DNA of 53,705 bases. Origin: a virus (taxonomy: Duplodnaviria; Heunggongvirae; Uroviricota; Caudoviricetes). Within the stretch, counting starts at the first letter, position 1; each line of letters starts with the position of its first letter. Shown here in pieces: positions 1 to 53,705 of the stretch. The notes beneath the pieces were generated by a model. That model had not been told where the DNA came from and ran no database searches. It saw nothing but the letters and a program-made list of their open reading frames with translations. Both the position numbers and the translations under genes were made by a program. The stretch is taken from the IMG/VR virus record IMGVR_UViG_3300037466_000352; one strand, given 5' to 3'.

Positions 1-539
1 CGTCCGATGCCGCGCGCAATTTGTGACATCGGACCTTGTGAAAGACCATGTTCTTTACAGAATGTGTTCAAGTTTTGAACAGTTTCGACCTTACCACACG
101 GAAACGTTATCTTCCACCAACGCGCGTTAGCTCGGCGGTTGTTCTCGTTGTGTTCGGTGGTTCGCTTCTTTCCAAGCTTGGCTTGGCGCATCTTCTCTTT
201 CGTTTCTTCCGAAAGAGTACGACCAAGATTGCCACGACCGCCGCCATTAGCCATGTTGTAGCCTTTGTTGATCGAATCGTACTGGTCGATGAAGAACTGT
301 TCCATGACGCCTAGCGTATGGTCTTTATCGAGCGATTGATAGATCACTTCGAACCTGAACTTGTCCTCACCAAATTGATTCATCATGCGATGGATCAAAC
401 AGTAGTTCTTCTCCGGCCCTTTCGCTGCTATGGCCTTGTGTTGTGACCAACGATAGGTAGGCGTCTGCTTCGATGTGAAGCCAATGTAGACCTTCTTGTT
501 GACAGTGTTGGCGATCTTGTAGATCGAGTAGACCTTCAT
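1..539 (-). CDS. GIY-YIG homing endonuclease (Seg-like) with NUMOD3-like motif, runs off the window edge
   Basis: Hand translation from ATG 539: MKVYSIYKIANTVNKKVYIGFT...EQFFIDQYDSINKGYNMANGG...GRTLSEETKEKMRQAKLGKK; GGAG RBS; missing from the ORF track because no stop lies in the window. Confidence 0.88.
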   Translation of the reverse strand, partial: MKVYSIYKIANTVNKKVYIGFTSKQTPTYRWSQHKAIAAKGPEKNYCLIHRMMNQFGEDKFRFEVIYQSLDKDHTLGVMEQFFIDQYDSINKGYNMANGGGRGNLGRTLSEETKEKMRQAKLGKKRTTEHNENNRRANARWWKITFPCGKVETVQNLNTFCKEHGLSQGPMSQIARGIG

Positions 540-571
540 TGCTTTGCACTCCAAATAAATTGCACATGGAA

Positions 572-578
572 TATTTAG
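572..578 (-). promoter_or_regulatory. late-promoter-like CTAAATA upstream of the GIY-YIG gene
   Basis: Matches the TAAATA core of the T4 gp55 late promoter. Confidence 0.45.
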
Positions 579-627
579 CAAATTCAGGTCTTTCAGATAC
601 CTAACAGATTCTCAAAAGCGCCGAAAT

Positions 628-635
628 CATAAATA
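628..635 (+). promoter_or_regulatory. T4-type late promoter (CATAAATA)
   Basis: TAAATA core upstream of gp18; the same core precedes other structural genes. Confidence 0.7.
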
Positions 636-698
636 GAAGGTTGAAACAGAATTACGAAGGACGTAGATGCGTCCTTTTCCTTTTACGGAGAATCAAAT

Positions 699-2585
699 AT
701 GTTTATGCTCTCACCCGGCGTGAATGTTCAGGAATACGATGCTACCAACATCGTTCCGGCAGTCGCTACTACGGCTGGCGGCTTCGCTGGGACATTCCAG
801 TGGGGTCCGGTTGAACAAGTCACGACTGTGGACAGTGAAACGACCCTGGCAAAAGTGTTCAAGGGTCCGAATGACGATACTGCGGTTTCGTTCTTCACGG
901 CTGCAAACTTCCTTGCATACGGCAACAACCTTCAAGTTGTGCGTGTGGCTGGCGCGACTGCGGTCAATGCGGTTGCATCCGGTACACCTGTCCTCATCAA
1001 AAACTCAGATTCATATCAAGCAAACTATTCGAGCGGTCAAGGCGCTGTTGGCATCGCTGCTGCAAAGTATCCTGGTGTACTCGGTAACACACTGAAGGTG
1101 TCGATTGCCAATGCTGCTGCATACTCGCAAACTCTGAACGGCACGGTCACGACTACGGCGAATAGCGCGGCAGTCACGGGCGTCAGCACTACGTTTGACA
1201 CACAAGTGGTTCCTGGTACGTTCCTGTACACCACGGACGGCAAGCTGATCGGCCAAGTTGCTTCAGTGACATCGGCTACGGCGCTCGTTCTGAAATCACC
1301 GGCTGCACAAGTTGTGACTGGTGTGAACGTTCGTGCAGATTGGGAATTCAAGTCAAGCTTTTCGGGCGCACCGAATACGTCGGATTGGGTGAAGAATCTG
1401 TCTGGCCTGAACGATGAAGTTCACGTTGTCGTGGTTGACGTGAAGGGTGTCTTCACTGGCACACCGAACACGGTCCTCGAAACGTATCCATACGCATCGG
1501 TTGCAAATGACGCGAAGAAGGACGATGGTTCAACCAACTACTACAAGGCGCTCCTGAACGGTTCGTCGCAGTATGTATGGTGGATGGGTCATCCGACTGC
1601 GGGCACCAATTGGGGTCAACCATCGGCAGGTAACTCGTTCGCGCAACTCACGAAGCCGGAAACAGCACAACTGATCGGTGGTCTGTCTGATGACACGCTG
1701 ACCGACGCAATGGCTATCACTGGCTACACGATGTTCCAGAACGGCGAAGTAGTTGACGTGTCGTTGATTCCGCTCGGTGGTGCATCGTTGACGGTCGCTC
1801 AGTTCGTGATCCAAGACGTAGCTGAAGCACGTAAAGATTGTGTGGCATTCGTGTCACCACAACTCGCGTCTGTCGTGAACAACGTGGGTTTCGAAGCATC
1901 AAGCATCATCAACGACCGCAACACACTAAACGTTGCCTCTTCGTATGGTGTGATGGACACCGGCTGGAAGTATCAGTACGACCGTTATAACGACGTGTAC
2001 CGCTGGATTCCGCTGAACGGTGACATCGCTGGCCTGTGCGCACGTACTGACCAAACGAACGATCCGTGGTGGTCGCCTGCGGGCTTCAACCGTGGTCAGA
2101 TCAAGAACGTCATCAAGCTTGCATACAGCCCGAATCAGACAGATCGTGATCTGTTGTATCCGGTGGGTATCAACCCGGTGGTCACGTTCAAGGGCGAAGG
2201 AACGATCCTGTTCGGTGACAAGACGCTTCTCGCGAAGCCGTCGTCATTCGACCGTATCAATGTCCGTCGTCTGTTCATCGTGCTTGAAAAGGCGATTGCA
2301 ACGGCTTCGAAGTATCAACTCTTCGAATTCAACGATGCGTTCACGCGTGCGCAGTTCCGTTCGTTCGTCGAACCGTTCCTGCGTGATGTGACCGGTCGTC
2401 GCGGCATCCAAGACTTCTTGGTGGTGTGTGACGATTCGAACAACACGCCTGAAGTGATCGATGGCAACCGCTTCCGCGCTTCGATCTACATCAAGCCTGC
2501 ACGCAGCATCAACTTTATCGAACTGCAATTCATTAGCACGCCTACTGGTGCGCAGTTCTCCGAAGTGGTCGGCATCGCTGGCTAA
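699..2585 (+). CDS. gp18: tail sheath protein
   Basis: LSPGVNVQEYD N-terminus, WWSPAGFNRGQI, GDKT and RINVRRLFI motifs. Confidence 0.97.
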   Translation: MFMLSPGVNVQEYDATNIVPAVATTAGGFAGTFQWGPVEQVTTVDSETTLAKVFKGPNDDTAVSFFTAANFLAYGNNLQVVRVAGATAVNAVASGTPVLIKNSDSYQANYSSGQGAVGIAAAKYPGVLGNTLKVSIANAAAYSQTLNGTVTTTANSAAVTGVSTTFDTQVVPGTFLYTTDGKLIGQVASVTSATALVLKSPAAQVVTGVNVRADWEFKSSFSGAPNTSDWVKNLSGLNDEVHVVVVDVKGVFTGTPNTVLETYPYASVANDAKKDDGSTNYYKALLNGSSQYVWWMGHPTAGTNWGQPSAGNSFAQLTKPETAQLIGGLSDDTLTDAMAITGYTMFQNGEVVDVSLIPLGGASLTVAQFVIQDVAEARKDCVAFVSPQLASVVNNVGFEASSIINDRNTLNVASSYGVMDTGWKYQYDRYNDVYRWIPLNGDIAGLCARTDQTNDPWWSPAGFNRGQIKNVIKLAYSPNQTDRDLLYPVGINPVVTFKGEGTILFGDKTLLAKPSSFDRINVRRLFIVLEKAIATASKYQLFEFNDAFTRAQFRSFVEPFLRDVTGRRGIQDFLVVCDDSNNTPEVIDGNRFRASIYIKPARSINFIELQFISTPTGAQFSEVVGIAG

Positions 2586-2634
2586 TCTGGTGATCTGAGA
2601 GGACGGGGACTTTGATCCCCGTTCTGCGTTTGCA

Positions 2635-2642
2635 CCTAAATA
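2635..2642 (+). promoter_or_regulatory. late promoter (CCTAAATA)
   Basis: TAAATA core upstream of gp19, after a GC hairpin at ~2602-2624. Confidence 0.65.
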
Positions 2643-2669
2643 TTCAAAACCCTATTCGGAGTACGATAA

Positions 2670-3239
2670 ATGGCTGATACAGTCTACTTCAACGTGGACC
2701 AGTTCAAGGCACAACTGGCTGGTGGCGGCGCTCGTCCGAACCAGTTCTTCGTGCAACTCACTTTCCCGTCTTCGGTCACTCTTGGCGCACTGGCTATCCA
2801 GTCATCGCCATTCTTGGTGACTGCTGCGACGATGCCGGGTTCACACATCGGTGCTGCTGTTGCGATGTACCGTGGTCGTGAAGTCCCTATGGCTGGTGAT
2901 CGTGTGTTCGCACCTTGGACCATCAATGTCCTGAACGACAACAACTTCACGATTCGCAATGCCCTCGAAGATTGGATGAACCAAATGAACGATCTTCAGA
3001 ACGCATCGGGCGAATTGAGTCCTGCTAAGTATCAGGCGGATATGCTTGTTACTCAGTTGAACCGTAACAACCAACCGCTAAAGACGTATCAAATTCGTGG
3101 CGCATTCCCGATTGATGTTTCGGAATCGCAACTGGACTTTGGCGCGAATGACCAAATCTCGCAGTTCAACGTGACGTTCCGTTACCAAGACTACAAGACG
3201 ACATTCACGCCGCTGGCAGGCATCATCTCTGGTGGTTAA
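2670..3239 (+). CDS. gp19: tail tube protein
   Basis: GGGARPNQF, AGDRVFAPWTINVLND, AFPIDVS motifs; follows sheath. Confidence 0.96.
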   Translation: MADTVYFNVDQFKAQLAGGGARPNQFFVQLTFPSSVTLGALAIQSSPFLVTAATMPGSHIGAAVAMYRGREVPMAGDRVFAPWTINVLNDNNFTIRNALEDWMNQMNDLQNASGELSPAKYQADMLVTQLNRNNQPLKTYQIRGAFPIDVSESQLDFGANDQISQFNVTFRYQDYKTTFTPLAGIISGG

Positions 3240-3241
3240 TA

Positions 3242-4936
3242 ATGCAAATCTTCGGTTTCTCTATCGGCGGTAAAGGAAAGAAGCTCGCTCAAGAAGTAGA
3301 ACAGCGTCTTCCTTCTTTTGCTGCACCTGTTGACGATGACGGCGCATCTACCGTATCCAATGCGGTCGGTCACTTCGGTACGTTCATCGATCTTGACGGG
3401 GCCGCTAGGACGGAATCGGAACTGATTTCTCGGTATCGTGAGACGGCGAAATACCCGGACTGCGATACCGCGATTGAAGAAGTGTGTTCCGAAGCCATCG
3501 CTACCGAAGATGACGAAGAAGTAGTCAAACTCAATCTTGACGATGTTCCCTTGTCGAAGAACATTCGCGGCATCATCGAAGAAGAGTTTGACGAAATCCT
3601 GAATCTACTGGATTTTGATAGTCGGGCACACGATATCTTCCGTCGCTACTACGTCGATGGTCGAGTGTATTACCACAAGCTGTTCGACCCGAAGAATCCG
3701 GGTGCTGGCATTCAGGAACTTCGGTACGTCGATCCCCGCAAGATCAAGAAGGTGCGCGAAGTCGAAAAGAAGAAGGACGAAACGACCGGTGTCGAAATCT
3801 ACACTAAGGTCATTGACTACTTCGTCTATTCAGAGAACGGCTTCTCTCGCAACAACGGCTACACAGCCCCAAACAATACGGCACAGGGCATCAAGATTGC
3901 CCCCGAAGCCATCACCTATGTTACGTCGGGTCTGATCGATCTGGACCGTAACATCGTCCTCGGCCACTTGGACAAGGCTATCAAGCCTACCAACATGCTT
4001 CGTATGGCCGAGGACTCGATGCTGATCTACCGCATGGCCCGTGCGCCAGAACGTCGCGTGTTCTACGTTGACGTTGGCAACTTGCCGAACAACAAGGCGG
4101 AACAGTATCTAAAGAACATCATGAACCGTTTCCGCACGAAGATCGTCTATGACGCTTCGACTGGCGAGATGCAGGACGACCGGAAACACATGTCCATGAT
4201 GGAAGACTTTTGGCTTCCTCGTCGTGAAGGTGGTCAAGGTACGCAAGTCGATACACTCGAAGGTGCGCAAAACCTTGGCGTGGTTGATGATATCAACTAC
4301 TACCAAACGAAACTGTACAACGCACTGAACGTTCCGGTGTCGCGCATGCAAGGCGGCAATCCGTTGAACTTTGGTCGTCAGATGGAAGTCACGCGGGACG
4401 AACTGAAGTTCGCGAAGTTCATCTCTCGTCTGCGCCGCAAGTTCTCTGAAGTCTTCGATGATCTGTTGAAGACACAACTAGTCCTCAAGGGTGTAATCAC
4501 CCCGGAAGATTGGGATGAAGCGATCAAGCCGAAGATCAAGTATGTCTTTGCTTCTGACATCTATTGGGCAGAAGCAAAAGAGATTGAGAACCTTCGTAAT
4601 CGCGTGGAAATCCTCACGGAACTCGATCCATACATCGGTGTGTATTACAGCAAGGAATGGGTTCGCAAGAACGTGCTGAAGCAATCCGATGAAGAGATTG
4701 ATGAAATCGATTCTCAGATCGAAGCAGAACGTGAAGTGATGGCAAGCGACGCAGAATTCGTGGGCCAACTCGCAGCAGCAAAAGAAATGCCAACCATGCA
4801 GGCACAAGCAGATGTTCAGACTGACCAACAGATGAACATGATGAATGCACAAGCCAAGACAGACATGGCAATGCAAAAGCAAGCGGCTGCACTCGCTTCA
4901 AGCCAACCGGCTAAGAAGAAACCCTCGAAGAAATAA
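3242..4936 (+). CDS. gp20: portal protein
   Basis: IYRMARAPERRVFYVDVGNLP, MEDFWLPRREGG, RDELKFAKFI motifs. Confidence 0.97.
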   Translation: MQIFGFSIGGKGKKLAQEVEQRLPSFAAPVDDDGASTVSNAVGHFGTFIDLDGAARTESELISRYRETAKYPDCDTAIEEVCSEAIATEDDEEVVKLNLDDVPLSKNIRGIIEEEFDEILNLLDFDSRAHDIFRRYYVDGRVYYHKLFDPKNPGAGIQELRYVDPRKIKKVREVEKKKDETTGVEIYTKVIDYFVYSENGFSRNNGYTAPNNTAQGIKIAPEAITYVTSGLIDLDRNIVLGHLDKAIKPTNMLRMAEDSMLIYRMARAPERRVFYVDVGNLPNNKAEQYLKNIMNRFRTKIVYDASTGEMQDDRKHMSMMEDFWLPRREGGQGTQVDTLEGAQNLGVVDDINYYQTKLYNALNVPVSRMQGGNPLNFGRQMEVTRDELKFAKFISRLRRKFSEVFDDLLKTQLVLKGVITPEDWDEAIKPKIKYVFASDIYWAEAKEIENLRNRVEILTELDPYIGVYYSKEWVRKNVLKQSDEEIDEIDSQIEAEREVMASDAEFVGQLAAAKEMPTMQAQADVQTDQQMNMMNAQAKTDMAMQKQAAALASSQPAKKKPSKK

Positions 4937-4942
4937 CCGTCA

Positions 4943-4972
4943 TCCCGATCAGGGTAAATATTCTGATCGGGA
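4943..4972 (+). promoter_or_regulatory. late promoter GGTAAATA enclosed in a 10-bp inverted repeat
   Basis: TCCCGATCAG-ggtaaatatt-CTGATCGGGA. Confidence 0.6.
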
Positions 4973-4991
4973 ATAACCTCAAGGTTTAAAC

Positions 4992-5312
4992 ATGGAAGAC
5001 ATCAAGAAAGGCGCGTTCCACGCGTGGCTTGGTAAGCCAGAAAGTGAACCCATCACTCAAGCTGACATCGATAAGGGTCTGGCATCGGATGATGAACACG
5101 TTCGCAAGATGGCGCAGTTCGCCAAGAACGAAGAACACTGGCAACACGAATCGGTTCAACCTTCGTTCATCGAGCATGTATTCACCAAGGACTACACCAA
5201 GGCAGAAGACGTGTTCAGGAAGGTGATGGCCGAGAAAATGAGTGCTGCACTTGGCGCACGTCGTATCGAACTCGCACAAACCCTCTACTCGCGCGTCCAA
5301 GGGGCTGAATAA
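4992..5312 (+). CDS. prohead core protein, gp67-like
   Basis: Position between gp20 and gp21; C-terminal helical FRKVMAEKMSAALGARRIELAQTLY segment. Confidence 0.6.
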   Translation: MEDIKKGAFHAWLGKPESEPITQADIDKGLASDDEHVRKMAQFAKNEEHWQHESVQPSFIEHVFTKDYTKAEDVFRKVMAEKMSAALGARRIELAQTLYSRVQGAE

Positions 5313-5893
5313 TGAACTTCGCCGAATTCCGTAAGAAGAACGAAGAACAAGCCCCACACACGGCAGAGACTTCACAACCTGCGGATGCGAAGGTCGCGAA
5401 CGGCGAGACTGAGAAGGAACACCAAAACAAAGACCTTCTGAAGATGAAGGGCGACAAGACAGTTTGGATTCCTCGCGGTCCCAAGATTCAAGCACCCGGT
5501 CTATCCGATGATGCAGTGACCGAAGCGAAATCGCATCACAAGGTCAAGATTCACTTCGGTAATGGCAAGACGGAAGAACGTCTTGTCGATGATGACGAAC
5601 TTGGTGTCATCAAGCGCAATCAACGAGTGACGAAAGTCGTTCATCTTGGTCGTTCAAAGGCCAATGGCAAACTGATCGAATACGTTCTCGAAGAAGCGAA
5701 TGCCGAAGTCGTATTCAAACACAAGGATGGTCGCAAGGCGATCATCAATAGCTACAAGTATGCCGATCCTTCTCTTGGTGTGGATCATTACGTCCATATC
5801 CAGAACTCTCGGGCCACAGTGTATCCGGGTGACGAAGGTTTGAACAAGGCACACAAGCTGTTGAAGAAACTTGGTTTCCAAAAGGCTGAATAA
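5312..5893 (+). CDS. prohead core/internal head protein (gp68-like position)
   Basis: Synteny; MNFAEFRKKNE leader and internal VTE/A, LEE/A candidate gp21 cleavage sites. Confidence 0.45.
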   Translation: MNFAEFRKKNEEQAPHTAETSQPADAKVANGETEKEHQNKDLLKMKGDKTVWIPRGPKIQAPGLSDDAVTEAKSHHKVKIHFGNGKTEERLVDDDELGVIKRNQRVTKVVHLGRSKANGKLIEYVLEEANAEVVFKHKDGRKAIINSYKYADPSLGVDHYVHIQNSRATVYPGDEGLNKAHKLLKKLGFQKAE

Positions 5894-5895
5894 CA

Positions 5896-6282
5896 ATGAC
5901 AGCAATCGTTCAAACAGTTCTAAAGAACACGCACACCGAAACCGTGGTGAAGATCACGGGTACTGGTAGTGCGTCGATCCCATTGGCATCACTTGCCTTT
6001 GGTGACGAAACATACGATGCGACGAAGGCGGCGGTGACGATCCGCAAGGCATACATCTATGCACCGCCAACACAAGAAACGACTGTCACTCGCAATGCAG
6101 TAAGCGTGCTTCAGATTTACGGCACGGCTACGGTGTTCGACGAATCGTTCACGGTAAGCGATCAAGCAAACCAAGACATCTCAGTGACTACGGCTGGTGA
6201 TGGTACGGTGATTCTGGTTCTTCGCAAGGCCGGTGGATTCGACTATCCGTATCGCGCTGACAACCTGACACAAGGTGCGTAA
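5896..6282 (+). CDS. hypothetical head-module protein
   Basis: Coupled ORF directly upstream of gp21. Confidence 0.55.
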   Translation: MTAIVQTVLKNTHTETVVKITGTGSASIPLASLAFGDETYDATKAAVTIRKAYIYAPPTQETTVTRNAVSVLQIYGTATVFDESFTVSDQANQDISVTTAGDGTVILVLRKAGGFDYPYRADNLTQGA

Positions 6283-6935
6283 TGAAGCTGATTACTGAAC
6301 TCTATGACGAAGTTGAACTGCTTACCGAAGGCACTGGCGATAAGAAGGACCTCTACATCGTCGGTAAATTCGCGCAGTCGAACATCGTCAACCGCAACAA
6401 ACGGAACTATCCGAAGCCACACATGGAATCTGCGATTGCGAAGTACGTAGATCAGTATGTGACAAAGAATCGTGCTCTCGGTGAACTGAATCACCCACAA
6501 CGTATGGGTGTTGATCCCGAACGTGCCTGCATGCTAATCAAAGAATTGACATGGGAAGGTAATGACGTTATCGGTAAGGCGAAAATCCTTACTGAAGGCG
6601 TCGGTAAAGTCGTTCGTGGTCTTATTCTTGATGGGGTAAATATCGGTGTCTCCACACGTGGTGGTGCTTCTGTTTCACTGCGTGAAGGTGTCACTTATGT
6701 TGGTCCTGACTTGACGTTCACCGCTATCGATGTTGTTACCGATCCGAGTGGTCCTGACTGCTTTGTGAACGGCATCATGGAAGGTGTTGAGTGGATTTGC
6801 GAATCTGGTGTCTGGCGAATGGAAAAGATCGAACAGGCACGAGAAATCATCAAAGACACACCTAGCGCAAAGCTCCCACAGATGACTATCGACATTTGGG
6901 AAAGCTTCTGCGGAAAGCTTCAGAACCTCAAGTAA
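6282..6935 (+). CDS. gp21: prohead protease
   Basis: MKLITE start, NRNKRNYP, ALGELNHP, GVSTRG, DVVTDPS motifs. Confidence 0.96.
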   Translation: MKLITELYDEVELLTEGTGDKKDLYIVGKFAQSNIVNRNKRNYPKPHMESAIAKYVDQYVTKNRALGELNHPQRMGVDPERACMLIKELTWEGNDVIGKAKILTEGVGKVVRGLILDGVNIGVSTRGGASVSLREGVTYVGPDLTFTAIDVVTDPSGPDCFVNGIMEGVEWICESGVWRMEKIEQAREIIKDTPSAKLPQMTIDIWESFCGKLQNLK

Positions 6936-6953
6936 TCTCAAAACTTTGCTTTT

Positions 6954-6961
6954 ACTAAATA
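6954..6961 (+). promoter_or_regulatory. late promoter (ACTAAATA)
   Basis: Upstream of gp22. Confidence 0.7.
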
Positions 6962-7000
6962 TATTTCGTACACGGTAAAAGCATACCACAAGGATACACA

Positions 7001-7981
7001 ATGTCACTGGAACAAAAGATCACAACGCTGCTTGCGGAACGCGCGACGCTTCCGATCAGCAACATGGACAACGGTGATCGCACCGAAGTCGATCAAGGTA
7101 GTTCGGGCAAGCCTGAAGTCACGGAACTAGACAAGGACAACTCGGGCGCTTCTGCTGCTGCACCGATTGCACCGGCTGAAGCTGCAAAGACGATTGGCAT
7201 GAAGGGCGACGCTGCTTCAGTCAAGACGCAAGCACAAGAAGCAACGAAGGAAACTCTCGCTGCTGATGTTGCTGCGATCTTCGAAGGTCAAACTGGTCTT
7301 GCAGAAGGTTTCGTCGAGAAGGCTACGTCGTTGTTTGAAGCTGCTGTTGTTGCCCGTACGACTGTCGAAGTCGAGAAGGCACGTGAAGCGCTGACAGAAC
7401 AAGCGAAGACGGAACTCGAAGCTGCTAAAGCGAAGCTTGCCGAAGATGTCGATGCCTACATGTCGTACGTTGTCGAATCGTGGCTGAAGGAAAACAAGAT
7501 CGCGGTTGACGCTGGTCTTCGTACCGAAATCGCAGAATCGTTCATCAACGGTCTGAAAGACCTGTTCGTTGAAAACTATATCGAAGTGCCGGAAGACAAG
7601 GTGAATGTGGTCGAAAGCCTGTCAACGGACCTCGAAGCAACCAAATCGCGTCTGAATGAAGAAATCGAGAAGTCGATTGCTCTGTCAGACAAGATCGTTG
7701 AACTCGAAAAGTCTGCTGTTCTCGAATCAGCGGCAAAGGGTTTGGCTGCAACAGACGCAGAACGTCTGGCGAAGCTGACCGAAGGTGTCGAGTTTGACAG
7801 CAAAGAATCTTTCGCTGAGAAGGTCGCAGTCATTAAAGAAGCACACTTCAAGACTGCACCGAAGAAGTCGGCAGAAAAGATTTTGGCAGAGCAAACCGAT
7901 GGTTCACAGCTTGACACACAAGTGGTCACGCCGTCGATCCAACGCTACGTGAGCGCTCTCAAAGGTAACACCCGGTTCTAA
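7001..7981 (+). CDS. gp22: prohead scaffold/core protein
   Basis: YMSYVVESWLKENKIAVDAGLRTEIAESFINGLKDLFVENYIEVPEDK motif. Confidence 0.95.
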   Translation: MSLEQKITTLLAERATLPISNMDNGDRTEVDQGSSGKPEVTELDKDNSGASAAAPIAPAEAAKTIGMKGDAASVKTQAQEATKETLAADVAAIFEGQTGLAEGFVEKATSLFEAAVVARTTVEVEKAREALTEQAKTELEAAKAKLAEDVDAYMSYVVESWLKENKIAVDAGLRTEIAESFINGLKDLFVENYIEVPEDKVNVVESLSTDLEATKSRLNEEIEKSIALSDKIVELEKSAVLESAAKGLAATDAERLAKLTEGVEFDSKESFAEKVAVIKEAHFKTAPKKSAEKILAEQTDGSQLDTQVVTPSIQRYVSALKGNTRF

Positions 7982-8004
7982 AGTGTTCTGAAAATCTCAG
8001 AAAT

Positions 8005-8012
8005 ACTAAATA
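8005..8012 (+). promoter_or_regulatory. late promoter (ACTAAATA)
   Basis: Upstream of gp23. Confidence 0.7.
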
Positions 8013-8048
8013 ACTAGGTAAAAGCAAAATTTCCTCTTAGGGGTATCA

Positions 8049-9377
8049 ATGTTTAACATCACTGAATCAATCGGCGCGAAGTGGGCACCCGTTCTCGATG
8101 CTGAAGGCGTGGCACCGATCCGTGACGCACACAAGCGTGCGGTCGTGACGAAGCTGCTTGAAAACCAAGAACAAGAAATGATTAAAGAGCGTAAGGCGCT
8201 CTTTGAAGATGCACCGACGAACAACATCGGCGCTGGTTCGGATCAGAACGGTATCGCTAAGTTCGACCCGATCCTCATCTCGCTGGTTCGCCGTGCAATG
8301 CCGCAACTGATTGCGTACGACGTTTGTGGCGTGCAGCCGATGTCCGGTCCTACGGGCCTGATCTTCGCAATGCGTTCGAACTTCGGTACGGATCGCAACA
8401 TGGCAACGCGTACTGAAGCGTTCATCAACGGTGGTAACAGCGCGTTCTCGGGTACGGGTACGGATGCTGGTACGAACCCGGCAGTGCTGAACGACGCAAC
8501 TCCTGGCACGTACACACGTGGCACGGGTCTGGCGACGGCTTCTGCTGAAGCGTTGGGTACGTCTGGCGGCGGTGTGTTCGAAGAAATGAACTTCACCATC
8601 GAAAAGACGACAGTGACGGCTAAGAGCCGCGCACTGAAGGCTGAGTACACCATCGAACTCGCACAAGACTTGAAGGCAGTTCACGGTCTTGACGCAGAAG
8701 GCGAACTGTCGAACATCCTTTCGCACGAAATCATGTTCGAACTTAACCGCGAAGTCATCCGCACGATCTACCAAGTTGCAAAGCCGGGTAGCCTGACGAC
8801 GACGACTCCGGGCACGTTTGACCTTGACGTTGACTCGAATGGCCGTTGGTCAGTCGAACGCTTCAAGGGTCTGGTGTTCCAGATCGAACGCGATGCAAAC
8901 GTGATCGCGCAAGACACCCGTCGCGGTAAGGGTAACTTCATCATCTGCTCGGCAGACGTGGCATCGGCACTGGCTATGGCTGGTATGCTCGATACGGGTC
9001 GCGCTCTGCAAGGTGGTGACGCCCTGCAAGTTGACGACACAGGCAATACCTTCGCGGGTATCCTGAACGGCAAGTACAAGGTCTTCATCGATCCGTACTC
9101 GGCGAACCTCGGCGCGGCAGAACAGTTCTATGTGGTTGGCTACAAGGGCCAATCAGCATACGATGCTGGCCTCTTCTACGCACCGTACGTGCCGCTGCAA
9201 ATGCTGCGTGCTGTCGATCCGCAAAGCTTCCAACCGAAGATTGCGTTCAAGACGCGTTACGGCATGATCGCGAACCCGTTCGTTACGGGCACCGATGGTC
9301 GCACACCGGATGCGGACACCTTCACGGCGAACCGCAACCAGTACTACCGTCGCAGCCGCGTTCTGAACCTGCTGTAA
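8049..9377 (+). CDS. gp23: major capsid protein
   Basis: LVRRAMPQLIAYDVCGVQPMSGPTGLIFAMR, SRALKAEY, GLFYAPYVPL motifs. Confidence 0.98.
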   Translation: MFNITESIGAKWAPVLDAEGVAPIRDAHKRAVVTKLLENQEQEMIKERKALFEDAPTNNIGAGSDQNGIAKFDPILISLVRRAMPQLIAYDVCGVQPMSGPTGLIFAMRSNFGTDRNMATRTEAFINGGNSAFSGTGTDAGTNPAVLNDATPGTYTRGTGLATASAEALGTSGGGVFEEMNFTIEKTTVTAKSRALKAEYTIELAQDLKAVHGLDAEGELSNILSHEIMFELNREVIRTIYQVAKPGSLTTTTPGTFDLDVDSNGRWSVERFKGLVFQIERDANVIAQDTRRGKGNFIICSADVASALAMAGMLDTGRALQGGDALQVDDTGNTFAGILNGKYKVFIDPYSANLGAAEQFYVVGYKGQSAYDAGLFYAPYVPLQMLRAVDPQSFQPKIAFKTRYGMIANPFVTGTDGRTPDADTFTANRNQYYRRSRVLNLL

Positions 9378-9426
9378 TCAGAAACGCAAAGGGGACCGTC
9401 TGGTCCCCAGCGAAAACAAGTAAAAC

Positions 9427-9457
9427 AAAAATTGACCCGCTTCGTGCGGGTCTTTTT
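9427..9457. terminator. bidirectional intrinsic terminator after gp23
   Basis: AAAAATT-GACCCGC-ttcgt-GCGGGTC-TTTTT; a second hairpin GGGGACC/GGTCCCC at 9391-9408. Confidence 0.8.
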
Positions 9458-9555
9458 CATTTCAGGAAGTGACCGAAGACAATCCCAAGTCCGAACGATG
9501 CGCCAACCATCGACCAGATCACAGCCATTCTGATCTGCGCCTTTCTCTTATTCAT
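9457..9555 (-). CDS. 32-aa single-TM membrane peptide
   Basis: MNKRKAQIRMAVIWSMVGASFGLGIVFGHFLK; GAGG RBS; overlaps the stop of the upstream small ORF. Confidence 0.55.
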   Translation of the reverse strand: MNKRKAQIRMAVIWSMVGASFGLGIVFGHFLK

Positions 9556-9655
9556 CAAGAAATTCCTCAAGAGATGCGCCGCGTAGCAGTAGGCACACGG
9601 ACGCCGCTAACAAAAGGGTCAGCACCGCGCCGCCCGCCACGATCAAACCTACCAT
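9548..9655 (-). CDS. 35-aa single-TM membrane peptide
   Basis: MVGLIVAGGAVLTLLLAASVCLLLRGASLEEFLDE; AGGGA RBS; TTGACG-N18-TATTAT upstream (9705-9676). Confidence 0.55.
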   Translation of the reverse strand: MVGLIVAGGAVLTLLLAASVCLLLRGASLEEFLDE

Positions 9656-9670
9656 ATTCTTTCCCTGATG

Positions 9671-9678
9671 TGTAAATA
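9671..9678 (+). promoter_or_regulatory. late promoter (TGTAAATA)
   Basis: Upstream of gp3. Confidence 0.6.
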
Positions 9679-9706
9679 ATAGACATACACCCACAGCCAC
9701 GTCAAC

Positions 9707-10255
9707 ATGTCCGACATCATTTCCCAGGCATCGTACAACCGCCCACAGTTGGGGTTGAAGCCACAGAAGTTCTATTTCATCGTACCGATGTTCCCTGATG
9801 TCACGTTCTCGGTACAGGAAGCCAACATCCCAGCAGTCACGCTCGGTGTCGCGTCGTATGATAATCCAATGCAGGACGTTCAGCTACCGGGCGAGAAGCT
9901 TCACTATCAGCCGCTACAACTTCGTCTGATGGTTGATGAACAACTGAAGACCTACATCGAACTGTATGGTTGGATGCGTCGGTTCGCCTTTCCGAACGGA
10001 CACCCAGACTTGTCAACTGCGGCGCTCGCTACGGCCAGACTACGCCCCGGTGATGATGTCTCCATGCCAATGTCCGATGTGTCTCTTGTGCCACTCGATT
10101 CGAACAACAACCCCATCGTTCAGTTCACGTTTCGTGGTGCGTTCCCTATTGCCCTCGGGGAACTGAAGTTCGACACGACCGAAGAAGGTCAGTCCTACCT
10201 GTACCTCGATGTCGAGTTCGCCTACACATACATGACCATCGACGCCGCTGGCTAA
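9707..10255 (+). CDS. gp3: tail tube terminator/tail completion protein
   Basis: FSVQEANIPAVTLG, PGEKLHYQPL, VDEQLKTYIELYGWM, AFPIALGELKFD; gp23-gp3-uvsY synteny. Confidence 0.88.
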   Translation: MSDIISQASYNRPQLGLKPQKFYFIVPMFPDVTFSVQEANIPAVTLGVASYDNPMQDVQLPGEKLHYQPLQLRLMVDEQLKTYIELYGWMRRFAFPNGHPDLSTAALATARLRPGDDVSMPMSDVSLVPLDSNNNPIVQFTFRGAFPIALGELKFDTTEEGQSYLYLDVEFAYTYMTIDAAG

Positions 10256-10277
10256 GAATTCCCAGATGTGGTATAAT
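10256..10277 (+). promoter_or_regulatory. extended -10 promoter (TGGTATAAT) with AATTCCCA box and no TTGACA
   Basis: AGAATTCCCAGATGTGGTATAAT upstream of uvsY. Confidence 0.65.
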
Positions 10278-10306
10278 GTGCATGCAGTGCAATCACAGAA
10301 GGAACC

Positions 10307-10747
10307 ATGAAGCTAGAAGATGTACAAAAGGATTGGGAGAAGGATTCTATCATAGACCAGACGAACCTCGGCTATGAAGCTACCAGGAATCCTCTTCTGC
10401 ACAGCAAGTATCTGAACAAGTTGTCAAACGTCAAGCTGCTGTTGCGAAAGGCCGAAGTCGATTACCTGAAGTTGCGCAAGGACAAGTATCGGTACTTCAA
10501 GGGTGAGATGACCAGGGATGAACTGGAATCCAGACAATGGGTTCAATACCAAGGTCGTGTGCCGCTGAAGACCGAGATGGAAGAGTACCTTACCACTGAC
10601 CACGACATGATCCGGTTGACAGACAAGATCGAATATCTGAAGGTCGTCAAGGAAACACTAGAGTCGATTTTGAAGGCTCTGGCGTCACGTGGATGGGAAA
10701 TCAAGTCCGCTATCGAGTGGGAAAAGATGCGGAACGGTTTGATGTAA
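10307..10747 (+). CDS. uvsY: recombination mediator
   Basis: W..DS.ID...L..E..RNPLLHSKYL and RGWEIKSAIEW motifs. Confidence 0.92.
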   Translation: MKLEDVQKDWEKDSIIDQTNLGYEATRNPLLHSKYLNKLSNVKLLLRKAEVDYLKLRKDKYRYFKGEMTRDELESRQWVQYQGRVPLKTEMEEYLTTDHDMIRLTDKIEYLKVVKETLESILKALASRGWEIKSAIEWEKMRNGLM

Positions 10748-10765
10748 TAGTGTTGTCTCCCGAAC

Positions 10766-10801
10766 AAAGCCCTGCTAAGTCCATGATTTAGTAGGGCTTT
10801 T
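10766..10801. terminator. bidirectional intrinsic terminator
   Basis: AAAGCCCTGCTAA-loop-TTAGTAGGGCTTTT. Confidence 0.8.
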
Positions 10802-10926
10802 GTGTATGTTGTCCACCTTTCCATCAATGTAAGTTCTTAGTAGAAAGTGTTTGACAAACAGGTTTTGATAGTGTTACTCTTCGTTCCAAGGTATCAGTCG
10901 ATGCCCCTAGACCATTGGGAGAGAAC

Positions 10927-11727
10927 ATGGCAACCACACAGCAAACCAAGCCGAACTTCGGCGGGCAGAACGCTGTTGTTCTGAAGCCGCTCAATCTGGG
11001 AACGGTGGGCGGTCTTCGTACACGTCGCACATCGGAACAGGTTCTTCAAGCCAAGATCAAGCGTCAGCAAGATTTGGCCGAGAAGGCGCAGAAGCGAGCA
11101 CAGCTTTTTCAACAACGGCAAGAACGAGCCGCACAACGTGCGGCCAAGGCCGAAGAGAAGGCACGTGAAATCGCAGAAGCAGCAGTACGTAAGCAACAGG
11201 AGGAAGCGGATCAGCGGGCCGCAGAAGAGGCCCAACGCGCCGCGATTCAATCTGGGGCCGACGTGCATGCAGCCGAATCGAAGCCGTCTACGATCATGGT
11301 TGTCGAAAAGACACCTGAAGTCGAAAAGACGCTGAAGGACATCACGCGGGACTTTGATCGATTCTACAAGCACATCTTTGACACGTATGGTGTTCAGTTC
11401 GAAGGGACTGTTCCCGAACTTGTCAAGCGGGGCTACATCTCCGTGAAGATGCGCGGCTACCTGCAACCGCAACGCAAGCCGGTGGAACCGACATCGACCG
11501 ACACGGGTATCGCTCGCGAAGCCGTTCGCTTCATGCAGTTCTACAAAACTGTCGGATTGACCCCGGCGTGGTTGAACAAGGAAGTGCGGATCAAGGACGA
11601 TTCGAACATCTACGTCCTGACCGGTCTGCGCGGCAAGGCCCATTCCGTGGTGCTGCGTCGCAAGGACGATCCGGCACAGGCGTTCACCATCGCGGCGGCG
11701 GACTTTAAGAAGGTGTTGCAGCCCTGA
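10927..11727 (+). CDS. hypothetical protein with charged coiled-coil N-half
   Basis: GGAGAG RBS before ATG 10927; TTGACA at 10851. Confidence 0.7.
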   Translation: MATTQQTKPNFGGQNAVVLKPLNLGTVGGLRTRRTSEQVLQAKIKRQQDLAEKAQKRAQLFQQRQERAAQRAAKAEEKAREIAEAAVRKQQEEADQRAAEEAQRAAIQSGADVHAAESKPSTIMVVEKTPEVEKTLKDITRDFDRFYKHIFDTYGVQFEGTVPELVKRGYISVKMRGYLQPQRKPVEPTSTDTGIAREAVRFMQFYKTVGLTPAWLNKEVRIKDDSNIYVLTGLRGKAHSVVLRRKDDPAQAFTIAAADFKKVLQP

Positions 11728-11801
11728 TTGAAGTGCGGTACATTCGTCTGACCGGTTGACGCACCACAGCAAGCCCGCACGCCGTTGACCGGATTGCTCC
11801 A

Positions 11802-11845
11802 AGGCCGATCTGCATACATAAAAGTTGCAGATCGGCCTCTTTTTG
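11802..11845 (+). terminator. intrinsic terminator
   Basis: AGGCCGATCTGCA-loop-TGCAGATCGGCCT followed by CTTTTTG. Confidence 0.75.
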
Positions 11846-11849
11846 TGCC

Positions 11850-11857
11850 CATAAATA
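11850..11857 (+). promoter_or_regulatory. late promoter (CATAAATA) for the ART cassette
   Basis: 27 nt upstream of ATG 11884. Confidence 0.65.
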
Positions 11858-11883
11858 TTGACAAATTCCTAAAAGGGTGCTAG

Positions 11884-12705
11884 ATGCTGAAATTCAAACA
11901 ATTCGTGACAGAGCAAGCAAAGCCTGTCGAACAGGGGAAGGTAGACGCATCCGGCCTTCCGTGTGCTCTCGTCAACTGGCGTAGAAACGGCGCTATTGGC
12001 CCGGACGGCGTTCCCGCTGCCCTGATAACCAAGCCCACTCGCAAGCCCGTCCAAGAGAAGATGGACGCGCCAGAAACCCACGAACACCTTGGCGGCTACT
12101 ATGGCGACAAAGAAGAATGGGATGAAAAGTGGGATAACCATATGCCCGGTCATGAACTCCATGACCATTTGGTGAAAACGGACAAGTCTGCCGGTCGAGA
12201 CATTGAGGATGTGAAATCCTACACGCGCGATTCCTCATCGCTGAACCGGCATCTGTACAACCGTCACGTCGATGGTGAACAGCACGACGATACGGTGAAG
12301 AGCATCAACGTCAAGTCCTTCGACAAGACTGTTGGTCGGAATAAGCTGAAGCACGATATGCACGTCTATTCTGGTGTCACGTGGCATCCGGGCGAAGTTG
12401 CCAAGCAACACCCAGACCGACACGTCCATCTACCTGCATACACGTCTACGACGCTTTCCAAGGATGTCGCACACTCGTTCGCCACGGGCGACAGTGAAAA
12501 CGCAACACACGTGATCCACTTCCATCTGAAGAAGGGGCAACCGGGCAAGTACGTCGAGCACCACACCGAGAATCCTGGCGAACACGAATTCATCATGCCT
12601 CGAAACACGACCATCAAGATTCATCCACGTCCTGATCGCTATGAGGATGCGATTAGCGGCAATGTGACACACGTCTGGCACGCACACGTGGTAAGCAAAG
12701 AATGA
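11884..12705 (+). CDS. ADP-ribosyltransferase, Alt/VIP2-like (R-S-E class, R replaced by S), with capsid-targeting-like leader
   Basis: YTRDSSSLNRHL, HVYSG, AYTSTT, GEHEFIMPRNT; leader MLKFKQFVTE. Confidence 0.8.
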   Translation: MLKFKQFVTEQAKPVEQGKVDASGLPCALVNWRRNGAIGPDGVPAALITKPTRKPVQEKMDAPETHEHLGGYYGDKEEWDEKWDNHMPGHELHDHLVKTDKSAGRDIEDVKSYTRDSSSLNRHLYNRHVDGEQHDDTVKSINVKSFDKTVGRNKLKHDMHVYSGVTWHPGEVAKQHPDRHVHLPAYTSTTLSKDVAHSFATGDSENATHVIHFHLKKGQPGKYVEHHTENPGEHEFIMPRNTTIKIHPRPDRYEDAISGNVTHVWHAHVVSKE

Positions 12706-13370
12706 AGACCTTCAAACAGTTCAGAATTGACGAAGCACAGGCCACGGAAGACATCAAGCAGATGACCTTCTACCACGGCACTACCAAGCGTGAACATGCC
12801 CTTGGAATCGCTAAGAACGGCATCCAGCCGGGTGTCACGAAAGAGAAGCCCGGTAAGAATGGTATGATGACACCGGTCGTGGGGAAGACCTATGCAACAC
12901 CACACATCGGTTATGCACAGACGTATGCACTCGGTGGTGCTGTTGCGGGTTCGAAGACCGGTGGCGACTGGCTGAAGAAGTCGCACGGTGAACACGGTTA
13001 TGTCTTCGCGATCCACGGTCATGAACTCGGTCACGTGCAGCCAGACGAAGACAGCGTTGGTGAAGCGGTCCACAAGGGCACACATGGCTGGCTGAACCAT
13101 ATGGCACGTACACACCTGACGGACGGCCAGCAACGGCGTATCAAGGACGGTGAGTACGCAGAGTACGCACGGTCTGGGAAGAAGCTTGTGAAGAAGATGT
13201 CGGATAGTGAGAAGCTATCTCTGATCCGTGGCGGCGCACACGTCGCGCATGAAGGCCCGTTGAAGCCGCACGCGGTCTATCGCATCCATCGTGACAAGAT
13301 TCCGCTTCTCAAAGATGATGGTTCGAACTTCTTCGACCACGCAGAGAAGATTGATCCGAAGGACATCTAA
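12702..13370 (+). CDS. ADP-ribosyltransferase-fold protein, H-Y-D/E class, with capsid-targeting-like leader
   Basis: FYHGTT...IAKNGIQPG, KTYATPHIGYAQTYA, YVFAI, QPDED; leader MKTFKQFRIDE. Confidence 0.62.
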   Translation: MKTFKQFRIDEAQATEDIKQMTFYHGTTKREHALGIAKNGIQPGVTKEKPGKNGMMTPVVGKTYATPHIGYAQTYALGGAVAGSKTGGDWLKKSHGEHGYVFAIHGHELGHVQPDEDSVGEAVHKGTHGWLNHMARTHLTDGQQRRIKDGEYAEYARSGKKLVKKMSDSEKLSLIRGGAHVAHEGPLKPHAVYRIHRDKIPLLKDDGSNFFDHAEKIDPKDI

Positions 13371-14113
13371 TGAAGACGTTCACACAGTTCATCAAAGAAG
13401 GCACAGACATGGGAGCCGTGGTCAACGGTGTCCCGTGTGCTGTGGCCGAATTCCCACGCAAGAAGGTCAGTGAACAGTTCCCACATTGGGTCGGTAAGGG
13501 CCATGAAGGCGACACCAATGACTTCCTTGACTCGAATGACAACGAGGAACACGGTGGCGTCTCTGGCGTTCACGAAAGCCTGTCTGCACACGATCATCAC
13601 GACGAGCAAGATGAATCTAATGTCCACTGGTACACGGCGAACTCACGACAGCGCAACGAGTACTTGTATCGTTCGCACGTGCAAGGGAATCCAGTTAAGG
13701 CCAAGACATCGATGGACGAAACGTTAGAGAAGAATCGTCTACCGCACGATCTGCATGTGTACTCGGGCGTCAATTGGAATCCCGGTGATGTCTCGGCGAA
13801 GCACTCAGAAGGACACGTGCATCTCCCGGCCTACACGTCCACATCAACCGATCCAGAAGTGGCCCACTCGTTCGCTCGGGACCACGCCGAGGCAGAACAC
13901 GGTAGTGCAGACGAACACCATGTGATCCACTTCCACCTGAAGAAAGGTCAGCAAGGTAAATATGTCGGTCACACATCCGAAGTCCCTAATGAGAGTGAAT
14001 ACATCTTGCCTCGGAACACGACGATCAAGGTACACCCAAAGCCGGATGTCTATACGCACCCATACAACGACGAGAAAACGTTTGTGTGGCATGCGCATCC
14101 GGTTTCAGAATAA
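13370..14113 (+). CDS. ADP-ribosyltransferase, Alt/VIP2-like paralog of 11884..12705
   Basis: HVYSG, AYTSTS, HVIHFHLKKGQ, NESEYILPRNT; leader MKTFTQFIKE. Confidence 0.8.
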   Translation: MKTFTQFIKEGTDMGAVVNGVPCAVAEFPRKKVSEQFPHWVGKGHEGDTNDFLDSNDNEEHGGVSGVHESLSAHDHHDEQDESNVHWYTANSRQRNEYLYRSHVQGNPVKAKTSMDETLEKNRLPHDLHVYSGVNWNPGDVSAKHSEGHVHLPAYTSTSTDPEVAHSFARDHAEAEHGSADEHHVIHFHLKKGQQGKYVGHTSEVPNESEYILPRNTTIKVHPKPDVYTHPYNDEKTFVWHAHPVSE

Positions 14114-14115
14114 AC

Positions 14116-14140
14116 AAAAGCCCGCCAAGTGCGGGCTTTT
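14116..14140. terminator. bidirectional intrinsic terminator between the ART and ARH units
   Basis: AAAAGCCCGC-caagt-GCGGGCTTTT. Confidence 0.85.
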
Positions 14141-14143
14141 GCG

Positions 14144-14254
14144 TTATAGAACTCGGAGACTTCGATACCACGTCTTACATTGCGGACACCACAGGGTTCC
14201 ATCGAGCCATTTGAATCCGGCGCAGCACTTCTTTTCCTGGTTAGACGTGTTCAT
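14144..14254 (-). CDS. 36-aa Cys-rich peptide (possible Zn ribbon)
   Basis: MNTSNQEKKCCAGFKWLDGTLWCPQCKTWYRSLRVL; overlaps the ARH 3' end and stops at the terminator. Confidence 0.5.
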   Translation of the reverse strand: MNTSNQEKKCCAGFKWLDGTLWCPQCKTWYRSLRVL

Positions 14255-15137
14255 GAAGTTCCAGTAGGTCTTGCACGTAGCGATTGTCAAGGGAAGGTTG
14301 AATGAATTCCATCCACTCGCGCGGAAGGTCTTCCAGACCGAATACGAGGGCCGCTATGCCGCCGACGACACACGCGTTCGTGTCGGTATCGCCGCCGTAC
14401 AGAATCGCCCTCTTGATCGATTCTGCGAAGCTGTTGGTGTGCTCGATACAGTCCTTGACGATGTTCAAGGTGTCGATCACATAGCCAGACCCGAAGTCCT
14501 GCTGGTCCGGGTTTGGGGACCATTCAAGAAGTTCTGCAACCAGACCCCACAGGGTTTGAAACGTCTCGGGGGTGATCTTGGTAGGCTGATCCGCGATCAT
14601 CCGTGCCAAGAGGCAATAGAACTGACACGACTTGATGGCTTCTTCACTGTTGTGTGTGATAGCGCTACACTGCCACGCCATGACCTTCATCGAGTCGATG
14701 TCCGTCGCCAGAAATGCAATCGGCAGGACTCGCATCAACGAACCATTCCCCGACATCCGTTCATCATGAATCTTGATGTCGTTGTGGCGTGCGTAATACA
14801 AAAGCTGGCTGGCGGTCTGCATACCTTCATCGAACTGACGACCGCTGACCCAATACTTCCCGTTCCGCCACAAGATCAAGTCTTGATAGAACGGGTTCGG
14901 GTCTGCCGGGTGTTCGCTGAAGTTCGCGTCCACACAAAGCTGTTGACTGAAGTCGTCTGAATAGACGCCCAGCGGTACACCATACGTCTTGTATTCGGTG
15001 TCGATACTGCATGGGTGGTCGATGTAGCTCGGGTTGATCGCATGGTCCGACTTGAACTCATGCGGCACACCCAACGCATCCCCGATCAACGCGCCCAGCA
15101 TGGCGGTCTGCTTCCTGTTCAGCTTGGTCACGTCCAT
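14241..15137 (-). CDS. ADP-ribosylglycohydrolase (DraG/ARH family)
   Basis: GALIGDALG, YSDD, GNGSLMR, GGDTDTNA motifs; GGAG RBS; TGGACA-N17-TATGTT upstream (15197-15169). Confidence 0.92.
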   Translation of the reverse strand: MDVTKLNRKQTAMLGALIGDALGVPHEFKSDHAINPSYIDHPCSIDTEYKTYGVPLGVYSDDFSQQLCVDANFSEHPADPNPFYQDLILWRNGKYWVSGRQFDEGMQTASQLLYYARHNDIKIHDERMSGNGSLMRVLPIAFLATDIDSMKVMAWQCSAITHNSEEAIKSCQFYCLLARMIADQPTKITPETFQTLWGLVAELLEWSPNPDQQDFGSGYVIDTLNIVKDCIEHTNSFAESIKRAILYGGDTDTNACVVGGIAALVFGLEDLPREWMEFIQPSLDNRYVQDLLELHEHV

Positions 15138-15190
15138 CGCTGATTCTCCTGACTAAGTAGTGGGTAGAAACATAACACAAACCCACACGA

Positions 15191-16732
15191 ATGTCCACAG
15201 TTGATATTGAAATCTTTCCCAAGGATGCGAACTACGTCCGCGTCAAGTGTTCTCCCGACATTGCGCATGAATTGTCGCAGCACTTCTCGTTCGAAGTTCC
15301 CGGCGCAAAGTTCTCGAAGCTGTACAAGACAGGCGCATGGGATGGTCGTACAAAGTTGTTCAACAAGATGACCAGGGAAATCTATTACGGATTGGTCCCC
15401 TACATCTTCAAGTACGCCAAGGACTGTGGATACACGGTTCTCGATCACGCAAGCCTGCCGGAAACCGAACACATCACCTACGAATTGATCGAGAAGTTCA
15501 TGCACGCCCTGAAGCTTCACAGTCAGGGCAAGCCCATCGAAATTCGAGATTACCAGATCGAGGCCATTGTCACAGCACTCCGATATAACCGCCGCCTGCT
15601 GCTGTCGCCTACCTCTTCGGGTAAGTCGCTCATCATCTACGGTATCGTGCGCTGGTACAGCCTACAGAGTAAAAAATTCCTGTTGCTTGTACCCAACAAA
15701 AGCCTTGTGGCCCAACTGTTCAAGGACTTTGCCGACTACTCGTCCGAAAACGGCTGGGATGTCGAGGCCAACTGCCACATGATCTATGGCGGTCAAGAAA
15801 AAGTTTCAAGCAAGCCCATCATTATATCAACATGGCAATCGTTGTACAAGATAGGGAAAGGCATACCTAAAGCTGGACGGGTCGAGTCCGATATACCTAC
15901 CAACTACTTCGATCAATTCGACGTGGTGATTGGGGACGAAGCCCACTTGTTTAAGGCTGCGTCGATTGTTGGCATCATGACTCGTTGCGGAAACGCAACA
16001 AAGCGAATCGGTACGACCGGGACGTTGGACGGGTCCGAGACGAACAAGTTGGTATTGGAAGGTCTTTTCGGTACGGTTCACCGGGTCACGACGACCAAGG
16101 AACTGATGAAGACCGGACAAGTTGCAGACCTCACAATCAAGGTGTTGCAACTGGTGTACCCAGATGCAGTAAGGAAAGCGGCAAAGGACCTGAAGTACGA
16201 CCAGGAACTTGAATACATCACCACAAATCCGGCGCGCAACCGCTTTATCACAAATCTAGCGGTAGCGCAAGAAAAAAATACTCTCATTTTGTTTCAGCAC
16301 GTAGCACACGGCCAGAAACTCTATGATAGTATTACCGATGTGGTCGGAGATAATCGGAAAGTTTTTCTGGTCTACGGCGACACGGAACTGAATGATCGAG
16401 AGTTGGTGCGGTCACTGACGGAGAAGAGCGAAGGCGTAATCATCATCGCGTCTTACGGAACTTTTTCGACAGGCGTCAACGTTCGGAACATCCACAACGT
16501 TATCTTTGCGTCCCCGAGTAAGAGTAGGGTTCGTAACTTGCAGTCGATAGGGAGAGGTTTGCGTCTGGGGGTAGGCAAATTGGCATGTACGCTGTACGAC
16601 ATCGCCGACGACCTCTCATGGAAGAAAAGAAAGAATTACACGCTTTTGCACATGGTTGAACGGCTGAAAATCTATGCCGAAGAGAAGTTGACGTACAAAA
16701 TCATTCAAGTACCATTTGGGACCGGAATATGA
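15191..16732 (+). CDS. uvsW: DNA helicase (SF2)
   Basis: FSFEVPGAKF, WDG, SPTSSGKS, GDEAH, GTTGT, QSIGRGLR. Confidence 0.96.
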   Translation: MSTVDIEIFPKDANYVRVKCSPDIAHELSQHFSFEVPGAKFSKLYKTGAWDGRTKLFNKMTREIYYGLVPYIFKYAKDCGYTVLDHASLPETEHITYELIEKFMHALKLHSQGKPIEIRDYQIEAIVTALRYNRRLLLSPTSSGKSLIIYGIVRWYSLQSKKFLLLVPNKSLVAQLFKDFADYSSENGWDVEANCHMIYGGQEKVSSKPIIISTWQSLYKIGKGIPKAGRVESDIPTNYFDQFDVVIGDEAHLFKAASIVGIMTRCGNATKRIGTTGTLDGSETNKLVLEGLFGTVHRVTTTKELMKTGQVADLTIKVLQLVYPDAVRKAAKDLKYDQELEYITTNPARNRFITNLAVAQEKNTLILFQHVAHGQKLYDSITDVVGDNRKVFLVYGDTELNDRELVRSLTEKSEGVIIIASYGTFSTGVNVRNIHNVIFASPSKSRVRNLQSIGRGLRLGVGKLACTLYDIADDLSWKKRKNYTLLHMVERLKIYAEEKLTYKIIQVPFGTGI

Positions 16733-17235
16733 CCACTTTCGATGACACGACTGCATCATCGTTGGATCAACAAGAAGTTGAAGATCAACAAGAATACGAA
16801 GAGCGGGGTCAGTTCCACCTTCGAGGAATCAAGTTCTTCGGTGGTGAAGAGGTAGTTTGTGCCGTGCATGAGAATGACACGGACTGGACGATGCGAAAGC
16901 ACATCGTGATGTATGACCCGATGGTGTACGATTCGTTGGGTTATTTCCAACCGTGGGCAAGAACTGCTGACGAGTCGGGCCATACGATCCAGACCGCGAA
17001 CATCCTGTCGATGTACGAAATCCACGATAGCATCGCGACTAAATACACTGAGGCCGGTAAAAAGAACGCTATCGCCCTACTTAGGGAAGACCTGAAGGAC
17101 CCGGACTTGACCGATGAAGAACGAGAACAGATCGAACGTGACATCTACGAGATGATCGACTCGGACGAAACCATCGATCTACCGGAACCGCCTGAGATGT
17201 TCCGCTATCTCGAAGTACCCAAGTCGGTACATTGA
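16729..17235 (+). CDS. hypothetical protein following uvsW
   Basis: Coupled ORF; IKFFGGEEVVC segment. Confidence 0.65.
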   Translation: MTTFDDTTASSLDQQEVEDQQEYEERGQFHLRGIKFFGGEEVVCAVHENDTDWTMRKHIVMYDPMVYDSLGYFQPWARTADESGHTIQTANILSMYEIHDSIATKYTEAGKKNAIALLREDLKDPDLTDEEREQIERDIYEMIDSDETIDLPEPPEMFRYLEVPKSVH

Positions 17236-17397
17236 ACACGCGAAGCGTTGCCCGCCTTGTGCGGGCCACATCTTGCGCTATTGTACATAGTTGGTTATAA
17301 TTAGTAACTAGTTCGGCGCTTCGCGCATCTCGCTGCGCGAGAACCACTGGTTTGTTCGACTAATAAGTTCAACTAGTTACCATAAACCCGAAAAACC

Positions 17398-17426
17398 ATT
17401 ATACCAATGGTGGGAATTCTTGTCAA
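17398..17426 (-). promoter_or_regulatory. consensus sigma70 promoter, leftward
   Basis: TTGACA-agaattcccaccattgg(17)-TATAAT on the minus strand. Confidence 0.8.
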
Positions 17427-17485
17427 GACATTTCTTCACCTGACCCGCCACATCCGTTGCCCAAACACGACAGTTCCTACAGGGA

Positions 17486-17514
17486 TTGACATGTTTGGGC
17501 ATTTGCTTTATAAT
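17486..17514 (+). promoter_or_regulatory. consensus sigma70 promoter for gp55
   Basis: TTGACA-N17-TATAAT. Confidence 0.8.
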
Positions 17515-17567
17515 GTCTCTTACATCATTGAGAAGCACATACATCATGGAGAACCCGGCACTATGAA

Positions 17568-18197
17568 ATGAACCTGTACGAATACCAATCCCAAGAAGAT
17601 CAAAGTCTTGTCGAAGCACCCGTCGAGTACCCGGCTGACATGATGCCGGAACTGCCGCCCGAGAAGGTACATTACGTCAATAACGACGAGATGTTGGCGG
17701 CGTGGCTGGTCTACCAGGAAGACCGCAAGAAGGCGCAGGCCGAAGGCAAGCCCGATCCGGTCGTGCCGCGATTCCTCGCCGATTGTATCCTGAAGATTTG
17801 CAACCACACAGCATATAAGCACAACTTCATCAACTACTCGTTCCGTGACGAGATGATTCTTGACGCCATCGAGAATTGCTTGCGTGGCATCAATTCGTTC
17901 AATCCATCAACCTCGAAGTACATCTTCAGCTACTACACGACGGCAGCATGGAACGCGTTCATCCGACGCATCCAACGTGAAGCAAAAGAAGCTGCGATCA
18001 AGGGTAAGATGATTTGCCAGATGGACATTGATGATCTGGTGCGACAAGAACACGACAACGGCGAGTTCCAGACGAACTTGATCGAGTACATGAAGCAGGC
18101 CCACGACTATCGTGAAGCACATGAAAAACGTGGCAAAACTGAACTCAAAGAAAAGCCCATGCCGGTTGCAGAGAACGCACTGGTGTTCGACGAATAA
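17568..18197 (+). CDS. gp55: late-transcription sigma factor
   Basis: HYVNN, NFINYSFRDEMILDAIENC, FNP, YYT..AWNAFIRRI. Confidence 0.94.
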   Translation: MNLYEYQSQEDQSLVEAPVEYPADMMPELPPEKVHYVNNDEMLAAWLVYQEDRKKAQAEGKPDPVVPRFLADCILKICNHTAYKHNFINYSFRDEMILDAIENCLRGINSFNPSTSKYIFSYYTTAAWNAFIRRIQREAKEAAIKGKMICQMDIDDLVRQEHDNGEFQTNLIEYMKQAHDYREAHEKRGKTELKEKPMPVAENALVFDE

Positions 18198-18200
18198 CCT

Positions 18201-18728
18201 ATGATTGACATCCTCGATCAAGAACAAGAACAGTTCATGGTCGATCTTGAAACGTTATCGTTGGAGACGAACGCATGTATAGTTTCCATCGGTGCGACCA
18301 AGTTCACCCTGAAAGACGGCATCATGGATACCTTCGGTATCAACATCGATCCGTTCGACTCCCGAACCTACGGGCTACACATAGACCCCGATACGGTCGC
18401 ATGGTGGCGCAAGCAGGACCCCGCCATCTCGGATATGTGGAAGAAAGACCCACAGCCGTTGAAAGAAGCCCTGACGAAATTCTGTCTGTGGTTCGGTGGC
18501 CGCACCGCCCCGATCTGGGGCAACAGCCCTTCATTCGATTGCATCGTCATCAAAGAAGCGATGAAGGCCACTGGCGTTCCGTGTCCCTGGAACTTTCGTG
18601 ACGAGTGCGACTACCGGACCCTCGGCAAACTCATTCAGGTCGAGCGCGACGAAGCAACGAACCTACACAGTTCGGTTGATGACGCGATTTACCAGACCAA
18701 CCATCTTTTGAAAATCCTGAAGTCATGA
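18201..18728 (+). CDS. DEDDh 3'-5' exonuclease
   Basis: MVDLET, WGNSPSFD, H...DDA motifs. Confidence 0.85.
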   Translation: MIDILDQEQEQFMVDLETLSLETNACIVSIGATKFTLKDGIMDTFGINIDPFDSRTYGLHIDPDTVAWWRKQDPAISDMWKKDPQPLKEALTKFCLWFGGRTAPIWGNSPSFDCIVIKEAMKATGVPCPWNFRDECDYRTLGKLIQVERDEATNLHSSVDDAIYQTNHLLKILKS

Positions 18729-18976
18729 CCACACAACCGTTTGATCTTCAAAAAGTCATCGATGAAGACGGCGTTGAAGCCCTGGCCGTCGCTATGACGA
18801 ACAAGTTGGCCGCGTGCCGCAAGAAAGGTCGTGGTGGTTGGGACCGACCAGAAGAGTGCTCTACTGACTTCCTTCGCAAGCTGTTATTCAACGAATTGGC
18901 GAAGGAAAGTGCAGACGTGATTGACATCGCGAACTACTGCATGATGTTGTACAACCGTGGCATCACGCATGTTTGA
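18725..18976 (+). CDS. small helical hypothetical protein, possibly NTP-PPase-like
   Basis: KLAACRKKGRGGW...DVIDIANYCMML. Confidence 0.5.
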   Translation: MTTQPFDLQKVIDEDGVEALAVAMTNKLAACRKKGRGGWDRPEECSTDFLRKLLFNELAKESADVIDIANYCMMLYNRGITHV

Positions 18977-19137
18977 TGTGAACGCACTTAGTGACGAAGA
19001 GTTGCAGACTTTGGTCCTCTACTTCGTCCGATGTTATGGTCTTCGAGTCTACTCGGATTTCACTGACATCAAGTATCTCGTCGATGGTTTTCATCACTTG
19101 CAGCAGCAGATTGAACAAGCGCTAGACGCACTAGAAC

Positions 19138-19611
19138 ATGAAGATCGAGAATAGCAATAAGGTCCCACAGAAGTTGTTGGCACAAGCCGATGACATCTGG
19201 CAGATGGACGACGAAACTCTCTACACTTTTGTCGATAACTTGTGGACCTTCGTTCCCGAAGAATTCGACCAACTTGAAGAGTTCTTTGGACCGAACATTC
19301 AGGTCGCGATCCGCAAGCGTCAGAACGAAATCAACTACGAGAAAGAACGTGCGCGCAATGCCACGGTCGTCGTAGATGGTGAAGAATATAAGACACTTTC
19401 ATTCTTCGACATGTATCACCTTGGTTGGGAAATGGACACGAAGGCGTGGGTTGTTGAGAAGAACGGTAAAGCCGCACTGGTTCATTCCTCGCATGGCAAC
19501 ACCTACTTCGTTGACGATCCGATGGTCGTGTTGCAGGCCAAAATCAAGGAACTGAACAACAACATCAAGGCGATGAAATCCGCCGTGACCCTGCTGGAAA
19601 TCAATGGCTAA
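19138..19611 (+). CDS. hypothetical protein
   Basis: Coupled ORF upstream of gp47. Confidence 0.6.
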   Translation: MKIENSNKVPQKLLAQADDIWQMDDETLYTFVDNLWTFVPEEFDQLEEFFGPNIQVAIRKRQNEINYEKERARNATVVVDGEEYKTLSFFDMYHLGWEMDTKAWVVEKNGKAALVHSSHGNTYFVDDPMVVLQAKIKELNNNIKAMKSAVTLLEING

Positions 19612-20677
19612 GGTTGTCTTTTTGGGTGACACACACTTCGGTGTGTTCGATGGTCGCCCGCTTTATCACGCGTTCATGGAACGTGTGTATTCCGAATGGT
19701 TCTTCCCTCTGCTGAAGGAACTCGGCGTCAATAAGGTTTATCAGTTTGGTGATCTGTATGACAAGCGCAAGGGCGTCGATTCGTTCAGCGCAACCGAGTC
19801 CAAGCGTTACTTCTTCGAACCGGCAGAAGAAATAGAAATCGACATCACTGCCCTGATCGGCAATCACGATTCGTTCTTCACCAATACCATCGAAGTGAAC
19901 AGCCCGTGGCTGCTGTTGTCCGAGTTCAAAAACGTGAACATCGTAGCTGCGCCACGTACCGTGACCATCGATTCAACGTCGGTAGACATTATCCCCTGGA
20001 TTTGTCGCGACAACGAAGAGTGCGTCATGAAGTTTATCGAGAACTCGGATTCCGAATATTGTTTCGGTCATTTCGAGATTGACGGCTTCGCGATGTACAA
20101 GGGCGTGGAAGCACACAAGGGCATCTCGCGCGATCTGTTCAAGAAGTATAAGAAGGTCTATAGCGGTCACTATCACACGCGTAGCGAAGACGGCAACATC
20201 ATGTATGTCGGTACGCCTCATGAACTGACCTGGAACGATTGGAACGATCCGCGCGGTATCCACGTGTGGGATAGTGATACCGGCGAAACGACGTTCCATC
20301 CGTGCCCGTTCACGCTGTTCGAAAAGATCATCTACGACGAAGACAAGATCGACTTCAAGAAGAAGCCGAATATCGATGTGGATCACTTCTCGAAGAAATA
20401 CGTCAAGCTGATCGTCGAGAAGCGCACCGACTTCAAGAAGTTTGACTTGTTCGTGACCGCACTTAACGAATGTGGCTTGCACGATCTGAAGATCATCGAG
20501 AACCTTGATGACTTCGAGAACGAGAACGTAGACATCGACCTCGAAAAGCTGGACCTCGATGATACGCCTACGCTGCTGCGCAACTATGTCGATGGTGTAG
20601 ATACCGATCTGGATAAGAACCGCTTGAAGCGCGAACTGATCCTGTTGTACACCGAAGCGAAGGCACTGGAAACGTAA
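19604..20677 (+). CDS. gp47: recombination endonuclease subunit (Mre11/SbcD-like)
   Basis: GDTHFG, GDLYD, GNHD, GHFE, SGHYH metallophosphoesterase motifs. Confidence 0.95.
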   Translation: MAKVVFLGDTHFGVFDGRPLYHAFMERVYSEWFFPLLKELGVNKVYQFGDLYDKRKGVDSFSATESKRYFFEPAEEIEIDITALIGNHDSFFTNTIEVNSPWLLLSEFKNVNIVAAPRTVTIDSTSVDIIPWICRDNEECVMKFIENSDSEYCFGHFEIDGFAMYKGVEAHKGISRDLFKKYKKVYSGHYHTRSEDGNIMYVGTPHELTWNDWNDPRGIHVWDSDTGETTFHPCPFTLFEKIIYDEDKIDFKKKPNIDVDHFSKKYVKLIVEKRTDFKKFDLFVTALNECGLHDLKIIENLDDFENENVDIDLEKLDLDDTPTLLRNYVDGVDTDLDKNRLKRELILLYTEAKALET

Positions 20678-20803
20678 TGCCGACCATCACCTACGACGAA
20701 TTGCTAAACCCCGACCCGGTGTCTGATGCACTTGCTAAGGACATCGAAGAAGAGATGTCGGCAGAACTGGTTGCGATGATAATCCGATGTATGCGAGAAG
20801 AAG

Positions 20804-21196
20804 ATGAAGCTTATAGTCGCGGGTTCCCGTTCGTTACACAACCGTGAACAAGTGTACCGTGAACTTGACGAGCGTCGTCATAGGATCACCCAAATCGTCT
20901 CAGGAATGGCTCTTGTTTGGTTGTGGTCACGTGACCCCGAGGTTGGTGGCCCAGACCGCTATGGGCACGATTGGGCCGTCCTGCGTGGCATCCCTGTCGA
21001 GAAGTGCCCTGCTGTCTGGGATTACAAAGGCGCTGGGTTCGCCCGCAACGACGAGATGGCCGACTATGCGGATGCAGCACTCGTCTTCTGGGATGGTAAA
21101 TCAACTGGCACCGAAGACATGATTAAGCGCATGAAGAAGCGCGACAAGCCGGTTATTCTGATTCAAGACTCGCCACTAGACTGTCTGTTCTCATGA
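20804..21196 (+). CDS. SLOG/YspA-like (DUF2493-type) nucleotide-binding protein
   Basis: LIVAGSR, IVSGMA, GAGFARN.EMADYADAALVFWDGKSTGT..MI. Confidence 0.8.
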   Translation: MKLIVAGSRSLHNREQVYRELDERRHRITQIVSGMALVWLWSRDPEVGGPDRYGHDWAVLRGIPVEKCPAVWDYKGAGFARNDEMADYADAALVFWDGKSTGTEDMIKRMKKRDKPVILIQDSPLDCLFS

Positions 21197-21474
21197 TCTA
21201 TCCACACGGAATCGCTTGGGGAAACTACGATTACGTCGATCCTCAACTTACCGTCAAGCATGACCACACAGCCTACGTACAAGGCTGGTGTGCTACGCTT
21301 GAATGGTGGGGTATGGGATACCACGGCATCACCGACGACTGTCCGTATTCCCGGCATTACAACTACTCACGATTCAAGTCATGGCACGCTGGTGTCCTTG
21401 ACGCCGACCGCTATCTGATCGAACGATTTGATGGCCGTCCTTCGCTATATCAACAATACCTATCAGAACAATGA
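21193..21474 (+). CDS. hypothetical protein
   Basis: Coupled ORF. Confidence 0.5.
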   Translation: MIYPHGIAWGNYDYVDPQLTVKHDHTAYVQGWCATLEWWGMGYHGITDDCPYSRHYNYSRFKSWHAGVLDADRYLIERFDGRPSLYQQYLSEQ

Positions 21475-23183
21475 TCTTTTTTCGAGAAACACGTTACCGC
21501 AATATCATGGCTACGGGCCAGCCGTTCACGGTGATCCGTCTCGATGAAGCACCGACAACCCTGTTCACCGGCAAGAACGGTTCTGGTAAGTCAACCTTCA
21601 TCGAAGCCATCACGTTCGCGTTGTTTAATCAGGCATATCGAAAGATCAACAAGCCTGCACTGGTCAACACGATCAACAATAAGGCGCTGCTTTGCGAAGT
21701 TGACTTCGACATCGGCCCGAACAAGTACACGGTCAAGCGTGGCATCAAGCCCACTGTCTTCGAAATCTGGGTCAACGGTGAACTGCGCAACAGCGTACCC
21801 GGTGTAGACGATCAGAAGTATCTCGAAGAAGTGATCCTCGGCATGAACTACAAGACGTTCGTGCAAACAGTCATCATCGGCAACGCGACGTACACGCCGT
21901 TCATGCAACTGTCCACACCCAATCGTCGCGACATCGTAGAAGACCTGTTGGATATCCGCATCTATGGCCTGATGACGGACATCCTCAAAAAGAAAATCAG
22001 TGACTCCAAGCAACGCATCAAAGACCTCGAAGACGAACTTCGTGTCCAGACTAGTAAGATCGATGTCCAAAAATCTTACATCAAGACTCTACATGATGAC
22101 CGTGAGAGAAAGGCAACGGAAGCGCGAGAAAAGATTGATGCTTCTCAACGCCTGATCGATCAGGCCACGAAGGACATCGCAGCGTTGTCGGGCCAACGTG
22201 ATTCTCTTGCAGAGAAGGCCGAAGATGGTGTCGAAGTTTCCGACCGGCGCGCGAAGCTTCAAACTTTGTGTCAGAAGATGATCGATAACGCGGCACGCCT
22301 GAATTCGGAAATCGAGTTCTTCAACGAACACGACGATTGTCCAACTTGCAAACAGATGATTAACGGTGACTTTAAAGCCGAAGCCATCGAGCAACGCAAG
22401 ACCAAGTATGACGAGTTCTATGCAGCCGAAGCGAAGCTCCACTCCCAGATCGATTCTTGTACCGAACGTCTAGCGGAAGTCTCTGCTCTGAACCGCGACA
22501 TCCGCAAGCTGGACAACGACATATCAGACCTTCAGCAACAGATCAACGTCGAACAGCGAGTGATTACTCGCCTACAAGCCGAACTGAATGTCGAGAAAAG
22601 TGAAACAGCAAACATCGAAGAGGAACAAACCAAGCTGAAGGTTTTGGCACAAGAAGCCATCAAGCTGACGACCGACAAGACCACGGCAACTGAGGACAAG
22701 TTCTATCTCGATCTACAAGCACTCATGCTGAAGGACACCGGCATCAAGGCCAATGTCATCAAGCAGTACGTGCCGATCATGAACAAGCTGATTAACAAGT
22801 ACCTGAACGCCCTCGATTTCTTTGCGTCGTTCAACCTTGACGAAAACTTCAGCGAAGTCATCAAGTCGCGCAATCGAGACGTGTTGCAGTATGAGTCCTT
22901 CAGCGAAGGCGAGAAGTTGAAGATCGACCTTTCGATCCTGTTCACCTGGATCGCAATCGCGAAGATGAAGAACACCGTCGCGACGAACCTGTTGATCTTC
23001 GACGAAGTGACCGATGCTGGCCTCGATACCGATTCGTCTGGTCACATCGTCGGGATTCTGAAAGACCTTGCGAAATCGGCACATGTGTTCGTCATCTCGC
23101 ATCATCCTGAACTGTACGCAGACAAGTTCGACCGCCACATCAAGTTCGCCAAGGTGAACAACTACAGCGTCATTACGGACTAA
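21471..23183 (+). CDS. gp46: recombination ATPase subunit (Rad50/SbcC-like)
   Basis: GKNGSGKST, CPTCKQ zinc hook, FSEGEK, FDEV, ISH. Confidence 0.96.
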   Translation: MIFFRETRYRNIMATGQPFTVIRLDEAPTTLFTGKNGSGKSTFIEAITFALFNQAYRKINKPALVNTINNKALLCEVDFDIGPNKYTVKRGIKPTVFEIWVNGELRNSVPGVDDQKYLEEVILGMNYKTFVQTVIIGNATYTPFMQLSTPNRRDIVEDLLDIRIYGLMTDILKKKISDSKQRIKDLEDELRVQTSKIDVQKSYIKTLHDDRERKATEAREKIDASQRLIDQATKDIAALSGQRDSLAEKAEDGVEVSDRRAKLQTLCQKMIDNAARLNSEIEFFNEHDDCPTCKQMINGDFKAEAIEQRKTKYDEFYAAEAKLHSQIDSCTERLAEVSALNRDIRKLDNDISDLQQQINVEQRVITRLQAELNVEKSETANIEEEQTKLKVLAQEAIKLTTDKTTATEDKFYLDLQALMLKDTGIKANVIKQYVPIMNKLINKYLNALDFFASFNLDENFSEVIKSRNRDVLQYESFSEGEKLKIDLSILFTWIAIAKMKNTVATNLLIFDEVTDAGLDTDSSGHIVGILKDLAKSAHVFVISHHPELYADKFDRHIKFAKVNNYSVITD

Positions 23184-23191
23184 CCCTGATA

Positions 23192-23243
23192 CCCAAACTT
23201 GTTGAAATTTCCTATTGACAGCAAGTTTGGGGGTCGGTATAGT
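23192..23243 (+). promoter_or_regulatory. sigma70 promoter with a 10-bp inverted repeat around the -35
   Basis: CCCAAACTTG...TTGACA-g-CAAGTTTGGG...TATAGT, 17-bp spacer. Confidence 0.7.
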
Positions 23244-23331
23244 CACGCTCATAGACGGGATGCGTCCCGAAATTTGAGAGAAAGGAAACACTAGAAGAAG
23301 CAGAAAAATAAACGAATGTGGGAGTGAACTT

Positions 23332-24267
23332 ATGCCTAAAGGTGTCGCGAAGTCCGGTCTGCGTATGACGAAACAACGTCTGGCAGCATTTGAATTGACC
23401 AACCCTGAAATCGCTCAGGCGTATCGGGAAGCCCAAGCACGGAAGAATCCGTTGCACTTGGTGCAGTCTCACGCCGACAAGTTGGCATCGACGCTTATTC
23501 CAGTCGAGCGCACGGACGAAGAAATCGAAGAACGACTTGACGACTTGTTCGACGCACTGACGATCATGACCGAGGCCACGGCGCACGGCATGAATCGGTC
23601 CCTTATCATCTCCGGTCCTGCCGGTATCGGTAAGACGTTCGAATCAGATCGCGTGCTGGATAACCTTGGCCCGAACTTCCGGGTGAAGCGAGTGTCGGGC
23701 TTCATGCGTCTGACTGGCTTATATCGTGTGTTCTATGAGAATCGATTCAAGAACTGCACCATCGTGTTCGACGATTCGGATTCGATCTTTGGCGACGAAG
23801 ACAAGCTGAACATCCTCAAGAACGCTACGGACACGAAGGAAGTTCGTAAGATCACTTGGGGCGCAGAGACGGCGATGGAAACCGAGAACGGCGAAGCTAT
23901 CCCACGTGAGTTTGCCTTTGAAGGCAACGTCATCTTCATCACGAACACCGACATGCAGTCGATGGTGGATCGCGGTGGCCGGATGTCCGAGCACTACGAA
24001 GCGCTGATTTCCCGGTCGCACTATCTGGCAATCTACATGCCCGAGAGTCGCGACTACATGATCCGTATCAAGCACGTGCTGCGCGAAGGTATGTTGCGTA
24101 AGCAGGGCTTCACGGAAGACCAAGAAGCCACTGTTGTCGAGTTCATGGAAGAGAACGCCGATGACCTTCGTGAACTGTCCCTTCGGATGGTCCTGAAGCT
24201 GGCCCAACTCGTCAAGATGTCGCCCGGTAAGTGGCAACGTCTTGCATCTGCAACGTGTATGAAATGA
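23332..24267 (+). CDS. AAA-family ATPase
   Basis: ISGPAGIGKT Walker A, IVFDDSD Walker B, VIFITN sensor. Confidence 0.8.
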   Translation: MPKGVAKSGLRMTKQRLAAFELTNPEIAQAYREAQARKNPLHLVQSHADKLASTLIPVERTDEEIEERLDDLFDALTIMTEATAHGMNRSLIISGPAGIGKTFESDRVLDNLGPNFRVKRVSGFMRLTGLYRVFYENRFKNCTIVFDDSDSIFGDEDKLNILKNATDTKEVRKITWGAETAMETENGEAIPREFAFEGNVIFITNTDMQSMVDRGGRMSEHYEALISRSHYLAIYMPESRDYMIRIKHVLREGMLRKQGFTEDQEATVVEFMEENADDLRELSLRMVLKLAQLVKMSPGKWQRLASATCMK

Positions 24268-24578
24268 GCTATATCCACACTTCTGTATTTGACATCGCCC
24301 CGCAACTCACGAAGCCTGTGTACGGTCCTGAACCGACCTTGCGGAAAATTATCTACCTGTATTACATCTCACATAATATCCCCGAAGACAAGGCTGCTAA
24401 ATTTCGCGACGACTATCTGAAGGCGTTGGGTGTTCCTGAAGAACCGTACGATCCGGTCATCAAAGGCGATGATGGTGGCGATCTGTGGGATGCTGACCCC
24501 AATTGCAAACACGAAGTCGTGGATGCCCCCGGTGGTGGCGTCAAGTGTCGGAAGTGTGGCGGGTGGTTCTGTTTCTGA
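24264..24578 (+). CDS. hypothetical protein with C-terminal Cys cluster
   Basis: DADPNCKHEV...GVKCRKCGGWFCF. Confidence 0.55.
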   Translation: MSYIHTSVFDIAPQLTKPVYGPEPTLRKIIYLYYISHNIPEDKAAKFRDDYLKALGVPEEPYDPVIKGDDGGDLWDADPNCKHEVVDAPGGGVKCRKCGGWFCF

Positions 24579-24581
24579 CAG

Positions 24582-24627
24582 AAATTCCCAACATTGGTTG
24601 ACAGTGTTGGGAATTTTGTTGTATAAT
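24582..24627 (+). promoter_or_regulatory. sigma70 promoter with a 12-bp inverted repeat around the -35
   Basis: AAATTCCCAACA-ttggTTGACAg-TGTTGGGAATTT...TATAAT. Confidence 0.75.
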
Positions 24628-24677
24628 TCTGTCACGTTGATGGTGAAGTAGAAAACTAGAGAGTGTAAAGAAACAAC

Positions 24678-25790
24678 ATGTCGTTCAGCAATTCAGAACT
24701 TCAACAACTGAAGTCCCTCCTGGCTGACCAAATCCGGTTAGCCGAAAGCGACAAGACCGAAACCAAGATGTATATCGGCGATCTTGTCAAATGCAAGAAA
24801 CCTTTCAAAGACGCAGGTACGAAGGCGGTCGTGGACATTTATAACGACCAAATCCGAAAGTCGTACAAATACGTCGATAGCCTTGACCGCAAGCTGAAGA
24901 AGCTTCGTACGCTTCAGATTTCTGTCAAGCGCGAGATGGCCGATCAAGTCAGTGCAGGACGTGTTGAGAAGGCCGCTACGGGCCTCGTTACGACGTTGCA
25001 TGGGTTGATCCAACAGAAGCAACAGGAAGCCCCTCAGACGACCGGATACGTGCAGGTAGAGCCTCGCATCGTGGATGGCAAAGTCGTCTCGCTGTCGGTT
25101 GTGTCTCCGTGCGGTCTTCAATCGTCGGGTGTCTCGCCGTCTTTTCGGGGTTGGCAAGATAACGTGATGGAGAATTTTCATCCTACGTCGCCGTCGTTCA
25201 TCAACCCGGACCCGTCCTACGATCAACCGGCGCTCGATAACCGTCGGTACACGGTTCCTAGCACGCTATTGAAACCGACCGATCCGGCTGTTTTCTATCC
25301 GAATCGAATCCTGAACCCAGACTGCATCGTCGAACGCTGTTCGACCGACAACACGACGAAGCCTTCGAATCCGAAGGACTTGATCGGGTCCGGTAAGTTG
25401 CCGATTCACCTGTGGCCGAACACGGCAACCGCGATGGGTTGCATCGGCTTCCTGAACGGCATGCTGAAGTATGGTCGTGCCAACTTCCGCGTCCTCGGCA
25501 TCCGCGCCAGTATCTACTACGACGCTGCGAAGCGCCATCTCGATGCGTGGTTCGAAGGTGAAGAATGCGACCCGGATGACGGTGTTCCTCATCTTGCAGC
25601 AGCCCTTGCGTGTATCGCCATCATCGTTGATGCGATTGCCGCAGACAAGCTGAACGATGATCGTCAGGTGAAGGGCGGATACCGCAAGCTGGTCGATCAA
25701 CTGACGCCCCATGTCGCCCGCCTAAAGGCCCTGCATGCGTCGAAAGACCCGCACCACTATACGATTGCGGACAACGCAAGTTTGGTGTAA
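24678..25790 (+). CDS. dATP/dGTP diphosphohydrolase-like domain (DUF5664-type) with long N-terminal extension
   Basis: NPKD..G..K.P..L.P, LKYG..N.R, YYDAAKRHL..W..GE..DPD.GVPHLAAALAC. Confidence 0.78.
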   Translation: MSFSNSELQQLKSLLADQIRLAESDKTETKMYIGDLVKCKKPFKDAGTKAVVDIYNDQIRKSYKYVDSLDRKLKKLRTLQISVKREMADQVSAGRVEKAATGLVTTLHGLIQQKQQEAPQTTGYVQVEPRIVDGKVVSLSVVSPCGLQSSGVSPSFRGWQDNVMENFHPTSPSFINPDPSYDQPALDNRRYTVPSTLLKPTDPAVFYPNRILNPDCIVERCSTDNTTKPSNPKDLIGSGKLPIHLWPNTATAMGCIGFLNGMLKYGRANFRVLGIRASIYYDAAKRHLDAWFEGEECDPDDGVPHLAAALACIAIIVDAIAADKLNDDRQVKGGYRKLVDQLTPHVARLKALHASKDPHHYTIADNASLV

Positions 25791-25799
25791 AATACACGA

Positions 25800-26156
25800 A
25801 TGACCAACATTGACGATTACGCAGACTATGCGATGTCAAGCTGGTCATCGTCCAAGCCGGTATCCAAGCCTGAAGACCTCACAGATAAAGACTTGTACGT
25901 GATGTCGTTGGGCTTCCCCGGCGAAGTCGGTGAAGCTTGCGAGAAGTTGAAGAAGCGTGTTCGGGATGAAGGAATTCCCGGCTGCGAATTTGACAAGAAA
26001 GCCTTCATGAAAGAGATGGGCGATGCGATCTACTATTGGGCGATGTTGCTGAACTACTTCGGCGTCAAACCCTCGGATGTACTCGCAATGAACATCGAGA
26101 AGTCAACAGATCGTCGTATCCGTGGTGTTGAACACGGCAGCGGCGATGATCGGTAA
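25800..26156 (+). CDS. MazG-like nucleotide pyrophosphohydrolase
   Basis: LGFPGEVGE..EK.KK, KEMGDAIYY, NIEK, GSGDDR. Confidence 0.85.
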   Translation: MTNIDDYADYAMSSWSSSKPVSKPEDLTDKDLYVMSLGFPGEVGEACEKLKKRVRDEGIPGCEFDKKAFMKEMGDAIYYWAMLLNYFGVKPSDVLAMNIEKSTDRRIRGVEHGSGDDR

Positions 26157-26170
26157 TCCCTGAATACACA

Positions 26171-26830
26171 ATGCAAATCTCTCAAGAAACACTCGCAGTT
26201 CTCAAGAATTTCGCGCAGATCAACACGAACATCCTTGTTCGTGAAGGTTCCGAACTGCGCACGATCAGTACGATGAAGGACATCTTCGTCACGGCACAGG
26301 TCAAAGAAGAGTTCCCACAGGAATTCGCGATCTACGATTTGACATCGCTGCTTGCGCTGCTTTCCCTCAGTGAAAATCAAGAAGTCGAGTTCGGTGAGAA
26401 GTCGCTGAAGATCGTCAAGGACGCTGGCGAGTTCGAATACTTCTATGCCGATCCGTCGATCATCATCGCACCGCCGAACAAGAACATCGTCGTGGACGAA
26501 TACTTCAAGTTTGCTGTGACGAAGGAAGAACTCGTCACGGTGCAGAAGGCAGCGGCAATCGTGTCCGCACCGATGATTTCGTTCATCGCCAAGAAGGGCA
26601 AAGTCACGCTGTCTGTGGGTGATCCAAAGACCCCAGCATCGAACAGTTACAAGAAGATCGTCGGTGAACACGAAGGCGATGACTTCGATATTAAGCTCGC
26701 CGTGGGCAACCTCAAGGTGATCGCAGACGCATACGAAGTCGTGTTGTCGAAGAAGAAGTTCATTCACTTCCGTAACGAAGAGCGTGGCCTGAAGTACTGG
26801 CTTGCGGCGGACCCGGCCTCGGTCGTCTGA
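26171..26830 (+). CDS. gp45: sliding clamp
   Basis: ETLAVLKNFAQINTNI, FAIYDL, YFYADPSII; synteny. Confidence 0.94.
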   Translation: MQISQETLAVLKNFAQINTNILVREGSELRTISTMKDIFVTAQVKEEFPQEFAIYDLTSLLALLSLSENQEVEFGEKSLKIVKDAGEFEYFYADPSIIIAPPNKNIVVDEYFKFAVTKEELVTVQKAAAIVSAPMISFIAKKGKVTLSVGDPKTPASNSYKKIVGEHEGDDFDIKLAVGNLKVIADAYEVVLSKKKFIHFRNEERGLKYWLAADPASVV

Positions 26831-27000
26831 TGGAACACGCTGAAGATTGTCTCGCGTGTGTGATCTTCGAGAACACCATGAAGGATTGGTACAGGCGAAC
26901 GACTGACCTTCCTTCATGGGATTCGTTGACCGAAGATCAACGAAACGTCTACCGCGCAGCAGCACGCATGCGTATGAACGGAATACCACTGACATCATGA
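26830..27000 (+). CDS. small hypothetical protein (56 aa)
   Basis: MEHAEDCLACVIF...; overlaps the gp45 stop and gp44 start. Confidence 0.4.
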   Translation: MEHAEDCLACVIFENTMKDWYRRTTDLPSWDSLTEDQRNVYRAAARMRMNGIPLTS

Positions 27001-27935
27001 GAACCGCTGACCAATTCATGTGGTGCGAAAAGTATCGCCCACTCAAAGTAGAAGACTGCGTTCTTCCACAATACCTCAAAGACCTGTTCACTGGCTATGT
27101 CGCCAAGGGCGAGATTCAGCACATGATCTTCTGTGGCTCTGCCGGTGTCGGCAAGACCACGGTTGCGCAGGCCATCGCCGAAGAACTCGGTTGCGACTAC
27201 ATCGTCATCAACGGTTCGTCTGAAAATGGCATCGATGTTCTTCGCACGAAGATCACGGCATTTGCCTCTACGGTGTCGCTCGATGGCAAGCCTAAGATCA
27301 TCATCATCGATGAAGCTGACGGCCTCACACAAGCCGTGCAAACGGGTCTGCGCAACTTCCTCGAAGCCTATGCGCACAACTGCCGATTCATATTCACGTG
27401 CAACTATGTGAACAAGCTGATCGAGCCGATTCAATCGCGATGCGGCGCACCAATCGAGTTCCGTCTGTCGAAGGACGACCGTCCGTTGATGGCTGCGAAG
27501 TTCCTCAAGCGCGTGTGTTCGATCCTCGAAGAAGAAGGCATCGAGTTCGATAAGCGTGTCGTGGCGCAGGCCATGACGAAGTTCTTCCCTGACTTCCGTA
27601 AGACTCTGAACGCACTGCAACGGTATGCCGTATCAGGGCCGATTGACGAAGGCATTCTCGCCAACGTCGCCGATGCAGACATCAAAGACCTGATCGCATC
27701 GCTGAAGGACAAAGACTTCAAGACCATGCGGCAATGGGTCATGAACAACGTGGACAACGACTGCCAGAAAATCTTCCGTACCGTGTTCGACGCGTTGTTG
27801 GAAGCTGTCAACGAAGTCCCACAGATGGTCTTGATCGTGGCTGATTACACGTACAAAGACTACTTCGTCGCAGACAAGTCGATCAACATGACAGCCTGCT
27901 TTACCGAACTCATGGCGTCGGTGTCCTTCAAATGA
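26997..27935 (+). CDS. gp44: clamp loader large subunit
   Basis: WCEKYRP, GSAGVGKTT, IIDEAD, FIFTCN, SRC; true start likely 26997. Confidence 0.95.
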   Translation: MRTADQFMWCEKYRPLKVEDCVLPQYLKDLFTGYVAKGEIQHMIFCGSAGVGKTTVAQAIAEELGCDYIVINGSSENGIDVLRTKITAFASTVSLDGKPKIIIIDEADGLTQAVQTGLRNFLEAYAHNCRFIFTCNYVNKLIEPIQSRCGAPIEFRLSKDDRPLMAAKFLKRVCSILEEEGIEFDKRVVAQAMTKFFPDFRKTLNALQRYAVSGPIDEGILANVADADIKDLIASLKDKDFKTMRQWVMNNVDNDCQKIFRTVFDALLEAVNEVPQMVLIVADYTYKDYFVADKSINMTACFTELMASVSFK

Positions 27936-28189
27936 TTATTGGTACTACGAACGTCGAGAAGACGACTACATATAATCTCACCAAACAAGAACTTGAAGCC
28001 GTGTTGATGGAACAAGCAGGAATCACGGTCAATGGCGCGAAGGTGAATAAGAACCTTCGAGTTAGTTTCGACTACAATATGTCTGGTGGTTACGATGCTT
28101 CATATGACCACAGGGGTAGTAGTGGTCGTTGGGAACCATATGTATTCGGTGGCGTGACGATGACCGTGACTGAGAAATCCTTATCGTGA
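27932..28189 (+). CDS. hypothetical protein
   Basis: Coupled ORF. Confidence 0.5.
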   Translation: MIIGTTNVEKTTTYNLTKQELEAVLMEQAGITVNGAKVNKNLRVSFDYNMSGGYDASYDHRGSSGRWEPYVFGGVTMTVTEKSLS

Positions 28190-28341
28190 CCATCGTGATC
28201 CCAACATGGTTGTTGTGGACTGCCGGTGCAGTTGGTATATGCGCAGCAGCCGCTATCATCTTGTGGATTCTGTGGTTTGCCTTCATTGGCGCAGTGATCT
28301 TCAAGGCGTGTTTTAGGAAAACCCGCAGTTGGTACTTTTAA
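28186..28341 (+). CDS. small membrane protein (51 aa)
   Basis: GTG start overlapping the upstream stop; long hydrophobic run then basic tail. Confidence 0.45.
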   Translation: MTIVIPTWLLWTAGAVGICAAAAIILWILWFAFIGAVIFKACFRKTRSWYF

Positions 28342-28348
28342 GTGTTTG

Positions 28349-28377
28349 TTGCTTAGAATTCCCAAGTGTGGTATAAT
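28349..28377 (+). promoter_or_regulatory. promoter TTGCTT-N17-TATAAT with AATTCCCA box and TGn extension
   Basis: TTGCTTAGAATTCCCAAGTGTGGTATAAT upstream of gp62/regA. Confidence 0.7.
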
Positions 28378-28570
28378 GTGAAAACATCATGACGATGTGA
28401 TTTTGAGATGAAAACTACAGATATGAGCACGACAAAGAAACAACGTAAGCATTCCGACGACAGCATATTCGATGAAATCGAAGCCGAACTCCCAGAAGAC
28501 CTCTCAAATCTGATGGTTGAAGGCCGTCGTATCGAAAGTCACTCGTCATCACGCAGTTGGTTGGATGACG

Positions 28571-29062
28571 ATGGCAGGTAGAAAGAAGAAAGCAGAACAG
28601 GTAGAACAAGGTTCATCACTGGCAGAACTCTTGGGGATGGACCCAACCGTCCCCGCCCCTACCGAAGACCCAGCAGCACCAAAGAAGCTCTCGCCGTTCG
28701 ATTTCCTGAACGCGATCAATTACACCAAAGAAAACCTGATTGTCGATGAAGAAACGGAGAAGCAATATCAGCCGTTCATCGTCAATCGCGGTCTAGCGAA
28801 TTCGATGGATACGGTCATCTACGCGAACGAGATGAATTCCCGTCCTCACATCGAGAAAGCCGCGCAGTTCGCATTCCTACGCCGCACCGTAACGAAGCGC
28901 AAGCGTTACGACAAGTGGGTTAAACCGGAAGTAGTTGAAAACCTCGAAATGGTGAAGGAATACTATGGTTATTCAGACCAAAAAGCAATCGACGCTCTCA
29001 GTATCCTTACACCGCAGCAACTTGAATACATTAGAAATACCAAAGGCGGTACGCAAGCATGA
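28571..29062 (+). CDS. gp62: clamp loader small subunit
   Basis: SPFDFLNAIN, YQPFIVNRGL, ANEMN, RKRYDKW. Confidence 0.9.
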   Translation: MAGRKKKAEQVEQGSSLAELLGMDPTVPAPTEDPAAPKKLSPFDFLNAINYTKENLIVDEETEKQYQPFIVNRGLANSMDTVIYANEMNSRPHIEKAAQFAFLRRTVTKRKRYDKWVKPEVVENLEMVKEYYGYSDQKAIDALSILTPQQLEYIRNTKGGTQA

Positions 29063-29484
29063 CCCTGAATATCAACTTTCACACCGATGGCCGTTTTGAT
29101 TACAAGCCGTTGGAAGTGCGTCTCAACAAGGAAGACGACTTCCTGAAGATTCGCGAAACCCTTACCCGCATCGGTGTGGCGAGTAAGAAAGAACAAAAGC
29201 TGTACCAGTCATGCCATATTCTGCACAAGCAAGGTCGTTACTACATTGTGCATTTCAAAGAGTTGTTCGCACTCGATGGCAAGCAGACTGACCTCGTAGA
29301 CAATGATCTGGAACGCCGCAACACAATCGCCAAGCTTCTTCAAGATTGGAATCTGTTGAAAGTTGTCGATCAAACGATCCTGAACCATCTCGCGCCGATG
29401 TCCCAAATCAAAGTCATCGCCTTCAAGGACAAATCCAACTGGAACCTTGAAGCGAAGTATTCGATGCAATCCGCCAACAAGTGA
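29059..29484 (+). CDS. regA: translational repressor
   Basis: DDFLKIRETLTRIGVAS, LYQSCHILHKQGRYYIVHFKELFALDG. Confidence 0.97.
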   Translation: MTLNINFHTDGRFDYKPLEVRLNKEDDFLKIRETLTRIGVASKKEQKLYQSCHILHKQGRYYIVHFKELFALDGKQTDLVDNDLERRNTIAKLLQDWNLLKVVDQTILNHLAPMSQIKVIAFKDKSNWNLEAKYSMQSANK

Positions 29485-29753
29485 ATAGCAACATGAACAG
29501 CAATAACAGCATTATCATCGACGAAAACGGTGAAGAAGCAACCGACGAACTGAAGCAGCAATTCGAACATCCGGTGAAGGTCGAGCGTCGCGGCAAGAAC
29601 ATCGTTCTCACTCAGAACGGTATCGTCATCGGCACACTATCAGGGGCCAAGAAGCTGTCCTACGGCAAAGGCATCCAAGATCGATTCCAAGAGAAGCGCC
29701 GCCAAGCGTATATCGCCAAGCAAGCAAAACAGCAACAAGCAACCAACGAATAA
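29481..29753 (+). CDS. hypothetical protein
   Basis: Coupled ORF. Confidence 0.5.
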   Translation: MNSNMNSNNSIIIDENGEEATDELKQQFEHPVKVERRGKNIVLTQNGIVIGTLSGAKKLSYGKGIQDRFQEKRRQAYIAKQAKQQQATNE

Positions 29754-30091
29754 TGAGCAATCCGAACGTTTCCATCCTGGCCCTGACCAACGGGCAAGTC
29801 GTCATCGCAGAAGTCGTCGTGCAACAGAACCAAGAATCCGGCGAACTTCTGGTCAATCTGGTCAACCCGTGTGCGATCACGCAAAGTGAACCTGACGAAA
29901 AAGGTCTGGTAAATGCGTCCTTCACGCCAATCGCGACCCTATGTGCGAACCAGACGGTTCAGGTCAACGGCCAGCAGATCGTCTATTCGGCTGCTCCCGA
30001 AGACGGCTTCATGCAAGCCTACCTGTCGCGATTTCAGAAGTCAGAAATCCTGACGCCGCCCGAGAAGAAGCTGATCGTTCCGGGTCAGTGA
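29753..30091 (+). CDS. hypothetical protein, possibly Sm-like fold
   Basis: LALTNGQVVIAEV...LVNPCAI...F.PI pattern. Confidence 0.5.
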   Translation: MSNPNVSILALTNGQVVIAEVVVQQNQESGELLVNLVNPCAITQSEPDEKGLVNASFTPIATLCANQTVQVNGQQIVYSAAPEDGFMQAYLSRFQKSEILTPPEKKLIVPGQ

Positions 30092-30161
30092 TTGTGGCCT
30101 ATGGGGAGTTTTCAGGATTCTCCCAAGGTTGTGATAACGGCAACCTTAACAACCCCTGACC

Positions 30162-30197
30162 CAAGGCCGGGAATGTTTCTTGACATTCCCGGCCTTG
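30162..30197. terminator. 15-bp perfect hairpin at the island boundary
   Basis: CAAGGCCGGGAATGT-ttcttg-ACATTCCCGGCCTTG. Confidence 0.55.
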
Positions 30198-30272
30198 TCG
30201 TTTAGAATTCCCGAAGCTACACATACCAACGGGCGTCTTTTGGATCGAGATGATCACACGTCGCGATATCTC

Positions 30273-30301
30273 TTGACAATTCCCAAACTTGTAGGTATGA
30301 T
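30273..30301 (+). promoter_or_regulatory. early sigma70 promoter with TTCCCA box
   Basis: TTGACA-attcccaaacttgtagg-TATGAT. Confidence 0.75.
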
Positions 30302-30330
30302 TCTGTTCATACCAACTTAGGAGTCAGAAC

Positions 30331-30639
30331 ATGAAAATGAGCGATGCGCAGTACAAAGAATTGAAGGACTCCATCGACGTGATCGCGAAGCACTGCAAGA
30401 TCGAACGCAGTCAAAACACGTCGATGGCGGTCATGTGGGCGTTGGTTCATGAAGTGAATGCGCAGAAGTCGTATAGCAGCGATCATCCTCGCTGGGTCAC
30501 GATTCCGCGCCTGTTGCACTACAGCCCACACGAACCGTACTACTACCTCGATACGTTGTACCGGTCTGGGCTGAACGACAGCCATATTGAGACGGCCCTC
30601 AAGCAGATTCGGAAGGATTGGGAAAAAGAACAAAAGTAG
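30331..30639 (+). CDS. hypothetical early protein
   Basis: AGGAG RBS after the promoter. Confidence 0.65.
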   Translation: MKMSDAQYKELKDSIDVIAKHCKIERSQNTSMAVMWALVHEVNAQKSYSSDHPRWVTIPRLLHYSPHEPYYYLDTLYRSGLNDSHIETALKQIRKDWEKEQK

Positions 30640-30667
30640 TTGACAAGAATTCCCAAGTCTGTATAAT
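30632..30667 (+). promoter_or_regulatory. early promoter repeat, copy A
   Basis: AAAAGTAG-TTGACA-agaattcccaagtctg-TATAAT; near-identical to 41631-41666. Confidence 0.8.
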
Positions 30668-30701
30668 CATTTCCATCGACAACAAACACGGAGTGACAAA
30701 C

Positions 30702-31319
30702 ATGATTTCTTACAGCCCTGACCAAGACACGAACGCTGAACGCTTCCTGCTGATCCGCTGCGAGAACGACCGTTCCAGCGACTACGCACACATCACGGCC
30801 TACGTGGTCCGTGCTGCGGTTCCGTCGAGCAAGAACCCGGACACGATGCGTGACGAGTACAACGATGGCCCGAACGCCATCGGCTTCCGCAACTGTTCGT
30901 GGTCGTCGGGCGCAAAGAGCGCCGTGTTTGTCGAAGACCTGAAGGTTCACTCGCAAATCACGAAGCGCAACTGGTCGGATGGTACGCCTTCGACCGACTT
31001 CAAGCCCTACGGCATCGGTCTGCGCTTCATGAACATTCATGCGCTGGAAGCACGCGAAGCGGCGCACATACACAACACGTTCGTCAAGGTGCAGAAGAAG
31101 CTGGACAAGCTGGACGAAGAGTTCGGTCACGGCGACGCAGACCTTGCCACGTTCATCGTGCGTGTGGCAAATGCCCTTGGCATCAAGAAGTTCCTGACCT
31201 ACGGCAAGGACACCCGCGACTTCTCGCTGGACCGTGCGGACCTGAAGGTGTGGGCTGCGAAGGACGTGAACTGGCTGGTCAACAACTACATCGAAGAACT
31301 GAAGCCGAAGGCTGCATGA
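30702..31319 (+). CDS. hypothetical early protein
   Basis: GGAG RBS before ATG 30702. Confidence 0.7.
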   Translation: MISYSPDQDTNAERFLLIRCENDRSSDYAHITAYVVRAAVPSSKNPDTMRDEYNDGPNAIGFRNCSWSSGAKSAVFVEDLKVHSQITKRNWSDGTPSTDFKPYGIGLRFMNIHALEAREAAHIHNTFVKVQKKLDKLDEEFGHGDADLATFIVRVANALGIKKFLTYGKDTRDFSLDRADLKVWAAKDVNWLVNNYIEELKPKAA

Positions 31320-31534
31320 GACTGACACGACATACCTTCACGGTGTATCCGCCGTGCTATCGACCGGGTGACGGCTACAAGGTCGTTCACTCGGTCCTAC
31401 AGGCAAAGAAGCTGGCCTACAAGTTCGGCGTTGGCGCTGAAGTCTGGCGCTGGACCCGCACCAAGGGACGTAAGGACGACCAGTTCTTGCACTCAACATC
31501 AAGCAGTGATTTCGAGTTCGAAGTATGCGATTAG
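31316..31534 (+). CDS. hypothetical protein
   Basis: ATGA coupling. Confidence 0.5.
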   Translation: MRLTRHTFTVYPPCYRPGDGYKVVHSVLQAKKLAYKFGVGAEVWRWTRTKGRKDDQFLHSTSSSDFEFEVCD

Positions 31535-32046
31535 AGAATGACGACCCGTACAAGTGGGTCAAGCTGGTCGATGTCACTGATCTGAAGCAATCGATCCTGC
31601 ATATCCCCGCAAGTCACTGGAAGGGTTCGTTCTCGCGTAGCACGGACCAACATATGCTGAACGCGGATGTGGACTCGATAGTGATTCGTCACGGCATCAA
31701 GCAGGGTTCCCCGATGTACCGGAATACCGAAGCCTACGACCTGATCCGCGAACCGCTGGAAGCCGTTCTGAAGCAGTTACCGGGCGCTGATAGGGTGCGT
31801 CTCGCAAACCTTCGGGCTGGCGGAAAGATACCGCAGCACGTCGATGCTGCGCCGTATTTCAATCTGCAACACCGACTTCATGTACCGATCATCACCAACA
31901 AGCATGTGTTTTTCGATGTGAACAACAGCATCAAGCGCATGATGGAAGGTGAAGTGTGGGAAATAAACAACATTGTCCCGCACGGAGTTTACAACTTTGG
32001 GAATTCTGATAGAATACACATGGTGGTTGACTACTATGACGTATAG
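31525..32046 (+). CDS. aspartyl/asparaginyl beta-hydroxylase-like 2OG-Fe(II) oxygenase
   Basis: GGKIPQHVD, RLHVPIITN, GEVWEINN..PHGVYN, RIHMVVD. Confidence 0.85.
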   Translation: MRLENDDPYKWVKLVDVTDLKQSILHIPASHWKGSFSRSTDQHMLNADVDSIVIRHGIKQGSPMYRNTEAYDLIREPLEAVLKQLPGADRVRLANLRAGGKIPQHVDAAPYFNLQHRLHVPIITNKHVFFDVNNSIKRMMEGEVWEINNIVPHGVYNFGNSDRIHMVVDYYDV

Positions 32047-32314
32047 CCAGTTGGTGCAAAGCTTGATGTGGGCGGTCGATAACCGGATTTACGGCAATGT
32101 CCACGGCGTGCGGGAAACCGTGAAGCGTCATGTTCTCGAAGCGTATGGAAAGGGTCATCTTCCTGCCAAGCTTGGGAAAGAATGGTGTGTTGGGTTCAAG
32201 GTCCACAAGACGTTCTTTGATGTGACTGTTTATCCCATCCTTGTCGGTCCTAAGCCGCCAAGCCGGATTCGCGACAAATACTACAATCAGGTGACGTTCA
32301 GCCGTGGTGTGTAG
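32036..32314 (+). CDS. hypothetical protein
   Basis: Coupled ORF. Confidence 0.5.
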   Translation: MTYSQLVQSLMWAVDNRIYGNVHGVRETVKRHVLEAYGKGHLPAKLGKEWCVGFKVHKTFFDVTVYPILVGPKPPSRIRDKYYNQVTFSRGV

Positions 32315-32332
32315 AAGAAGTAGAAAAGTAGA

Positions 32333-32369
32333 AAAAGTAGTTGACGAGTTCCCAAGTTTGTGAGATAAT
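32333..32369 (+). promoter_or_regulatory. early promoter repeat, copy B
   Basis: AAAAGTAG-TTGACG-agttcccaagtttgtga-GATAAT. Confidence 0.7.
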
Positions 32370-32399
32370 GTCGTTATTGATTGAGAAGGAAGCAACAGG

Positions 32400-32669
32400 A
32401 TGTTCGTAGCGAACTTTGACCCGAAACAGTTGGTGCAGTATTACGTGGCGATTCAACGCCACAAGATGTACAGCCCGCCATATGAACTGTGGATCGAAGA
32501 CAAGCCCGGTAGTTCTGGTCTTCGTCAAGACGGCATGGTTCTTCCGAACGACTACTCGTTGCATGTGAGTTCGTTCCTGACTCCCGACAAGAAGCCGAAT
32601 CTTTCCCTGTTCTGGGCTGCGTTCCGCGAAGTCGAAGCAGAAGCGAACGGAATCGTGAAGAGAGTCTAG
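32400..32669 (+). CDS. hypothetical early protein
   Basis: ORF after the promoter. Confidence 0.6.
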   Translation: MFVANFDPKQLVQYYVAIQRHKMYSPPYELWIEDKPGSSGLRQDGMVLPNDYSLHVSSFLTPDKKPNLSLFWAAFREVEAEANGIVKRV

Positions 32670-33202
32670 TGTCTCGATACCATACCCCGAACTATCAGAT
32701 ACGGAATGCGCTTGCTACGCGTCCTGCACCGAAAGGTGATCTGATCGCAGTCCCCGGACATGAGAAGTATTTGTTCTGTCCCGAGACTGACTGGCTGTAC
32801 AGCACCAAGATGTCGGTGGATTACTATCCGCTGAAGCGCATTGAACCGGAAGAGTGGAATGACCACTTCGACGGTTGGGAAGTTTCTGACAACAACGTGA
32901 AGGTCCGACTACCCGTCACCTTCCTTCGTGAATTGAAAGGTAAGCAAAGCATGTGGAATGAACCGAAGCAAATCAACAACGCAGCGAACCCGACCGGCGT
33001 CGAATTCAAGGGCAAGTTCCTGATCGGCAGTATCGACAAGAAGACCGGTGCGGTCAGCTTCAGCGTGTTCCCGGCACGTCAGCCGTCACTTGAAGCCGCG
33101 AAGAAAGAAGCTGGCCGTCTGGCGATGCTGCACAAAGACAAGCACTTTATGGCCGTGTCCGTGGAAGCAATCGCGACCGTTCAGGAAGTTGTGTTCCTGT
33201 AA
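32669..33202 (+). CDS. hypothetical protein
   Basis: GTG start coupled to the upstream stop. Confidence 0.55.
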   Translation: MSRYHTPNYQIRNALATRPAPKGDLIAVPGHEKYLFCPETDWLYSTKMSVDYYPLKRIEPEEWNDHFDGWEVSDNNVKVRLPVTFLRELKGKQSMWNEPKQINNAANPTGVEFKGKFLIGSIDKKTGAVSFSVFPARQPSLEAAKKEAGRLAMLHKDKHFMAVSVEAIATVQEVVFL

Positions 33203-33227
33203 AAGAACAACAAGAGAAGTAGAGAAG

Positions 33228-33449
33228 ATGACGAAGCAAACAGTGTATTACACGGAAGCACTCGGTCCCATCGTGAAGGGGCAACGCGCGAACGTGGTCG
33301 CATACGAACATTACCGTCTCGGTCGTGTCGGTTTGGGTGGATACCTGCATACGTCGAAGGTCGTGTCGGTAGGCGAAGACGGTACGACCTTCGAGACGCA
33401 GAACTCGATCTACGTGCTGCGCGATGCAGTAGAAAGCGACGCTGCATAA
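33228..33449 (+). CDS. hypothetical protein
   Basis: ATG 33228; LHTSKVV...FETQNSIY pattern. Confidence 0.55.
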   Translation: MTKQTVYYTEALGPIVKGQRANVVAYEHYRLGRVGLGGYLHTSKVVSVGEDGTTFETQNSIYVLRDAVESDAA

Positions 33450-33468
33450 ATCTCGAAGTTTCGGGATG

Positions 33469-33476
33469 TATAAATA
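33469..33476 (+). promoter_or_regulatory. perfect T4 late promoter TATAAATA
   Basis: 20 nt before the first tRNA; identical boxes at 35749 and 38426. Confidence 0.8.
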
Positions 33477-33495
33477 GATCACCGAAACAAACTGT

Positions 33496-33573
33496 GCCCC
33501 TTTAGCTCTTAACTGGCAGAGCAGCGGATTTGTAATCCGATGGTTGGCGGTTCGAATCCGTCAAGGGGCACCA
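33496..33573 (+). tRNA. tRNA-Thr(UGU)
   Basis: GCCCCTT/AAGGGGC acceptor, TTCGAAT T-loop, loop TT-TGT-AA, encoded CCA. Confidence 0.9.
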
Positions 33574-33583
33574 AGAATTCAAA

Positions 33584-33771
33584 CCGGGATTAGCTCAGTG
33601 GTTTTCATGAAAATGTGTCTGATCCACACTTGGTCATGATAGGTCGTTGTGTAAGGAAGTTTGGTGGACGCAGAGTAACGTTCCTGAACATACCAGAAAG
33701 AGATACACGACTTCAGAGCGTCGGTCTGATAAACCGAAGGTCGCAGTGTTCGAATCCTGCATCCCGGACCA
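33584..33771 (+). tRNA. tRNA-Ile(GAU)-like RNA with ~110-nt structured insertion in the D-loop
   Basis: CCGGGAT/ATCCCGG acceptor, GCTC/GAGC D-stem separated by the insert, TCGGT-CTGATAA-ACCGA anticodon arm, TTCGAAT, CCA. Confidence 0.8.
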
Positions 33772-33789
33772 AACAACTAGTGAATGGAA

Positions 33790-33975
33790 ATGGCACGTGA
33801 ATTTCTGAAAGAAGTACAACGCCGTGGTCGTGCGCTACGACTGATGGAGAATCGGATTGGGATTATGCCCTTGACTATCAAGGACTACGAAAATCTCAAA
33901 AAGAAGTATGAAAACAACGATGTTGTGAAAACAGACGTGTACGGAAACATCATCCGCCCGTACACCCTTCATTAA
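33790..33975 (+). CDS. hypothetical protein
   Basis: ORF between RNA genes. Confidence 0.5.
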   Translation: MAREFLKEVQRRGRALRLMENRIGIMPLTIKDYENLKKKYENNDVVKTDVYGNIIRPYTLH

Positions 33976-33987
33976 AGGAAATACAAG

Positions 33988-34200
33988 ATGTCGCGCCAAT
34001 CGAAGCAAGCAAAGAACGCAGCCCGCGCCAAGATGTTCAAGAACGGTGGTCCGAAGTCCACCACGCCGAAGCACGGTAAAGACCCGGCGAAGCGTATCTA
34101 CACGGCCCGCAGCCGTTCTCTGGCAGAGTTCCAAGCCAAGGCCAAGGAAGCCCGCAAGGGTTCGAAGGCTGCACCGCGTGGCGCTCGCGTAGCGGCATAA
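33988..34200 (+). CDS. small highly basic protein
   Basis: AAGGA RBS; K/R/A-rich. Confidence 0.6.
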   Translation: MSRQSKQAKNAARAKMFKNGGPKSTTPKHGKDPAKRIYTARSRSLAEFQAKAKEARKGSKAAPRGARVAA

Positions 34201-34347
34201 CAGGTTTGTTCGCCCGGAAGCACTTGAATGTGGCAGCGAATGCGTGTGAGAAACCGGATGAATCGCACGACCTAAGTACCGACTGGTAAAAGTGGCTGTG
34301 GTAAGTCAAGCACGGTACATCGTCCCGACTGATCCCCGTAAGGGATT
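34201..34347 (+). ncRNA. candidate multi-hairpin ncRNA
   Basis: Stems TTCGC/GCGAA, GTGTGA/TCGCAC, GTACCG/CGGTAC, GATCCC/GGGATT in a non-coding gap. Confidence 0.4.
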
Positions 34348-34371
34348 GGATTGTTAGTCATGGGAAATGAA

Positions 34372-34824
34372 ATGAGTCTGTTGGAAAGCATCAAGGTCGA
34401 TCAACGCAATGCACGCATCGTGCGTGACACGGTAAAGGCAACGGTCCTTACCACGCTGATCGGTGAAGTAGAAGGCGAACTGACCCGGCTGAAGCCGGAA
34501 CAGCGCACCGCAGAGAAAACCAATGCAACGGTTCTCGCGAAGATCAAACAGTTCCTTGACAAGATTCGAGAGAACGAACTGATCGCGGGTGATCGACGCG
34601 ATAGCGACTGGTGCGATGAACTTCAGAAAGAACGTGAAGCCATCGAAGGGTATATGCCACGCCAGATGGACAAGTCGGAACTGAAGCGAGTTCTGATTCA
34701 GAAGTTCGGTGATGCCATTCGTACAGAAAGTAAAGGCGTCCTGATGAAGTTCCTGAAGGAAGGTTTCGCTGGTCGTTATGACGGTAAGCTGGCAGCACAA
34801 GTCGTAGACGAGTTTTTGAAGTAA
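34372..34824 (+). CDS. GatB/YqeY-domain protein
   Basis: A....D..KATVLTTLIGE, E...IEGYMP.QM, G..MK.LK..FAGRYDGK. Confidence 0.8.
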   Translation: MSLLESIKVDQRNARIVRDTVKATVLTTLIGEVEGELTRLKPEQRTAEKTNATVLAKIKQFLDKIRENELIAGDRRDSDWCDELQKEREAIEGYMPRQMDKSELKRVLIQKFGDAIRTESKGVLMKFLKEGFAGRYDGKLAAQVVDEFLK

Positions 34825-34894
34825 GCCTACATGGTCGTAAATGTAATCGACTAAGCCCCGCAAGGGAAACAACAGAAGTAGAGAAGGAAAAGCA

Positions 34895-35194
34895 ATGAGT
34901 CTTAAAGACGTAGTGGAAAAGGTCGAAGCAGAAGTGAAGCACGTTCTGCAAGAACTGAATCCGTTCGCGCACAAGGCCGAAGCTGAAGTCCAAGACGTTG
35001 CCGCTGAAGCGCAAGCTGACGTGACCAAGGTCGAAGGCGAAGTTCAAGCCGATGTCGCGAAGGCTGAAGACGCAGCGAAGACGGAAGTCGCCGCTGTCGA
35101 ACAGAAGGCCGTAGAAGCCGCTGGTACGGCTGCGGCAACTGATGCGCAGAAGGTTGTGGCCGGTGCGGTCGCGAGCGTCGTAGCGAGCCTGTAA
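34895..35194 (+). CDS. Ala/Val/Glu-rich low-complexity protein
   Basis: AGAAGGA RBS; imperfect EAEVQ/QADV repeats. Confidence 0.6.
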   Translation: MSLKDVVEKVEAEVKHVLQELNPFAHKAEAEVQDVAAEAQADVTKVEGEVQADVAKAEDAAKTEVAAVEQKAVEAAGTAAATDAQKVVAGAVASVVASL

Positions 35195-35268
35195 AGCGGT
35201 CAGAGAAGTATTCGGTCGTGGGTGAGACGGAACGGTAGTCATGTTACCCGTTCCCACGTCCGGGAGAT

Positions 35269-35358
35269 GGCGAGTTGGTAGAGTGGTTTATTGCAGCGGT
35301 CTTGAAAACCGCCGACCCCTAAAAAGGTCCGTGAGTTCGAATCTCACACTCGCCGCCA
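35269..35358 (+). tRNA. tRNA-Ser(UGA)
   Basis: GGCGAGT/ACTCGCC, loop CT-TGA-AA, long variable arm, G73, CCA. Confidence 0.92.
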
Positions 35359-35387
35359 TGAACATCAACCAAGTGAAGAGAAACTAG

Positions 35388-35591
35388 ATGATTCGCGTAG
35401 AACGAAATGAAGTGGCATTCCAACCCGTAACGCTGGTGATCGAAAGCCAGAACGATCTTGACACGTTCGAAAAGATTCTGAAGGCTGCATACGATAGCAC
35501 GCCGCGCTACAGCGACGAAGAAACGATGGCGCAGAACCTTCTTTCCGAAATCGCCGGTGGTGGTTGGCAATCTTCATCGGCAAGCTGCTGA
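35388..35591 (+). CDS. hypothetical protein
   Basis: ORF between RNA genes. Confidence 0.5.
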   Translation: MIRVERNEVAFQPVTLVIESQNDLDTFEKILKAAYDSTPRYSDEETMAQNLLSEIAGGGWQSSSASC

Positions 35592-35597
35592 TTCAGT

Positions 35598-35724
35598 GGT
35601 TCTGGTGACTGAGTGGTTTAAGGTCTGGTCCAAGCGGATGTCAACAGGCGTACATCTGCGAAAACCGTTGGGGCGTGACTTAGTTGACACGCTCACGTGA
35701 GTTCGAATCTCACCCGGAACCCCA
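35598..35724 (+). ncRNA. tRNA-Ser-derived tRNA-like RNA with a hairpin in place of the anticodon loop
   Basis: GTTCTGG/CCGGAAC acceptor plus G-1:C73, D-loop GAGTGGTTTA and T-arm GTGAGTTCGAATCTCAC identical to tRNA-Ser, 8-bp inserted hairpin, CCA. Confidence 0.75.
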
Positions 35725-35748
35725 TGAAATTCTCAAAATTTTGATCTG

Positions 35749-35756
35749 TATAAATA
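35749..35756 (+). promoter_or_regulatory. late promoter TATAAATA
   Basis: 14 nt before the ferritin-like ORF. Confidence 0.75.
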
Positions 35757-35769
35757 GAAGACTGAAACG

Positions 35770-36315
35770 ATGAAGACATCGCAACAGTGGTGGAATGAAG
35801 TCAAGCAGTCCCCGGCATTGCTGAAGGAATGGCTGACCAAGCAGTTCATCGGTGAAGTAACCGCAGCCGGTCGTATTGAGATGTTCGCTGACAAGTTCAG
35901 GCCGCAACACCCGGTGTCGAATACGGCGCGACGCGTCCTTCTCGCAATCGCGCGACAAGAACGCCAACACGCGGATTGGGTTGCAACCCTTCTGGATTCG
36001 CGTGGCATCAAGGTCGATGCTGAAGCGCTGGAACGCGCTGAAGACCGGTACTGGAAAGAAACCCTTCCCGGCATCACGGACTTCGAGACGGGTACTGCCG
36101 TCGCAGCACACGCCGAAGGCATGCGTCTGGAACGCATCCGTGTCATCTGCAACGATGACGAATCGCCGGAAGACATTCGTTTGGTGTTCAAACGAATCCT
36201 GAAGGACGAAGAGTGGCACGAAGCTACCTTCACTGCGCTGTCAACGCCTGAAGCGCTGGCAGCAACGAAAGGCAACCATGAACTAGGCCTGAAAGCGCTA
36301 GGTTTGGAAGCCTAA
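35770..36315 (+). CDS. ferritin-like diiron-carboxylate protein
   Basis: GEVTAAGRI, QERQH, AEGMRLER, DEEWH (two E..H helix pairs). Confidence 0.78.
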   Translation: MKTSQQWWNEVKQSPALLKEWLTKQFIGEVTAAGRIEMFADKFRPQHPVSNTARRVLLAIARQERQHADWVATLLDSRGIKVDAEALERAEDRYWKETLPGITDFETGTAVAAHAEGMRLERIRVICNDDESPEDIRLVFKRILKDEEWHEATFTALSTPEALAATKGNHELGLKALGLEA

Positions 36316-36325
36316 ATAGAATTAC

Positions 36326-36401
36326 TGCGGGTTAGTGCAGCGGTCAGCATAGCGGGTTCATATCCCGAAGGTCACTGGTTCGAATCCAGTACCCGCAACC
36401 A
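36326..36401 (+). tRNA. tRNA-Met(CAU), initiator-like
   Basis: Three consecutive G-C pairs closing the anticodon loop (GGG/CCC), weak U1-A72, CCA; CCTAAATA at 36311. Confidence 0.85.
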
Positions 36402-36410
36402 AGTTTCAAT

Positions 36411-36486
36411 TCCCTAGTAGCTCAGTTGGTAGAGCAACGCACTGTTAATGCGTCGGTCATAGGTTCAAGTCCTGTCTGGGGAGCCA
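36411..36486 (+). tRNA. tRNA-Asn(GUU)
   Basis: Canonical cloverleaf, loop CT-GTT-AA, G73, CCA. Confidence 0.93.
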
Positions 36487-36519
36487 AATTCAAACAAATC
36501 AGACATCCAAGGATAGTCG

Positions 36520-36927
36520 ATGACAGCGGTAAAGAAACAAGAACAGCTTGGGATGAACCCAAGCACGGCGGCAAATCGCCTAGTAAAAGACGTATTGTGG
36601 TCGTTGGTAGTCAAGACCGGTCAAGATAGTTGCTGCAAGTGCGGCGAGAAGATGACCCGAGAAAACTACTCAATTGAACACAAAACGCCTTGGCTGGATA
36701 GTGAGAACCCTATCGAACTTTATTTCGATTTGGACAACATCTCATTCAGTCATCACGCATGTAATGTTGGTGATTCACGCCGACCTACGGCACAACACGG
36801 TTCTGCCGCGATGTATAACAAGTACGGATGTCGTTGCGAACCATGTAAAGCCGCAGATGCAGCAAAACGTGCAGGACGTTATTCACCGGAAAAGCGCAAA
36901 GCTAAGTATCAGCGTTCCGGTCATTGA
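36520..36927 (+). CDS. HNH endonuclease, putative homing enzyme in the tRNA array
   Basis: CCKCG...SIEHK.PW...DNISFSHHACN, C-terminal CRCEPC. Confidence 0.82.
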   Translation: MTAVKKQEQLGMNPSTAANRLVKDVLWSLVVKTGQDSCCKCGEKMTRENYSIEHKTPWLDSENPIELYFDLDNISFSHHACNVGDSRRPTAQHGSAAMYNKYGCRCEPCKAADAAKRAGRYSPEKRKAKYQRSGH

Positions 36928-36966
36928 ACAAACAAAACTTACATCATTGTGAAAGGTAACTAAATC

Positions 36967-37212
36967 ATGGTCGCGATCCAACACAAAGCAGTCGATACCT
37001 TCAACGCACAAGCACGTCGCGTCTGGAAACAGACCGTCAATCGTGGTTGGTTCACGTTGGATAAGATCGCAGCGGAAACGTATGACCCGGTGCAAAGCAT
37101 CTCTGCACGTCTGCGTGATTTCCGCAAAGAGAAGTTCGGTTCCCATACCGTCGAACGCCGCATGATCGACCGTGGCCTGTACGAGTACCGTGTGATCCCG
37201 AACGCGGCATAA
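36967..37212 (+). CDS. small winged-HTH DNA-binding protein
   Basis: WFTLDKIAAET...SISARLRDFRKEKFG, YEYR. Confidence 0.7.
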   Translation: MVAIQHKAVDTFNAQARRVWKQTVNRGWFTLDKIAAETYDPVQSISARLRDFRKEKFGSHTVERRMIDRGLYEYRVIPNAA

Positions 37213-37220
37213 AGAATTCC

Positions 37221-37296
37221 GGGTCTGTAGCTGAGTTGGTCCAAGCGCTTGCCTGAAGAGCTAGAGACGGTGGTTCGATCCCACCCGGACCCACCA
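37221..37296 (+). tRNA. tRNA-Phe(GAA)
   Basis: GGGTCTG/CGGACCC, loop CT-GAA-GA, CCA. Confidence 0.88.
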
Positions 37297-37306
37297 ACAA
37301 ACAAAT

Positions 37307-37382
37307 AGTCGCGTAGCTCAGTTGGTAGAGCAACCGCTTGATAAGCGGTAGGTCAATGGTTCAATCCCATTCGTGACTACCA
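37307..37382 (+). tRNA. tRNA-Ile(GAU), canonical copy
   Basis: AGTCGCG/CGTGACT, loop TT-GAT-AA, CCA. Confidence 0.92.
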
Positions 37383-37478
37383 TAACAAACGAGATGAAGC
37401 CGTAGGTCGGCAATACCACAACGGGGAAGTTCAGGGGTTGATCTAAGTAATCAATCACCACTCCAACAAGGTTTTAAG

Positions 37479-38423
37479 ATGTCTTTGAAGTCCAAGCTTT
37501 ACGTTATTGCAGTTGTATCAAACCCCGTTCGATATGAAAGCCGCTACAGGCTGTTTCGTGAGTTCAAGGCGCGCATGGAAGCGACGCCGAATGTACAACT
37601 GATTTGCGTCGAACATGCTTTTGGACGACGCTTGCACGAAGTGACTGATCCGAACTGCCCTTGGCATGTTCAACTTCGTGGTGGTTCGGAATACGAACTG
37701 TGGATCAAAGAAGGTCTTATCAACGCTGGCTTGAAAAAGCTGTACGAGATGGACCCGAATTGGGAATACGTAGCGTGGGTCGATGCAGACATCTCGTTCG
37801 ATGATCCCGATTGGGCGTTGGAAACAATGCACGCCCTTCAGCATTACGCAGTGGTGCAGCCGTGGTCGATGTCCTACGACATTGGTCCCGACAATGAAAC
37901 CGTGATTCATAAGGCAAGTTCCTTTGGTCACGACTTCGCATGCAAGGTGCAACGCAAACCTTGGAAGCCTTACGAAGAAACGTACCATCCTGGTTATGCT
38001 TGGGCGGCAACGCGAGAAGTAATCGATGGTCTTGGCGGTAAGCTGATCGACTGGTGCATTCTTGGTGCTGGCGATCATCACATGGCACATGCGTTCACAG
38101 GGAATATCTGGGCCGCAGTGGACCCGCAACTAGGCGGCACATATCGTCGTCGCGCTGCACAGTTCCAATTGCTTGCAGACCGTCATGTGAAGCAGAACTT
38201 GGGCTTTGTTGAAGGTGGTTTGCGCCACTACTGGCATGGTCCGAAACGTAAGCGCTACTACATCGAGCGCAACGACATTCTGCGTCGAAATCGTTATGAC
38301 CCTGATTGGGACGTTGCGGTTGACCATAATGGTGTACCGTTCTTGACTGACGGGAAGCCACAACTTCGTGACGATATTCGCATGTATATGCGGGCACGTG
38401 ACGAGGACAGTCTTGAACTGTGA
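37479..38423 (+). CDS. GT-A-fold glycosyltransferase-like protein
   Basis: LWIKEGLIN, YVAWVDAD (DxD), HPGYAWA, GAGD..M, HYWHG. Confidence 0.6.
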   Translation: MSLKSKLYVIAVVSNPVRYESRYRLFREFKARMEATPNVQLICVEHAFGRRLHEVTDPNCPWHVQLRGGSEYELWIKEGLINAGLKKLYEMDPNWEYVAWVDADISFDDPDWALETMHALQHYAVVQPWSMSYDIGPDNETVIHKASSFGHDFACKVQRKPWKPYEETYHPGYAWAATREVIDGLGGKLIDWCILGAGDHHMAHAFTGNIWAAVDPQLGGTYRRRAAQFQLLADRHVKQNLGFVEGGLRHYWHGPKRKRYYIERNDILRRNRYDPDWDVAVDHNGVPFLTDGKPQLRDDIRMYMRARDEDSLEL

Positions 38424-38425
38424 TG

Positions 38426-38433
38426 TATAAATA
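38426..38433 (+). promoter_or_regulatory. late promoter TATAAATA
   Basis: Heads the last tRNA block. Confidence 0.75.
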
Positions 38434-38504
38434 GAAGCACACGTAGGGAACGCGATCAATGCCGATAGGGAACAGACGATTCGCCATCCGCGTACCTACT
38501 TTAT

Positions 38505-38582
38505 CTGGGTGTATTGTCAACTTGGTAGACGGCCTGATCTGGACTCAGGAAGCTGTAGGTTCAAATCCTACCATCCAGACCA
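38505..38582 (+). tRNA. tRNA-Pro(UGG), atypical anticodon loop
   Basis: C1-G72, A73, CCTGA/TCAGG stem, loop TC-TGG-AC, CCA. Confidence 0.78.
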
Positions 38583-38681
38583 AGAATTACCAAGGGTGAA
38601 GGACTTCGGATTGGGCTACTTTCTCTACTCCCGGTCCCATATTTCCGATGAACCCTTACTCTTTTCGCAGTGCTTATCGGT

Positions 38682-38754
38682 GTGACAGTATCTCAGTTGG
38701 TAGAGAACCACATTGTGAGTGTGGTAAGCGTCGGTTCGAACCCGACCTGTCACC
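38682..38754 (+). tRNA. tRNA-His(GUG)
   Basis: GTGACAG/CTGTCAC, loop TT-GTG-AG, C73; no encoded G-1 and CCG in place of CCA. Confidence 0.82.
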
Positions 38755-38775
38755 CCGATAAGCATTGCACCCAAC

Positions 38776-38850
38776 ATGGTGTTCGTCTATCGGTCAGGAC
38801 AGTAGGTTTTCAACCTACCAAGGCGGGTTCGATTCCCGCACACCATACCA
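38776..38850 (+). tRNA. tRNA-Glu(UUC)
   Basis: ATGGTGT/ACACCAT, loop TT-TTC-AA, CCA. Confidence 0.9.
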
Positions 38851-38853
38851 GTC

Positions 38854-38931
38854 TGCGCCGTAGCATAGCTTGGCCTAATGCAGCGGGTTTTGACCCCGCG
38901 ATCATCGGTTCGAATCCGGTCGGCGTTGCCA
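38854..38931 (+). tRNA. tRNA-Gln(UUG)
   Basis: Loop TT-TTG-AC, unpaired 1-72, G73, CCA. Confidence 0.88.
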
Positions 38932-38940
38932 AAGAGTTAC

Positions 38941-39015
38941 AGGACCATATTTCAACGGATAGACTGCGTGGCTACGAACCACGCGATAGGGGTTCGATTC
39001 CCTTTGGTCCTACCA
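38941..39015 (+). tRNA. tRNA-Arg(ACG)
   Basis: AGGACCA/TGGTCCT, loop CT-ACG-AA, CCA. Confidence 0.9.
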
Positions 39016-39096
39016 AGAATAGAAGTATGCAGCAATACCTGAAAAGGGTACGCCTGTACCTGAATTAAGGATTGCTGTGGATCGTAGTACATGAAT

Positions 39097-39180
39097 GGGC
39101 GAGTGGCTTATGGAAATCTGGTACACCTACGTGCCTTAGAAGCACGGCTTTTCTCGGTTCGAATCCGAGCTTGCCTACCA
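39097..39180 (+). tRNA. tRNA-Leu(UAG), atypical
   Basis: Loop CT-TAG-AA, A73, CCA; enlarged D region, short variable region. Confidence 0.8.
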
Positions 39181-39188
39181 AACAAAAC

Positions 39189-39272
39189 GCGCGAATGGCT
39201 TATGGAAATCTGGTACACCTACCGGATTCAAAATCCGGGCTTTTCTCGGTTCGAATCCGAGTTTGCGCACCA
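39189..39272 (+). tRNA. tRNA-Leu(CAA), atypical
   Basis: Loop TT-CAA-AA; D and T regions identical to the Leu(UAG) copy. Confidence 0.8.
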
Positions 39273-39292
39273 TACATCATTCAAGAGAACTA

Positions 39293-39649
39293 ATGAGCTA
39301 TCAAACAGCGCTGGAAGCTGCTGGCGCAGAAGTGCATGCCTTCGATTACTTCGGTGATTATCAAGGCACGTGGGTCGCGAAGGTGACGTACAAAGGCGAG
39401 ACAGGTTGGATTGAAGGTTCCTACGGTTCATGCAGTGGTTGTGACGCATTCGAAGCTGAATTCGGCTACAGCTACGACGACGAAGACAAGGATTACCAAG
39501 AACGCCTGAAGCTGTTTGGTGAATCGTACCTGACGGTCGTGGTTCCGCAAGAACAGCAAGTCGCAACGCTTGAACGCCAGACTAGCGATGGTTCGTATTG
39601 GGCTGGCGAGTACCAAGAAATCCTTGAATACGTGAAGGCGCATGGATAA
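39293..39649 (+). CDS. hypothetical protein
   Basis: GDYQG.W...GWIEGSYGSCSGCD.F motif. Confidence 0.65.
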   Translation: MSYQTALEAAGAEVHAFDYFGDYQGTWVAKVTYKGETGWIEGSYGSCSGCDAFEAEFGYSYDDEDKDYQERLKLFGESYLTVVVPQEQQVATLERQTSDGSYWAGEYQEILEYVKAHG

Positions 39650-39890
39650 CCAACATCGTCAAATCAAGGGCTATCGTGACCTGTCGCAACAAGAAATTGA
39701 TGCGATGAACGAAGTCAAAGAACTCGCCGCAACTGTCGGCAAACTGGTCCAGAAGCTTGAAGCACAAGACAGCATCGCGATTGGTCCGCGTATCGATGTA
39801 GACCCGCGCTGGTTGGCAATCGCCAAGACCGATCTTCAGAAGGGATTCATGTCACTGGTCCGCAGCGTTGCACAACCAACGACATTCTGA
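39642..39890 (+). CDS. acb2: anti-CBASS cyclic-oligonucleotide sponge, Acb2 family
   Basis: MDNQH..IKGYRDLSQ.EID.MN.VKEL and RWLAI.KTD.Q.G.M...R..AQP..F closely match the Acb2 sequence as I recall it. Confidence 0.9.
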   Translation: MDNQHRQIKGYRDLSQQEIDAMNEVKELAATVGKLVQKLEAQDSIAIGPRIDVDPRWLAIAKTDLQKGFMSLVRSVAQPTTF

Positions 39891-40105
39891 TGGACTTACT
39901 TGAACTCTGCTGCTATGGCGCGGCAACGAAGAAGCGCTACTGGCCGTATCTCGAAGCGCACGTCAAGGTCTGGTGGTTGAAGGAACACTTCAATTTCATC
40001 AAGCTGGACCAAGATAACCGCATGCTGCGCATCGGCTTCGGCAAAAATCAGGGTCGCGGATTCTTCCGTATCGACCTGTGGTCCGTAGGACTGCGAATTA
40101 CCTAA
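39890..40105 (+). CDS. hypothetical protein
   Basis: Coupled ORF. Confidence 0.5.
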   Translation: MDLLELCCYGAATKKRYWPYLEAHVKVWWLKEHFNFIKLDQDNRMLRIGFGKNQGRGFFRIDLWSVGLRIT

Positions 40106-40111
40106 CACAAC

Positions 40112-40198
40112 GGGTGTGTATCCAAATTGGTGAAGGAAGCTGACTGTAAATCAGTGACATAAGAAACGTTGTAGGTTCGAATCCTACTGCACCCACCA
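40112..40198 (+). tRNA. tRNA-Tyr(GUA)
   Basis: GGGTGTG/TGCACCC, loop CT-GTA-AA, long variable arm, CCA. Confidence 0.92.
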
Positions 40199-40578
40199 AA
40201 CACAATCAATCATGACGACAATTCACATCTCTGAACTTCCGATTGATGCGCAAGACAATCTGCGCAAGACGTATCACCAGTATTACATCAACGTCGATCC
40301 GGTTACGAACGAACAGTACGTTCGGTTCATGGGTGAGAACGTCGCACTCAGTTCGATCAAGCAGTCGCAAGTGCTGCTAGGTTGATGAAGGGCCAGCACA
40401 AGAAGTACAAGGGCTACAAGGTCTGCAAGTTCGGTCTTGCGTGTTCTTGTTGCCCGCCGCCGAAGGAACGACGCAACGACCATCGGCGCAACATGTCGAA
40501 ATTTTACCGGGACGAAGACCGTCTGGTAACAGAAAGCCAACATTGGGAAACTGATGTTGGCTTTTTTGCGTTTAGGGC

Positions 40579-40606
40579 TTGACAAAAATTCCCAGACCTG
40601 TAGAAT
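40579..40606 (+). promoter_or_regulatory. early promoter with ATTCCCA box
   Basis: TTGACA-aaaattcccagacctg-TAGAAT. Confidence 0.75.
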
Positions 40607-40642
40607 TCACTCCATCGCAGCAAACGAACCGGAGTGTTAAAC

Positions 40643-40933
40643 ATGACCAAGATCAACAACGCCATCGAGCAAGCCGCTGAAGACTACCGCATCGCGAACA
40701 ACCTGTCCCCGATGACGCTGATCGAAGCCGCCCGCGAACTGGAACTGGCGAACAACGGCTACACCTACGCTGCTGGCATGAACCCCGAATTCCGTCGTCA
40801 AGCCGAACGTCTGGTGGCCCGCAAGCAACTGTTCAAGGTCATGCTTCCTTCGCGTTTCGAAGGCGCACACGAAGAACTGGCATATGCCCTGCCCCGCGCA
40901 GTCGAAGCCTTCAAGTTCAAGACCATTGCCTAA
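40643..40933 (+). CDS. hypothetical early protein
   Basis: GGAG RBS before ATG 40643. Confidence 0.65.
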   Translation: MTKINNAIEQAAEDYRIANNLSPMTLIEAARELELANNGYTYAAGMNPEFRRQAERLVARKQLFKVMLPSRFEGAHEELAYALPRAVEAFKFKTIA

Positions 40934-40946
40934 CGGAGTGTTCATC

Positions 40947-41165
40947 ATGAACGAAATTGTCACCGTACCGGAAGGTACTGAGGGTTTCCCGCTTGGTGTG
41001 TCCGTCGAGATTCGCACGGAAGGCGACACGAAGTACGTGACGATTCTCGCGCGTCTTCATGTCAACAAGCGGTTCGAACTGCCGAACTGCTATTCAGCCA
41101 AGTTCACGACCGCAGACATTCTGCGAGACTATTCTTTCAAGAAGTATCTTATCCGGTACAACTAG
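40947..41165 (+). CDS. hypothetical protein
   Basis: GGAG RBS. Confidence 0.55.
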   Translation: MNEIVTVPEGTEGFPLGVSVEIRTEGDTKYVTILARLHVNKRFELPNCYSAKFTTADILRDYSFKKYLIRYN

Positions 41166-41184
41166 CCTTACACGGGAGATTGAC

Positions 41185-41409
41185 ATGAAACGACCTATCT
41201 GTGGCTTCAATGTGCTGTCTGGTCCGGTGTGTATGCGCAATGGTAAGGCGTACTTCAGCAAGGCCCGTTGGGACGGATGTGATAAGCGTGCGCCGAAGAA
41301 GGGAGAACTGTTCATCTCTGGTGCGATCCCACAGGCGTACCGGGCAACGTCTGATATGGACGAAGATTACTACATCGCCGTACCGCTCGATCCCGACACG
41401 TACCTCTGA
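41185..41409 (+). CDS. hypothetical protein
   Basis: GGGAG RBS. Confidence 0.55.
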   Translation: MKRPICGFNVLSGPVCMRNGKAYFSKARWDGCDKRAPKKGELFISGAIPQAYRATSDMDEDYYIAVPLDPDTYL

Positions 41410-41416
41410 GGTATCG

Positions 41417-41638
41417 ATGACCATCACGCCTTTCCAACAGCGCTGCATCGACTTTCTGAATCGTTCGAATACGAGCCGTTCGACGGCGGATATGGCGCAT
41501 TGTCTGAAGACATCAAACGTCGCCATCGTGTCATCGATGCGGTCGTTGGAGAGGAAGGGTCTGGCTGGTAGTCATCGCTGGCCCAACGACCAGTGGGCCG
41601 CTCTCTACTGGTTTCTTCGTGGTGAAGTGAAAAAGTAG
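41417..41638 (+). CDS. small winged-HTH-like protein
   Basis: GAGG RBS; STADMAHCLKTS...IVSSMRSLERKGL pattern. Confidence 0.55.
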   Translation: MTITPFQQRCIDFLNRSNTSRSTADMAHCLKTSNVAIVSSMRSLERKGLAGSHRWPNDQWAALYWFLRGEVKK

Positions 41639-41666
41639 TTGACAAGTATTCCCAAGTCTGTATAAT
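41631..41666 (+). promoter_or_regulatory. early promoter repeat, copy C
   Basis: AAAAGTAG-TTGACA-agtattcccaagtctg-TATAAT. Confidence 0.8.
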
Positions 41667-41700
41667 TCATCTCACACCAACACTTTGAAGGAGAACAACC

Positions 41701-41910
41701 ATGAATGCACAACAACGCCGCGTCGCCCTCCGCAAGCTTCCGAAGCAGGGTTCGAAGATCGGCTACCACAGCACGAAGGGGCTGATCGAAGTCCGCGTCG
41801 GTGGCTTGGTCATCAAGGATAACGGCAAGCCGTCGCTGACCCGCGTGAAGGTCACGAACCCGGCCACGCGTGGTCGCGCAACCCCGCTGCTGAAGCAACT
41901 GGTGTACTGA
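41701..41910 (+). CDS. hypothetical basic early protein
   Basis: AAGGAG RBS. Confidence 0.65.
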   Translation: MNAQQRRVALRKLPKQGSKIGYHSTKGLIEVRVGGLVIKDNGKPSLTRVKVTNPATRGRATPLLKQLVY

Positions 41911-41913
41911 ACG

Positions 41914-42201
41914 ATGGTCGATCTGAGTAAGGAAATTGACCTTGCTGGTGAACATATCGGCAAGGTAATCCGAATGATGGTTGATGGCGTTGCTTTCCCC
42001 GATAACCACGACAGCCGAAGATATGTCGTCTACTCGCACGAAGGCGACGACCTTGGACATATCTCAACCAACGATGTCGGCTATGCGATCAGCTTCATGA
42101 AGCAACGTGGCCGTCAAGTTGGAAAGATGCGTACAACTTCGACCAACTTCGCCCCTGCTTTCTCGTTTGCATGGATAGGCTGGCATTGGCTAGATTGCTG
42201 A
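41914..42201 (+). CDS. hypothetical protein
   Basis: ORF in the early cluster. Confidence 0.5.
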   Translation: MVDLSKEIDLAGEHIGKVIRMMVDGVAFPDNHDSRRYVVYSHEGDDLGHISTNDVGYAISFMKQRGRQVGKMRTTSTNFAPAFSFAWIGWHWLDC

Positions 42202-42209
42202 AATAAGTG

Positions 42210-42238
42210 TTGACAGGAATTCCCAAACGTGGGATACT
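42210..42238 (+). promoter_or_regulatory. early promoter containing the full dyad TCCCA-N4-TGGGA
   Basis: TTGACA-ggaattcccaaacgtgg-GATACT. Confidence 0.7.
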
Positions 42239-42273
42239 GTCAACACTGAAACATACTACCAGGAGCGTTACAC

Positions 42274-42627
42274 ATGGACCAACAACTTACCCGCGAACAA
42301 GTTCTCGCCCGCGTCGAAGCCTTCGTCGTTGCTCTGCAAGATTACTGCAACAAGGTGAACAGCGCGAAGAACACTTACAGTTACGTCATCACGGCTGAAG
42401 TAGGCCCGAAGAACATTCGCATCGTGCGCCGCGAGAAGTGGGTATGCAACCCAGAACCGACGAACGGTTCGGTTCACTGCTTCATCGATGCGGCAACGGG
42501 GAACATCCTGAAGGCTGATGGCTGGAAACGTCCTGCAAAGGGCGTCCGAGGCAACATCTTCAAAGATGACTTCGACATTGGTGTCGGGAAGGCTGTTGGA
42601 GAATACGGCGCAGCATATCTGCGTTGA
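42274..42627 (+). CDS. hypothetical early protein
   Basis: AGGAG RBS; SVHCFID...GNILKADGWKRPAKGVRGNI motif. Confidence 0.7.
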   Translation: MDQQLTREQVLARVEAFVVALQDYCNKVNSAKNTYSYVITAEVGPKNIRIVRREKWVCNPEPTNGSVHCFIDAATGNILKADGWKRPAKGVRGNIFKDDFDIGVGKAVGEYGAAYLR

Positions 42628-42664
42628 TGATCGGGGCTTCGGCCCTCACAGGAGTTCGTGAAGT

Positions 42665-42907
42665 ATGAAGCAGTGGATTTCCAATCGTCTGTTGTCCATC
42701 AAGTACGGTGCGCTGTACGTTCGCGCACTGTTCAATCCCGTAGTTGGCGTTCTGTATGTGCTGCTGTTCATTCAGTGGATTCTTACGCCATACGTTCATG
42801 TCGGCCACTTCCTTTTCACCTTCTTCGTTGTGTTGGTGATCGATGCACTTGCGTTTGCGCGCGGCATCAAAGTCGAGCGTGACTGGCATCAACATCATCC
42901 GCACTGA
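42665..42907 (+). CDS. membrane protein
   Basis: Two hydrophobic segments; AGGAG upstream. Confidence 0.55.
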   Translation: MKQWISNRLLSIKYGALYVRALFNPVVGVLYVLLFIQWILTPYVHVGHFLFTFFVVLVIDALAFARGIKVERDWHQHHPH

Positions 42908-42910
42908 TCC

Positions 42911-43144
42911 ATGTCCAATACACCGTTGTATCAAGCCCGGATTTACATGAAATCCGGCAACGTGATCGAGTTGTCGAATCTTCTTTCCCTGAATTGGGAA
43001 ATCAAGAACGGCGTCAAGAAGTTGTCGTGGCAACATCACCCCGACGAAAACACGTTCAACCTTCTCGGTGGAAACACCCTTGATATTGAAAGTATCGAGG
43101 CGATTACCCATCGCGTTCAAAAAGGTAGTGAACTGATTCGTTGA
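42911..43144 (+). CDS. hypothetical protein
   Basis: ORF in the cluster. Confidence 0.5.
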   Translation: MSNTPLYQARIYMKSGNVIELSNLLSLNWEIKNGVKKLSWQHHPDENTFNLLGGNTLDIESIEAITHRVQKGSELIR

Positions 43145-43181
43145 TACAAACTAGAAGAAGTAGAAAAGGAAGAAAACAAGA

Positions 43182-44246
43182 ATGAGTAACCTTCGCAAGT
43201 TCCCGAGCATCGAACAATTCAGGAATGTCATCACGAATGTTCGACAGTACTGCAAGAAGAACGATCAGCCGCTTCCCACACTGACATTCGTCGGCACAGT
43301 GAAACTTCATGGCACGAACGGCGGTATCGGCCTAAATCTCGCCACGGGCGAACTGTGGGCACAGTCGAAAGAACGCATCATCACTCCCTACGATGATAAC
43401 GCGGCATTCGCCAAGTACGTTCAAGAGAACAAGACCCTATGGGAAGTCTTTCTCCGTTCCGTGGTCGAAGCCGATGTCGTGAAGATGGATGGTGCGACGT
43501 ACGCCGTAGAACGGCTTGAGAATGCCCGCGTGGTCATCTTTGGGGAATGGGCTGGCCCGAGTATCCAGAAAGGCGTGGCGATCAGCCAAATCGAGCGCAA
43601 ATCGTTTTTCCCGTTCGACATCAAGGTGTACATCCCTGATGAAAACGACGAAGACGTGTTGGTCCTGAACTACGATCCGATGTCGTTCCCTGAACTGGCG
43701 ACGATCCCCGATTGCTATCGCATCGGTTCGTTCCAAGTCAAGGTGATCGACATCGACTTCAACGCACCACAAGAGTCGCAAAACGAACTCGTCGAACTGA
43801 CGCTGAAGGTGGAAGAACAGTGCCCGGTCGCGGCTGACTTCAATGTGTTTGGTATCGGCGAAGGCATCGTCTGGACCAACAAAGAAACCGGTCTGCGTTT
43901 CAAGGTGAAGGGCGAGAAACATAGTACGTCCAAGGTCAGCACGGTCAAGGAAATCAGTGCCGAAGACCTCGCACGTATCAGCACGATCAAAACCTTCGTC
44001 GATACGGTCGTGACCGAGAACCGCCTGAACCAAGGTCTGGACAAGCTGCGCGAGATGGGCCTCGAAATATCGGTGAAGAGTACCGGCGACTACATCAAGT
44101 GGGTTGTCGGTGACGTTCTGAAAGAAGAGATGGACCTGATTATCGCGTCGTGTCTGGACAAGAAGGAACTGAACCCGGCGATGTCGAACAAGGCGAAGGA
44201 ATTCTTCTTCGCACACCTGAAGACACAAGAAGCGATTGCAGCGTGA
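43182..44246 (+). CDS. RNA ligase, Rnl2-like
   Basis: Motif I KLHGTN, IFGEW, FDIK, GEGIVW, FKVKG. Confidence 0.82.
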   Translation: MSNLRKFPSIEQFRNVITNVRQYCKKNDQPLPTLTFVGTVKLHGTNGGIGLNLATGELWAQSKERIITPYDDNAAFAKYVQENKTLWEVFLRSVVEADVVKMDGATYAVERLENARVVIFGEWAGPSIQKGVAISQIERKSFFPFDIKVYIPDENDEDVLVLNYDPMSFPELATIPDCYRIGSFQVKVIDIDFNAPQESQNELVELTLKVEEQCPVAADFNVFGIGEGIVWTNKETGLRFKVKGEKHSTSKVSTVKEISAEDLARISTIKTFVDTVVTENRLNQGLDKLREMGLEISVKSTGDYIKWVVGDVLKEEMDLIIASCLDKKELNPAMSNKAKEFFFAHLKTQEAIAA

Positions 44247-44382
44247 TGTGTTTCTTCTTCCATAAGTGGACGAAGTGGTCCTCGGTTTTGACGAGGACCA
44301 GACCTGTCTTCTCTTCCACGCGAACCGAAATGTATCAAACAAGGACGTGCCAACGGTGCGGCCTAGTCGAATCAAGAACAGT

Positions 44383-45663
44383 ATGAAACACGAAGAAATC
44401 GAATACACGCCCGAACAACTCGCAGCTATTGCCAAGCTTGAAGAGTTCGTGACGGCTATGTACACGGACTCATGGTACTTCGTGTTCAAGGGCTTTGCTG
44501 GGACCGGCAAGACCACATGTATGCGCCGGGTCACGGAGATTGCCAGGAAGCAAGGTCTGAAGATTGAATACACCGCGCCGACGAACAAGGCAGCAAAAGT
44601 TCTGCGTAGTGTCGTCGGAAAGGCCGTGACGACCTACTCGTTCCTTAATCTGCGCGTGATGAAAAACGGTGCGACCAAGGAAATCGCTTTCAACAAACGC
44701 GAGCGATACAACTATTCGCGCATCGATGTTGTTGTGGTCGATGAAGGTTCGATGGTCAACAAGGAACTGTTCAGATATCTCAAGGAAGGCGCAGAACGGT
44801 TCAAGTACAAGGTCGTCTTCATGGGCGACCCTGCGCAGCTTCCGCCCGTCAACGAGACGAGTTCGCCTGCACTGACTGGTCCGATTGAAGTCACGTTGAC
44901 GAAAGTCATGCGCCACGACAACCAGATTCTTACGTTCGCAACGCATGTCCGCGAACAGATCGAATCGGATGATCCGTTCGTCGAGATGCGCAACGACAAC
45001 GACGGCGAAGAAGGTGTCTGGGTTCTGGATAGGAAGGACTTCCGCGAGATGATCTTCCACGCCGCTCGCGAAGGCGAGTTTGATGGCGAAACGTCGAAGA
45101 TCATCGCATGGCGTAATGCCCGCGTGAAGTTCTACAACGACCTCGCGCGCATCGCAAAGTATGGTGACAAGGCAGTGCCCGGTTACTTTCTTCCGGGCGA
45201 GATGATTACAGTTGGCTCGTTGTGTATGTGGGGCGAAGACCCTCTCATGAACACCGACGATGACGGAATCATCCTGAATGTATCGGAATGCGAACACCCG
45301 AAGTACACGCAGTTCAAGACGTTCAAGTTGCGAGTGCAACCAGTTGATACGTTGATCGATGTTCCGGTTGACCTGTATAAGATTCACCCGGACAGCCTCG
45401 AAGAGTATCAGGACCACGTTGCGTGGTTGGCCGACGAGGCGAAGAAAGCGCCTAAGTTGTGGGCCGACTTCTGGGAGATTCAAGACTACTTCCATGACGT
45501 TCGGTACTCGTATGCTGTCACGGCACACAAGGCACAGGGTTCGACGTACCGATATGTGTATGTGGATTCGGAAGACATCATGCAGAACCGGAACGAGAAA
45601 GAAGCTTTGAGTTGTTTGTATGTCGGATCGACCCGACCAACAACCCGGTTGTTCCTGACATGA
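44383..45663 (+). CDS. dda: Dda/RecD-like SF1B helicase
   Basis: GFAGTGKTT, APTNKAA, VVDEGSM, MGDPAQLPPV, YAVTAHKAQGSTY; true start likely 44383. Confidence 0.85.
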   Translation: MKHEEIEYTPEQLAAIAKLEEFVTAMYTDSWYFVFKGFAGTGKTTCMRRVTEIARKQGLKIEYTAPTNKAAKVLRSVVGKAVTTYSFLNLRVMKNGATKEIAFNKRERYNYSRIDVVVVDEGSMVNKELFRYLKEGAERFKYKVVFMGDPAQLPPVNETSSPALTGPIEVTLTKVMRHDNQILTFATHVREQIESDDPFVEMRNDNDGEEGVWVLDRKDFREMIFHAAREGEFDGETSKIIAWRNARVKFYNDLARIAKYGDKAVPGYFLPGEMITVGSLCMWGEDPLMNTDDDGIILNVSECEHPKYTQFKTFKLRVQPVDTLIDVPVDLYKIHPDSLEEYQDHVAWLADEAKKAPKLWADFWEIQDYFHDVRYSYAVTAHKAQGSTYRYVYVDSEDIMQNRNEKEALSCLYVGSTRPTTRLFLT

Positions 45664-45972
45664 AGTGCGACTACTTCAACAAACCCAAGTGGTTCTGTAG
45701 TCGCGAACGTGGGCACGAAGGACCTTGCGCGATGCACCCTATAGGGTTCTTCCATCGCATGTATTGGCGCATTCGTTTGCGCTCTTGGAAATTGTGAAAT
45801 GAAACTATATGAAGTTCCGAATGGGACACACGTGAAGATTCTTGACGCATGTCCGCAAGAAATCGTGTTCTTTGAACGACCCGATGGTTCGTACTCTGTT
45901 TGTCAAGACAAGGACGGACAGCTAGTCCACGCGTACATCTCATGTGAAGTTGAAATCGTAGAAGGATTCTAA

Positions 45973-47196
45973 ATGATTTTCCCTAACATCGAACGTATCG
46001 AAGACGTTCTTCCGCACATCGAAGGAAAGCCCGAGTTTGTTGTTGCTGAACGAGAAGGCTTTACGGTCATCAACTACATGGTTGCGTTCGACACAACGTT
46101 CCCAGACATTCCTGACCTCGAAGCGAAGTTCTTGTACATCGACGAGTTCGACTCGCGTTGTGAAGCATACGAACACGCGATGATGTTGCGTGAATGTCGT
46201 GGCCTGATGTTCGACCGTGAAGGCAAGCTTATCAGCCGCCCGTACGCGAAGTTCTTCAACATCAACGAACGCGAAGAGACGCAGGATCACCGATTCGATC
46301 TGTCTGGTGACGATTGGATTGCACTCGAAAAGCTGGATGGTTCGTTCATCCGCCCGGTGCGTATCGATGGCCTGATTCGTCTCTGTACGAAGATGGGTAT
46401 CACGGAACAATCGCATCAAGCCGAAGACTTCCTCGAAGGTCTTGAAGACGAACAGAAGGACAACTATTTCAAGTTCTTCGAATCATACGTAGATCACTTC
46501 ACTCCCGTGTTCGAATTCTGTTCGCGCAAGAATCAGGTGGTGATCGACTACCCGGAAGATGCGTTGGTGTTGACCGCTATGCGTCATAACCGGACTGGCG
46601 AATACATTCGATACAAGACGCTGCGCCTGATCGCGAGCGTCTTCAAGATTCCTTTGGTGGAACCTCTTGGCGGCAACGAGTTCGGTCCTGATGTCACAGC
46701 AAAGAGCATGGTTGATGTCGTTCGTCAGTGGCTTGGTGTTGAAGGCGTTGTGCTGCGATTCGACGATGGCCGTATGGTTAAGATCAAGGCGCTGGACTAC
46801 TGCGAGAAGCACGGCGCGAAAGATGCCCTGCTGTTGGAAAAGAACCTGTTGCGCTTCTATCTCGCAGGCAAGTTGGATGACTACATTCCGCTTCTGGACG
46901 ATCAGTTCAGGGCACGCGTTGACGAGTATATCGGCGCTGTGACGAAGGGAATCGAGTCGGCAGTGTGGCAAGCAGAATCGACGTTCCGTGGCGTGATGAA
47001 CTGCTACGAGACGCGCAAAGATCGTGCTGTCTACATCAACACAAAGGTCGATCCTCTGTACCGCTCGTTGATATTCTCGATGATGGACGGTAAAGACACG
47101 CGCAAAACGATCATCTCGAAGCTGCTGGCGAATACCGGATCACAAACACAGGTTGACGAGATGCGCCCGTTGATCGGTGGCGCTAAGTGGGCTTAA
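45973..47196 (+). CDS. rnlA: RNA ligase 1 (T4 Rnl1/gp63-like)
   Basis: ECRGLMFD, RPYAKFFNINE, motif I EKLDGS, FEF, EGVV, KIK. Confidence 0.9.
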   Translation: MIFPNIERIEDVLPHIEGKPEFVVAEREGFTVINYMVAFDTTFPDIPDLEAKFLYIDEFDSRCEAYEHAMMLRECRGLMFDREGKLISRPYAKFFNINEREETQDHRFDLSGDDWIALEKLDGSFIRPVRIDGLIRLCTKMGITEQSHQAEDFLEGLEDEQKDNYFKFFESYVDHFTPVFEFCSRKNQVVIDYPEDALVLTAMRHNRTGEYIRYKTLRLIASVFKIPLVEPLGGNEFGPDVTAKSMVDVVRQWLGVEGVVLRFDDGRMVKIKALDYCEKHGAKDALLLEKNLLRFYLAGKLDDYIPLLDDQFRARVDEYIGAVTKGIESAVWQAESTFRGVMNCYETRKDRAVYINTKVDPLYRSLIFSMMDGKDTRKTIISKLLANTGSQTQVDEMRPLIGGAKWA

Positions 47197-47215
47197 CAAA
47201 GAACAAAACTACATC

Positions 47216-47674
47216 ATGCTTATTTTTCGAATTGAAGATCAAGACGGTGGCGGAATCTATCGTGGCGACAAGTCGCATCTGAACCCGATTTCGTCGTTTT
47301 CATCAACGCGTCACCCGATGCCCGTGGACGATTCCAAACTTGTCGAAGGCGTGAACCGGATTCGTACTGATGGTCGAATCAATTCATGGATTTCTGATGT
47401 GATCGAATCTGAGGGATACATCTTCGGATTTGGGAATACCGAACAGTTGCGGAATTGGACCTACAAAGATTCGTGGCTTTGGCAGCTAAACGAGAACGGA
47501 TTTCGTCTCGCTGTCTTTGAGTTCGACGACTATCAAGACGGTAGGGATTTCATTCTCGGTCACACGCAGGCAATCTTCTTTCGAGACAAAGCAAGACAGG
47601 TTTCATACTTCAATATCGCAGAATTCTTCGGCATCCATGAGGACCCGGAAGACGACGGATTCGACACATACTAA
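47216..47674 (+). CDS. hypothetical protein
   Basis: IFRIED..GGGIY, HPMP..D, FGF...EQL..W pattern. Confidence 0.6.
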   Translation: MLIFRIEDQDGGGIYRGDKSHLNPISSFSSTRHPMPVDDSKLVEGVNRIRTDGRINSWISDVIESEGYIFGFGNTEQLRNWTYKDSWLWQLNENGFRLAVFEFDDYQDGRDFILGHTQAIFFRDKARQVSYFNIAEFFGIHEDPEDDGFDTY

Positions 47675-47676
47675 TC

Positions 47677-47901
47677 ATGGCAAAAGCAATCCAACACCGG
47701 AAAATTTCGATCACGCTTGAACTAGATGAAGACGAAGCACAAACACTTCGTGATGTCTGCGACATGATCGGTGGTATTCCAGATTTGTCGCGTCGGCGAT
47801 TTATGCAAAGTATCGGCGACGCACTTGACTCTGCTGGTGTCGTCAATTCCGAGAAGGAAGATGTTTCCCCAGCGCATTCCAGTATCTACTTCACGGTCTG
47901 A
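47677..47901 (+). CDS. hypothetical protein
   Basis: ORF in the cluster. Confidence 0.5.
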   Translation: MAKAIQHRKISITLELDEDEAQTLRDVCDMIGGIPDLSRRRFMQSIGDALDSAGVVNSEKEDVSPAHSSIYFTV

Positions 47902-47903
47902 AC

Positions 47904-48395
47904 ATGAACAAAGAACTGATTATGACGGTCGGCCTGCCGGGTTGTGGCAAGTCCACGTACCGCAAGCCGTACGCGATGGACTTCGTGTCCTCGGACCACT
48001 TCATCGAAGAATACGCACTGGCCTGTGGCAAGACCTACGGTCAAGTTTTCTCTGAGTACGCGAAGGCGGCAGAAGTGCTGATGTATGCGCACCTGGACGA
48101 CCTTCTTCATAACGGCGTGCGTCAGATCGTGTGGGACCAAACGAACCTCACGTCCAAGACTCGCCAGAAGAAGCTTCAGAAGTTCAACGAAGCTGGTGGC
48201 AAGGACTATCGCAAGATCGCGTTGTTCTTCGAACCGGACATGCAACTGACGTTGGAACGCAACGAACAACGCCGCAAGTTCGGACGCGACATCCCGATCC
48301 ACATCCTCGAAACGATGTACGAGTCGATCCAGGTCCCGAAGAAGTCCGAAGGGTTCGACTACGTGTTCCATGTACCCGTGGATTCCCAGGTATGA
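47904..48395 (+). CDS. Pnk-type P-loop polynucleotide kinase (kinase domain only)
   Basis: VGLPGCGKST, SSD, VWDQTNL...R, R..R...IP. Confidence 0.8.
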   Translation: MNKELIMTVGLPGCGKSTYRKPYAMDFVSSDHFIEEYALACGKTYGQVFSEYAKAAEVLMYAHLDDLLHNGVRQIVWDQTNLTSKTRQKKLQKFNEAGGKDYRKIALFFEPDMQLTLERNEQRRKFGRDIPIHILETMYESIQVPKKSEGFDYVFHVPVDSQV

Positions 48396-48496
48396 GCGTA
48401 CTTGACCTTCTACATGTTACGCTATTCACTACCGGCCTCTTCTTGGGCATCTGCATCGGTATCACCGTGGTGAAGTGGGACATTCTGTAGCAACAA

Positions 48497-48530
48497 ACGT
48501 GGGAACGTGGTATAATACGCGTTCCCACGT
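48497..48530 (+). promoter_or_regulatory. gp43 promoter (TGGTATAAT) inside a 10-bp inverted repeat
   Basis: ACGTGGGAAC-gtggTATAATacgc-GTTCCCACGT directly before AGGAG RBS. Confidence 0.7.
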
Positions 48531-48542
48531 TGCATAGGAGAA

Positions 48543-51041
48543 ATGTTGGATTTCTATCTCAACTCACGACAGTACGGCAACTCCGTGCTTGTGAGAGGGA
48601 TTCGTGATGGTAAGCGGTTTAGTGAGAAAGTACCCTTTCAACCGACTTTGTACAGTCGGGTCAACAAGCCTACGGGCTTCAAGTCGCTGAACGGAGAGAA
48701 CCTTCTCCCTGTTCAGTTCGATAGCATCAACGATGCGCGTGAGTACTGCCAGAAGTATCGAGACGTGGACAACTTCCCGATCTTCGGCAACAATGCGTAT
48801 CAGTTCCAGTGGATCAGTGAGAACTACAAGGGCGAAGTCGAGTACGATCTTGACCAGATCAGGATCATGTCTCTGGACATCGAAACAACGGTCAACTACG
48901 GGTTCCCCGACTACTTCGATCCGAAAGAAGAAATCACGCTGATTACGTGCCGGGACAAGGTGTCACAGAAGATCACCACGTTCGGGTGCTGGGACTACGA
49001 TCAGACAGAAGAGAACGCGGTGTACGTCCACTGCGATGACGAAGAAGACCTTCTGTTGAAGTTCATCAACTGGTTTCACAAGAATTGCCCGGACATCATC
49101 ACCGGGTGGAACACGGAAGGCTTCGATATTCCGTATCTGATCCAACGATGCCGTAAGGTCGTCGGCGAGGAAGTGACGAAGAAGTTGTCCCCGTTTGGCG
49201 TCATCAAGCATCGAGATGTAGAACAGCTTGGTAAGATGACGATGGTCTTTGAGATTTTTGGTGTTGCGTCTCTTGACTATCTGCTGCTGTTCCGTAAGTT
49301 CGCCTTCCTGAAGTTCGAAGACGAAAAGCTAGACACCGTTGCGTTCCATGTCCTTGATCGCAACAAGGTAGAGAACCCGTTCAGTTCCTTCAAGGAATTC
49401 TACGAGAAGGACCCGCAACTGTTCGTCAAGTACAACATCGTTGACGTGAAGTTGGTTGACGAGTTAGAAGCGAAGTTGAAGCTGATCGAACTGGCAATCA
49501 GTATCGCCTACATGGCGAAGATCAACTTCGATGATGTGTACTCGCCAGTGAAGATGTGGGACACCATCATCTACAATCACCTTCTGGACCAAGGCATCGT
49601 TGTCCCGTTCAAGAAGGAAACAACCGGCAAGGACATCGAGGGCGCTTTCGTGAAGGAAGTGCAGATTGGCAAGCACGGATGGCTCGCATCATTCGACTTG
49701 GCTTCGCTATATCCGCACATCATCATGGCCCTGAACATGTCTCCTGAAACGATCCTTGGTATGCTCGATACGAGCGTCGAGGAATTGCTTTCTGGGGAAC
49801 GCGGTAAGGTCCGTGAGGGCATCTCACTTGCACCGAATGGTTCGATGTACGACATGTCAAAGACGGGCTTCTTGCCGGTCCTGATGTCGAAGTACTACAA
49901 CGGGCGCAAGACAGTGAAGAACGAGATGCTTGCGCTGAAGAAGGAACTTGAAGCGAAGCGTCACGACATGACGCCTGAACAGATTCGCCAGATGGAAAAC
50001 AAGATCACGGCGAAGCACAACCTTCAGTTGGCGTTGAAGATTGCAATCAACTCAGCTTATGGTGCGTTGGCACAAAAGTCGTTCCGCTTCTTCGATACGC
50101 GTATCGCCGAAGGCATCACCATGTCGGGTCAGCTTATCATCCGCACGGCAGAAAAGACGATCAACGAGTTCTTGAATAAGCTGCTGAAGAACGAGAAGCC
50201 GATTGATTACGTGTTGGCCTCGGACACCGATTCGCTGTATGTGTCGTTGTCTCAGTTCGTGAACATAGTCGCACCGGGCAAGTCGGTCGAAGAGACGGTG
50301 GACTTCTTGTGTAAGGTGTGCGATGGGAAGCTATCTAAGGTCCTCAACGACGGCTGCGATGACTTGGCTAGTACCCTGAACTGGAATCTTGGCAAGATCG
50401 TCTTTAAGCGAGAATGCGTGGCCTCTACGGGCATCTGGGTAGGCAAGAAGATGTATGCCCTGATCGTCCACGACAACGAAGGCGTCCGCTACGAGGAACC
50501 TGACCTGAAGGTGATGGGTCTGGCGCTGGTTCGGTCATCGACACCGAACATCGTGAAGGAACCTCTGAAGAAGTGCATCGAAGTGATCTTGACCGGTGAC
50601 GAAGATACGCTTCAGAAGTACGTCAGAGAAGTCGAAGAGATGTACATGAAGCAGCCGCATGAAGTGATCTGTTTCCCACGTGGTGTGAACAATCTGGCGA
50701 AGTACACCAGTCCTTCCACGATCTACGTGAAGCAGCACTGTCCGATTCAGGTTCGTGCGTCGTTGTTGTACAACCACTTGTTGAAGAAGCACGGTATGAC
50801 AGACCGTGAACCGATTCAAGAAGGCGGTAAGATGAAGTTCGTGTACCTCAAGGAACCTAACACGCTGCGCGAGAATGTCATCGGGTTCACTGACAAGATA
50901 CCGGAAGAGTTCGATCTGATCCGGTATGTGGACTACGATACGATGTTCAACAAGTCGTTCATCGAACCGCTGAAGAAACTGACGCAGCCTATCGGCTGGA
51001 ACCACAAAGAAGTAGCTTCACTCGAAAGTTTGTTCGACTAA
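48543..51041 (+). CDS. gp43: family B DNA polymerase
   Basis: SLDIET, GWN..GFDIPY, FDLASLYP, KIAINSAYG, DTDS, K.MGL..VRSSTP. Confidence 0.97.
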   Translation: MLDFYLNSRQYGNSVLVRGIRDGKRFSEKVPFQPTLYSRVNKPTGFKSLNGENLLPVQFDSINDAREYCQKYRDVDNFPIFGNNAYQFQWISENYKGEVEYDLDQIRIMSLDIETTVNYGFPDYFDPKEEITLITCRDKVSQKITTFGCWDYDQTEENAVYVHCDDEEDLLLKFINWFHKNCPDIITGWNTEGFDIPYLIQRCRKVVGEEVTKKLSPFGVIKHRDVEQLGKMTMVFEIFGVASLDYLLLFRKFAFLKFEDEKLDTVAFHVLDRNKVENPFSSFKEFYEKDPQLFVKYNIVDVKLVDELEAKLKLIELAISIAYMAKINFDDVYSPVKMWDTIIYNHLLDQGIVVPFKKETTGKDIEGAFVKEVQIGKHGWLASFDLASLYPHIIMALNMSPETILGMLDTSVEELLSGERGKVREGISLAPNGSMYDMSKTGFLPVLMSKYYNGRKTVKNEMLALKKELEAKRHDMTPEQIRQMENKITAKHNLQLALKIAINSAYGALAQKSFRFFDTRIAEGITMSGQLIIRTAEKTINEFLNKLLKNEKPIDYVLASDTDSLYVSLSQFVNIVAPGKSVEETVDFLCKVCDGKLSKVLNDGCDDLASTLNWNLGKIVFKRECVASTGIWVGKKMYALIVHDNEGVRYEEPDLKVMGLALVRSSTPNIVKEPLKKCIEVILTGDEDTLQKYVREVEEMYMKQPHEVICFPRGVNNLAKYTSPSTIYVKQHCPIQVRASLLYNHLLKKHGMTDREPIQEGGKMKFVYLKEPNTLRENVIGFTDKIPEEFDLIRYVDYDTMFNKSFIEPLKKLTQPIGWNHKEVASLESLFD

Positions 51042-51466
51042 TGGAATTCGATACCCCGGTAAAGGAAGGGGCTGAACCCCTTCCGAATATGGATCAGGTG
51101 ATCCCCAACTACGCGAAGCTTGATGTCAGAAACGTGGTTGTGTACGGCATCCGCCACTACGACGAGATTGAGAAGAAGGCTAAGTATCAACCTGCATTGG
51201 CGTTATTCATGAACGAGCGAGGCACGGAACCAGTCGTCCTGAATGTGTTCCTGCACGAAACCTTCGATGATGGTGAGGCGATGGCCCGCTCTGTCGTGAT
51301 GTGGACCAACCTCATGTTCGGAAACGTAGCGAGGCTGGTCAGCATCTTCGACTATAAGGACGAAAAACTGGTCGTGAAGTACGACGTGACAGAGCTATTC
51401 GAAATCGAGGCCGCTGTCGAAGAACTTCGCGAAATCTATAAAACCAACAAATACAAGGTCAACTGA
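51041..51466 (+). CDS. hypothetical protein
   Basis: Coupled ORF. Confidence 0.55.
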   Translation: MEFDTPVKEGAEPLPNMDQVIPNYAKLDVRNVVVYGIRHYDEIEKKAKYQPALALFMNERGTEPVVLNVFLHETFDDGEAMARSVVMWTNLMFGNVARLVSIFDYKDEKLVVKYDVTELFEIEAAVEELREIYKTNKYKVN

Positions 51467-51687
51467 TGACATTCGTACTTGGTGCTGCATACATCGTCTT
51501 GGTGTTGCTGTTGATTCTTTTCACGAAGCTACATGACGGTGATATGAACGTTGGAAGCTTGCTCTTCTGCCTGTTTGTCGCTGCTGTTCCTGTTGTCAAC
51601 ATAATCTCGCTTGTGTATGTCATCGCGTTTACTATCGAAAAGCGGAAGTTCTTTCAGTCGAAGTTCTTCAAGAAGGTTCTGTTCTGA
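51466..51687 (+). CDS. small 2-TM membrane protein
   Basis: Two hydrophobic segments and a basic tail. Confidence 0.55.
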   Translation: MTFVLGAAYIVLVLLLILFTKLHDGDMNVGSLLFCLFVAAVPVVNIISLVYVIAFTIEKRKFFQSKFFKKVLF

Positions 51688-52286
51688 TGAAGCGTCTCGG
51701 TGATTTCATTCTTGTGGTAGATAACGTCCTGCCTCAAGAGATGTGCGACCACATGGTCAAGTTGTTCGAAGGCGAGAACCTTGGGGACGAGAAGCGTGTA
51801 TCGAAGATCGAGTGGGACGCAGACTATCGGCAATTCACCGAACTGAACATTACCGCCAAGGCAACACAGAACGCCGAGTTCGCCAAGGTCAACAACTTCT
51901 TGGTCGAGCGCCAGTGCGAAGTGTATGGTGAGTATAAGAAGCGCGTCGGGGCCGACTTCTTGATTCCGATTGAGGGTGCGGGGTTCGAAGGCATCCGCAT
52001 GAAGAAGTACGCGGCAAACGACTACGATCAGTTCGGTTGGCACGCGGATGTCGGCGACGCACGAAGCAGCAAACGAGCACTTGCGATGTTCACGTATCTG
52101 AACGATGTCGAAGAAGGCGGTGAGACGGTCTTCTCTCATGTGCTTGATGCCGGTGAGGGGTTGACAATCAAGCCCAAGGCTGGTAGAATGGTTATCTTTC
52201 CTCCGATGTGGTTGTTCCCACACAAGGGAATGAAACCTGTCTCTGGTCCGAAGTACATCGTCTCGCAGTACATCCACTACCTATGA
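51687..52286 (+). CDS. 2OG-Fe(II) oxygenase (prolyl-4-hydroxylase-like)
   Basis: WHAD, YLNDVEEGGET.F, PKAGR...FP, FPH.G, KY. Confidence 0.9.
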   Translation: MKRLGDFILVVDNVLPQEMCDHMVKLFEGENLGDEKRVSKIEWDADYRQFTELNITAKATQNAEFAKVNNFLVERQCEVYGEYKKRVGADFLIPIEGAGFEGIRMKKYAANDYDQFGWHADVGDARSSKRALAMFTYLNDVEEGGETVFSHVLDAGEGLTIKPKAGRMVIFPPMWLFPHKGMKPVSGPKYIVSQYIHYL

Positions 52287-52600
52287 GCGCCGATCAGATC
52301 AACGCGTTCTTGATCTTCATCGGTTCGCTGATGATCTTCAAAAGCTGTTTCTTGGTGTACCGGGACAAAGGTGTTCGGGGTGTGTCGATTCTCGCGAATC
52401 TGTACTTCACTGCGTGGGGAATCTGGAACGTGTTCTATTTTCCCCATCTACATCAATTTTGGTCCTTCGGGGCTGAAATGTGCATCTGCACAGCGAATAT
52501 ATTATGGATTGTCTTGACTCTATATTACAAACACAAAGAGAAAATCCGTACACAAGATGTCGAAACTGTTGGAAAGACTCAAGTCGCAATCAACGATTAA
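52283..52600 (+). CDS. 3-TM PQ-loop/SemiSWEET-like membrane protein
   Basis: YRDKGVRGVS loop, W..W...Y, three hydrophobic helices. Confidence 0.5.
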   Translation: MSADQINAFLIFIGSLMIFKSCFLVYRDKGVRGVSILANLYFTAWGIWNVFYFPHLHQFWSFGAEMCICTANILWIVLTLYYKHKEKIRTQDVETVGKTQVAIND

Positions 52601-53675
52601 AGAAGCTGCTGTCCTGACCGAATCGAAGCTGTACAACGCGAAGGACATGATTTCCACGCCAGTACCCGCGTTCAACGTAGCGCTCTCTGGCAAACTCAAT
52701 GGCGGGTTCGTCCCCGGCGTCACTCTGATCGCTGGCCCGTCGCGTCACTTCAAGACAGGCTTCGTCCTGTTGATGATTAAGGCGTATCTGGACCAATACC
52801 CGGATGCTGTCGTGATTTTCTATGACAGTGAATTCGGCACGCCGCAGTCGTACTTCAATGCCTTTGGTATCGACACATCGCGTATCCTTCACGTCCCGAT
52901 CAAGGACATGGAAGAGTTGAAGTTTGACGTGATGAACTACTTCGACCCGAAGAACAAAGACGGCATCAAGCGCGGCGAAAAGGTAATGCTCGCGATTGAC
53001 TCGCTTGGCAACCTTGCATCGCGCAAGGAAGTCGAAGACGCTACGAACGAAAAGTCCGTGGCCGACATGACCCGCGCCAAGCAGATGAAGTCGATCTTCC
53101 GCATGATTACCCCGCACCTTCGAATGAAGGACATCCCGTTGGTCGGTATTCAACACACCTACCAGACGCAAGAGATGTACTCGAAGACGGTCGTTTCTGG
53201 TGGCACTGGCGGCATCTATTCAGCCGACACGATCTTCATCATCGGTCGTCAACAAGACGCTGAAGGCGAAGGCGCAAAGAAGGTTCTGAACGGCTACGAC
53301 TTCATCATCAATGTCGAGAAGTCCCGCTACGTGAAAGAGAAGTCGAAGATTCCGGTCACGATTTCGTTCACTGGCGGTATGTCGAAGTGGTCTGGGCTGT
53401 TTGAATGGGCGGTAGAAGGAAACTTCATCAAGCTTAACGGCAAGAAAGAGCGCCGCGATGCTTACTCGTTGGTTGATGAAGACGGCGTGCTGGCCGAAGA
53501 GAAGTTCACGAAGAAGGAACTGAATACCGCTGACTTCTGGATTCCTGTCCTGACCAACAAGCGGTTCCAAGAATTCGTTGAACAGAAGTACAAACTGTCA
53601 GAAGTCAAGATGTTGAGTGATGATGAAATCGCCGACATTTACGACGATCTTGACGAAGTGGACGTACCGGAATGA
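52557..53675 (+). CDS. uvsX: RecA-like recombinase
   Basis: AGPSRHFKT, YDSEFG, DSLGNLAS, DMTRAK..KS.FR, VSGGTG..YSAD. Confidence 0.96.
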   Translation: MSKLLERLKSQSTIKEAAVLTESKLYNAKDMISTPVPAFNVALSGKLNGGFVPGVTLIAGPSRHFKTGFVLLMIKAYLDQYPDAVVIFYDSEFGTPQSYFNAFGIDTSRILHVPIKDMEELKFDVMNYFDPKNKDGIKRGEKVMLAIDSLGNLASRKEVEDATNEKSVADMTRAKQMKSIFRMITPHLRMKDIPLVGIQHTYQTQEMYSKTVVSGGTGGIYSADTIFIIGRQQDAEGEGAKKVLNGYDFIINVEKSRYVKEKSKIPVTISFTGGMSKWSGLFEWAVEGNFIKLNGKKERRDAYSLVDEDGVLAEEKFTKKELNTADFWIPVLTNKRFQEFVEQKYKLSEVKMLSDDEIADIYDDLDEVDVPE

Positions 53676-53705
53676 GTAAGACGCTACCACGATATAGCCT
53701 GATTG

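Follow-up and report, generated by a model that had tools for sequence, protein, structure and literature searches.

Genes lodged between uvsY and uvsW in an uncultured, distant T4-like myovirus raise the question of whether a phage may load ADP-ribosyltransferases (ARTs) into its head and encode, beside them, the enzyme that removes their marks. This phage comes from metagenomic data alone, and the window (the whole stretch of DNA that was analyzed, 53,705 nucleotides) provides all coordinates used below. The reading that we favor, at somewhat better than even odds, is that the uvsY–uvsW gap is a 'head cargo' locus in which packaged and injected ARTs are combined with an enzymatic eraser/immunity hydrolase; at the sequence level, the ARTs and the hydrolase are a conserved writer/eraser pair.

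Organization of the locus

The cassette fills the gap as a closed transcription unit, in which a terminator is followed by the late-type motif CATAAATA, three translationally coupled ORFs and a bidirectional terminator, with the hydrolase converging on the latter:

11803..11837, + strand, intrinsic terminator ending the upstream gene and insulating the cassette (-25.7 kcal/mol, z -6.0, then a U run)
11850..11857, + strand, T4-late-type promoter motif CATAAATA, 27 nt 5' of the first ATG
11884..12705, + strand, ART1, ADP-ribosyltransferase of C3/VIP2/Alt type, 273 aa (PF03496 at 2.4e-14)
12702..13370, + strand, ORF2, unannotated ART-fold protein of H-Y-E type (DarT/PARP/Tpt1-like), 222 aa (structure matches)
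13370..14113, + strand, ART3, paralogue of ART1, C3/VIP2/Alt type, 247 aa (PF03496 at 7.3e-12)
14116..14140, both strands, bidirectional intrinsic terminator between the convergent units (folding energy, U runs)
14241..15137, - strand, DraG/Tri1-like ADP-ribosylglycohydrolase, 298 aa (PF03747 at 7.9e-46)
15169..15197, - strand, sigma70-like hydrolase promoter TGGACA-N17-TG-TATGTT (9/12 matches, extended TG)

All the sequence features listed in the initial annotation were found present. The coupling that it had claimed for the three + strand ORFs is borne out by their overlapping stop and start codons (ATGA, TAATG), and the bidirectional terminator that it had placed before the hydrolase folds on both strands (+ strand, -18.9 kcal/mol, z -4.9; - strand, -21.0 kcal/mol, z -5.7), with U runs on both. 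An equivalent of the hairpin 5' of the cassette is present in relatives. The late motif CATAAATA occurs in the same form upstream of the tail-sheath gene at 628, and ATAAATA was found five times in the window, always intergenic and on the + strand, a count that by itself is not significant (5 was reached in 10 of 100 shuffles). The weight of the motif therefore comes from its placement and its conservation in relatives: ATAAATATTGACA is conserved 5' of the cassette in L001, L003, L008, and L014, NATAAATA lies 35–44 nt 5' of the ART cassettes in L006, L016, and L024, and the late motif is thus kept ahead of ART cassettes in several independent genomes.

Two C3/VIP2/Alt-type transferases and one of H-Y-E type

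ART1 and ART3 share 118 identical residues over a global alignment of 287 columns, and the AF2 model of ART3 (pLDDT 85) matched Plx2a and C3bot in Foldseek at 3e-11. The STS and ExE motifs are present in both (T187-S188-T189 and E233-x-E235 in ART1, T156-S157-T158 and E208-x-E210 in ART3). Their earlier description as Alt/VIP2-type stands as far as family is concerned (PF03496 and fold), but the Arg of the R-S-E triad is absent, its place being taken by S163 in ART1 (alignment A2) and by S132 in ART3, a position aligned to the YRG of Vis and C3larvin. In the family alignment (27 members) no variation occurs at S157, E208, or E210 and very little at S132 and T156, and the LPR motif is invariant across the ART1/ART3 family. 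ExE ARTs are typically arginine-specific and, since ART1 and ART3 are ExE-type, they are predicted to be probably arginine-directed; because each has Ser where the canonical NAD-binding Arg would stand, their activity or chemistry may differ from that of Alt.

The same substitution raises the alternative that ART1 and ART3 are dead pseudo-enzymes that serve as structural or DNA-associated internal proteins, with the hydrolase working on something else. It would agree with the unusually high His content of the two proteins (9.5% and 10.5%) and with the occurrence of Ser, Thr, or His at the Arg position over 98 family ORFs, where Arg is found solely in an Alt-like outlier from phage S13. We consider it very unlikely, as the conservation of the STS, ExE, and LPR residues is unexpected for a dead enzyme, Ser, Thr, and His are all able to hydrogen-bond phosphate, H-Y-E enzymes have His at the corresponding position, and the pI values of the mature proteins (5.9 and 6.7) place them in the acidic to neutral range, unlike the basic T4 internal proteins. 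We infer that both enzymes are catalytically active despite the Arg-to-Ser change, with arginines as their likely target residues.

The middle ORF had been credited with an H-Y-type ART core, and structure matches support this. Searches of ORF2 against Pfam, PHROG, and NCBIfam gave no match, and the residues invariant among its 70 homologues include H25-G26, Y64, Y71, Y75, P114-D-E-D117, and D206-G-S-N-F210, with T27 kept in at least 90% of the sequences. For its AF2 model (pLDDT 91.7) the top structural matches were almost all members of the ART superfamily (VIA Z 6.5; Foldseek PDB), accompanied by DUF4433 in AFDB at 1.1e-4 and a DarT/PARP cluster in the Atlas at TM 0.58. ORF2 is accordingly modeled as a putative transferase with an H-Y-E (DarT/PARP/Tpt1-like) fold, and domain searches together with structure comparison supported fold and family for all four proteins of the locus.

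A capsid-targeting-like leader on unrelated cargo

The three ORFs start with MLKFKQFVTE (ART1), MKTFKQFRIDE (ORF2), and MKTFTQFIKE (ART3), and a six-frame scan with the common pattern MK(T)F.QF..E gave matches at these three start codons only. The capsid-targeting sequence (CTS) of T4, which has been experimentally defined, reads MKTYQEFIAE (PMC8442874), and the ART of one relative begins with MKKFNEFIAE. When the two unrelated enzyme families were compared with hhalign, the leader was the sole aligned segment; within the cassette, a GNAT-like protein (L003) and an ORF of 74 aa (L004) also carry it, and it recurs on ARTs from many unrelated contigs. It has about 10 residues and terminates in [IV]-x-Glu, which is the expected cleavage site of gp21. 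A candidate protease for this step is encoded in the window:

6282..6935, + strand, gp21-type prohead protease (phrog_207 head maturation protease, 2.4e-61)

Its ortholog in L008 matches PF03420 (Peptidase_S77). This gene lies about 5 kb upstream, outside the finding proper, and is needed for the proposed cleavage of the leader.

The noted resemblance of the leaders to the T4 CTS is therefore supported by the match itself, by portability over unrelated cargo, and by the encoded gp21-type protease. Alternatively, the ARTs could stay unpackaged and act within the cell that produces them at a late stage of infection, for instance on nucleic acids or on proteins of the host or the phage, the shared N-terminus being a translation-initiation/expression signal or a remnant of duplication. 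Packaging is here deduced from the sequence of a phage known from metagenomes alone, the genes stand in tandem, so that duplication could spread a 5' end, and T4 itself has ARTs that are not packaged, ModA and ModB (PMC9503650). A remnant or expression signal would, however, have to account for a leader that is common to C3-like, H-Y-E-like, and GNAT-like folds and a 74-aa ORF, is the only region alignable between two families, lies close to the T4 CTS with the ending expected for gp21, and reappears in many unrelated contigs, and we regard this alternative as unlikely. Under the head cargo reading, the leader would act as a T4-IP-type CTS, with the ARTs being packaged, cleaved, and injected.

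The hydrolase, its promoter and its linkage to ARTs

The convergent gene on the - strand was identified as a DraG/ARH hydrolase, as had been proposed, by PF03747 and intact motifs, metal-binding and TH included (GDALG19, E27, S60-D-D62, T161-H162, GGDTDT248). In NCBIfam it matched Tri1 (6e-25; 88 bits, equivalog cut-off 490) and DraG (4e-21; 75 bits, cut-off 337), falling far short of equivalog level in either case, and matches in PDB were Lmo0067, Tri1 (6dre), and DraG. The -35 hexamer of its promoter overlaps the start codon of uvsW and is constrained by the uvsW coding sequence. Taken alone the promoter is weak (9/12), but its position is maintained even in relatives whose protein identity is as low as 38%: T[GT]GAC[AT], 17–18 nt, TAnnnT is the best site 5' of the hydrolase in L001, L003, L008, L013, L014, L074, and L076, with scores of at most 11/12 and a -10 that ends 29–33 nt (16 nt in L003) 5' of the ATG used. 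The claim that the hydrolase has its own sigma70-like promoter is thus supported, and motif placement together with conservation in relatives favors the assignment of a late promoter to the ARTs versus a sigma70-type one to the hydrolase.

Across related genomes, the co-occurrence of ARTs and ARH proved real. In the hydrolase clade (38–100% identity) an ART lies within 7 kb in 13/13 sampled genomes or contigs, in several architectures, although much of this is shared synteny inside one lineage; non-syntenic layouts among the 13 are those of L075 (baseplate region) and L007 (ARH 6.4 kb from an ART pair). Further afield, a more distant ARH in L039 forms an ARH-ART-ART series on one strand after rIIA/rIIB, Alt adjoins a divergent ARH in Cronobacter phage S13, and in phiAS5 ARH adjoins a PARP-like protein of 1183 aa, and the ART-ARH combination turns up in no fewer than four distinct genomic settings and orientations. 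Nearly every PF03496 gene of the complete relatives is found within the cassette (G010 has one extra elsewhere). The eraser can be dispensed with, since two complete genomes in which this ART family is present (G002, G003) contain neither an ARH nor a Macro or NADAR gene; about 30 kb separate ARH from the ART in G004 and G006.

These exceptions bear on the alternative that the hydrolase is a counter-defense against host ART defenses or host toxins, its ART neighborhood being inherited synteny with no functional coupling. Orphan-antitoxin erasers are documented in phages (AdfN, a NADAR enzyme, acts against DarT1; PMC11825919), ARH here has a separate promoter and the opposite orientation, some ART-bearing genomes are devoid of ARH, and jumbo enterobacterial and Streptomyces phages have an ARH gene with no annotated ART neighbor. 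Against it stand the variety of contexts in which the pairing recurs, the presence of an ART in every one of the 13 ARH-clade contigs, and the fact that the nearest characterized homologues, Tri1 and DraG, undo the marks of a cognate ART. We consider it improbable, and the undoing of host defense, one of the roles initially suggested for the hydrolase, is the least supported option since the occurrence of the hydrolase follows that of the ARTs of the phage itself.

Proposed mechanism and comparison with known systems

The head cargo reading is built on observed gene structure, folds, motifs, leader portability, promoter/terminator conservation, and genomic linkage. Late transcription would yield the three translationally coupled ARTs (two ExE-type and C3/VIP2/Alt-like, one H-Y-E and DarT/PARP-like), which the T4-IP-type leader would bring into the prohead core and from which the phage gp21-type protease would cut the leader off. 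The mature ARTs would then be injected together with the phage genome, and host targets would be modified as soon as the next infection begins. Unmodified host RNA polymerase could read the hydrolase from the sigma70-like promoter, and the enzyme would therefore build up from early infection and remain in the cell, where it may act on the products of these ARTs: by stripping arginine-linked ADP-ribose, it would set a time limit on the marks left by the injected enzymes, and it would also provide enzymatic immunity against the abundant new ART that the producing cell makes in the late phase of infection.

The view that modules of this kind had gone undescribed did not hold. Bxa, a capsid-targeted ART encoded together with BAH and Bsi by a Bacteroides stercoris prophage (Alexei et al. 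2024, PMC11699363), is neutralized by the adjacent ARH-family hydrolase BAH, and reversal of the marks was shown experimentally (PMC11699363). Both systems have an arginine-directed ART with a capsid-targeting part, located among head genes and adjacent to an ARH, capsid targeting and arginine specificity being predictions from sequence here. Bxa is, however, a single MuF fusion of a temperate phage, whereas here three separate small enzymes with two folds belong to a lytic T4-like phage and carry a T4-IP-type, putatively cleavable leader instead of MuF; BAH lies just downstream of Bxa, whereas here the hydrolase gene converges on the cassette and is served by a sigma70-like promoter of its own, and the Bxa system has a second, binding immunity protein, with no Bsi-like binder identified here. 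An ART-ARG pair was also noted in Aeromonas phages by Iyer, Burroughs, Anantharaman and Aravind (2022, PMC9503650), who argue that many phage ARTs adjoining head genes are packaged and interpret the ART-ARG combination as a toxin-antitoxin system that serves superinfection exclusion. The sections of that paper covered here contain no description of a CTS-tagged multi-ART cassette, of the ORF2 family, or of the Ser/Thr/His-for-Arg clade.

Likeness to T4 Alt and IPI-III extends to the proposed route (late synthesis, head packaging, gp21 processing, injection), to the leader resembling MKTYQEFIAE, and to the PF03496 catalytic domain shared with Alt. T4 Alt, at about 680 aa, retains the catalytic Arg and makes no use of the IP-type CTS, and T4 is not known to have an ADP-ribosylhydrolase of the DraG/ARH family. 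The IPs of T4 are small, basic proteins that are inhibitors or lack enzymatic activity, whereas the CTS cargo here consists of predicted enzymes.

The combination of an injected or regulated arginine ART with a DraG-fold eraser also recalls Tre1/Tri1, a T6SS effector/immunity pair of Serratia, and DraT/DraG, and the best sequence matches of the hydrolase include both Tri1 and DraG. The alignment begins at Tri1 residue 69, and the N-terminal extension with which Tri1 plugs Tre1 is absent here; delivery is by T6SS in Tre1/Tri1 and is proposed to be by the phage head here. DraG and Tri1 are ADP-ribosyl-arginine hydrolases, a chemistry that fits the arginine specificity typical of ExE ARTs. A DraG-type enzyme is not expected to reverse the marks of the DarT/PARP-like ORF2 if these are on nucleic acid.

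Locus organization

The window derives from a T4-like myovirus, with genes for tail sheath, tail tube, portal, gp21-type protease, scaffold and gp23-type capsid at 699–9377. The phage genome is known from metagenomes only (a 172.9-kb contig), no cultured phage matches its capsid protein at more than 64% identity (the nearest being Methylophilales phage Melnitz, cyanophages and a Pelagibacter phage), and a megablast search gave no match to the region in cultured phages. Three genes on the + strand, ART1, ORF2 and ART3 (the cassette), lie between uvsY and uvsW together with a convergent gene for an ADP-ribosylglycohydrolase (ARH, the hydrolase), and every sequence feature listed for this region in the initial annotation was found in the window. 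The features considered here are as follows.

6282–6935: gp21-type prohead protease
10307–10747: uvsY
11803–11837: terminator hairpin before the cassette, −25.7 kcal/mol
11884–12705, + strand: ART1
12702–13370, + strand: ORF2
13370–14113, + strand: ART3
14116–14140: terminator hairpin ending the cassette, stable on both strands and with U runs on both
14241–15137, − strand: hydrolase
15191–16732: UvsW helicase

The reading frames of ART1, ORF2 and ART3 overlap through ATGA and TAATG, stop/start overlaps that fit translational coupling of the three ORFs. Upstream, at 10927–11727 on the + strand, a protein of approximately 266 aa that is basic (pI 9.9), rich in Lys, Glu and Ala, and without a family match is encoded between its own terminators and carries no leader of the kind described below; a counterpart of 222–285 aa is found directly upstream of the ART cassette in four loci of relatives (L001, L003, L008, and L074).

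Putative capsid-targeting leader and late-type motif

The three proteins begin with MLKFKQFVTE (ART1), MKTFKQFRIDE (ORF2) and MKTFTQFIKE (ART3), each ending in [IV]-x-Glu, and a six-frame translation placed this motif at these three start codons only in the whole window. In T4, the prohead protease removes the capsid-targeting sequence (CTS) of the internal proteins, MKTYQEFIAE, which is enough to bring foreign proteins into the head (PMC8442874, which cites Mullaney and Black 1996; PMC3012670). The resemblance of the leaders to this sequence, as initially proposed, holds for all three segments of about 10 residues with their [ILV]-x-Glu ends, and the ART of one relative starts with MKKFNEFIAE. 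When the ORF2 family was compared with the otherwise unrelated C3-like ART family profile to profile (hhalign), the N-terminal leader was the sole segment that aligned. In addition, an MK(S/T)FKQF leader is present on a GNAT-like acetyltransferase (weak Pfam matches) in the cassette of one relative (L003, 7663–8067) and on a 74-aa ORF in that of another (L004, 8550–8774), which suggests that the locus delivers non-ART writers too. Being common to unrelated proteins, the leader behaves like the T4 CTS, as a portable module with polymorphic cargo, and this portability is the best, if indirect, argument at hand for packaging into the head. A second recurring N-terminus (MRLYEFLN, MRISEFED, MRVDDLFDD) was observed in distant members of the ART family (L045–L073, e.g., L045 4782–5573 and L056 9437–10705); it resembles the start of the phage's own gp21-type protease (MKLITELYDE, window 6282) and may be another class of head-targeting or cleavage leader.

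The T4-late-type motif CATAAATA is located 27 nt 5' of the first ATG of the cassette. Its core ATAAATA occurs five times in the 53.7 kb, each time on the + strand and between genes, and the second CATAAATA copy among the five precedes the tail-sheath gene. Since this count is not a significant enrichment within the window, more weight was put on the position and conservation of the motif: it is kept as ATAAATATTGACA at the same site in relatives despite diverged flanking hairpins, and three further genomes have NATAAATA 35–44 nt 5' of their ART cassettes. This arrangement points to late expression of the cassette. The remaining three ATAAATA copies (33469, 35749, and 38426) have the form TATAAATAGA and lie in the region of tRNAs and small genes, their downstream bases being unlike those of the ART-cassette form ATAAATATTGACA. 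A TTGACA hexamer 3' of the late motif was considered as a −35 element of the cassette and rejected, as it has no usable −10 and transcription would start past the ATG.

The outer proteins lack the canonical arginine

ART1 and ART3 score 53.5 and 45.5 bits, respectively, against PF03496 (gathering cut-off 23.4 bits), and the predicted model of ART3 (pLDDT 85) has its best Foldseek match to Plx2a (3e−11), followed by C3bot, Certhrax, VIP2, and CDTa. The catalytic motifs were located at T187-S-T and E233-x-E235 in ART1 and at T156-S-T and E208-x-E210 in ART3; across 27 aligned family members, S157 and both glutamates of the ExE motif are invariant and T156 is nearly so. The initial assignment of both proteins as Alt/VIP2-type ARTs is thus borne out for family, fold, STS and ExE motifs, but not for the arginine of the R-S-E triad, which is replaced by serine. 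In strand beta-1, where an aromatic-R-G signature would be expected, VYSG aligns to the YRG of Vis and C3larvin, and the serine (S132 in ART3 numbering) is nearly invariant in the 27 sequences. Among 98 family ORFs from viral contigs the equivalent position is occupied by Ser, Thr, or His, in proportions that are biased because the search pattern used to collect them favoured Ser; the conservation itself is nevertheless real. Arginine was seen there only in a protein of Cronobacter phage S13, a distantly matching, Alt-like outlier. Behind the leader of the ARTs (window 11929–12010, and in aligned homologues), a short G-[VT]-P-x-A-[VLI]-V motif is present once or twice; several homologues have it in duplicate.

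The middle protein as a putative H-Y-E-type ART

ORF2 found no match in Pfam, PHROG or NCBIfam. Its 70 homologues come nearly all from uncultured phages, with one weak match only among cultured ones, and a sequence search of the PDB gave a marginal match to Tpt1 (E 0.25) in which the YHGT segments of both proteins are aligned. An AlphaFold model built from the alignment of the family reached a pLDDT of 91.7, and nearly all of the top 50 rows of an exhaustive VIA-align search with it were chains of the ART superfamily (Z 6.5–3.4). The model also matched DUF4433 (DarT) in the AlphaFold DB (1.1e−4) and a viral DarT/PARP cluster in the ESM Atlas (TM 0.58). Taken over Foldseek, VIA-align, AlphaFold DB and ESM Atlas, the structural neighbours are almost exclusively ADP-ribosyltransferases, including pertussis S1, TreX, KptA/Tpt1, DarT1, Scabin, and PARPs; as the individual scores are moderate (Z 6.5, TM 0.5–0.6), the fold assignment rests on the agreement among these matches.

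Conserved residues are in line with the H-Y-type ART core initially ascribed to this ORF. In 29 sequences of the family, H25-G26, Y64, and Y75 never vary and T27 is present in at least 90%, so that the histidine of H-G-[ST] is accompanied by two tyrosines about 11 residues apart, a spacing typical of H-Y-E enzymes. An invariant P114-D-E-D117 follows the predicted strand 111–114 and is a candidate for the acidic catalytic site. ORF2 is therefore predicted to adopt the H-Y-[EDQ] (DarT/PARP-like) ART fold. A family member 47% identical to ORF2 and with the same leader was found on an unrelated phage contig of approximately 107 kb (L005, 7001–7699), where no ART or ARH was found within 7 kb of it, so this H-Y-E family also travels alone.

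The hydrolase and its promoter

The hydrolase matches PF03747 over model positions 2–287 of 287 (157 bits, 7.9e−46; cut-off 26.2 bits), and the best-matching solved structures are those of Lmo0067, Tri1, and DraG; ARH3 matches it at the C-terminal metal motif only. At the motif level, E27, S60-D61-D62, T161-H162 and D250/D252/T253 lie in register with the blocks conserved in Lmo0067 and Tri1, by which the predicted binuclear-metal ligands and the TH motif are intact. The DraG/ARH assignment made earlier thus applies to a full domain with its diagnostic motifs. Since its scores fall below the NCBIfam equivalog cut-offs (87.8 vs. 490 bits for Tri1, 75.3 vs. 337 bits for DraG), the protein is, on this measure, a family member and an ortholog of neither; it lacks the N-terminal binding extension of Tri1.

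The sigma70-like promoter initially assigned to this gene reads TGGACA-N17-TG-TATGTT and scores 9/12 in the window. In seven relatives, too, this element is the best site 5' of the gene for the hydrolase; it ends 29–33 nt before the ATG used, except in L003, where the distance is 16 nt. In relatives whose hydrolases are only 38–55% identical it scores 10–11 of 12, and its −10 hexamer varies at non-critical positions only. This conservation makes expression of the hydrolase by the host polymerase, and hence early in infection, plausible. The −35 hexamer (window 15191–15197) is the reverse complement of the start and second codons of uvsW, so the divergent uvsW and hydrolase genes share control sequence.

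A proposed cycle of marking and erasure

The E-x-E motif in C3/VIP2-type enzymes denotes arginine specificity, and the DraG/Tri1 branch comprises arginine-ADP-ribose hydrolases; by analogy, ART1 and ART3 would therefore fit the hydrolase chemically as writers and eraser. The targets of ORF2 may differ, possibly being nucleic acid, and its marks are perhaps not substrates of the hydrolase. From these features we infer expression timing, packaging, activity, and substrates of the locus. In the reading we favour, the three writers would be made late and loaded into heads by the CTS-like leader, gp21 would cleave the leaders, and the writers would be injected into the next host, where the hydrolase, made from early infection onward, would remove arginine-linked ADP-ribose marks. 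The hydrolase could then have a double role: it would limit the injected enzymes in time and, in the producing cell, confer enzymatic immunity. A stronger version, which we regard as unlikely, is a programmed reversible cycle in which injected writers mark host transcription or translation proteins, possibly also nucleic acid, within seconds of infection, and the early hydrolase removes the arginine marks in a timed manner, helping the switch from early to later expression. The writers would include the C3-like clade with Ser, Thr, or His for Arg and the new H-Y-E family, and the hydrolase would then be a regulator and not mere self-protection.

Such a module was initially held to be undescribed, a view that is not supported in this form. 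Alexei et al. (2024) showed by experiment that the hydrolase BAH neutralises its neighbour Bxa, a MuF-fused, arginine-directed phage ART (PMC11699363). Moreover, Iyer et al. (2022) make the case for packaging of many phage ARTs and record an ART-ARG pair from Aeromonas phages, which they read as a toxin-antitoxin system (PMC9503650). Given these precedents, the locus differs as a variant and is not the first of its kind: the leader is of the T4-internal-protein type instead of a MuF fusion, the writers are small, several in number and of two folds, the phage is a lytic T4-like one, and its eraser gene is convergent and has a promoter of its own. The H-Y-E family without annotation and the ART clade without the canonical arginine are further features of this variant.

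If confirmed, the T4 "internal protein" route would be used by a distant, environmentally common T4-like lineage for delivering whole sets of post-translational writers (ARTs of two folds and, in a relative, an acetyltransferase-like protein), and such phages would pair these writers with a dedicated eraser. Confirmation would also establish a sizeable C3/VIP2-like clade in which the textbook catalytic arginine is swapped for Ser, Thr, or His, and an unannotated H-Y-E-type ART family of about 70 members, both good targets for enzymology, and the conserved leader can serve as it stands to predict which proteins uncultured T4-like phages inject.

Linkage of ARTs and hydrolases in relatives

The expected co-occurrence of ART and ARH was seen in 6/6 close relatives and in 4/4 loci reached from the hydrolase, counts that ignore kinship and much of whose signal comes from one lineage. 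The six relatives (L001, L003, L004, L008, L013, and L014), found through ORF2 or ART homologues, all have the hydrolase in the uvsY-uvsW gap, and among close relatives the cassette cargo ranges from one to four ARTs, ORF2 and the GNAT-like gene each being present or absent. The four loci came from an independent start with hydrolase homologues (38–55% identity); each has an ART no more than 3.5 kb away, and L075 among them lies in a baseplate-gene context. Other arrangements were an ARH 6.4 kb from an ART pair (L007), co-directional and overlapping ARH-ART-ART genes on one strand behind rIIA/rIIB (L039), a full-length Alt divergent from an ARH in Cronobacter phage S13, and an ARH adjoining a PARP-like giant protein in Aeromonas phage phiAS5.

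In three of the four near-complete relatives all PF03496 genes lie inside the cassette. The complete genomes G002 and G003 have ARTs, and no ARH, Macro, or NADAR genes were found in them; in G004 and G006 the ARH is approximately 30 kb away from the ART. Both observations count against an obligate pairing, and G002 and G003 depart from the rule that a toxin-antitoxin system always has its antidote with the toxin. In the window itself the ARTs and the hydrolase are adjacent yet convergent and have separate promoters. Elsewhere, judged by neighbour annotation alone, no ART was found in ARH neighbourhoods of jumbo phages and Streptomyces phages. In Bacillus phage G (L077), gp233 (1673–2350) is divergent to the ADP-ribosylglycohydrolase gp234 (2452–3324) and weakly resembles ORF2 in fold (Foldseek E 1.2e−2), and gp233 and gp234 may form a further ART-like/ARH pair.

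Follow-up and report, generated by a model that had tools for sequence, protein, structure and literature searches.

A conserved RNA gene derived from tRNA-Ile(GAU), with a folded module in its D-loop, in a divergent T4-like myophage and its relatives

The tRNA region of a divergent T4-like soil myovirus contains an element in which a tRNA-Ile(GAU) frame carries a folded module within its D-loop. Comparison with five homologous elements from metagenomic phage contigs shows that this RNA gene is conserved and structured, descends from tRNA-Ile(GAU), and is selected as RNA. The family has six members, which represent about three or four lineages. As the best explanation we tentatively propose a stable, unspliced, tRNA-like noncoding RNA of ~190 nt; its use off the ribosome, as an adaptor or a decoy, is the weaker part of this proposal. 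A full-text literature search found no description of a phage tRNA with a structured D-loop module.

Locus and relatives of the element

The window, that is, the whole 53,705-nt stretch of DNA that was analyzed, belongs to a phage whose DNA polymerase is ~43% identical to the nearest GenBank phage polymerases and which also encodes a clamp loader, RNA ligases (at 43182-44246 and 45973-47196), and a 13-gene tRNA array. The features of the element and its surroundings are collected in Table 1. The window has three copies of the motif TATAAATA where 0.26 would be expected, all of them on the + strand and in the tRNA region, and ~22 nt around it are conserved upstream of tRNA-Thr in all relatives. 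We infer its promoter activity from what is known of T4, and the element is probably cotranscribed with tRNA-Thr. Downstream, a small ORF starts 12 nt past the end of the element (ATG at 33784), and a YqeY-like gene lies 580 bp from the element.

TABLE 1 Coordinates of the element, its parts, and its neighbors in the window
Feature	Position	Strand	Remarks
T4-type late-promoter-like motif TATAAATA	33469-33476	+	20 nt upstream of tRNA-Thr
tRNA-Thr(UGU)	33496-33573	+	ARAGORN; Rfam tRNA 57.7 bits; 10 nt upstream of element
Whole element, tRNA-Ile(GAU)-like RNA gene with D-loop module	33584-33771	+	188 nt, CCA encoded
Acceptor stem, 5' strand	33584-33590	+	7/7 pairs with 33761-33767
D stem 5' strand GCTC and D-loop start AGTGG (G18 G19)	33593-33601	+	GCTC (33593-96) pairs with GAGC (33716-19)
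Inserted module, between G19 and A21 of the D-loop	33602-33714	+	113 nt
Domain 1 of module: P1 and H1	33605-33639	+	minimum-energy fold
Domain 2 of module: 11-bp outer stem around P2 and P4	33641-33713	+	minimum-energy fold
P2, TTTGGTG/TACCAGA, around P4	33660-33697	+	7/7 pairs (33660-66 with 33691-97)
P4 hairpin, CAG(A)G/CCTG	33671-33686	+	invariant 7-nt loop TAACGTT (33676-33682)
A21, D stem 3' strand GAGC, and position 26	33715-33720	+	A-GAGC-R invariant, abuts anticodon stem
Anticodon arm, loop CTGATAA	33721-33737	+	anticodon GAT at 33728-33730
T arm, standard T-loop TTCGAAT, one-base bulge T33747 in 5' strand	33743-33760	+	
Acceptor stem 3' strand, discriminator A, and encoded CCA	33761-33771	+	discriminator/CCA 33768-71
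Canonical tRNA-Ile(GAU), comparison copy outside the element	37307-37382	+	ARAGORN; Rfam tRNA 71.4 bits

The five homologous elements (L003:8946-9138, L007:9242-9440, L008:8998-9193, L010:218-411, and L021:2734-2927) are found on syntenic contigs, each 5 to 10 nt after tRNA-Thr(UGU), so that all five loci have the order Thr then Ile-like, and the motif GTATAAATAGATCACC is conserved ahead of every one of them. The normal tRNA-Ile(GAU) that the sequence-only reading had placed at 37307 of the window is called there by both ARAGORN and Rfam, and such a gene is present further along every sufficiently long contig. In two other contigs the element is absent. In L002 the small ORF comes immediately after tRNA-Thr, and in L020 a reverse-strand HNH endonuclease gene takes its place. 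No insert-free allele of the tRNA with the bulged T stem (see below) was seen in the sample, where the whole gene was either present or absent.

Relatives were reached through homologs of the YqeY-like gene and of the small ORF that follows the element; L010 came from one pattern scan of JGI metagenomes, whose ten other matches were chance matches or ordinary tRNA-Ile genes. Searches with blastn against GenBank phages returned matches to the tRNA part only and no relative of the element, and none was found by exact or degenerate pattern scans of IMG/VR or by one pattern scan of GTDB genomes. A looser IMG/VR pattern scan gave two matches, both by chance, and single-protein locus searches in IMG/VR found nothing. 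The YqeY profile recovered 41 distant phages with no family member among them. Some contigs are too short to reach the position of the element, and in G001 (9.8 kb), a relative of the genome in the window, the element region falls outside the span covered. A weak match of the family model in L008 (9712-9856) overlaps coding sequence and was dropped.

The tRNA-Ile(GAU) frame and its selection as RNA

The proposal of a tRNA-Ile(GAU) with its D-loop interrupted after AGTGG was borne out, as the frame can be read directly: AGTGG (33597-33601) opens the D-loop and is followed by the insert, with U8 and A9 at 33591-92 and the variable loop AGGTC at 33738-42. The acceptor stem, D stem, anticodon arm, T-loop, and CCA, listed as intact by the same reading, are so, but the T arm is not, as its 5' strand has an extra base, T33747. 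The bulged base is a single pyrimidine kept in all six members, in each of which the T arm is 18 nt long, and the 5-bp stem otherwise covaries.

In the six-member alignment, the acceptor, D, anticodon, and T stems are all paired in every member, with covariation. Both sides have changed at three of the seven acceptor stem positions and at all five pairs of the anticodon stem, while the only change in the 5' strand of the D stem and the start of the D-loop is a C-to-T substitution, after which a G-U pair can still form. No member departs from the anticodon loop CUGAUAA, A73, or CCA, and the bases that hold the L shape (U8, A14, G15/C48, G18 G19, A21, and the T-loop) are kept as well. The D-loops of the family have 113 to 124 extra nt, compared with the ~7 to 11 nt of a canonical tRNA, whose 5-bp T stem is moreover continuous. 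An alternative local pairing, of the 5' strand of the D stem with a conserved GAG just downstream, can be drawn in five of the six members, and the folding energy of the whole molecule is ordinary (z = -0.87).

Standard tRNA finders miss the element, as had been anticipated. ARAGORN made no call on it in any of the six members (0/6), and the Rfam tRNA model matched only its 3' part, with a score of 18 bits where 29 are required. Once the insert was removed in silico, ARAGORN called tRNA-Ile(gat) in 6/6 frames, each with a normal 8-nt D-loop; the window frame then measures 77 nt. These insert-less frames are 71 to 79% identical to the canonical tRNA-Ile(GAU) of the clade, and because this is the tRNA they are closest to, the comparison shows the element to be a paralog of it. 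The two share the anticodon loop, A73, and U12-A23, whereas the canonical gene has neither the additional 113 to 124 nt in the D-loop nor the bulged T stem.

The determinants listed for tRNA-Ile are G34 A35 U36, A37, A38, A73, U12-A23, C4-G69, and C29-G41 (PMC9976931), and in Escherichia coli the D-loop residues G16, D20, and D21 count as determinants of both isoleucylation and editing (PMC9976931). Every member of the family has the anticodon loop, A73, and U12-A23; C4-G69 is confined to L003 and C29-G41 to L007 and L008. In the D-loop, position 16 is a U and the 20/21 region is occupied by the module. Since the module sits at the site of G16, D20, and D21, any interaction with IleRS is likely altered.

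Several measures point to selection acting on the RNA. In the six-sequence alignment, 93.8% of the cells predicted to be paired were paired, against 33 to 46% when the partners were slid, and 19 of 33 pairs had changed on both sides; none of 500 shuffles reached the observed values. These counts took in the tRNA stems, hairpin H1, and hairpin P4. The MAFFT and covariance model (CM) alignments of the insert are imperfect, and the H1 of the window is offset by one column, so that the pairing of H1 is understated. The family covariance model scored its members at 166 to 194 bits (E of ~1e-44 to 1e-52) and ordinary tRNAs at no more than 66 bits. From G-U pairs in the stems, for instance G1-U72 in three members, the RNA can be assigned to the + strand. 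A coding role for the overlapping ORFs was rejected, as the insert lengths differ by non-multiples of three and the substitutions in the stems are compensatory.

The homolog and covariation check suggested by the sequence-only reading therefore turned up conserved, covarying homologs, which supports a functional RNA and rejects a decaying pseudogene. It is true that standard tRNA finders reject the element, that it is absent from L002 and L020, and that the locus is a hot spot for mobile DNA, as illustrated by the HNH endonuclease gene of L020. Nevertheless, a tRNA-Ile pseudogene with a chance or selfish insertion and no function at the RNA level is extremely unlikely, given that the four tRNA stems and the module helices all show compensatory changes, that every base involved in tertiary interactions is retained, and that the loops are invariant across phages whose neighboring YqeY proteins are just 52 to 66% identical. 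The homologs are not recent copies of one sequence, and their covariation largely refutes this alternative.

Fold and divergence of the D-loop module

The insert is a two-domain folded module located between G19 and A21. In the relatives it is 118 to 124 nt long. Domain 1 consists of a short helix P1 around a purine-rich internal loop, followed by the hairpin H1. Both of the pairings proposed for it, TCATGA/TCATGA (P1, 33605-10 with 33634-39) and GTGT/ACAC (H1, 33615-18 with 33626-29, with the loop CTGATCC at 33619-33625), appear in the minimum-energy fold. P1 reads UCC/GGA, UCCC/GGGA, UUUC/GAGA, or UUUCA/UGAGA in the relatives, and H1 ranges from 4 to 7 bp across the members with a conserved loop, CYGAUCM, which is longer in L007 (8 nt, CCGAUCCA). 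The two helices are paired in 6/6 members, with differing sequences. A k-turn or a loop-E motif was considered for the purine-rich internal loop and discarded, as inspection by eye showed a mismatch to the consensus.

In domain 2, the outer stem that had been proposed was recovered in the minimum-energy fold, where AGGTCGT(T)GTGT (33641-52) pairs with ATACACGACTT (33703-13). This 11-bp stem is specific to the phage in the window. The interior of the domain had been drawn as AGGAAGTT/AACGTTCCT with a possible TGGT/ACCA pseudoknot. The relatives favor the predicted P2/P4 arrangement, in which the TGGT/ACCA pairing is part of helix P2, and leave AGGAAGTT/AACGTTCCT as a competing alternative. A helix equivalent to P2 is present in the relatives with five of five or six of six pairs and a different sequence. 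P4, whose stem covaries (CUGA/UCAG versus CCGA/UCGG versus CAG/CUG), contains a bulged A and a closing G-C pair and ends in the loop UAACGUU. The sequence AGTAACGTTC is invariant in 6/6 members and occurs once per locus, inside the element. An additional helix, P3 (GGGGAC/GUUCCY), lies between P2 and P4 in L003, L007, and L008 only, and in L010 and L021 the middle of the module is folded differently and P4 has just 2 bp. P1, H1, P2, P3, and P4 are thus paired in the members that carry them, with differing sequences, and of the eight positions at which L010 differs from L021, six show transitions that exchange Watson-Crick and wobble pairing within predicted helices (counted by eye). The difference in the inner fold among subgroups counts against our best explanation.

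The divergence of the module is concentrated within conserved surroundings. Between the window and L021, its nearest relative, positions 33450-33600 and those from 33750 onward are 94 to 100% identical, whereas positions 33600-33740, which comprise the module and the anticodon stem, are only 44 to 58% identical. Such low identity inside near-identical flanks indicates that the core of the gene was swapped or diverged far faster, and despite this divergence the two module loops and the anticodon loop were kept. A hyperdivergent module cassette combined with an accessory distribution would fit a role in phage-host conflict.

Both invariant module loops have self-complementary cores, GAUC and AACGUU, and GAU occupies positions 3 to 5 of the H1 loop in 6/6 members, as it does in the real anticodon loop; both are post hoc observations. 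The module loops and the anticodon loop never vary, which places contacts between loops beyond the reach of covariation. Self-complementary loops of this kind could allow the RNA to self-associate by kissing loops, and the RNA could also offer two heads resembling the tRNA-Ile anticodon to a dimeric enzyme or nuclease that is specific for tRNA-Ile. A pairing of the anticodon with the H1 loop within one molecule (GAU/AUC) is possible on paper and was set aside: nothing covaries, and the P1-H1 arm, of ~14 bp, looks too short to lead from the elbow to the anticodon.

Fate and possible roles of the RNA

According to the explanation that we tentatively prefer, the element would be transcribed late together with tRNA-Thr from the T4-type late promoter. 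Its tRNA frame would allow host RNase P and 3' trimming to release it and would keep the RNA stable, and the module would be retained in the mature molecule, projecting from the elbow. The module and the bulged T stem would jointly keep the RNA out of ordinary decoding. The RNA might then act in trans as an adaptor or decoy, with its tRNA-Ile face (anticodon loop and A73) engaging IleRS, a modification enzyme, or a tRNA-targeting nuclease, and with the invariant loops CYGAUCM and UAACGUU binding either each other or a further partner. Because EF-Tu recognizes tRNA by its T stem, the conserved bulge would speak against ordinary use in elongation. That the module is retained and the RNA works off the ribosome is favored by this bulge, by the redundancy with the canonical tRNA-Ile(GAU), by the absence of the whole gene in some relatives, and by the lack of a splicing signature.

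The main alternative is an intron-containing tRNA-Ile(GAU) from which the D-loop module excises itself or is cut out by a host RNase or a phage enzyme, to yield a 77-nt tRNA. Its halves would be rejoined by the phage kinase and an Rnl1- or Rnl2-like ligase, or by host RtcB. The calls of tRNA-Ile(gat) with a normal D-loop in all six insert-less frames agree with it, as does the full conservation of the anticodon loop, A73, and CCA, and the conserved module loops could form a catalytic or recognition core. The phage RNA ligases invoked by the sequence-only reading do exist, as an Rnl2-type ligase, an Rnl1-type ligase, and a P-loop kinase are encoded 10 to 14 kb downstream of the element. However, RNA ligases are common in T4-like phages and are unspecific as evidence. 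The spliced product would still have the bulged T stem and would duplicate the canonical tRNA-Ile(GAU) of the same genome, and the missing state among the relatives is the whole gene rather than an intron-less allele; the absence of the entire gene from L002 and L020, with no insert-free allele seen, disfavors a mobile intron.

Nor did the insert resemble an intron or ribozyme of a known kind, which for introns agrees with the initial interpretation. At permissive thresholds (E up to 10 for the window, L003, and L007 and up to 5 for L010/L021), the module matched no Rfam family in the four members searched. Group I and group II introns gave zero matches at these thresholds, and with 113 to 124 nt the module is too short for either. 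Among the known small ribozymes, hammerhead, twister, pistol, hatchet, and HDV-like classes also gave zero matches in four members. As judged by eye, the junctions (33601/33602 and 33714/33715) do not allow a bulge-helix-bulge to be drawn, and their sequences vary among the members. No tmRNA was reported by ARAGORN or by Rfam, and Y-RNA-like families were likewise unmatched in Rfam. We therefore consider an intron-containing tRNA rather unlikely. That the module represents a new class of tRNA intervening sequence, excised by its own fold or a dedicated nuclease and rejoined by the phage kinase and the Rnl1/Rnl2-like ligase, seems improbable.

Another possibility is that the element acts only in cis, as a processing or stability element that offers an entry for RNase P or RNase E, shapes the mRNA of the downstream small ORF, and has no function in trans. 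Its position close ahead of that ORF in a putative late transcription unit would suit such a role, and tRNA-like punctuation is an established principle in organelles. Yet a plain tRNA, such as the adjacent tRNA-Thr, already provides a processing site, and L002 has the same ORF directly after tRNA-Thr without the element. A role in cis would also leave the invariant anticodon loop, the two module loops, and five selected helices unexplained, and we regard it as very unlikely.

Comparison with known systems places the element close in design to some RNAs of T4. RNAC (species 1 RNA) and RNAD (species 2 RNA) are stable late RNAs of the T4 tRNA cluster, with roles unknown (PMC3014915, PMC9697503). 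In RNAC, a canonical T arm (CCGGG-UUCGAAU-CCCGG) and an acceptor-like closing stem are combined with a long hairpin that takes the place of the D arm; in general design it is, like the element, a tRNA-derived RNA with an expanded D region. These RNAs and the element are also alike in belonging to the tRNA cluster of a T4-type phage, the element with TATAAATA upstream, and at the locus of the element Ile follows Thr, as it does in the Thr-Ile gene pair of T4. In contrast, RNAC is devoid of a D stem, a 7-nt anticodon loop, and a recognizable amino acid identity, whereas the element keeps the full tRNA-Ile(GAU) frame. The family model gave no match to T4 rnaC or rnaD (L001) at E up to 10, and homology was rejected by Smith-Waterman comparison (z of -0.5 to 2.2), in which only the T-loop aligns and the remainder does not surpass shuffled sequences. 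The resemblance therefore appears to be one of design.

Some other RNAs combine tRNA parts with additional sequence. In tmRNA and the bacterial Y-RNA-like YrlA, a tRNA-like acceptor/T-arm is fused to a functional non-tRNA domain and is processed by tRNA enzymes; there the non-tRNA part replaces the anticodon arm, which is intact in the element. A tmRNA is further marked by tRNA-Ala-like ends, a tag reading frame, and pseudoknots. Group I introns are, like the module, structured RNAs inside tRNA genes; in bacterial and phage tRNA genes they occupy the anticodon loop, measure at least ~200 nt, and have a P1-P9 core. Archaeal bulge-helix-bulge introns, with two 3-nt bulges around a 4-bp helix, can lie in the D-loop and share with the element an intervening sequence at a non-anticodon position of the tRNA. 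The element differs in having a bacterial host, with no splicing endonuclease noticed, and a much longer, structured insert with conserved loops.

The tRNA genes of Lak megaphages contain "enigmatic" interruptions, conserved, of no known intron class, and with an unknown mode of splicing (PMC6784885), and they offer a precedent for the intron alternative considered above. Like the element, they are phage tRNA genes interrupted by sequence outside the known intron classes. They were found by Devoto et al. (2019) with tRNAscan in eukaryote mode, which predicts introns in the anticodon loop, and intron-plus and intron-minus alleles of the same gene exist in these gut megaphages (PMC6784885). The element differs from them in its D-loop site and in having no insert-free allele in the sample, and the phages are unrelated.

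That phage tRNA clusters encode stable non-tRNA species is long established, and RNAC and RNAD of T4 have gone for decades since their first description with no function assigned. The family reported here is a cleaner case, with the full tRNA-Ile body kept intact and the module placed at a single, outward-facing D-loop site, as a cassette that is swapped or rapidly diverging between near-identical phages. tRNA finders systematically miss genes of this kind. If the module is removed, the family would represent a new splicing route in bacterial viruses, and splicing by phage enzymes, if true, would be a case of protein-assisted tRNA splicing outside archaea and eukaryotes. If, as we tentatively favor, the module is retained, the product would be a natural "tRNA scaffold" RNA, maybe a decoy or adaptor directed at a tRNA-Ile-specific host factor, which would be relevant to tRNA-targeting defenses. 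In both cases, the family provides a testable handle on the role of tRNA-derived phage RNAs.

Variation around the tRNA-Thr locus

The related contigs L002 and L020, which lack the tRNA-Ile(GAU)-like element, carry a different allele of tRNA-Thr(UGU), 83 nt in size and with a long variable region, and in L020 the place expected for the element is occupied by an HNH homing-endonuclease gene. The tRNA-Thr/element locus looks like a hot spot of cassette exchange. Compared with L021, the nearest relative of the window, a 79-nt indel was observed in the gene 5′ of tRNA-Thr (window ~33200 to 33250), where the surrounding identity is 78 to 86%.

The motif TATAAATA was found three times in the 53.7-kb window (positions 33469, 35749, and 38426) versus 0.26 expected, with all three copies on the plus strand and within the tRNA region. 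A block of ~22 nt surrounding the first copy is kept in all relatives, a degree of conservation that would exceed the needs of a promoter by itself.

Positions of the features discussed in this part
Feature	Sequence	Position	Strand
tRNA-Thr(UGU), 83-nt allele	L002	3499-3581	
tRNA-Thr(UGU), 83-nt allele	L020	8842-8924	
HNH homing-endonuclease gene	L020	8910-9404	-
Second conserved noncanonical tRNA-like gene, directly 3′ of tRNA-Ser(UGA)	Window	35598-35724	
Same	L021	4768-4890	
Same	L007	11001-11096	
tRNA-like RNA, 126 nt	L049 (IMGVR_UViG_3300050158_000039)	225-350	
rnaC	L001 (phage T4)	2909-3047	-
ARAGORN call "tRNA-???"	Window	39097-39180	

T4 RNAC and an RNA of similar style

The rnaC RNA of phage T4 has an unusually stable predicted fold (folding energy of −50.2 kcal/mol, z = −4.6), in which a canonical T arm and an acceptor-like stem are joined by two hairpins, a long one in the D region and an "anticodon-like" one of 10 bp; the folding energy of RNAD was unremarkable (z = −0.8). 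In the tRNA-like RNA of L049, an unrelated phage contig, the acceptor stem, T arm, and CCA are good but the anticodon arm is poor, and the D region contains 64 nt that do not resemble tRNA. It is a putative further tRNA derivative in the style of T4 RNAC.

Other tRNA-like genes of these phages

The ARAGORN call at the far end of the table has an anticodon of two bases (ct) and scored 33.7 bits with the Rfam tRNA model, marginally over the threshold. As for the gene behind tRNA-Ser(UGA), the copy in L021 reached 30 bits with Rfam tRNA-Sec, below the threshold of 47, and at the equivalent position of L007, a syntenic contig that also carries the element, ARAGORN predicted a 96-nt "tRNA-Val(aac)." Counting this gene together with the element, these phages encode at least two odd tRNA-derived RNAs.

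What the first reader, a model, noticed from the sequence alone, without database searches (positions are those of the whole stretch)
35598..35724. tRNA-Ser paralog whose anticodon loop is replaced by an 8-bp hairpin
Seen: D-loop GAGTGGTTTA, T-arm and the GAAAACCG 3' side of the anticodon arm match the neighbouring tRNA-Ser(UGA). The loop instead reads CCAA-[GCGGATGT-caacaggcgt-ACATCTGC]-GAAA. It also has a 7-bp variable arm, a possible G-1:C73 pair (a His-type identity element) and encoded CCA. Removing 27 nt (35632-35658) would leave a CGA (Ser) anticodon but with C33. Inference: a non-decoding tRNA mimic, for example a decoy for anticodon nucleases or tRNA-sensing defences, or a precursor for a protein-dependent splicing step. 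Two independently expanded tRNAs in one array suggest a theme, not an accident.
Basis: partly seen in the sequence, partly recalled or inferred. Interest (0 to 1): 0.8.

Follow-up and report, generated by a model that had tools for sequence, protein, structure and literature searches.

The report
Phage tRNA look-alike displaying conserved hairpin
This is a real, conserved RNA gene in the tRNA cluster of an uncultured T4-like phage: it has the body of a serine tRNA, but where the anticodon should be it carries a long hairpin whose tip holds an eight-base motif that other phages display on quite different tRNA-like bodies, so it most likely binds a partner rather than reads codons.

Summary
Window 35598-35724 (+) is a 127-nt tRNA-shaped gene that ARAGORN and the Rfam tRNA model both miss. 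It is a paralog of the neighbouring tRNA-Ser(UGA). It keeps a G-1:C73-extended acceptor stem, a Ser-type D-loop, a long variable arm, a T-arm and an encoded CCA. The 7-nt anticodon loop is replaced by a 4x4 internal loop, an 8-bp helix and a 10-nt tip.

Orthologs lie beside tRNA-Ser(UGA) in two related phages. Every acceptor, T-stem and hairpin pair is kept, through nine double compensatory changes, so this is not a decayed gene.

The tip 8-mer ACAGGCGU is invariant in 11 distinct hairpins with unrelated stems, on at least three kinds of tRNA-like chassis, all inside phage tRNA arrays. Each genome I could check has one carrier.

A splicing reading is weak. No excision restores U33 here, the orthologs would yield different anticodons, and no splicing endonuclease was found. 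However, UCG, the codon a CGA anticodon would read, is the phage's top serine codon.

Best reading (about 0.6): a non-decoding tRNA-chassis RNA that presents a binding tip. The partner is unknown.

This scan found the same family earlier in another genome (e1-5400571). I found no Rfam family or paper describing it.

The parts
35598..35724 (+). Whole tRNA-shaped RNA gene (127 nt), called type-1 in this report
   Evidence: Sequence; Rfam tRNA-Sec 26.4 bits, end-to-end alignment; my own T-loop/acceptor scan; orthologs at L044:6279-6403 and L043:7378-7503
35598..35605 (+). G-1 plus the 5' strand of the acceptor stem. It pairs with 35714-35721, giving 8 bp including G-1:C73
   Evidence: All 8 pairs are standard in the three orthologs, with 2 double compensatory changes; the U5.G68 wobble is conserved
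35607..35625 (+). D-arm with a Ser-type D-loop; the loop is identical in all three orthologs
   Evidence: Alignment A2; pair table
35626..35667 (+). Extended anticodon arm: a 4-bp base stem (35626-35629 / 35664-35667), an internal loop (35630-35633 / 35660-35663), an 8-bp helix (35634-35641 / 35652-35659) and the tip loop (35642-35651)
   Evidence: The helix keeps all 8 pairs in L044 with 3 double changes
35644..35651 (+). Invariant tip motif ACAGGCGU
   Evidence: Invariant in 11 distinct hairpins with different stems on several chassis
35671..35694 (+). Long variable arm (7 bp plus 1)
   Evidence: L044 carries one double compensatory change in it (sequence comparison)
35697..35713 (+). T-arm, identical to that of tRNA-Ser(UGA)
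   Evidence: 3 double compensatory changes in L043
35722..35724 (+). Encoded CCA end
   Evidence: Present in all three orthologs
35269..35358 (+). Canonical tRNA-Ser(UGA), the parent or paralog. It sits next to the element in every relative
33469..33476 (+). T4-late-type promoter word TATAAATA at the head of the unit that ends with the element
   Evidence: 3 copies in the window against 0.26 expected, all on the + strand and all in the tRNA island; no sigma-70-like site or convincing terminator between it and the element
35749..35756 (+). Next TATAAATA word, 25 nt after the element, ahead of the ferritin-like gene 35770-36315

Best explanation
The locus encodes a stable, non-decoding RNA built on a serine-tRNA chassis. 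It lies on the same strand as the tRNA array, inside a unit that starts at a T4-late-type promoter word.

Proposed steps:
1. The tRNA-like body lets the host tRNA machinery cut the RNA out of the transcript. RNase P would cut on the 5' side, probably one base early as for tRNA-His, because G-1 pairs with C73. The 3' end would be trimmed to the encoded CCA.
2. The body then folds into a tRNA L-shape.
3. In place of the anticodon loop, a roughly 12-bp interrupted helix projects a tip well beyond the place where an anticodon would sit.
4. The tip's invariant 8-mer ACAGGCGU is the working part: a sequence-specific binding site for a partner. I think a protein is more likely than an RNA.
5. The chassis supplies processing, stability and perhaps a second tRNA-type contact. 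This is the modular logic of Y RNAs.
6. Pairing of the discriminator base leaves only a 3-nt CCA overhang. That should disfavour ordinary charging and ribosome entry.

Shown: the anatomy, conservation with compensatory pairs, invariance and portability of the tip, and one carrier per genome.

Inferred: expression, processing, lack of charging, and that the tip binds a partner. The partner's identity is unknown.
For: 1. The gene is real and under structural selection. Orthologs next to tRNA-Ser(UGA) in two related phages keep every acceptor, T-stem and hairpin pair. There are 2 + 3 + 3 double compensatory changes in those helices and 1 in the base stem. The cloverleaf is the MFE in both orthologs.
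2. The tip 8-mer is invariant while the stems under it differ completely. There are 11 distinct hairpins, each stem position shows 3-4 pair types, and all lie upstream of a T-arm inside tRNA arrays.
3. The tip is portable. It sits on the Ser-like body in this window and in L044. It sits on an unrelated 85-130-nt tRNA-like body (type-2) in L043, L099, L149, L047, L102, L096, L100, L064, L131, L056 and L147.
4. There is one carrier per genome. In L043 the Ser-like ortholog has a short hairpin without the motif, and the very next gene is a type-2 RNA with it. In the 92%-complete genome G002 only 1 of 5 copies of the 8-mer lies in a hairpin next to a T-arm. The window and L044 have only the Ser-like carrier.
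5. Type-2 bodies cannot become tRNAs by removing the hairpin, since 4-5 nt would be left. The hairpin is therefore not merely an intron there (sequences).
6. No excision of the insert restores U33 in this copy.
Against:
- The partner is unidentified. No TROVE/Ro60 gene occurs in the relatives and YqeY does not co-occur.
- The Ser-like ortholog in L043 is structurally intact although it lacks the tip. The chassis may therefore have a function of its own that this model does not explain.
- The 3' part of the loop keeps A36-A37-A38 after a CGA triplet, and UCG is by far the commonest serine codon of the phage at 20.9 per 1000. This is what a decoding tRNA-Ser(CGA) would predict.
- Only three Ser-like orthologs are known.
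Confidence: 0.6

Rival explanations
1. An interrupted tRNA-Ser(CGA). The hairpin would be an insert between positions 33 and 34. It would be cut out by an unknown endonuclease, and the halves rejoined by the phage's own tRNA-repair enzymes (Rnl1, an Rnl2-like ligase, a polynucleotide kinase). The product would be a decoder for UCG.
For: - Deleting 27 nt leaves anticodon CGA followed by AAA.
- In L044 the same operation gives a fully canonical loop with U33.
- UCG is the top serine codon.
- RNA ligase genes of both families lie 8-11 kb downstream (L044 gene table).
- Position 33/34 is where T4 Rnl1 is known to seal tRNA (established knowledge).
Against: - This copy would have C33, and no excision gives U33.
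- The L043 ortholog would yield GUG, UUG or UAG, not CGA.
- There is no bulge-helix-bulge motif, and no EndA-family gene in G002 or G004.
- The insert is far too small for a group I intron.
- ARAGORN in intron mode finds nothing at default stringency. At lowered stringency it finds only a Leu(AAG) model whose anticodon stem is four G.U wobbles and one C-G pair.
- The same tip occurs on bodies that cannot become tRNAs.
- The discriminator is C73 rather than the G73/U73 that Mukai et al. (PMC5389517) cite for serine identity.
Confidence: 0.12
2. A chargeable but non-decoding tRNA body. It would be a sink or decoy for enzymes or toxins that act on the acceptor end or on the serine-type long arm, or a histidine/serine carrier for a non-ribosomal use. 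The tip would be secondary.
For: - G-1:C73, the main HisRS identity element (established knowledge), is conserved in all three orthologs.
- L044 and L043 carry G1:C72, G2:C71 and A3:U70 plus a long arm, as serine tRNAs do.
- The L043 ortholog is intact without the tip.
Against: - It does not explain the strict invariance and portability of the tip.
- Type-2 carriers lack the long arm and G-1:C73.
- There is no direct evidence of charging.
- No defence system with this specificity was linked to the locus here.
Confidence: 0.15
3. A decaying duplicate of tRNA-Ser(UGA) whose anticodon loop was hit by a chance palindromic insertion. It would have no function.
For: tRNA finders reject it. The window copy has C33 and a 27:43 mismatch.
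Against: - All helices are intact in three diverged phages, whose neighbouring proteins are 40-89% identical, with nine double compensatory changes and no broken pair in the acceptor stem, T-stem or hairpin.
- The CCA and D-loop are invariant.
- The tip motif is shared with unrelated bodies.
Confidence: 0.04
4. A decoy for anticodon nucleases (PrrC, RloC, colicin-type, PARIS-type).
For: Context only. The array sits in an island with RNA ligases and a kinase that in T4 counter PrrC.
Against: - The tip has no U33-NNN-R37 frame and matches no anticodon loop.
- It sits about 12 bp further from the elbow than a real anticodon.
- The position just 5' of the motif varies (C, U, A).
Confidence: 0.06

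Closest known systems
Bacteriophage T4 species 1 RNA (rnaC), with species 2 RNA (rnaD)
   Same: A stable small RNA gene inside the phage tRNA cluster, on the same strand as the tRNAs. rnaC has a canonical T-arm, terminal pairing, and long hairpins in place of a normal anticodon arm. Its function is still unknown (my own knowledge).
   Different: T4 rnaC and rnaD lack the ACAGGCGU tip, the Ser-type D-loop, the G-1:C73 pair and an encoded CCA. No sequence similarity was detected. I did not test homology with a covariance model.
YrlA / bacterial and mycobacteriophage Y RNAs (Rfam RF02553; Chen et al. 2014, PMC4201824)
   Same: A modular RNA: a tRNA-like module joined to a helix that binds a specific protein. 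Some members are phage-encoded.
   Different: In YrlA the ends form the Ro-binding stem and the tRNA-like part is internal. Here the ends form the acceptor stem and the handle is at the anticodon position. There is no RF02553 match at the element. No TROVE gene occurs in G002 or G004. The GNCGAA Ro motif is not conserved.
allo-tRNAs and other Ser-type tRNAs with unusual cloverleaves (Mukai et al. 2017, PMC5389517)
   Same: A serine-type body with a long variable arm and a non-standard acceptor branch. They are found in bacteria and phages, and some were proposed to be regulatory non-coding RNAs.
   Different: allo-tRNAs have 8/4 or 9/3 branches, a G73/U73 discriminator and a normal 7-nt anticodon loop, and they decode in E. 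coli. This RNA is 7/5 plus G-1:C73 and has no 7-nt loop.
tRNA-Sec (Rfam RF01852)
   Same: The best-scoring Rfam model. It shares the 8 + 5 bp acceptor/T stack and the long variable arm.
   Different: The score of 26.4 is below the cut-off of 47. There is no UCA in a 7-nt loop, the discriminator is C73 rather than G73, and the 8th pair uses the discriminator itself.

Membership tests
Canonical elongator tRNA (Rfam RF00005) | Reaches the family score; 7-nt anticodon loop with U33 and a purine at 37 | tested here: not met
   No RF00005 hit at the gathering score or at E <= 10. ARAGORN finds nothing. The loop interior is 34 nt.
Canonical elongator tRNA (Rfam RF00005) | Acceptor stem, D-arm, T-arm with a TTCGAAT-type loop, and a CCA end | tested here: met
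Intron-bearing tRNA (archaeal/eukaryal type) | Bulge-helix-bulge motif at the exon-intron borders, and a splicing endonuclease (PF01974) | tested here: not met
   No 3-nt/4-bp/3-nt motif in the fold. No PF01974 in G002 or G004, while the controls ring.
Intron-bearing tRNA (bacterial group I type) | A self-splicing group I intron of some 200 nt or more with a P1-P9 core | tested here: not met
   The insert is 26-27 nt. No Rfam intron hit.
tRNA-Sec (RF01852) | Score at or above 47 bits; UCA anticodon; G73 | tested here: not met
   26.4 bits; no UCA loop; C73
tRNA-His | G-1:C73 pair | tested here: met
   Conserved in all three orthologs
tRNA-His | GUG anticodon and a short variable region | tested here: not met
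   No GUG loop in the window copy; the variable arm is about 24 nt
YrlA / Y RNA | RF02553 match; adjacent or co-resident Ro60 (TROVE) gene | tested here: not met
   No RF02553 hit at the element. PF05731 is absent from G002, G003, G004 and G005, while the controls ring.
Phage tRNA-chassis RNAs with the ACAGGCGU tip (family defined in this scan, not in Rfam) | The 8-mer in the loop of a hairpin of at least 4 bp, followed by a T-arm, acceptor pairing and a (C)CA end, inside a tRNA array | tested here: met
T4 rnaC-like stable RNA | Homology to T4 species 1 RNA | tested here: inconclusive
   There is shared context and a shared T-arm, but no shared motif or detectable sequence similarity. No covariance-model test was run.

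The most novel reading that the evidence does not exclude
The hairpin is a protein-spliced insert at position 33/34. An endonuclease that recognises the invariant tip would excise it. The phage's own tRNA-repair enzymes (kinase plus Rnl1) would then reseal the loop, making a tRNA-Ser(CGA) for the phage's dominant UCG codon. In other words, a bacterial virus would have turned its tRNA-repair kit into a tRNA-splicing pathway.
Probability: 0.07. Interest if true: 0.92.

Novelty: new variant of a known kind. Interest (0 to 1): 0.6.

Why it matters
Phage tRNA clusters have been known since the 1970s to hold stable non-tRNA species, such as T4 RNAs C and D, whose function is still unknown.

This locus belongs to a recurrent, structurally constrained family. 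An invariant 8-base tip is mounted on interchangeable tRNA-like bodies, one per genome, across T4-like and unrelated tRNA-rich phages.

That gives a concrete and mutable handle, the 8-mer, for pull-downs and genetics. It could finally assign a partner and a role to this class of RNA.

It also shows that standard tRNA finders and Rfam overlook a whole layer of genes in phage tRNA arrays.

Tried and rejected
- **Close relatives in cultured phages.** blastn found only tRNA-Ser or T-arm matches. Type-2 RNAs had no match.
- **Relatives through the downstream ferritin-like gene.** This gave only distant phages without the element.
- **A mistyped 3'-end pattern** wasted one viral scan.
  - No TROVE or DUF2828 in the relatives. 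The DUF2828 search rang nowhere, so it is uninformative.
  - Aeromonas phage Aeh1 holds the 8-mer once, inside a coding gene.
- **YqeY as partner.** It is absent from two near-complete carriers.
- **Antisense targets.**
  - A 10-nt complement of the tip lies in the same array at 39048-39057, but it is not conserved in L044.
  - Eight nt of the tip consensus are complementary to E. coli 23S rRNA 1828-1835. A match of that length is expected about one time in five.
  - Copies of the complement in G002 are at chance level.
- **Codon-like reading of the tip.** NAC plus A would pair with Q-type anticodon loops. I judged this to be a variable position next to the invariant 8-mer, not evidence.
- **Many hits of the motif scan are ordinary tRNAs.** Their stems happen to contain the 8-mer, for example tRNA-Ser anticodon stems and a tRNA-Arg(CCU). 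I excluded them.
- **RNAalifold on the type-2 alignment.** It recovered the acceptor and T stems but not the hairpin, because MAFFT misaligned it. I tabulated the hairpin by script instead.
- **A further ortholog through the 67-aa neighbour gene.** No DNA was available.

Full report
**Context.** The window comes from an uncultured T4-like myovirus. It encodes tail sheath, portal, major head protein and gp43-type polymerase; the polymerase is only about 43% identical to the nearest cultured phages. Between 33.4 and 40.2 kb it carries a one-strand array of 13-14 tRNA genes. The T4-late-type promoter word TATAAATA occurs three times in the window against 0.26 expected. All three copies are on the + strand inside this island, at 33469, 35749 and 38426. 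The element lies at the end of the first unit. I found no sigma-70-like site or convincing terminator between 33469 and the element.

**The observation.**
- G-1 (35598) faces C73 (35721).
- The 7-bp acceptor stem contains a U.G wobble.
- The D-loop is of the Ser type.
- The T-arm is identical to that of tRNA-Ser(UGA) at 35269-35358.
- The variable arm has 7 + 1 bp.
- CCA is encoded.

At the anticodon position there is a 4-bp base stem, a CCAA/GAAA internal loop, an 8-bp helix and a 10-nt tip.

ARAGORN and the Rfam tRNA model do not call it. The tRNA-Sec model aligns it end to end at 26.4 bits, below its cut-off of 47. This reflects the 8 + 5 bp acceptor/T stack and the long arm. The cloverleaf with a long anticodon arm is within 1.1 kcal/mol of the MFE.

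**Relatives.** The neighbouring glycosyltransferase-like gene (37479-38423) gave close relatives.
- In the closest phage (89% identity, L044), the ortholog at 6279-6403 follows tRNA-Ser(UGA) by 13 nt.
- In a 92%-complete, 168-kb relative (G002; loci L022, L043, L045; 81% identity), the ortholog at L043:7378-7503 follows tRNA-Ser(UGA) by 9 nt.

All three orthologs share G-1:C73, the U5.G68 wobble, an identical D-loop and CCA. Every pair of the acceptor stem, T-stem and hairpin is standard in all three. There are 2 (acceptor), 3 (T-stem) and 3 (hairpin, window against L044) double compensatory changes, plus 1 in the base stem. In both orthologs the cloverleaf is the unconstrained MFE. This rules out a decaying pseudogene.

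**The tip.** The window and L044 share the loop 8-mer ACAGGCGU on helices that differ at 3 of 8 pairs. The L043 ortholog has only a 4-bp hairpin without the motif. The gene immediately after it (L043:7509-7598) is a 90-nt tRNA-like RNA of a different build, which I call type-2. Type-2 has:
- a 7-bp terminal stem followed directly by CCA;
- a reduced D-region;
- no long arm;
- a long interrupted arm.

The tip of the type-2 RNA in L043 carries the same 8-mer.

More distant T4-like relatives carry only type-2 carriers (L099, L149, L047, L046). After removing ordinary tRNAs that contain the word in a stem, it yielded further carriers in tRNA arrays of unrelated tRNA-rich phages with contigs of 22-251 kb (L056, L064, L096, L100, L102, L118, L131, L146, L147).

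Across 11 distinct hairpins the 8-mer never varies, whereas each stem position shows three or four different pair types (one row, at L099 5828, is an ordinary tRNA 5' end). In G002 only one of five copies of the 8-mer lies in a hairpin next to a T-arm. The window and L044 have one carrier each.

So the tip is the conserved unit, it has moved between chassis, and each genome keeps one copy.

**Intron or handle?** I enumerated all ways of leaving a 7-nt loop.
- In the window none has U33; the CGA option has C33.
- L044 can give a canonical CGA or GGA loop.
- L043 would give GUG, UUG or UAG.

Orthologous tRNAs would not be expected to differ in this way.

Further points against splicing:
- There is no bulge-helix-bulge motif.
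- No EndA-family gene occurs in G002 or G004, while the controls ring.
- The insert is too small for a group I intron.
- ARAGORN in intron mode reports nothing at default stringency.
- Type-2 carriers would be left with 4-5-nt loops if the hairpin were removed.

In favour of splicing:
- UCG is the dominant serine codon, at 20.9 per 1000 and 40% of serine codons.
- The loop keeps A36-A37-A38.
- The island encodes two RNA ligases.

I keep this reading as a minority rival (0.12).

**Partner.** I could not identify one.
- TROVE/Ro60 is absent from the carriers searched.
- A YqeY-domain gene lies upstream in the window and in L044. It is absent from two near-complete carriers.
- The downstream ferritin-like gene, some of whose homologs are named MiaE, is not adjacent in the relatives.
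- Complementary sites in the array (39048-39057) and in 23S rRNA (1828-1835) are, respectively, not conserved and no better than chance.

**Comparison with the known.**
- The nearest described things are T4 RNAs C and D, which share the context; RNA C has a T-arm and long hairpins and its function is unknown.
- YrlA/Y RNAs share the modular logic of a tRNA-like module plus a protein handle (PMC4201824).
- Ser-type allo-tRNAs have unusual cloverleaves, and some were proposed to be regulatory (PMC5389517).

The element fails the defining tests of canonical tRNA, tRNA-Sec, tRNA-His, intron-bearing tRNA and YrlA. I found no Rfam family and no paper that describes the ACAGGCGU-tip RNAs.

The same family was noted earlier in this scan on another soil T4-like phage (e1-5400571), with the same conclusion. 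I treated that note as a lead and re-derived the tip's portability from independent loci. I also add two observations: the carriers are mutually exclusive, one per genome, and the discriminator base is paired in both chassis types.

**Verdict.** This is a real, conserved, apparently undescribed phage RNA. Most likely (about 0.6) it is a non-decoding tRNA-chassis RNA that presents a sequence-specific binding tip. Its function and partner are open.

Noticed in passing
window 39097-39177 and 39189-39269 (+): Two tandem, near-identical tRNA-Leu-like genes (anticodons UAG and CAA). They have an enlarged D-arm region and only a short variable region instead of the long arm expected of tRNA-Leu. ARAGORN calls the first '???' and misses the second, while Rfam tRNA scores them 33.7 and 36.8 bits. 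L044 has one of this kind and one canonical long-arm Leu.
   Followed up: partly
window 38671-38766 (+): tRNA-His(GUG) has U at -1 and no encoded CCA. It is bracketed by a 10-bp inverted repeat that would extend the acceptor stem into a long hairpin, possibly a processing stem.
   Followed up: no
window 39048-39057 (+), inside the hairpin 39028-39075: A 10-nt stretch exactly complementary to the tip plus two stem bases of the element. It lies in an intergenic hairpin of the same array. The homologous hairpin in L044 lacks it, so it may be chance.
   Followed up: partly
window 33469, 35749, 38426 (+): The only three TATAAATA words of the window (0.26 expected) all lie in the tRNA island, each within GTATAAATAGA. 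This suggests late-type transcription units for the tRNA subclusters.
   Followed up: partly
window 35770-36315 (+): A ferritin-like/rubrerythrin-fold gene lies directly after the element. Some homologs carry the MiaE (tRNA ms2io6A37 hydroxylase) Pfam family. It is widespread on large phage contigs.
   Followed up: partly
L043:9684-9830 (also L045:3098-3244): A 147-nt tRNA-like gene (T-arm, 7-bp terminal stem directly followed by CCA) with a large internal insertion, downstream of the glycosyltransferase-like gene in the relative G002.
   Followed up: no
L011:3883-4019, L019:2188-2310 (-), L009:900-1011 (-), L014:3109-3219 (-), L012:10110-10230: Other, unrelated phages carry Ser-type tRNA bodies (same D-loop) of 111-137 nt with different insertions in the anticodon arm. 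In L011 the insertion again sits just 5' of an intact UGA-AA.
   Followed up: no
It is the best-conserved protein of the array (81-89% identity in relatives, more than 880 homologs) and always sits among tRNA genes.
   Followed up: partly
It lies in the same transcription unit as the element.
   Followed up: no
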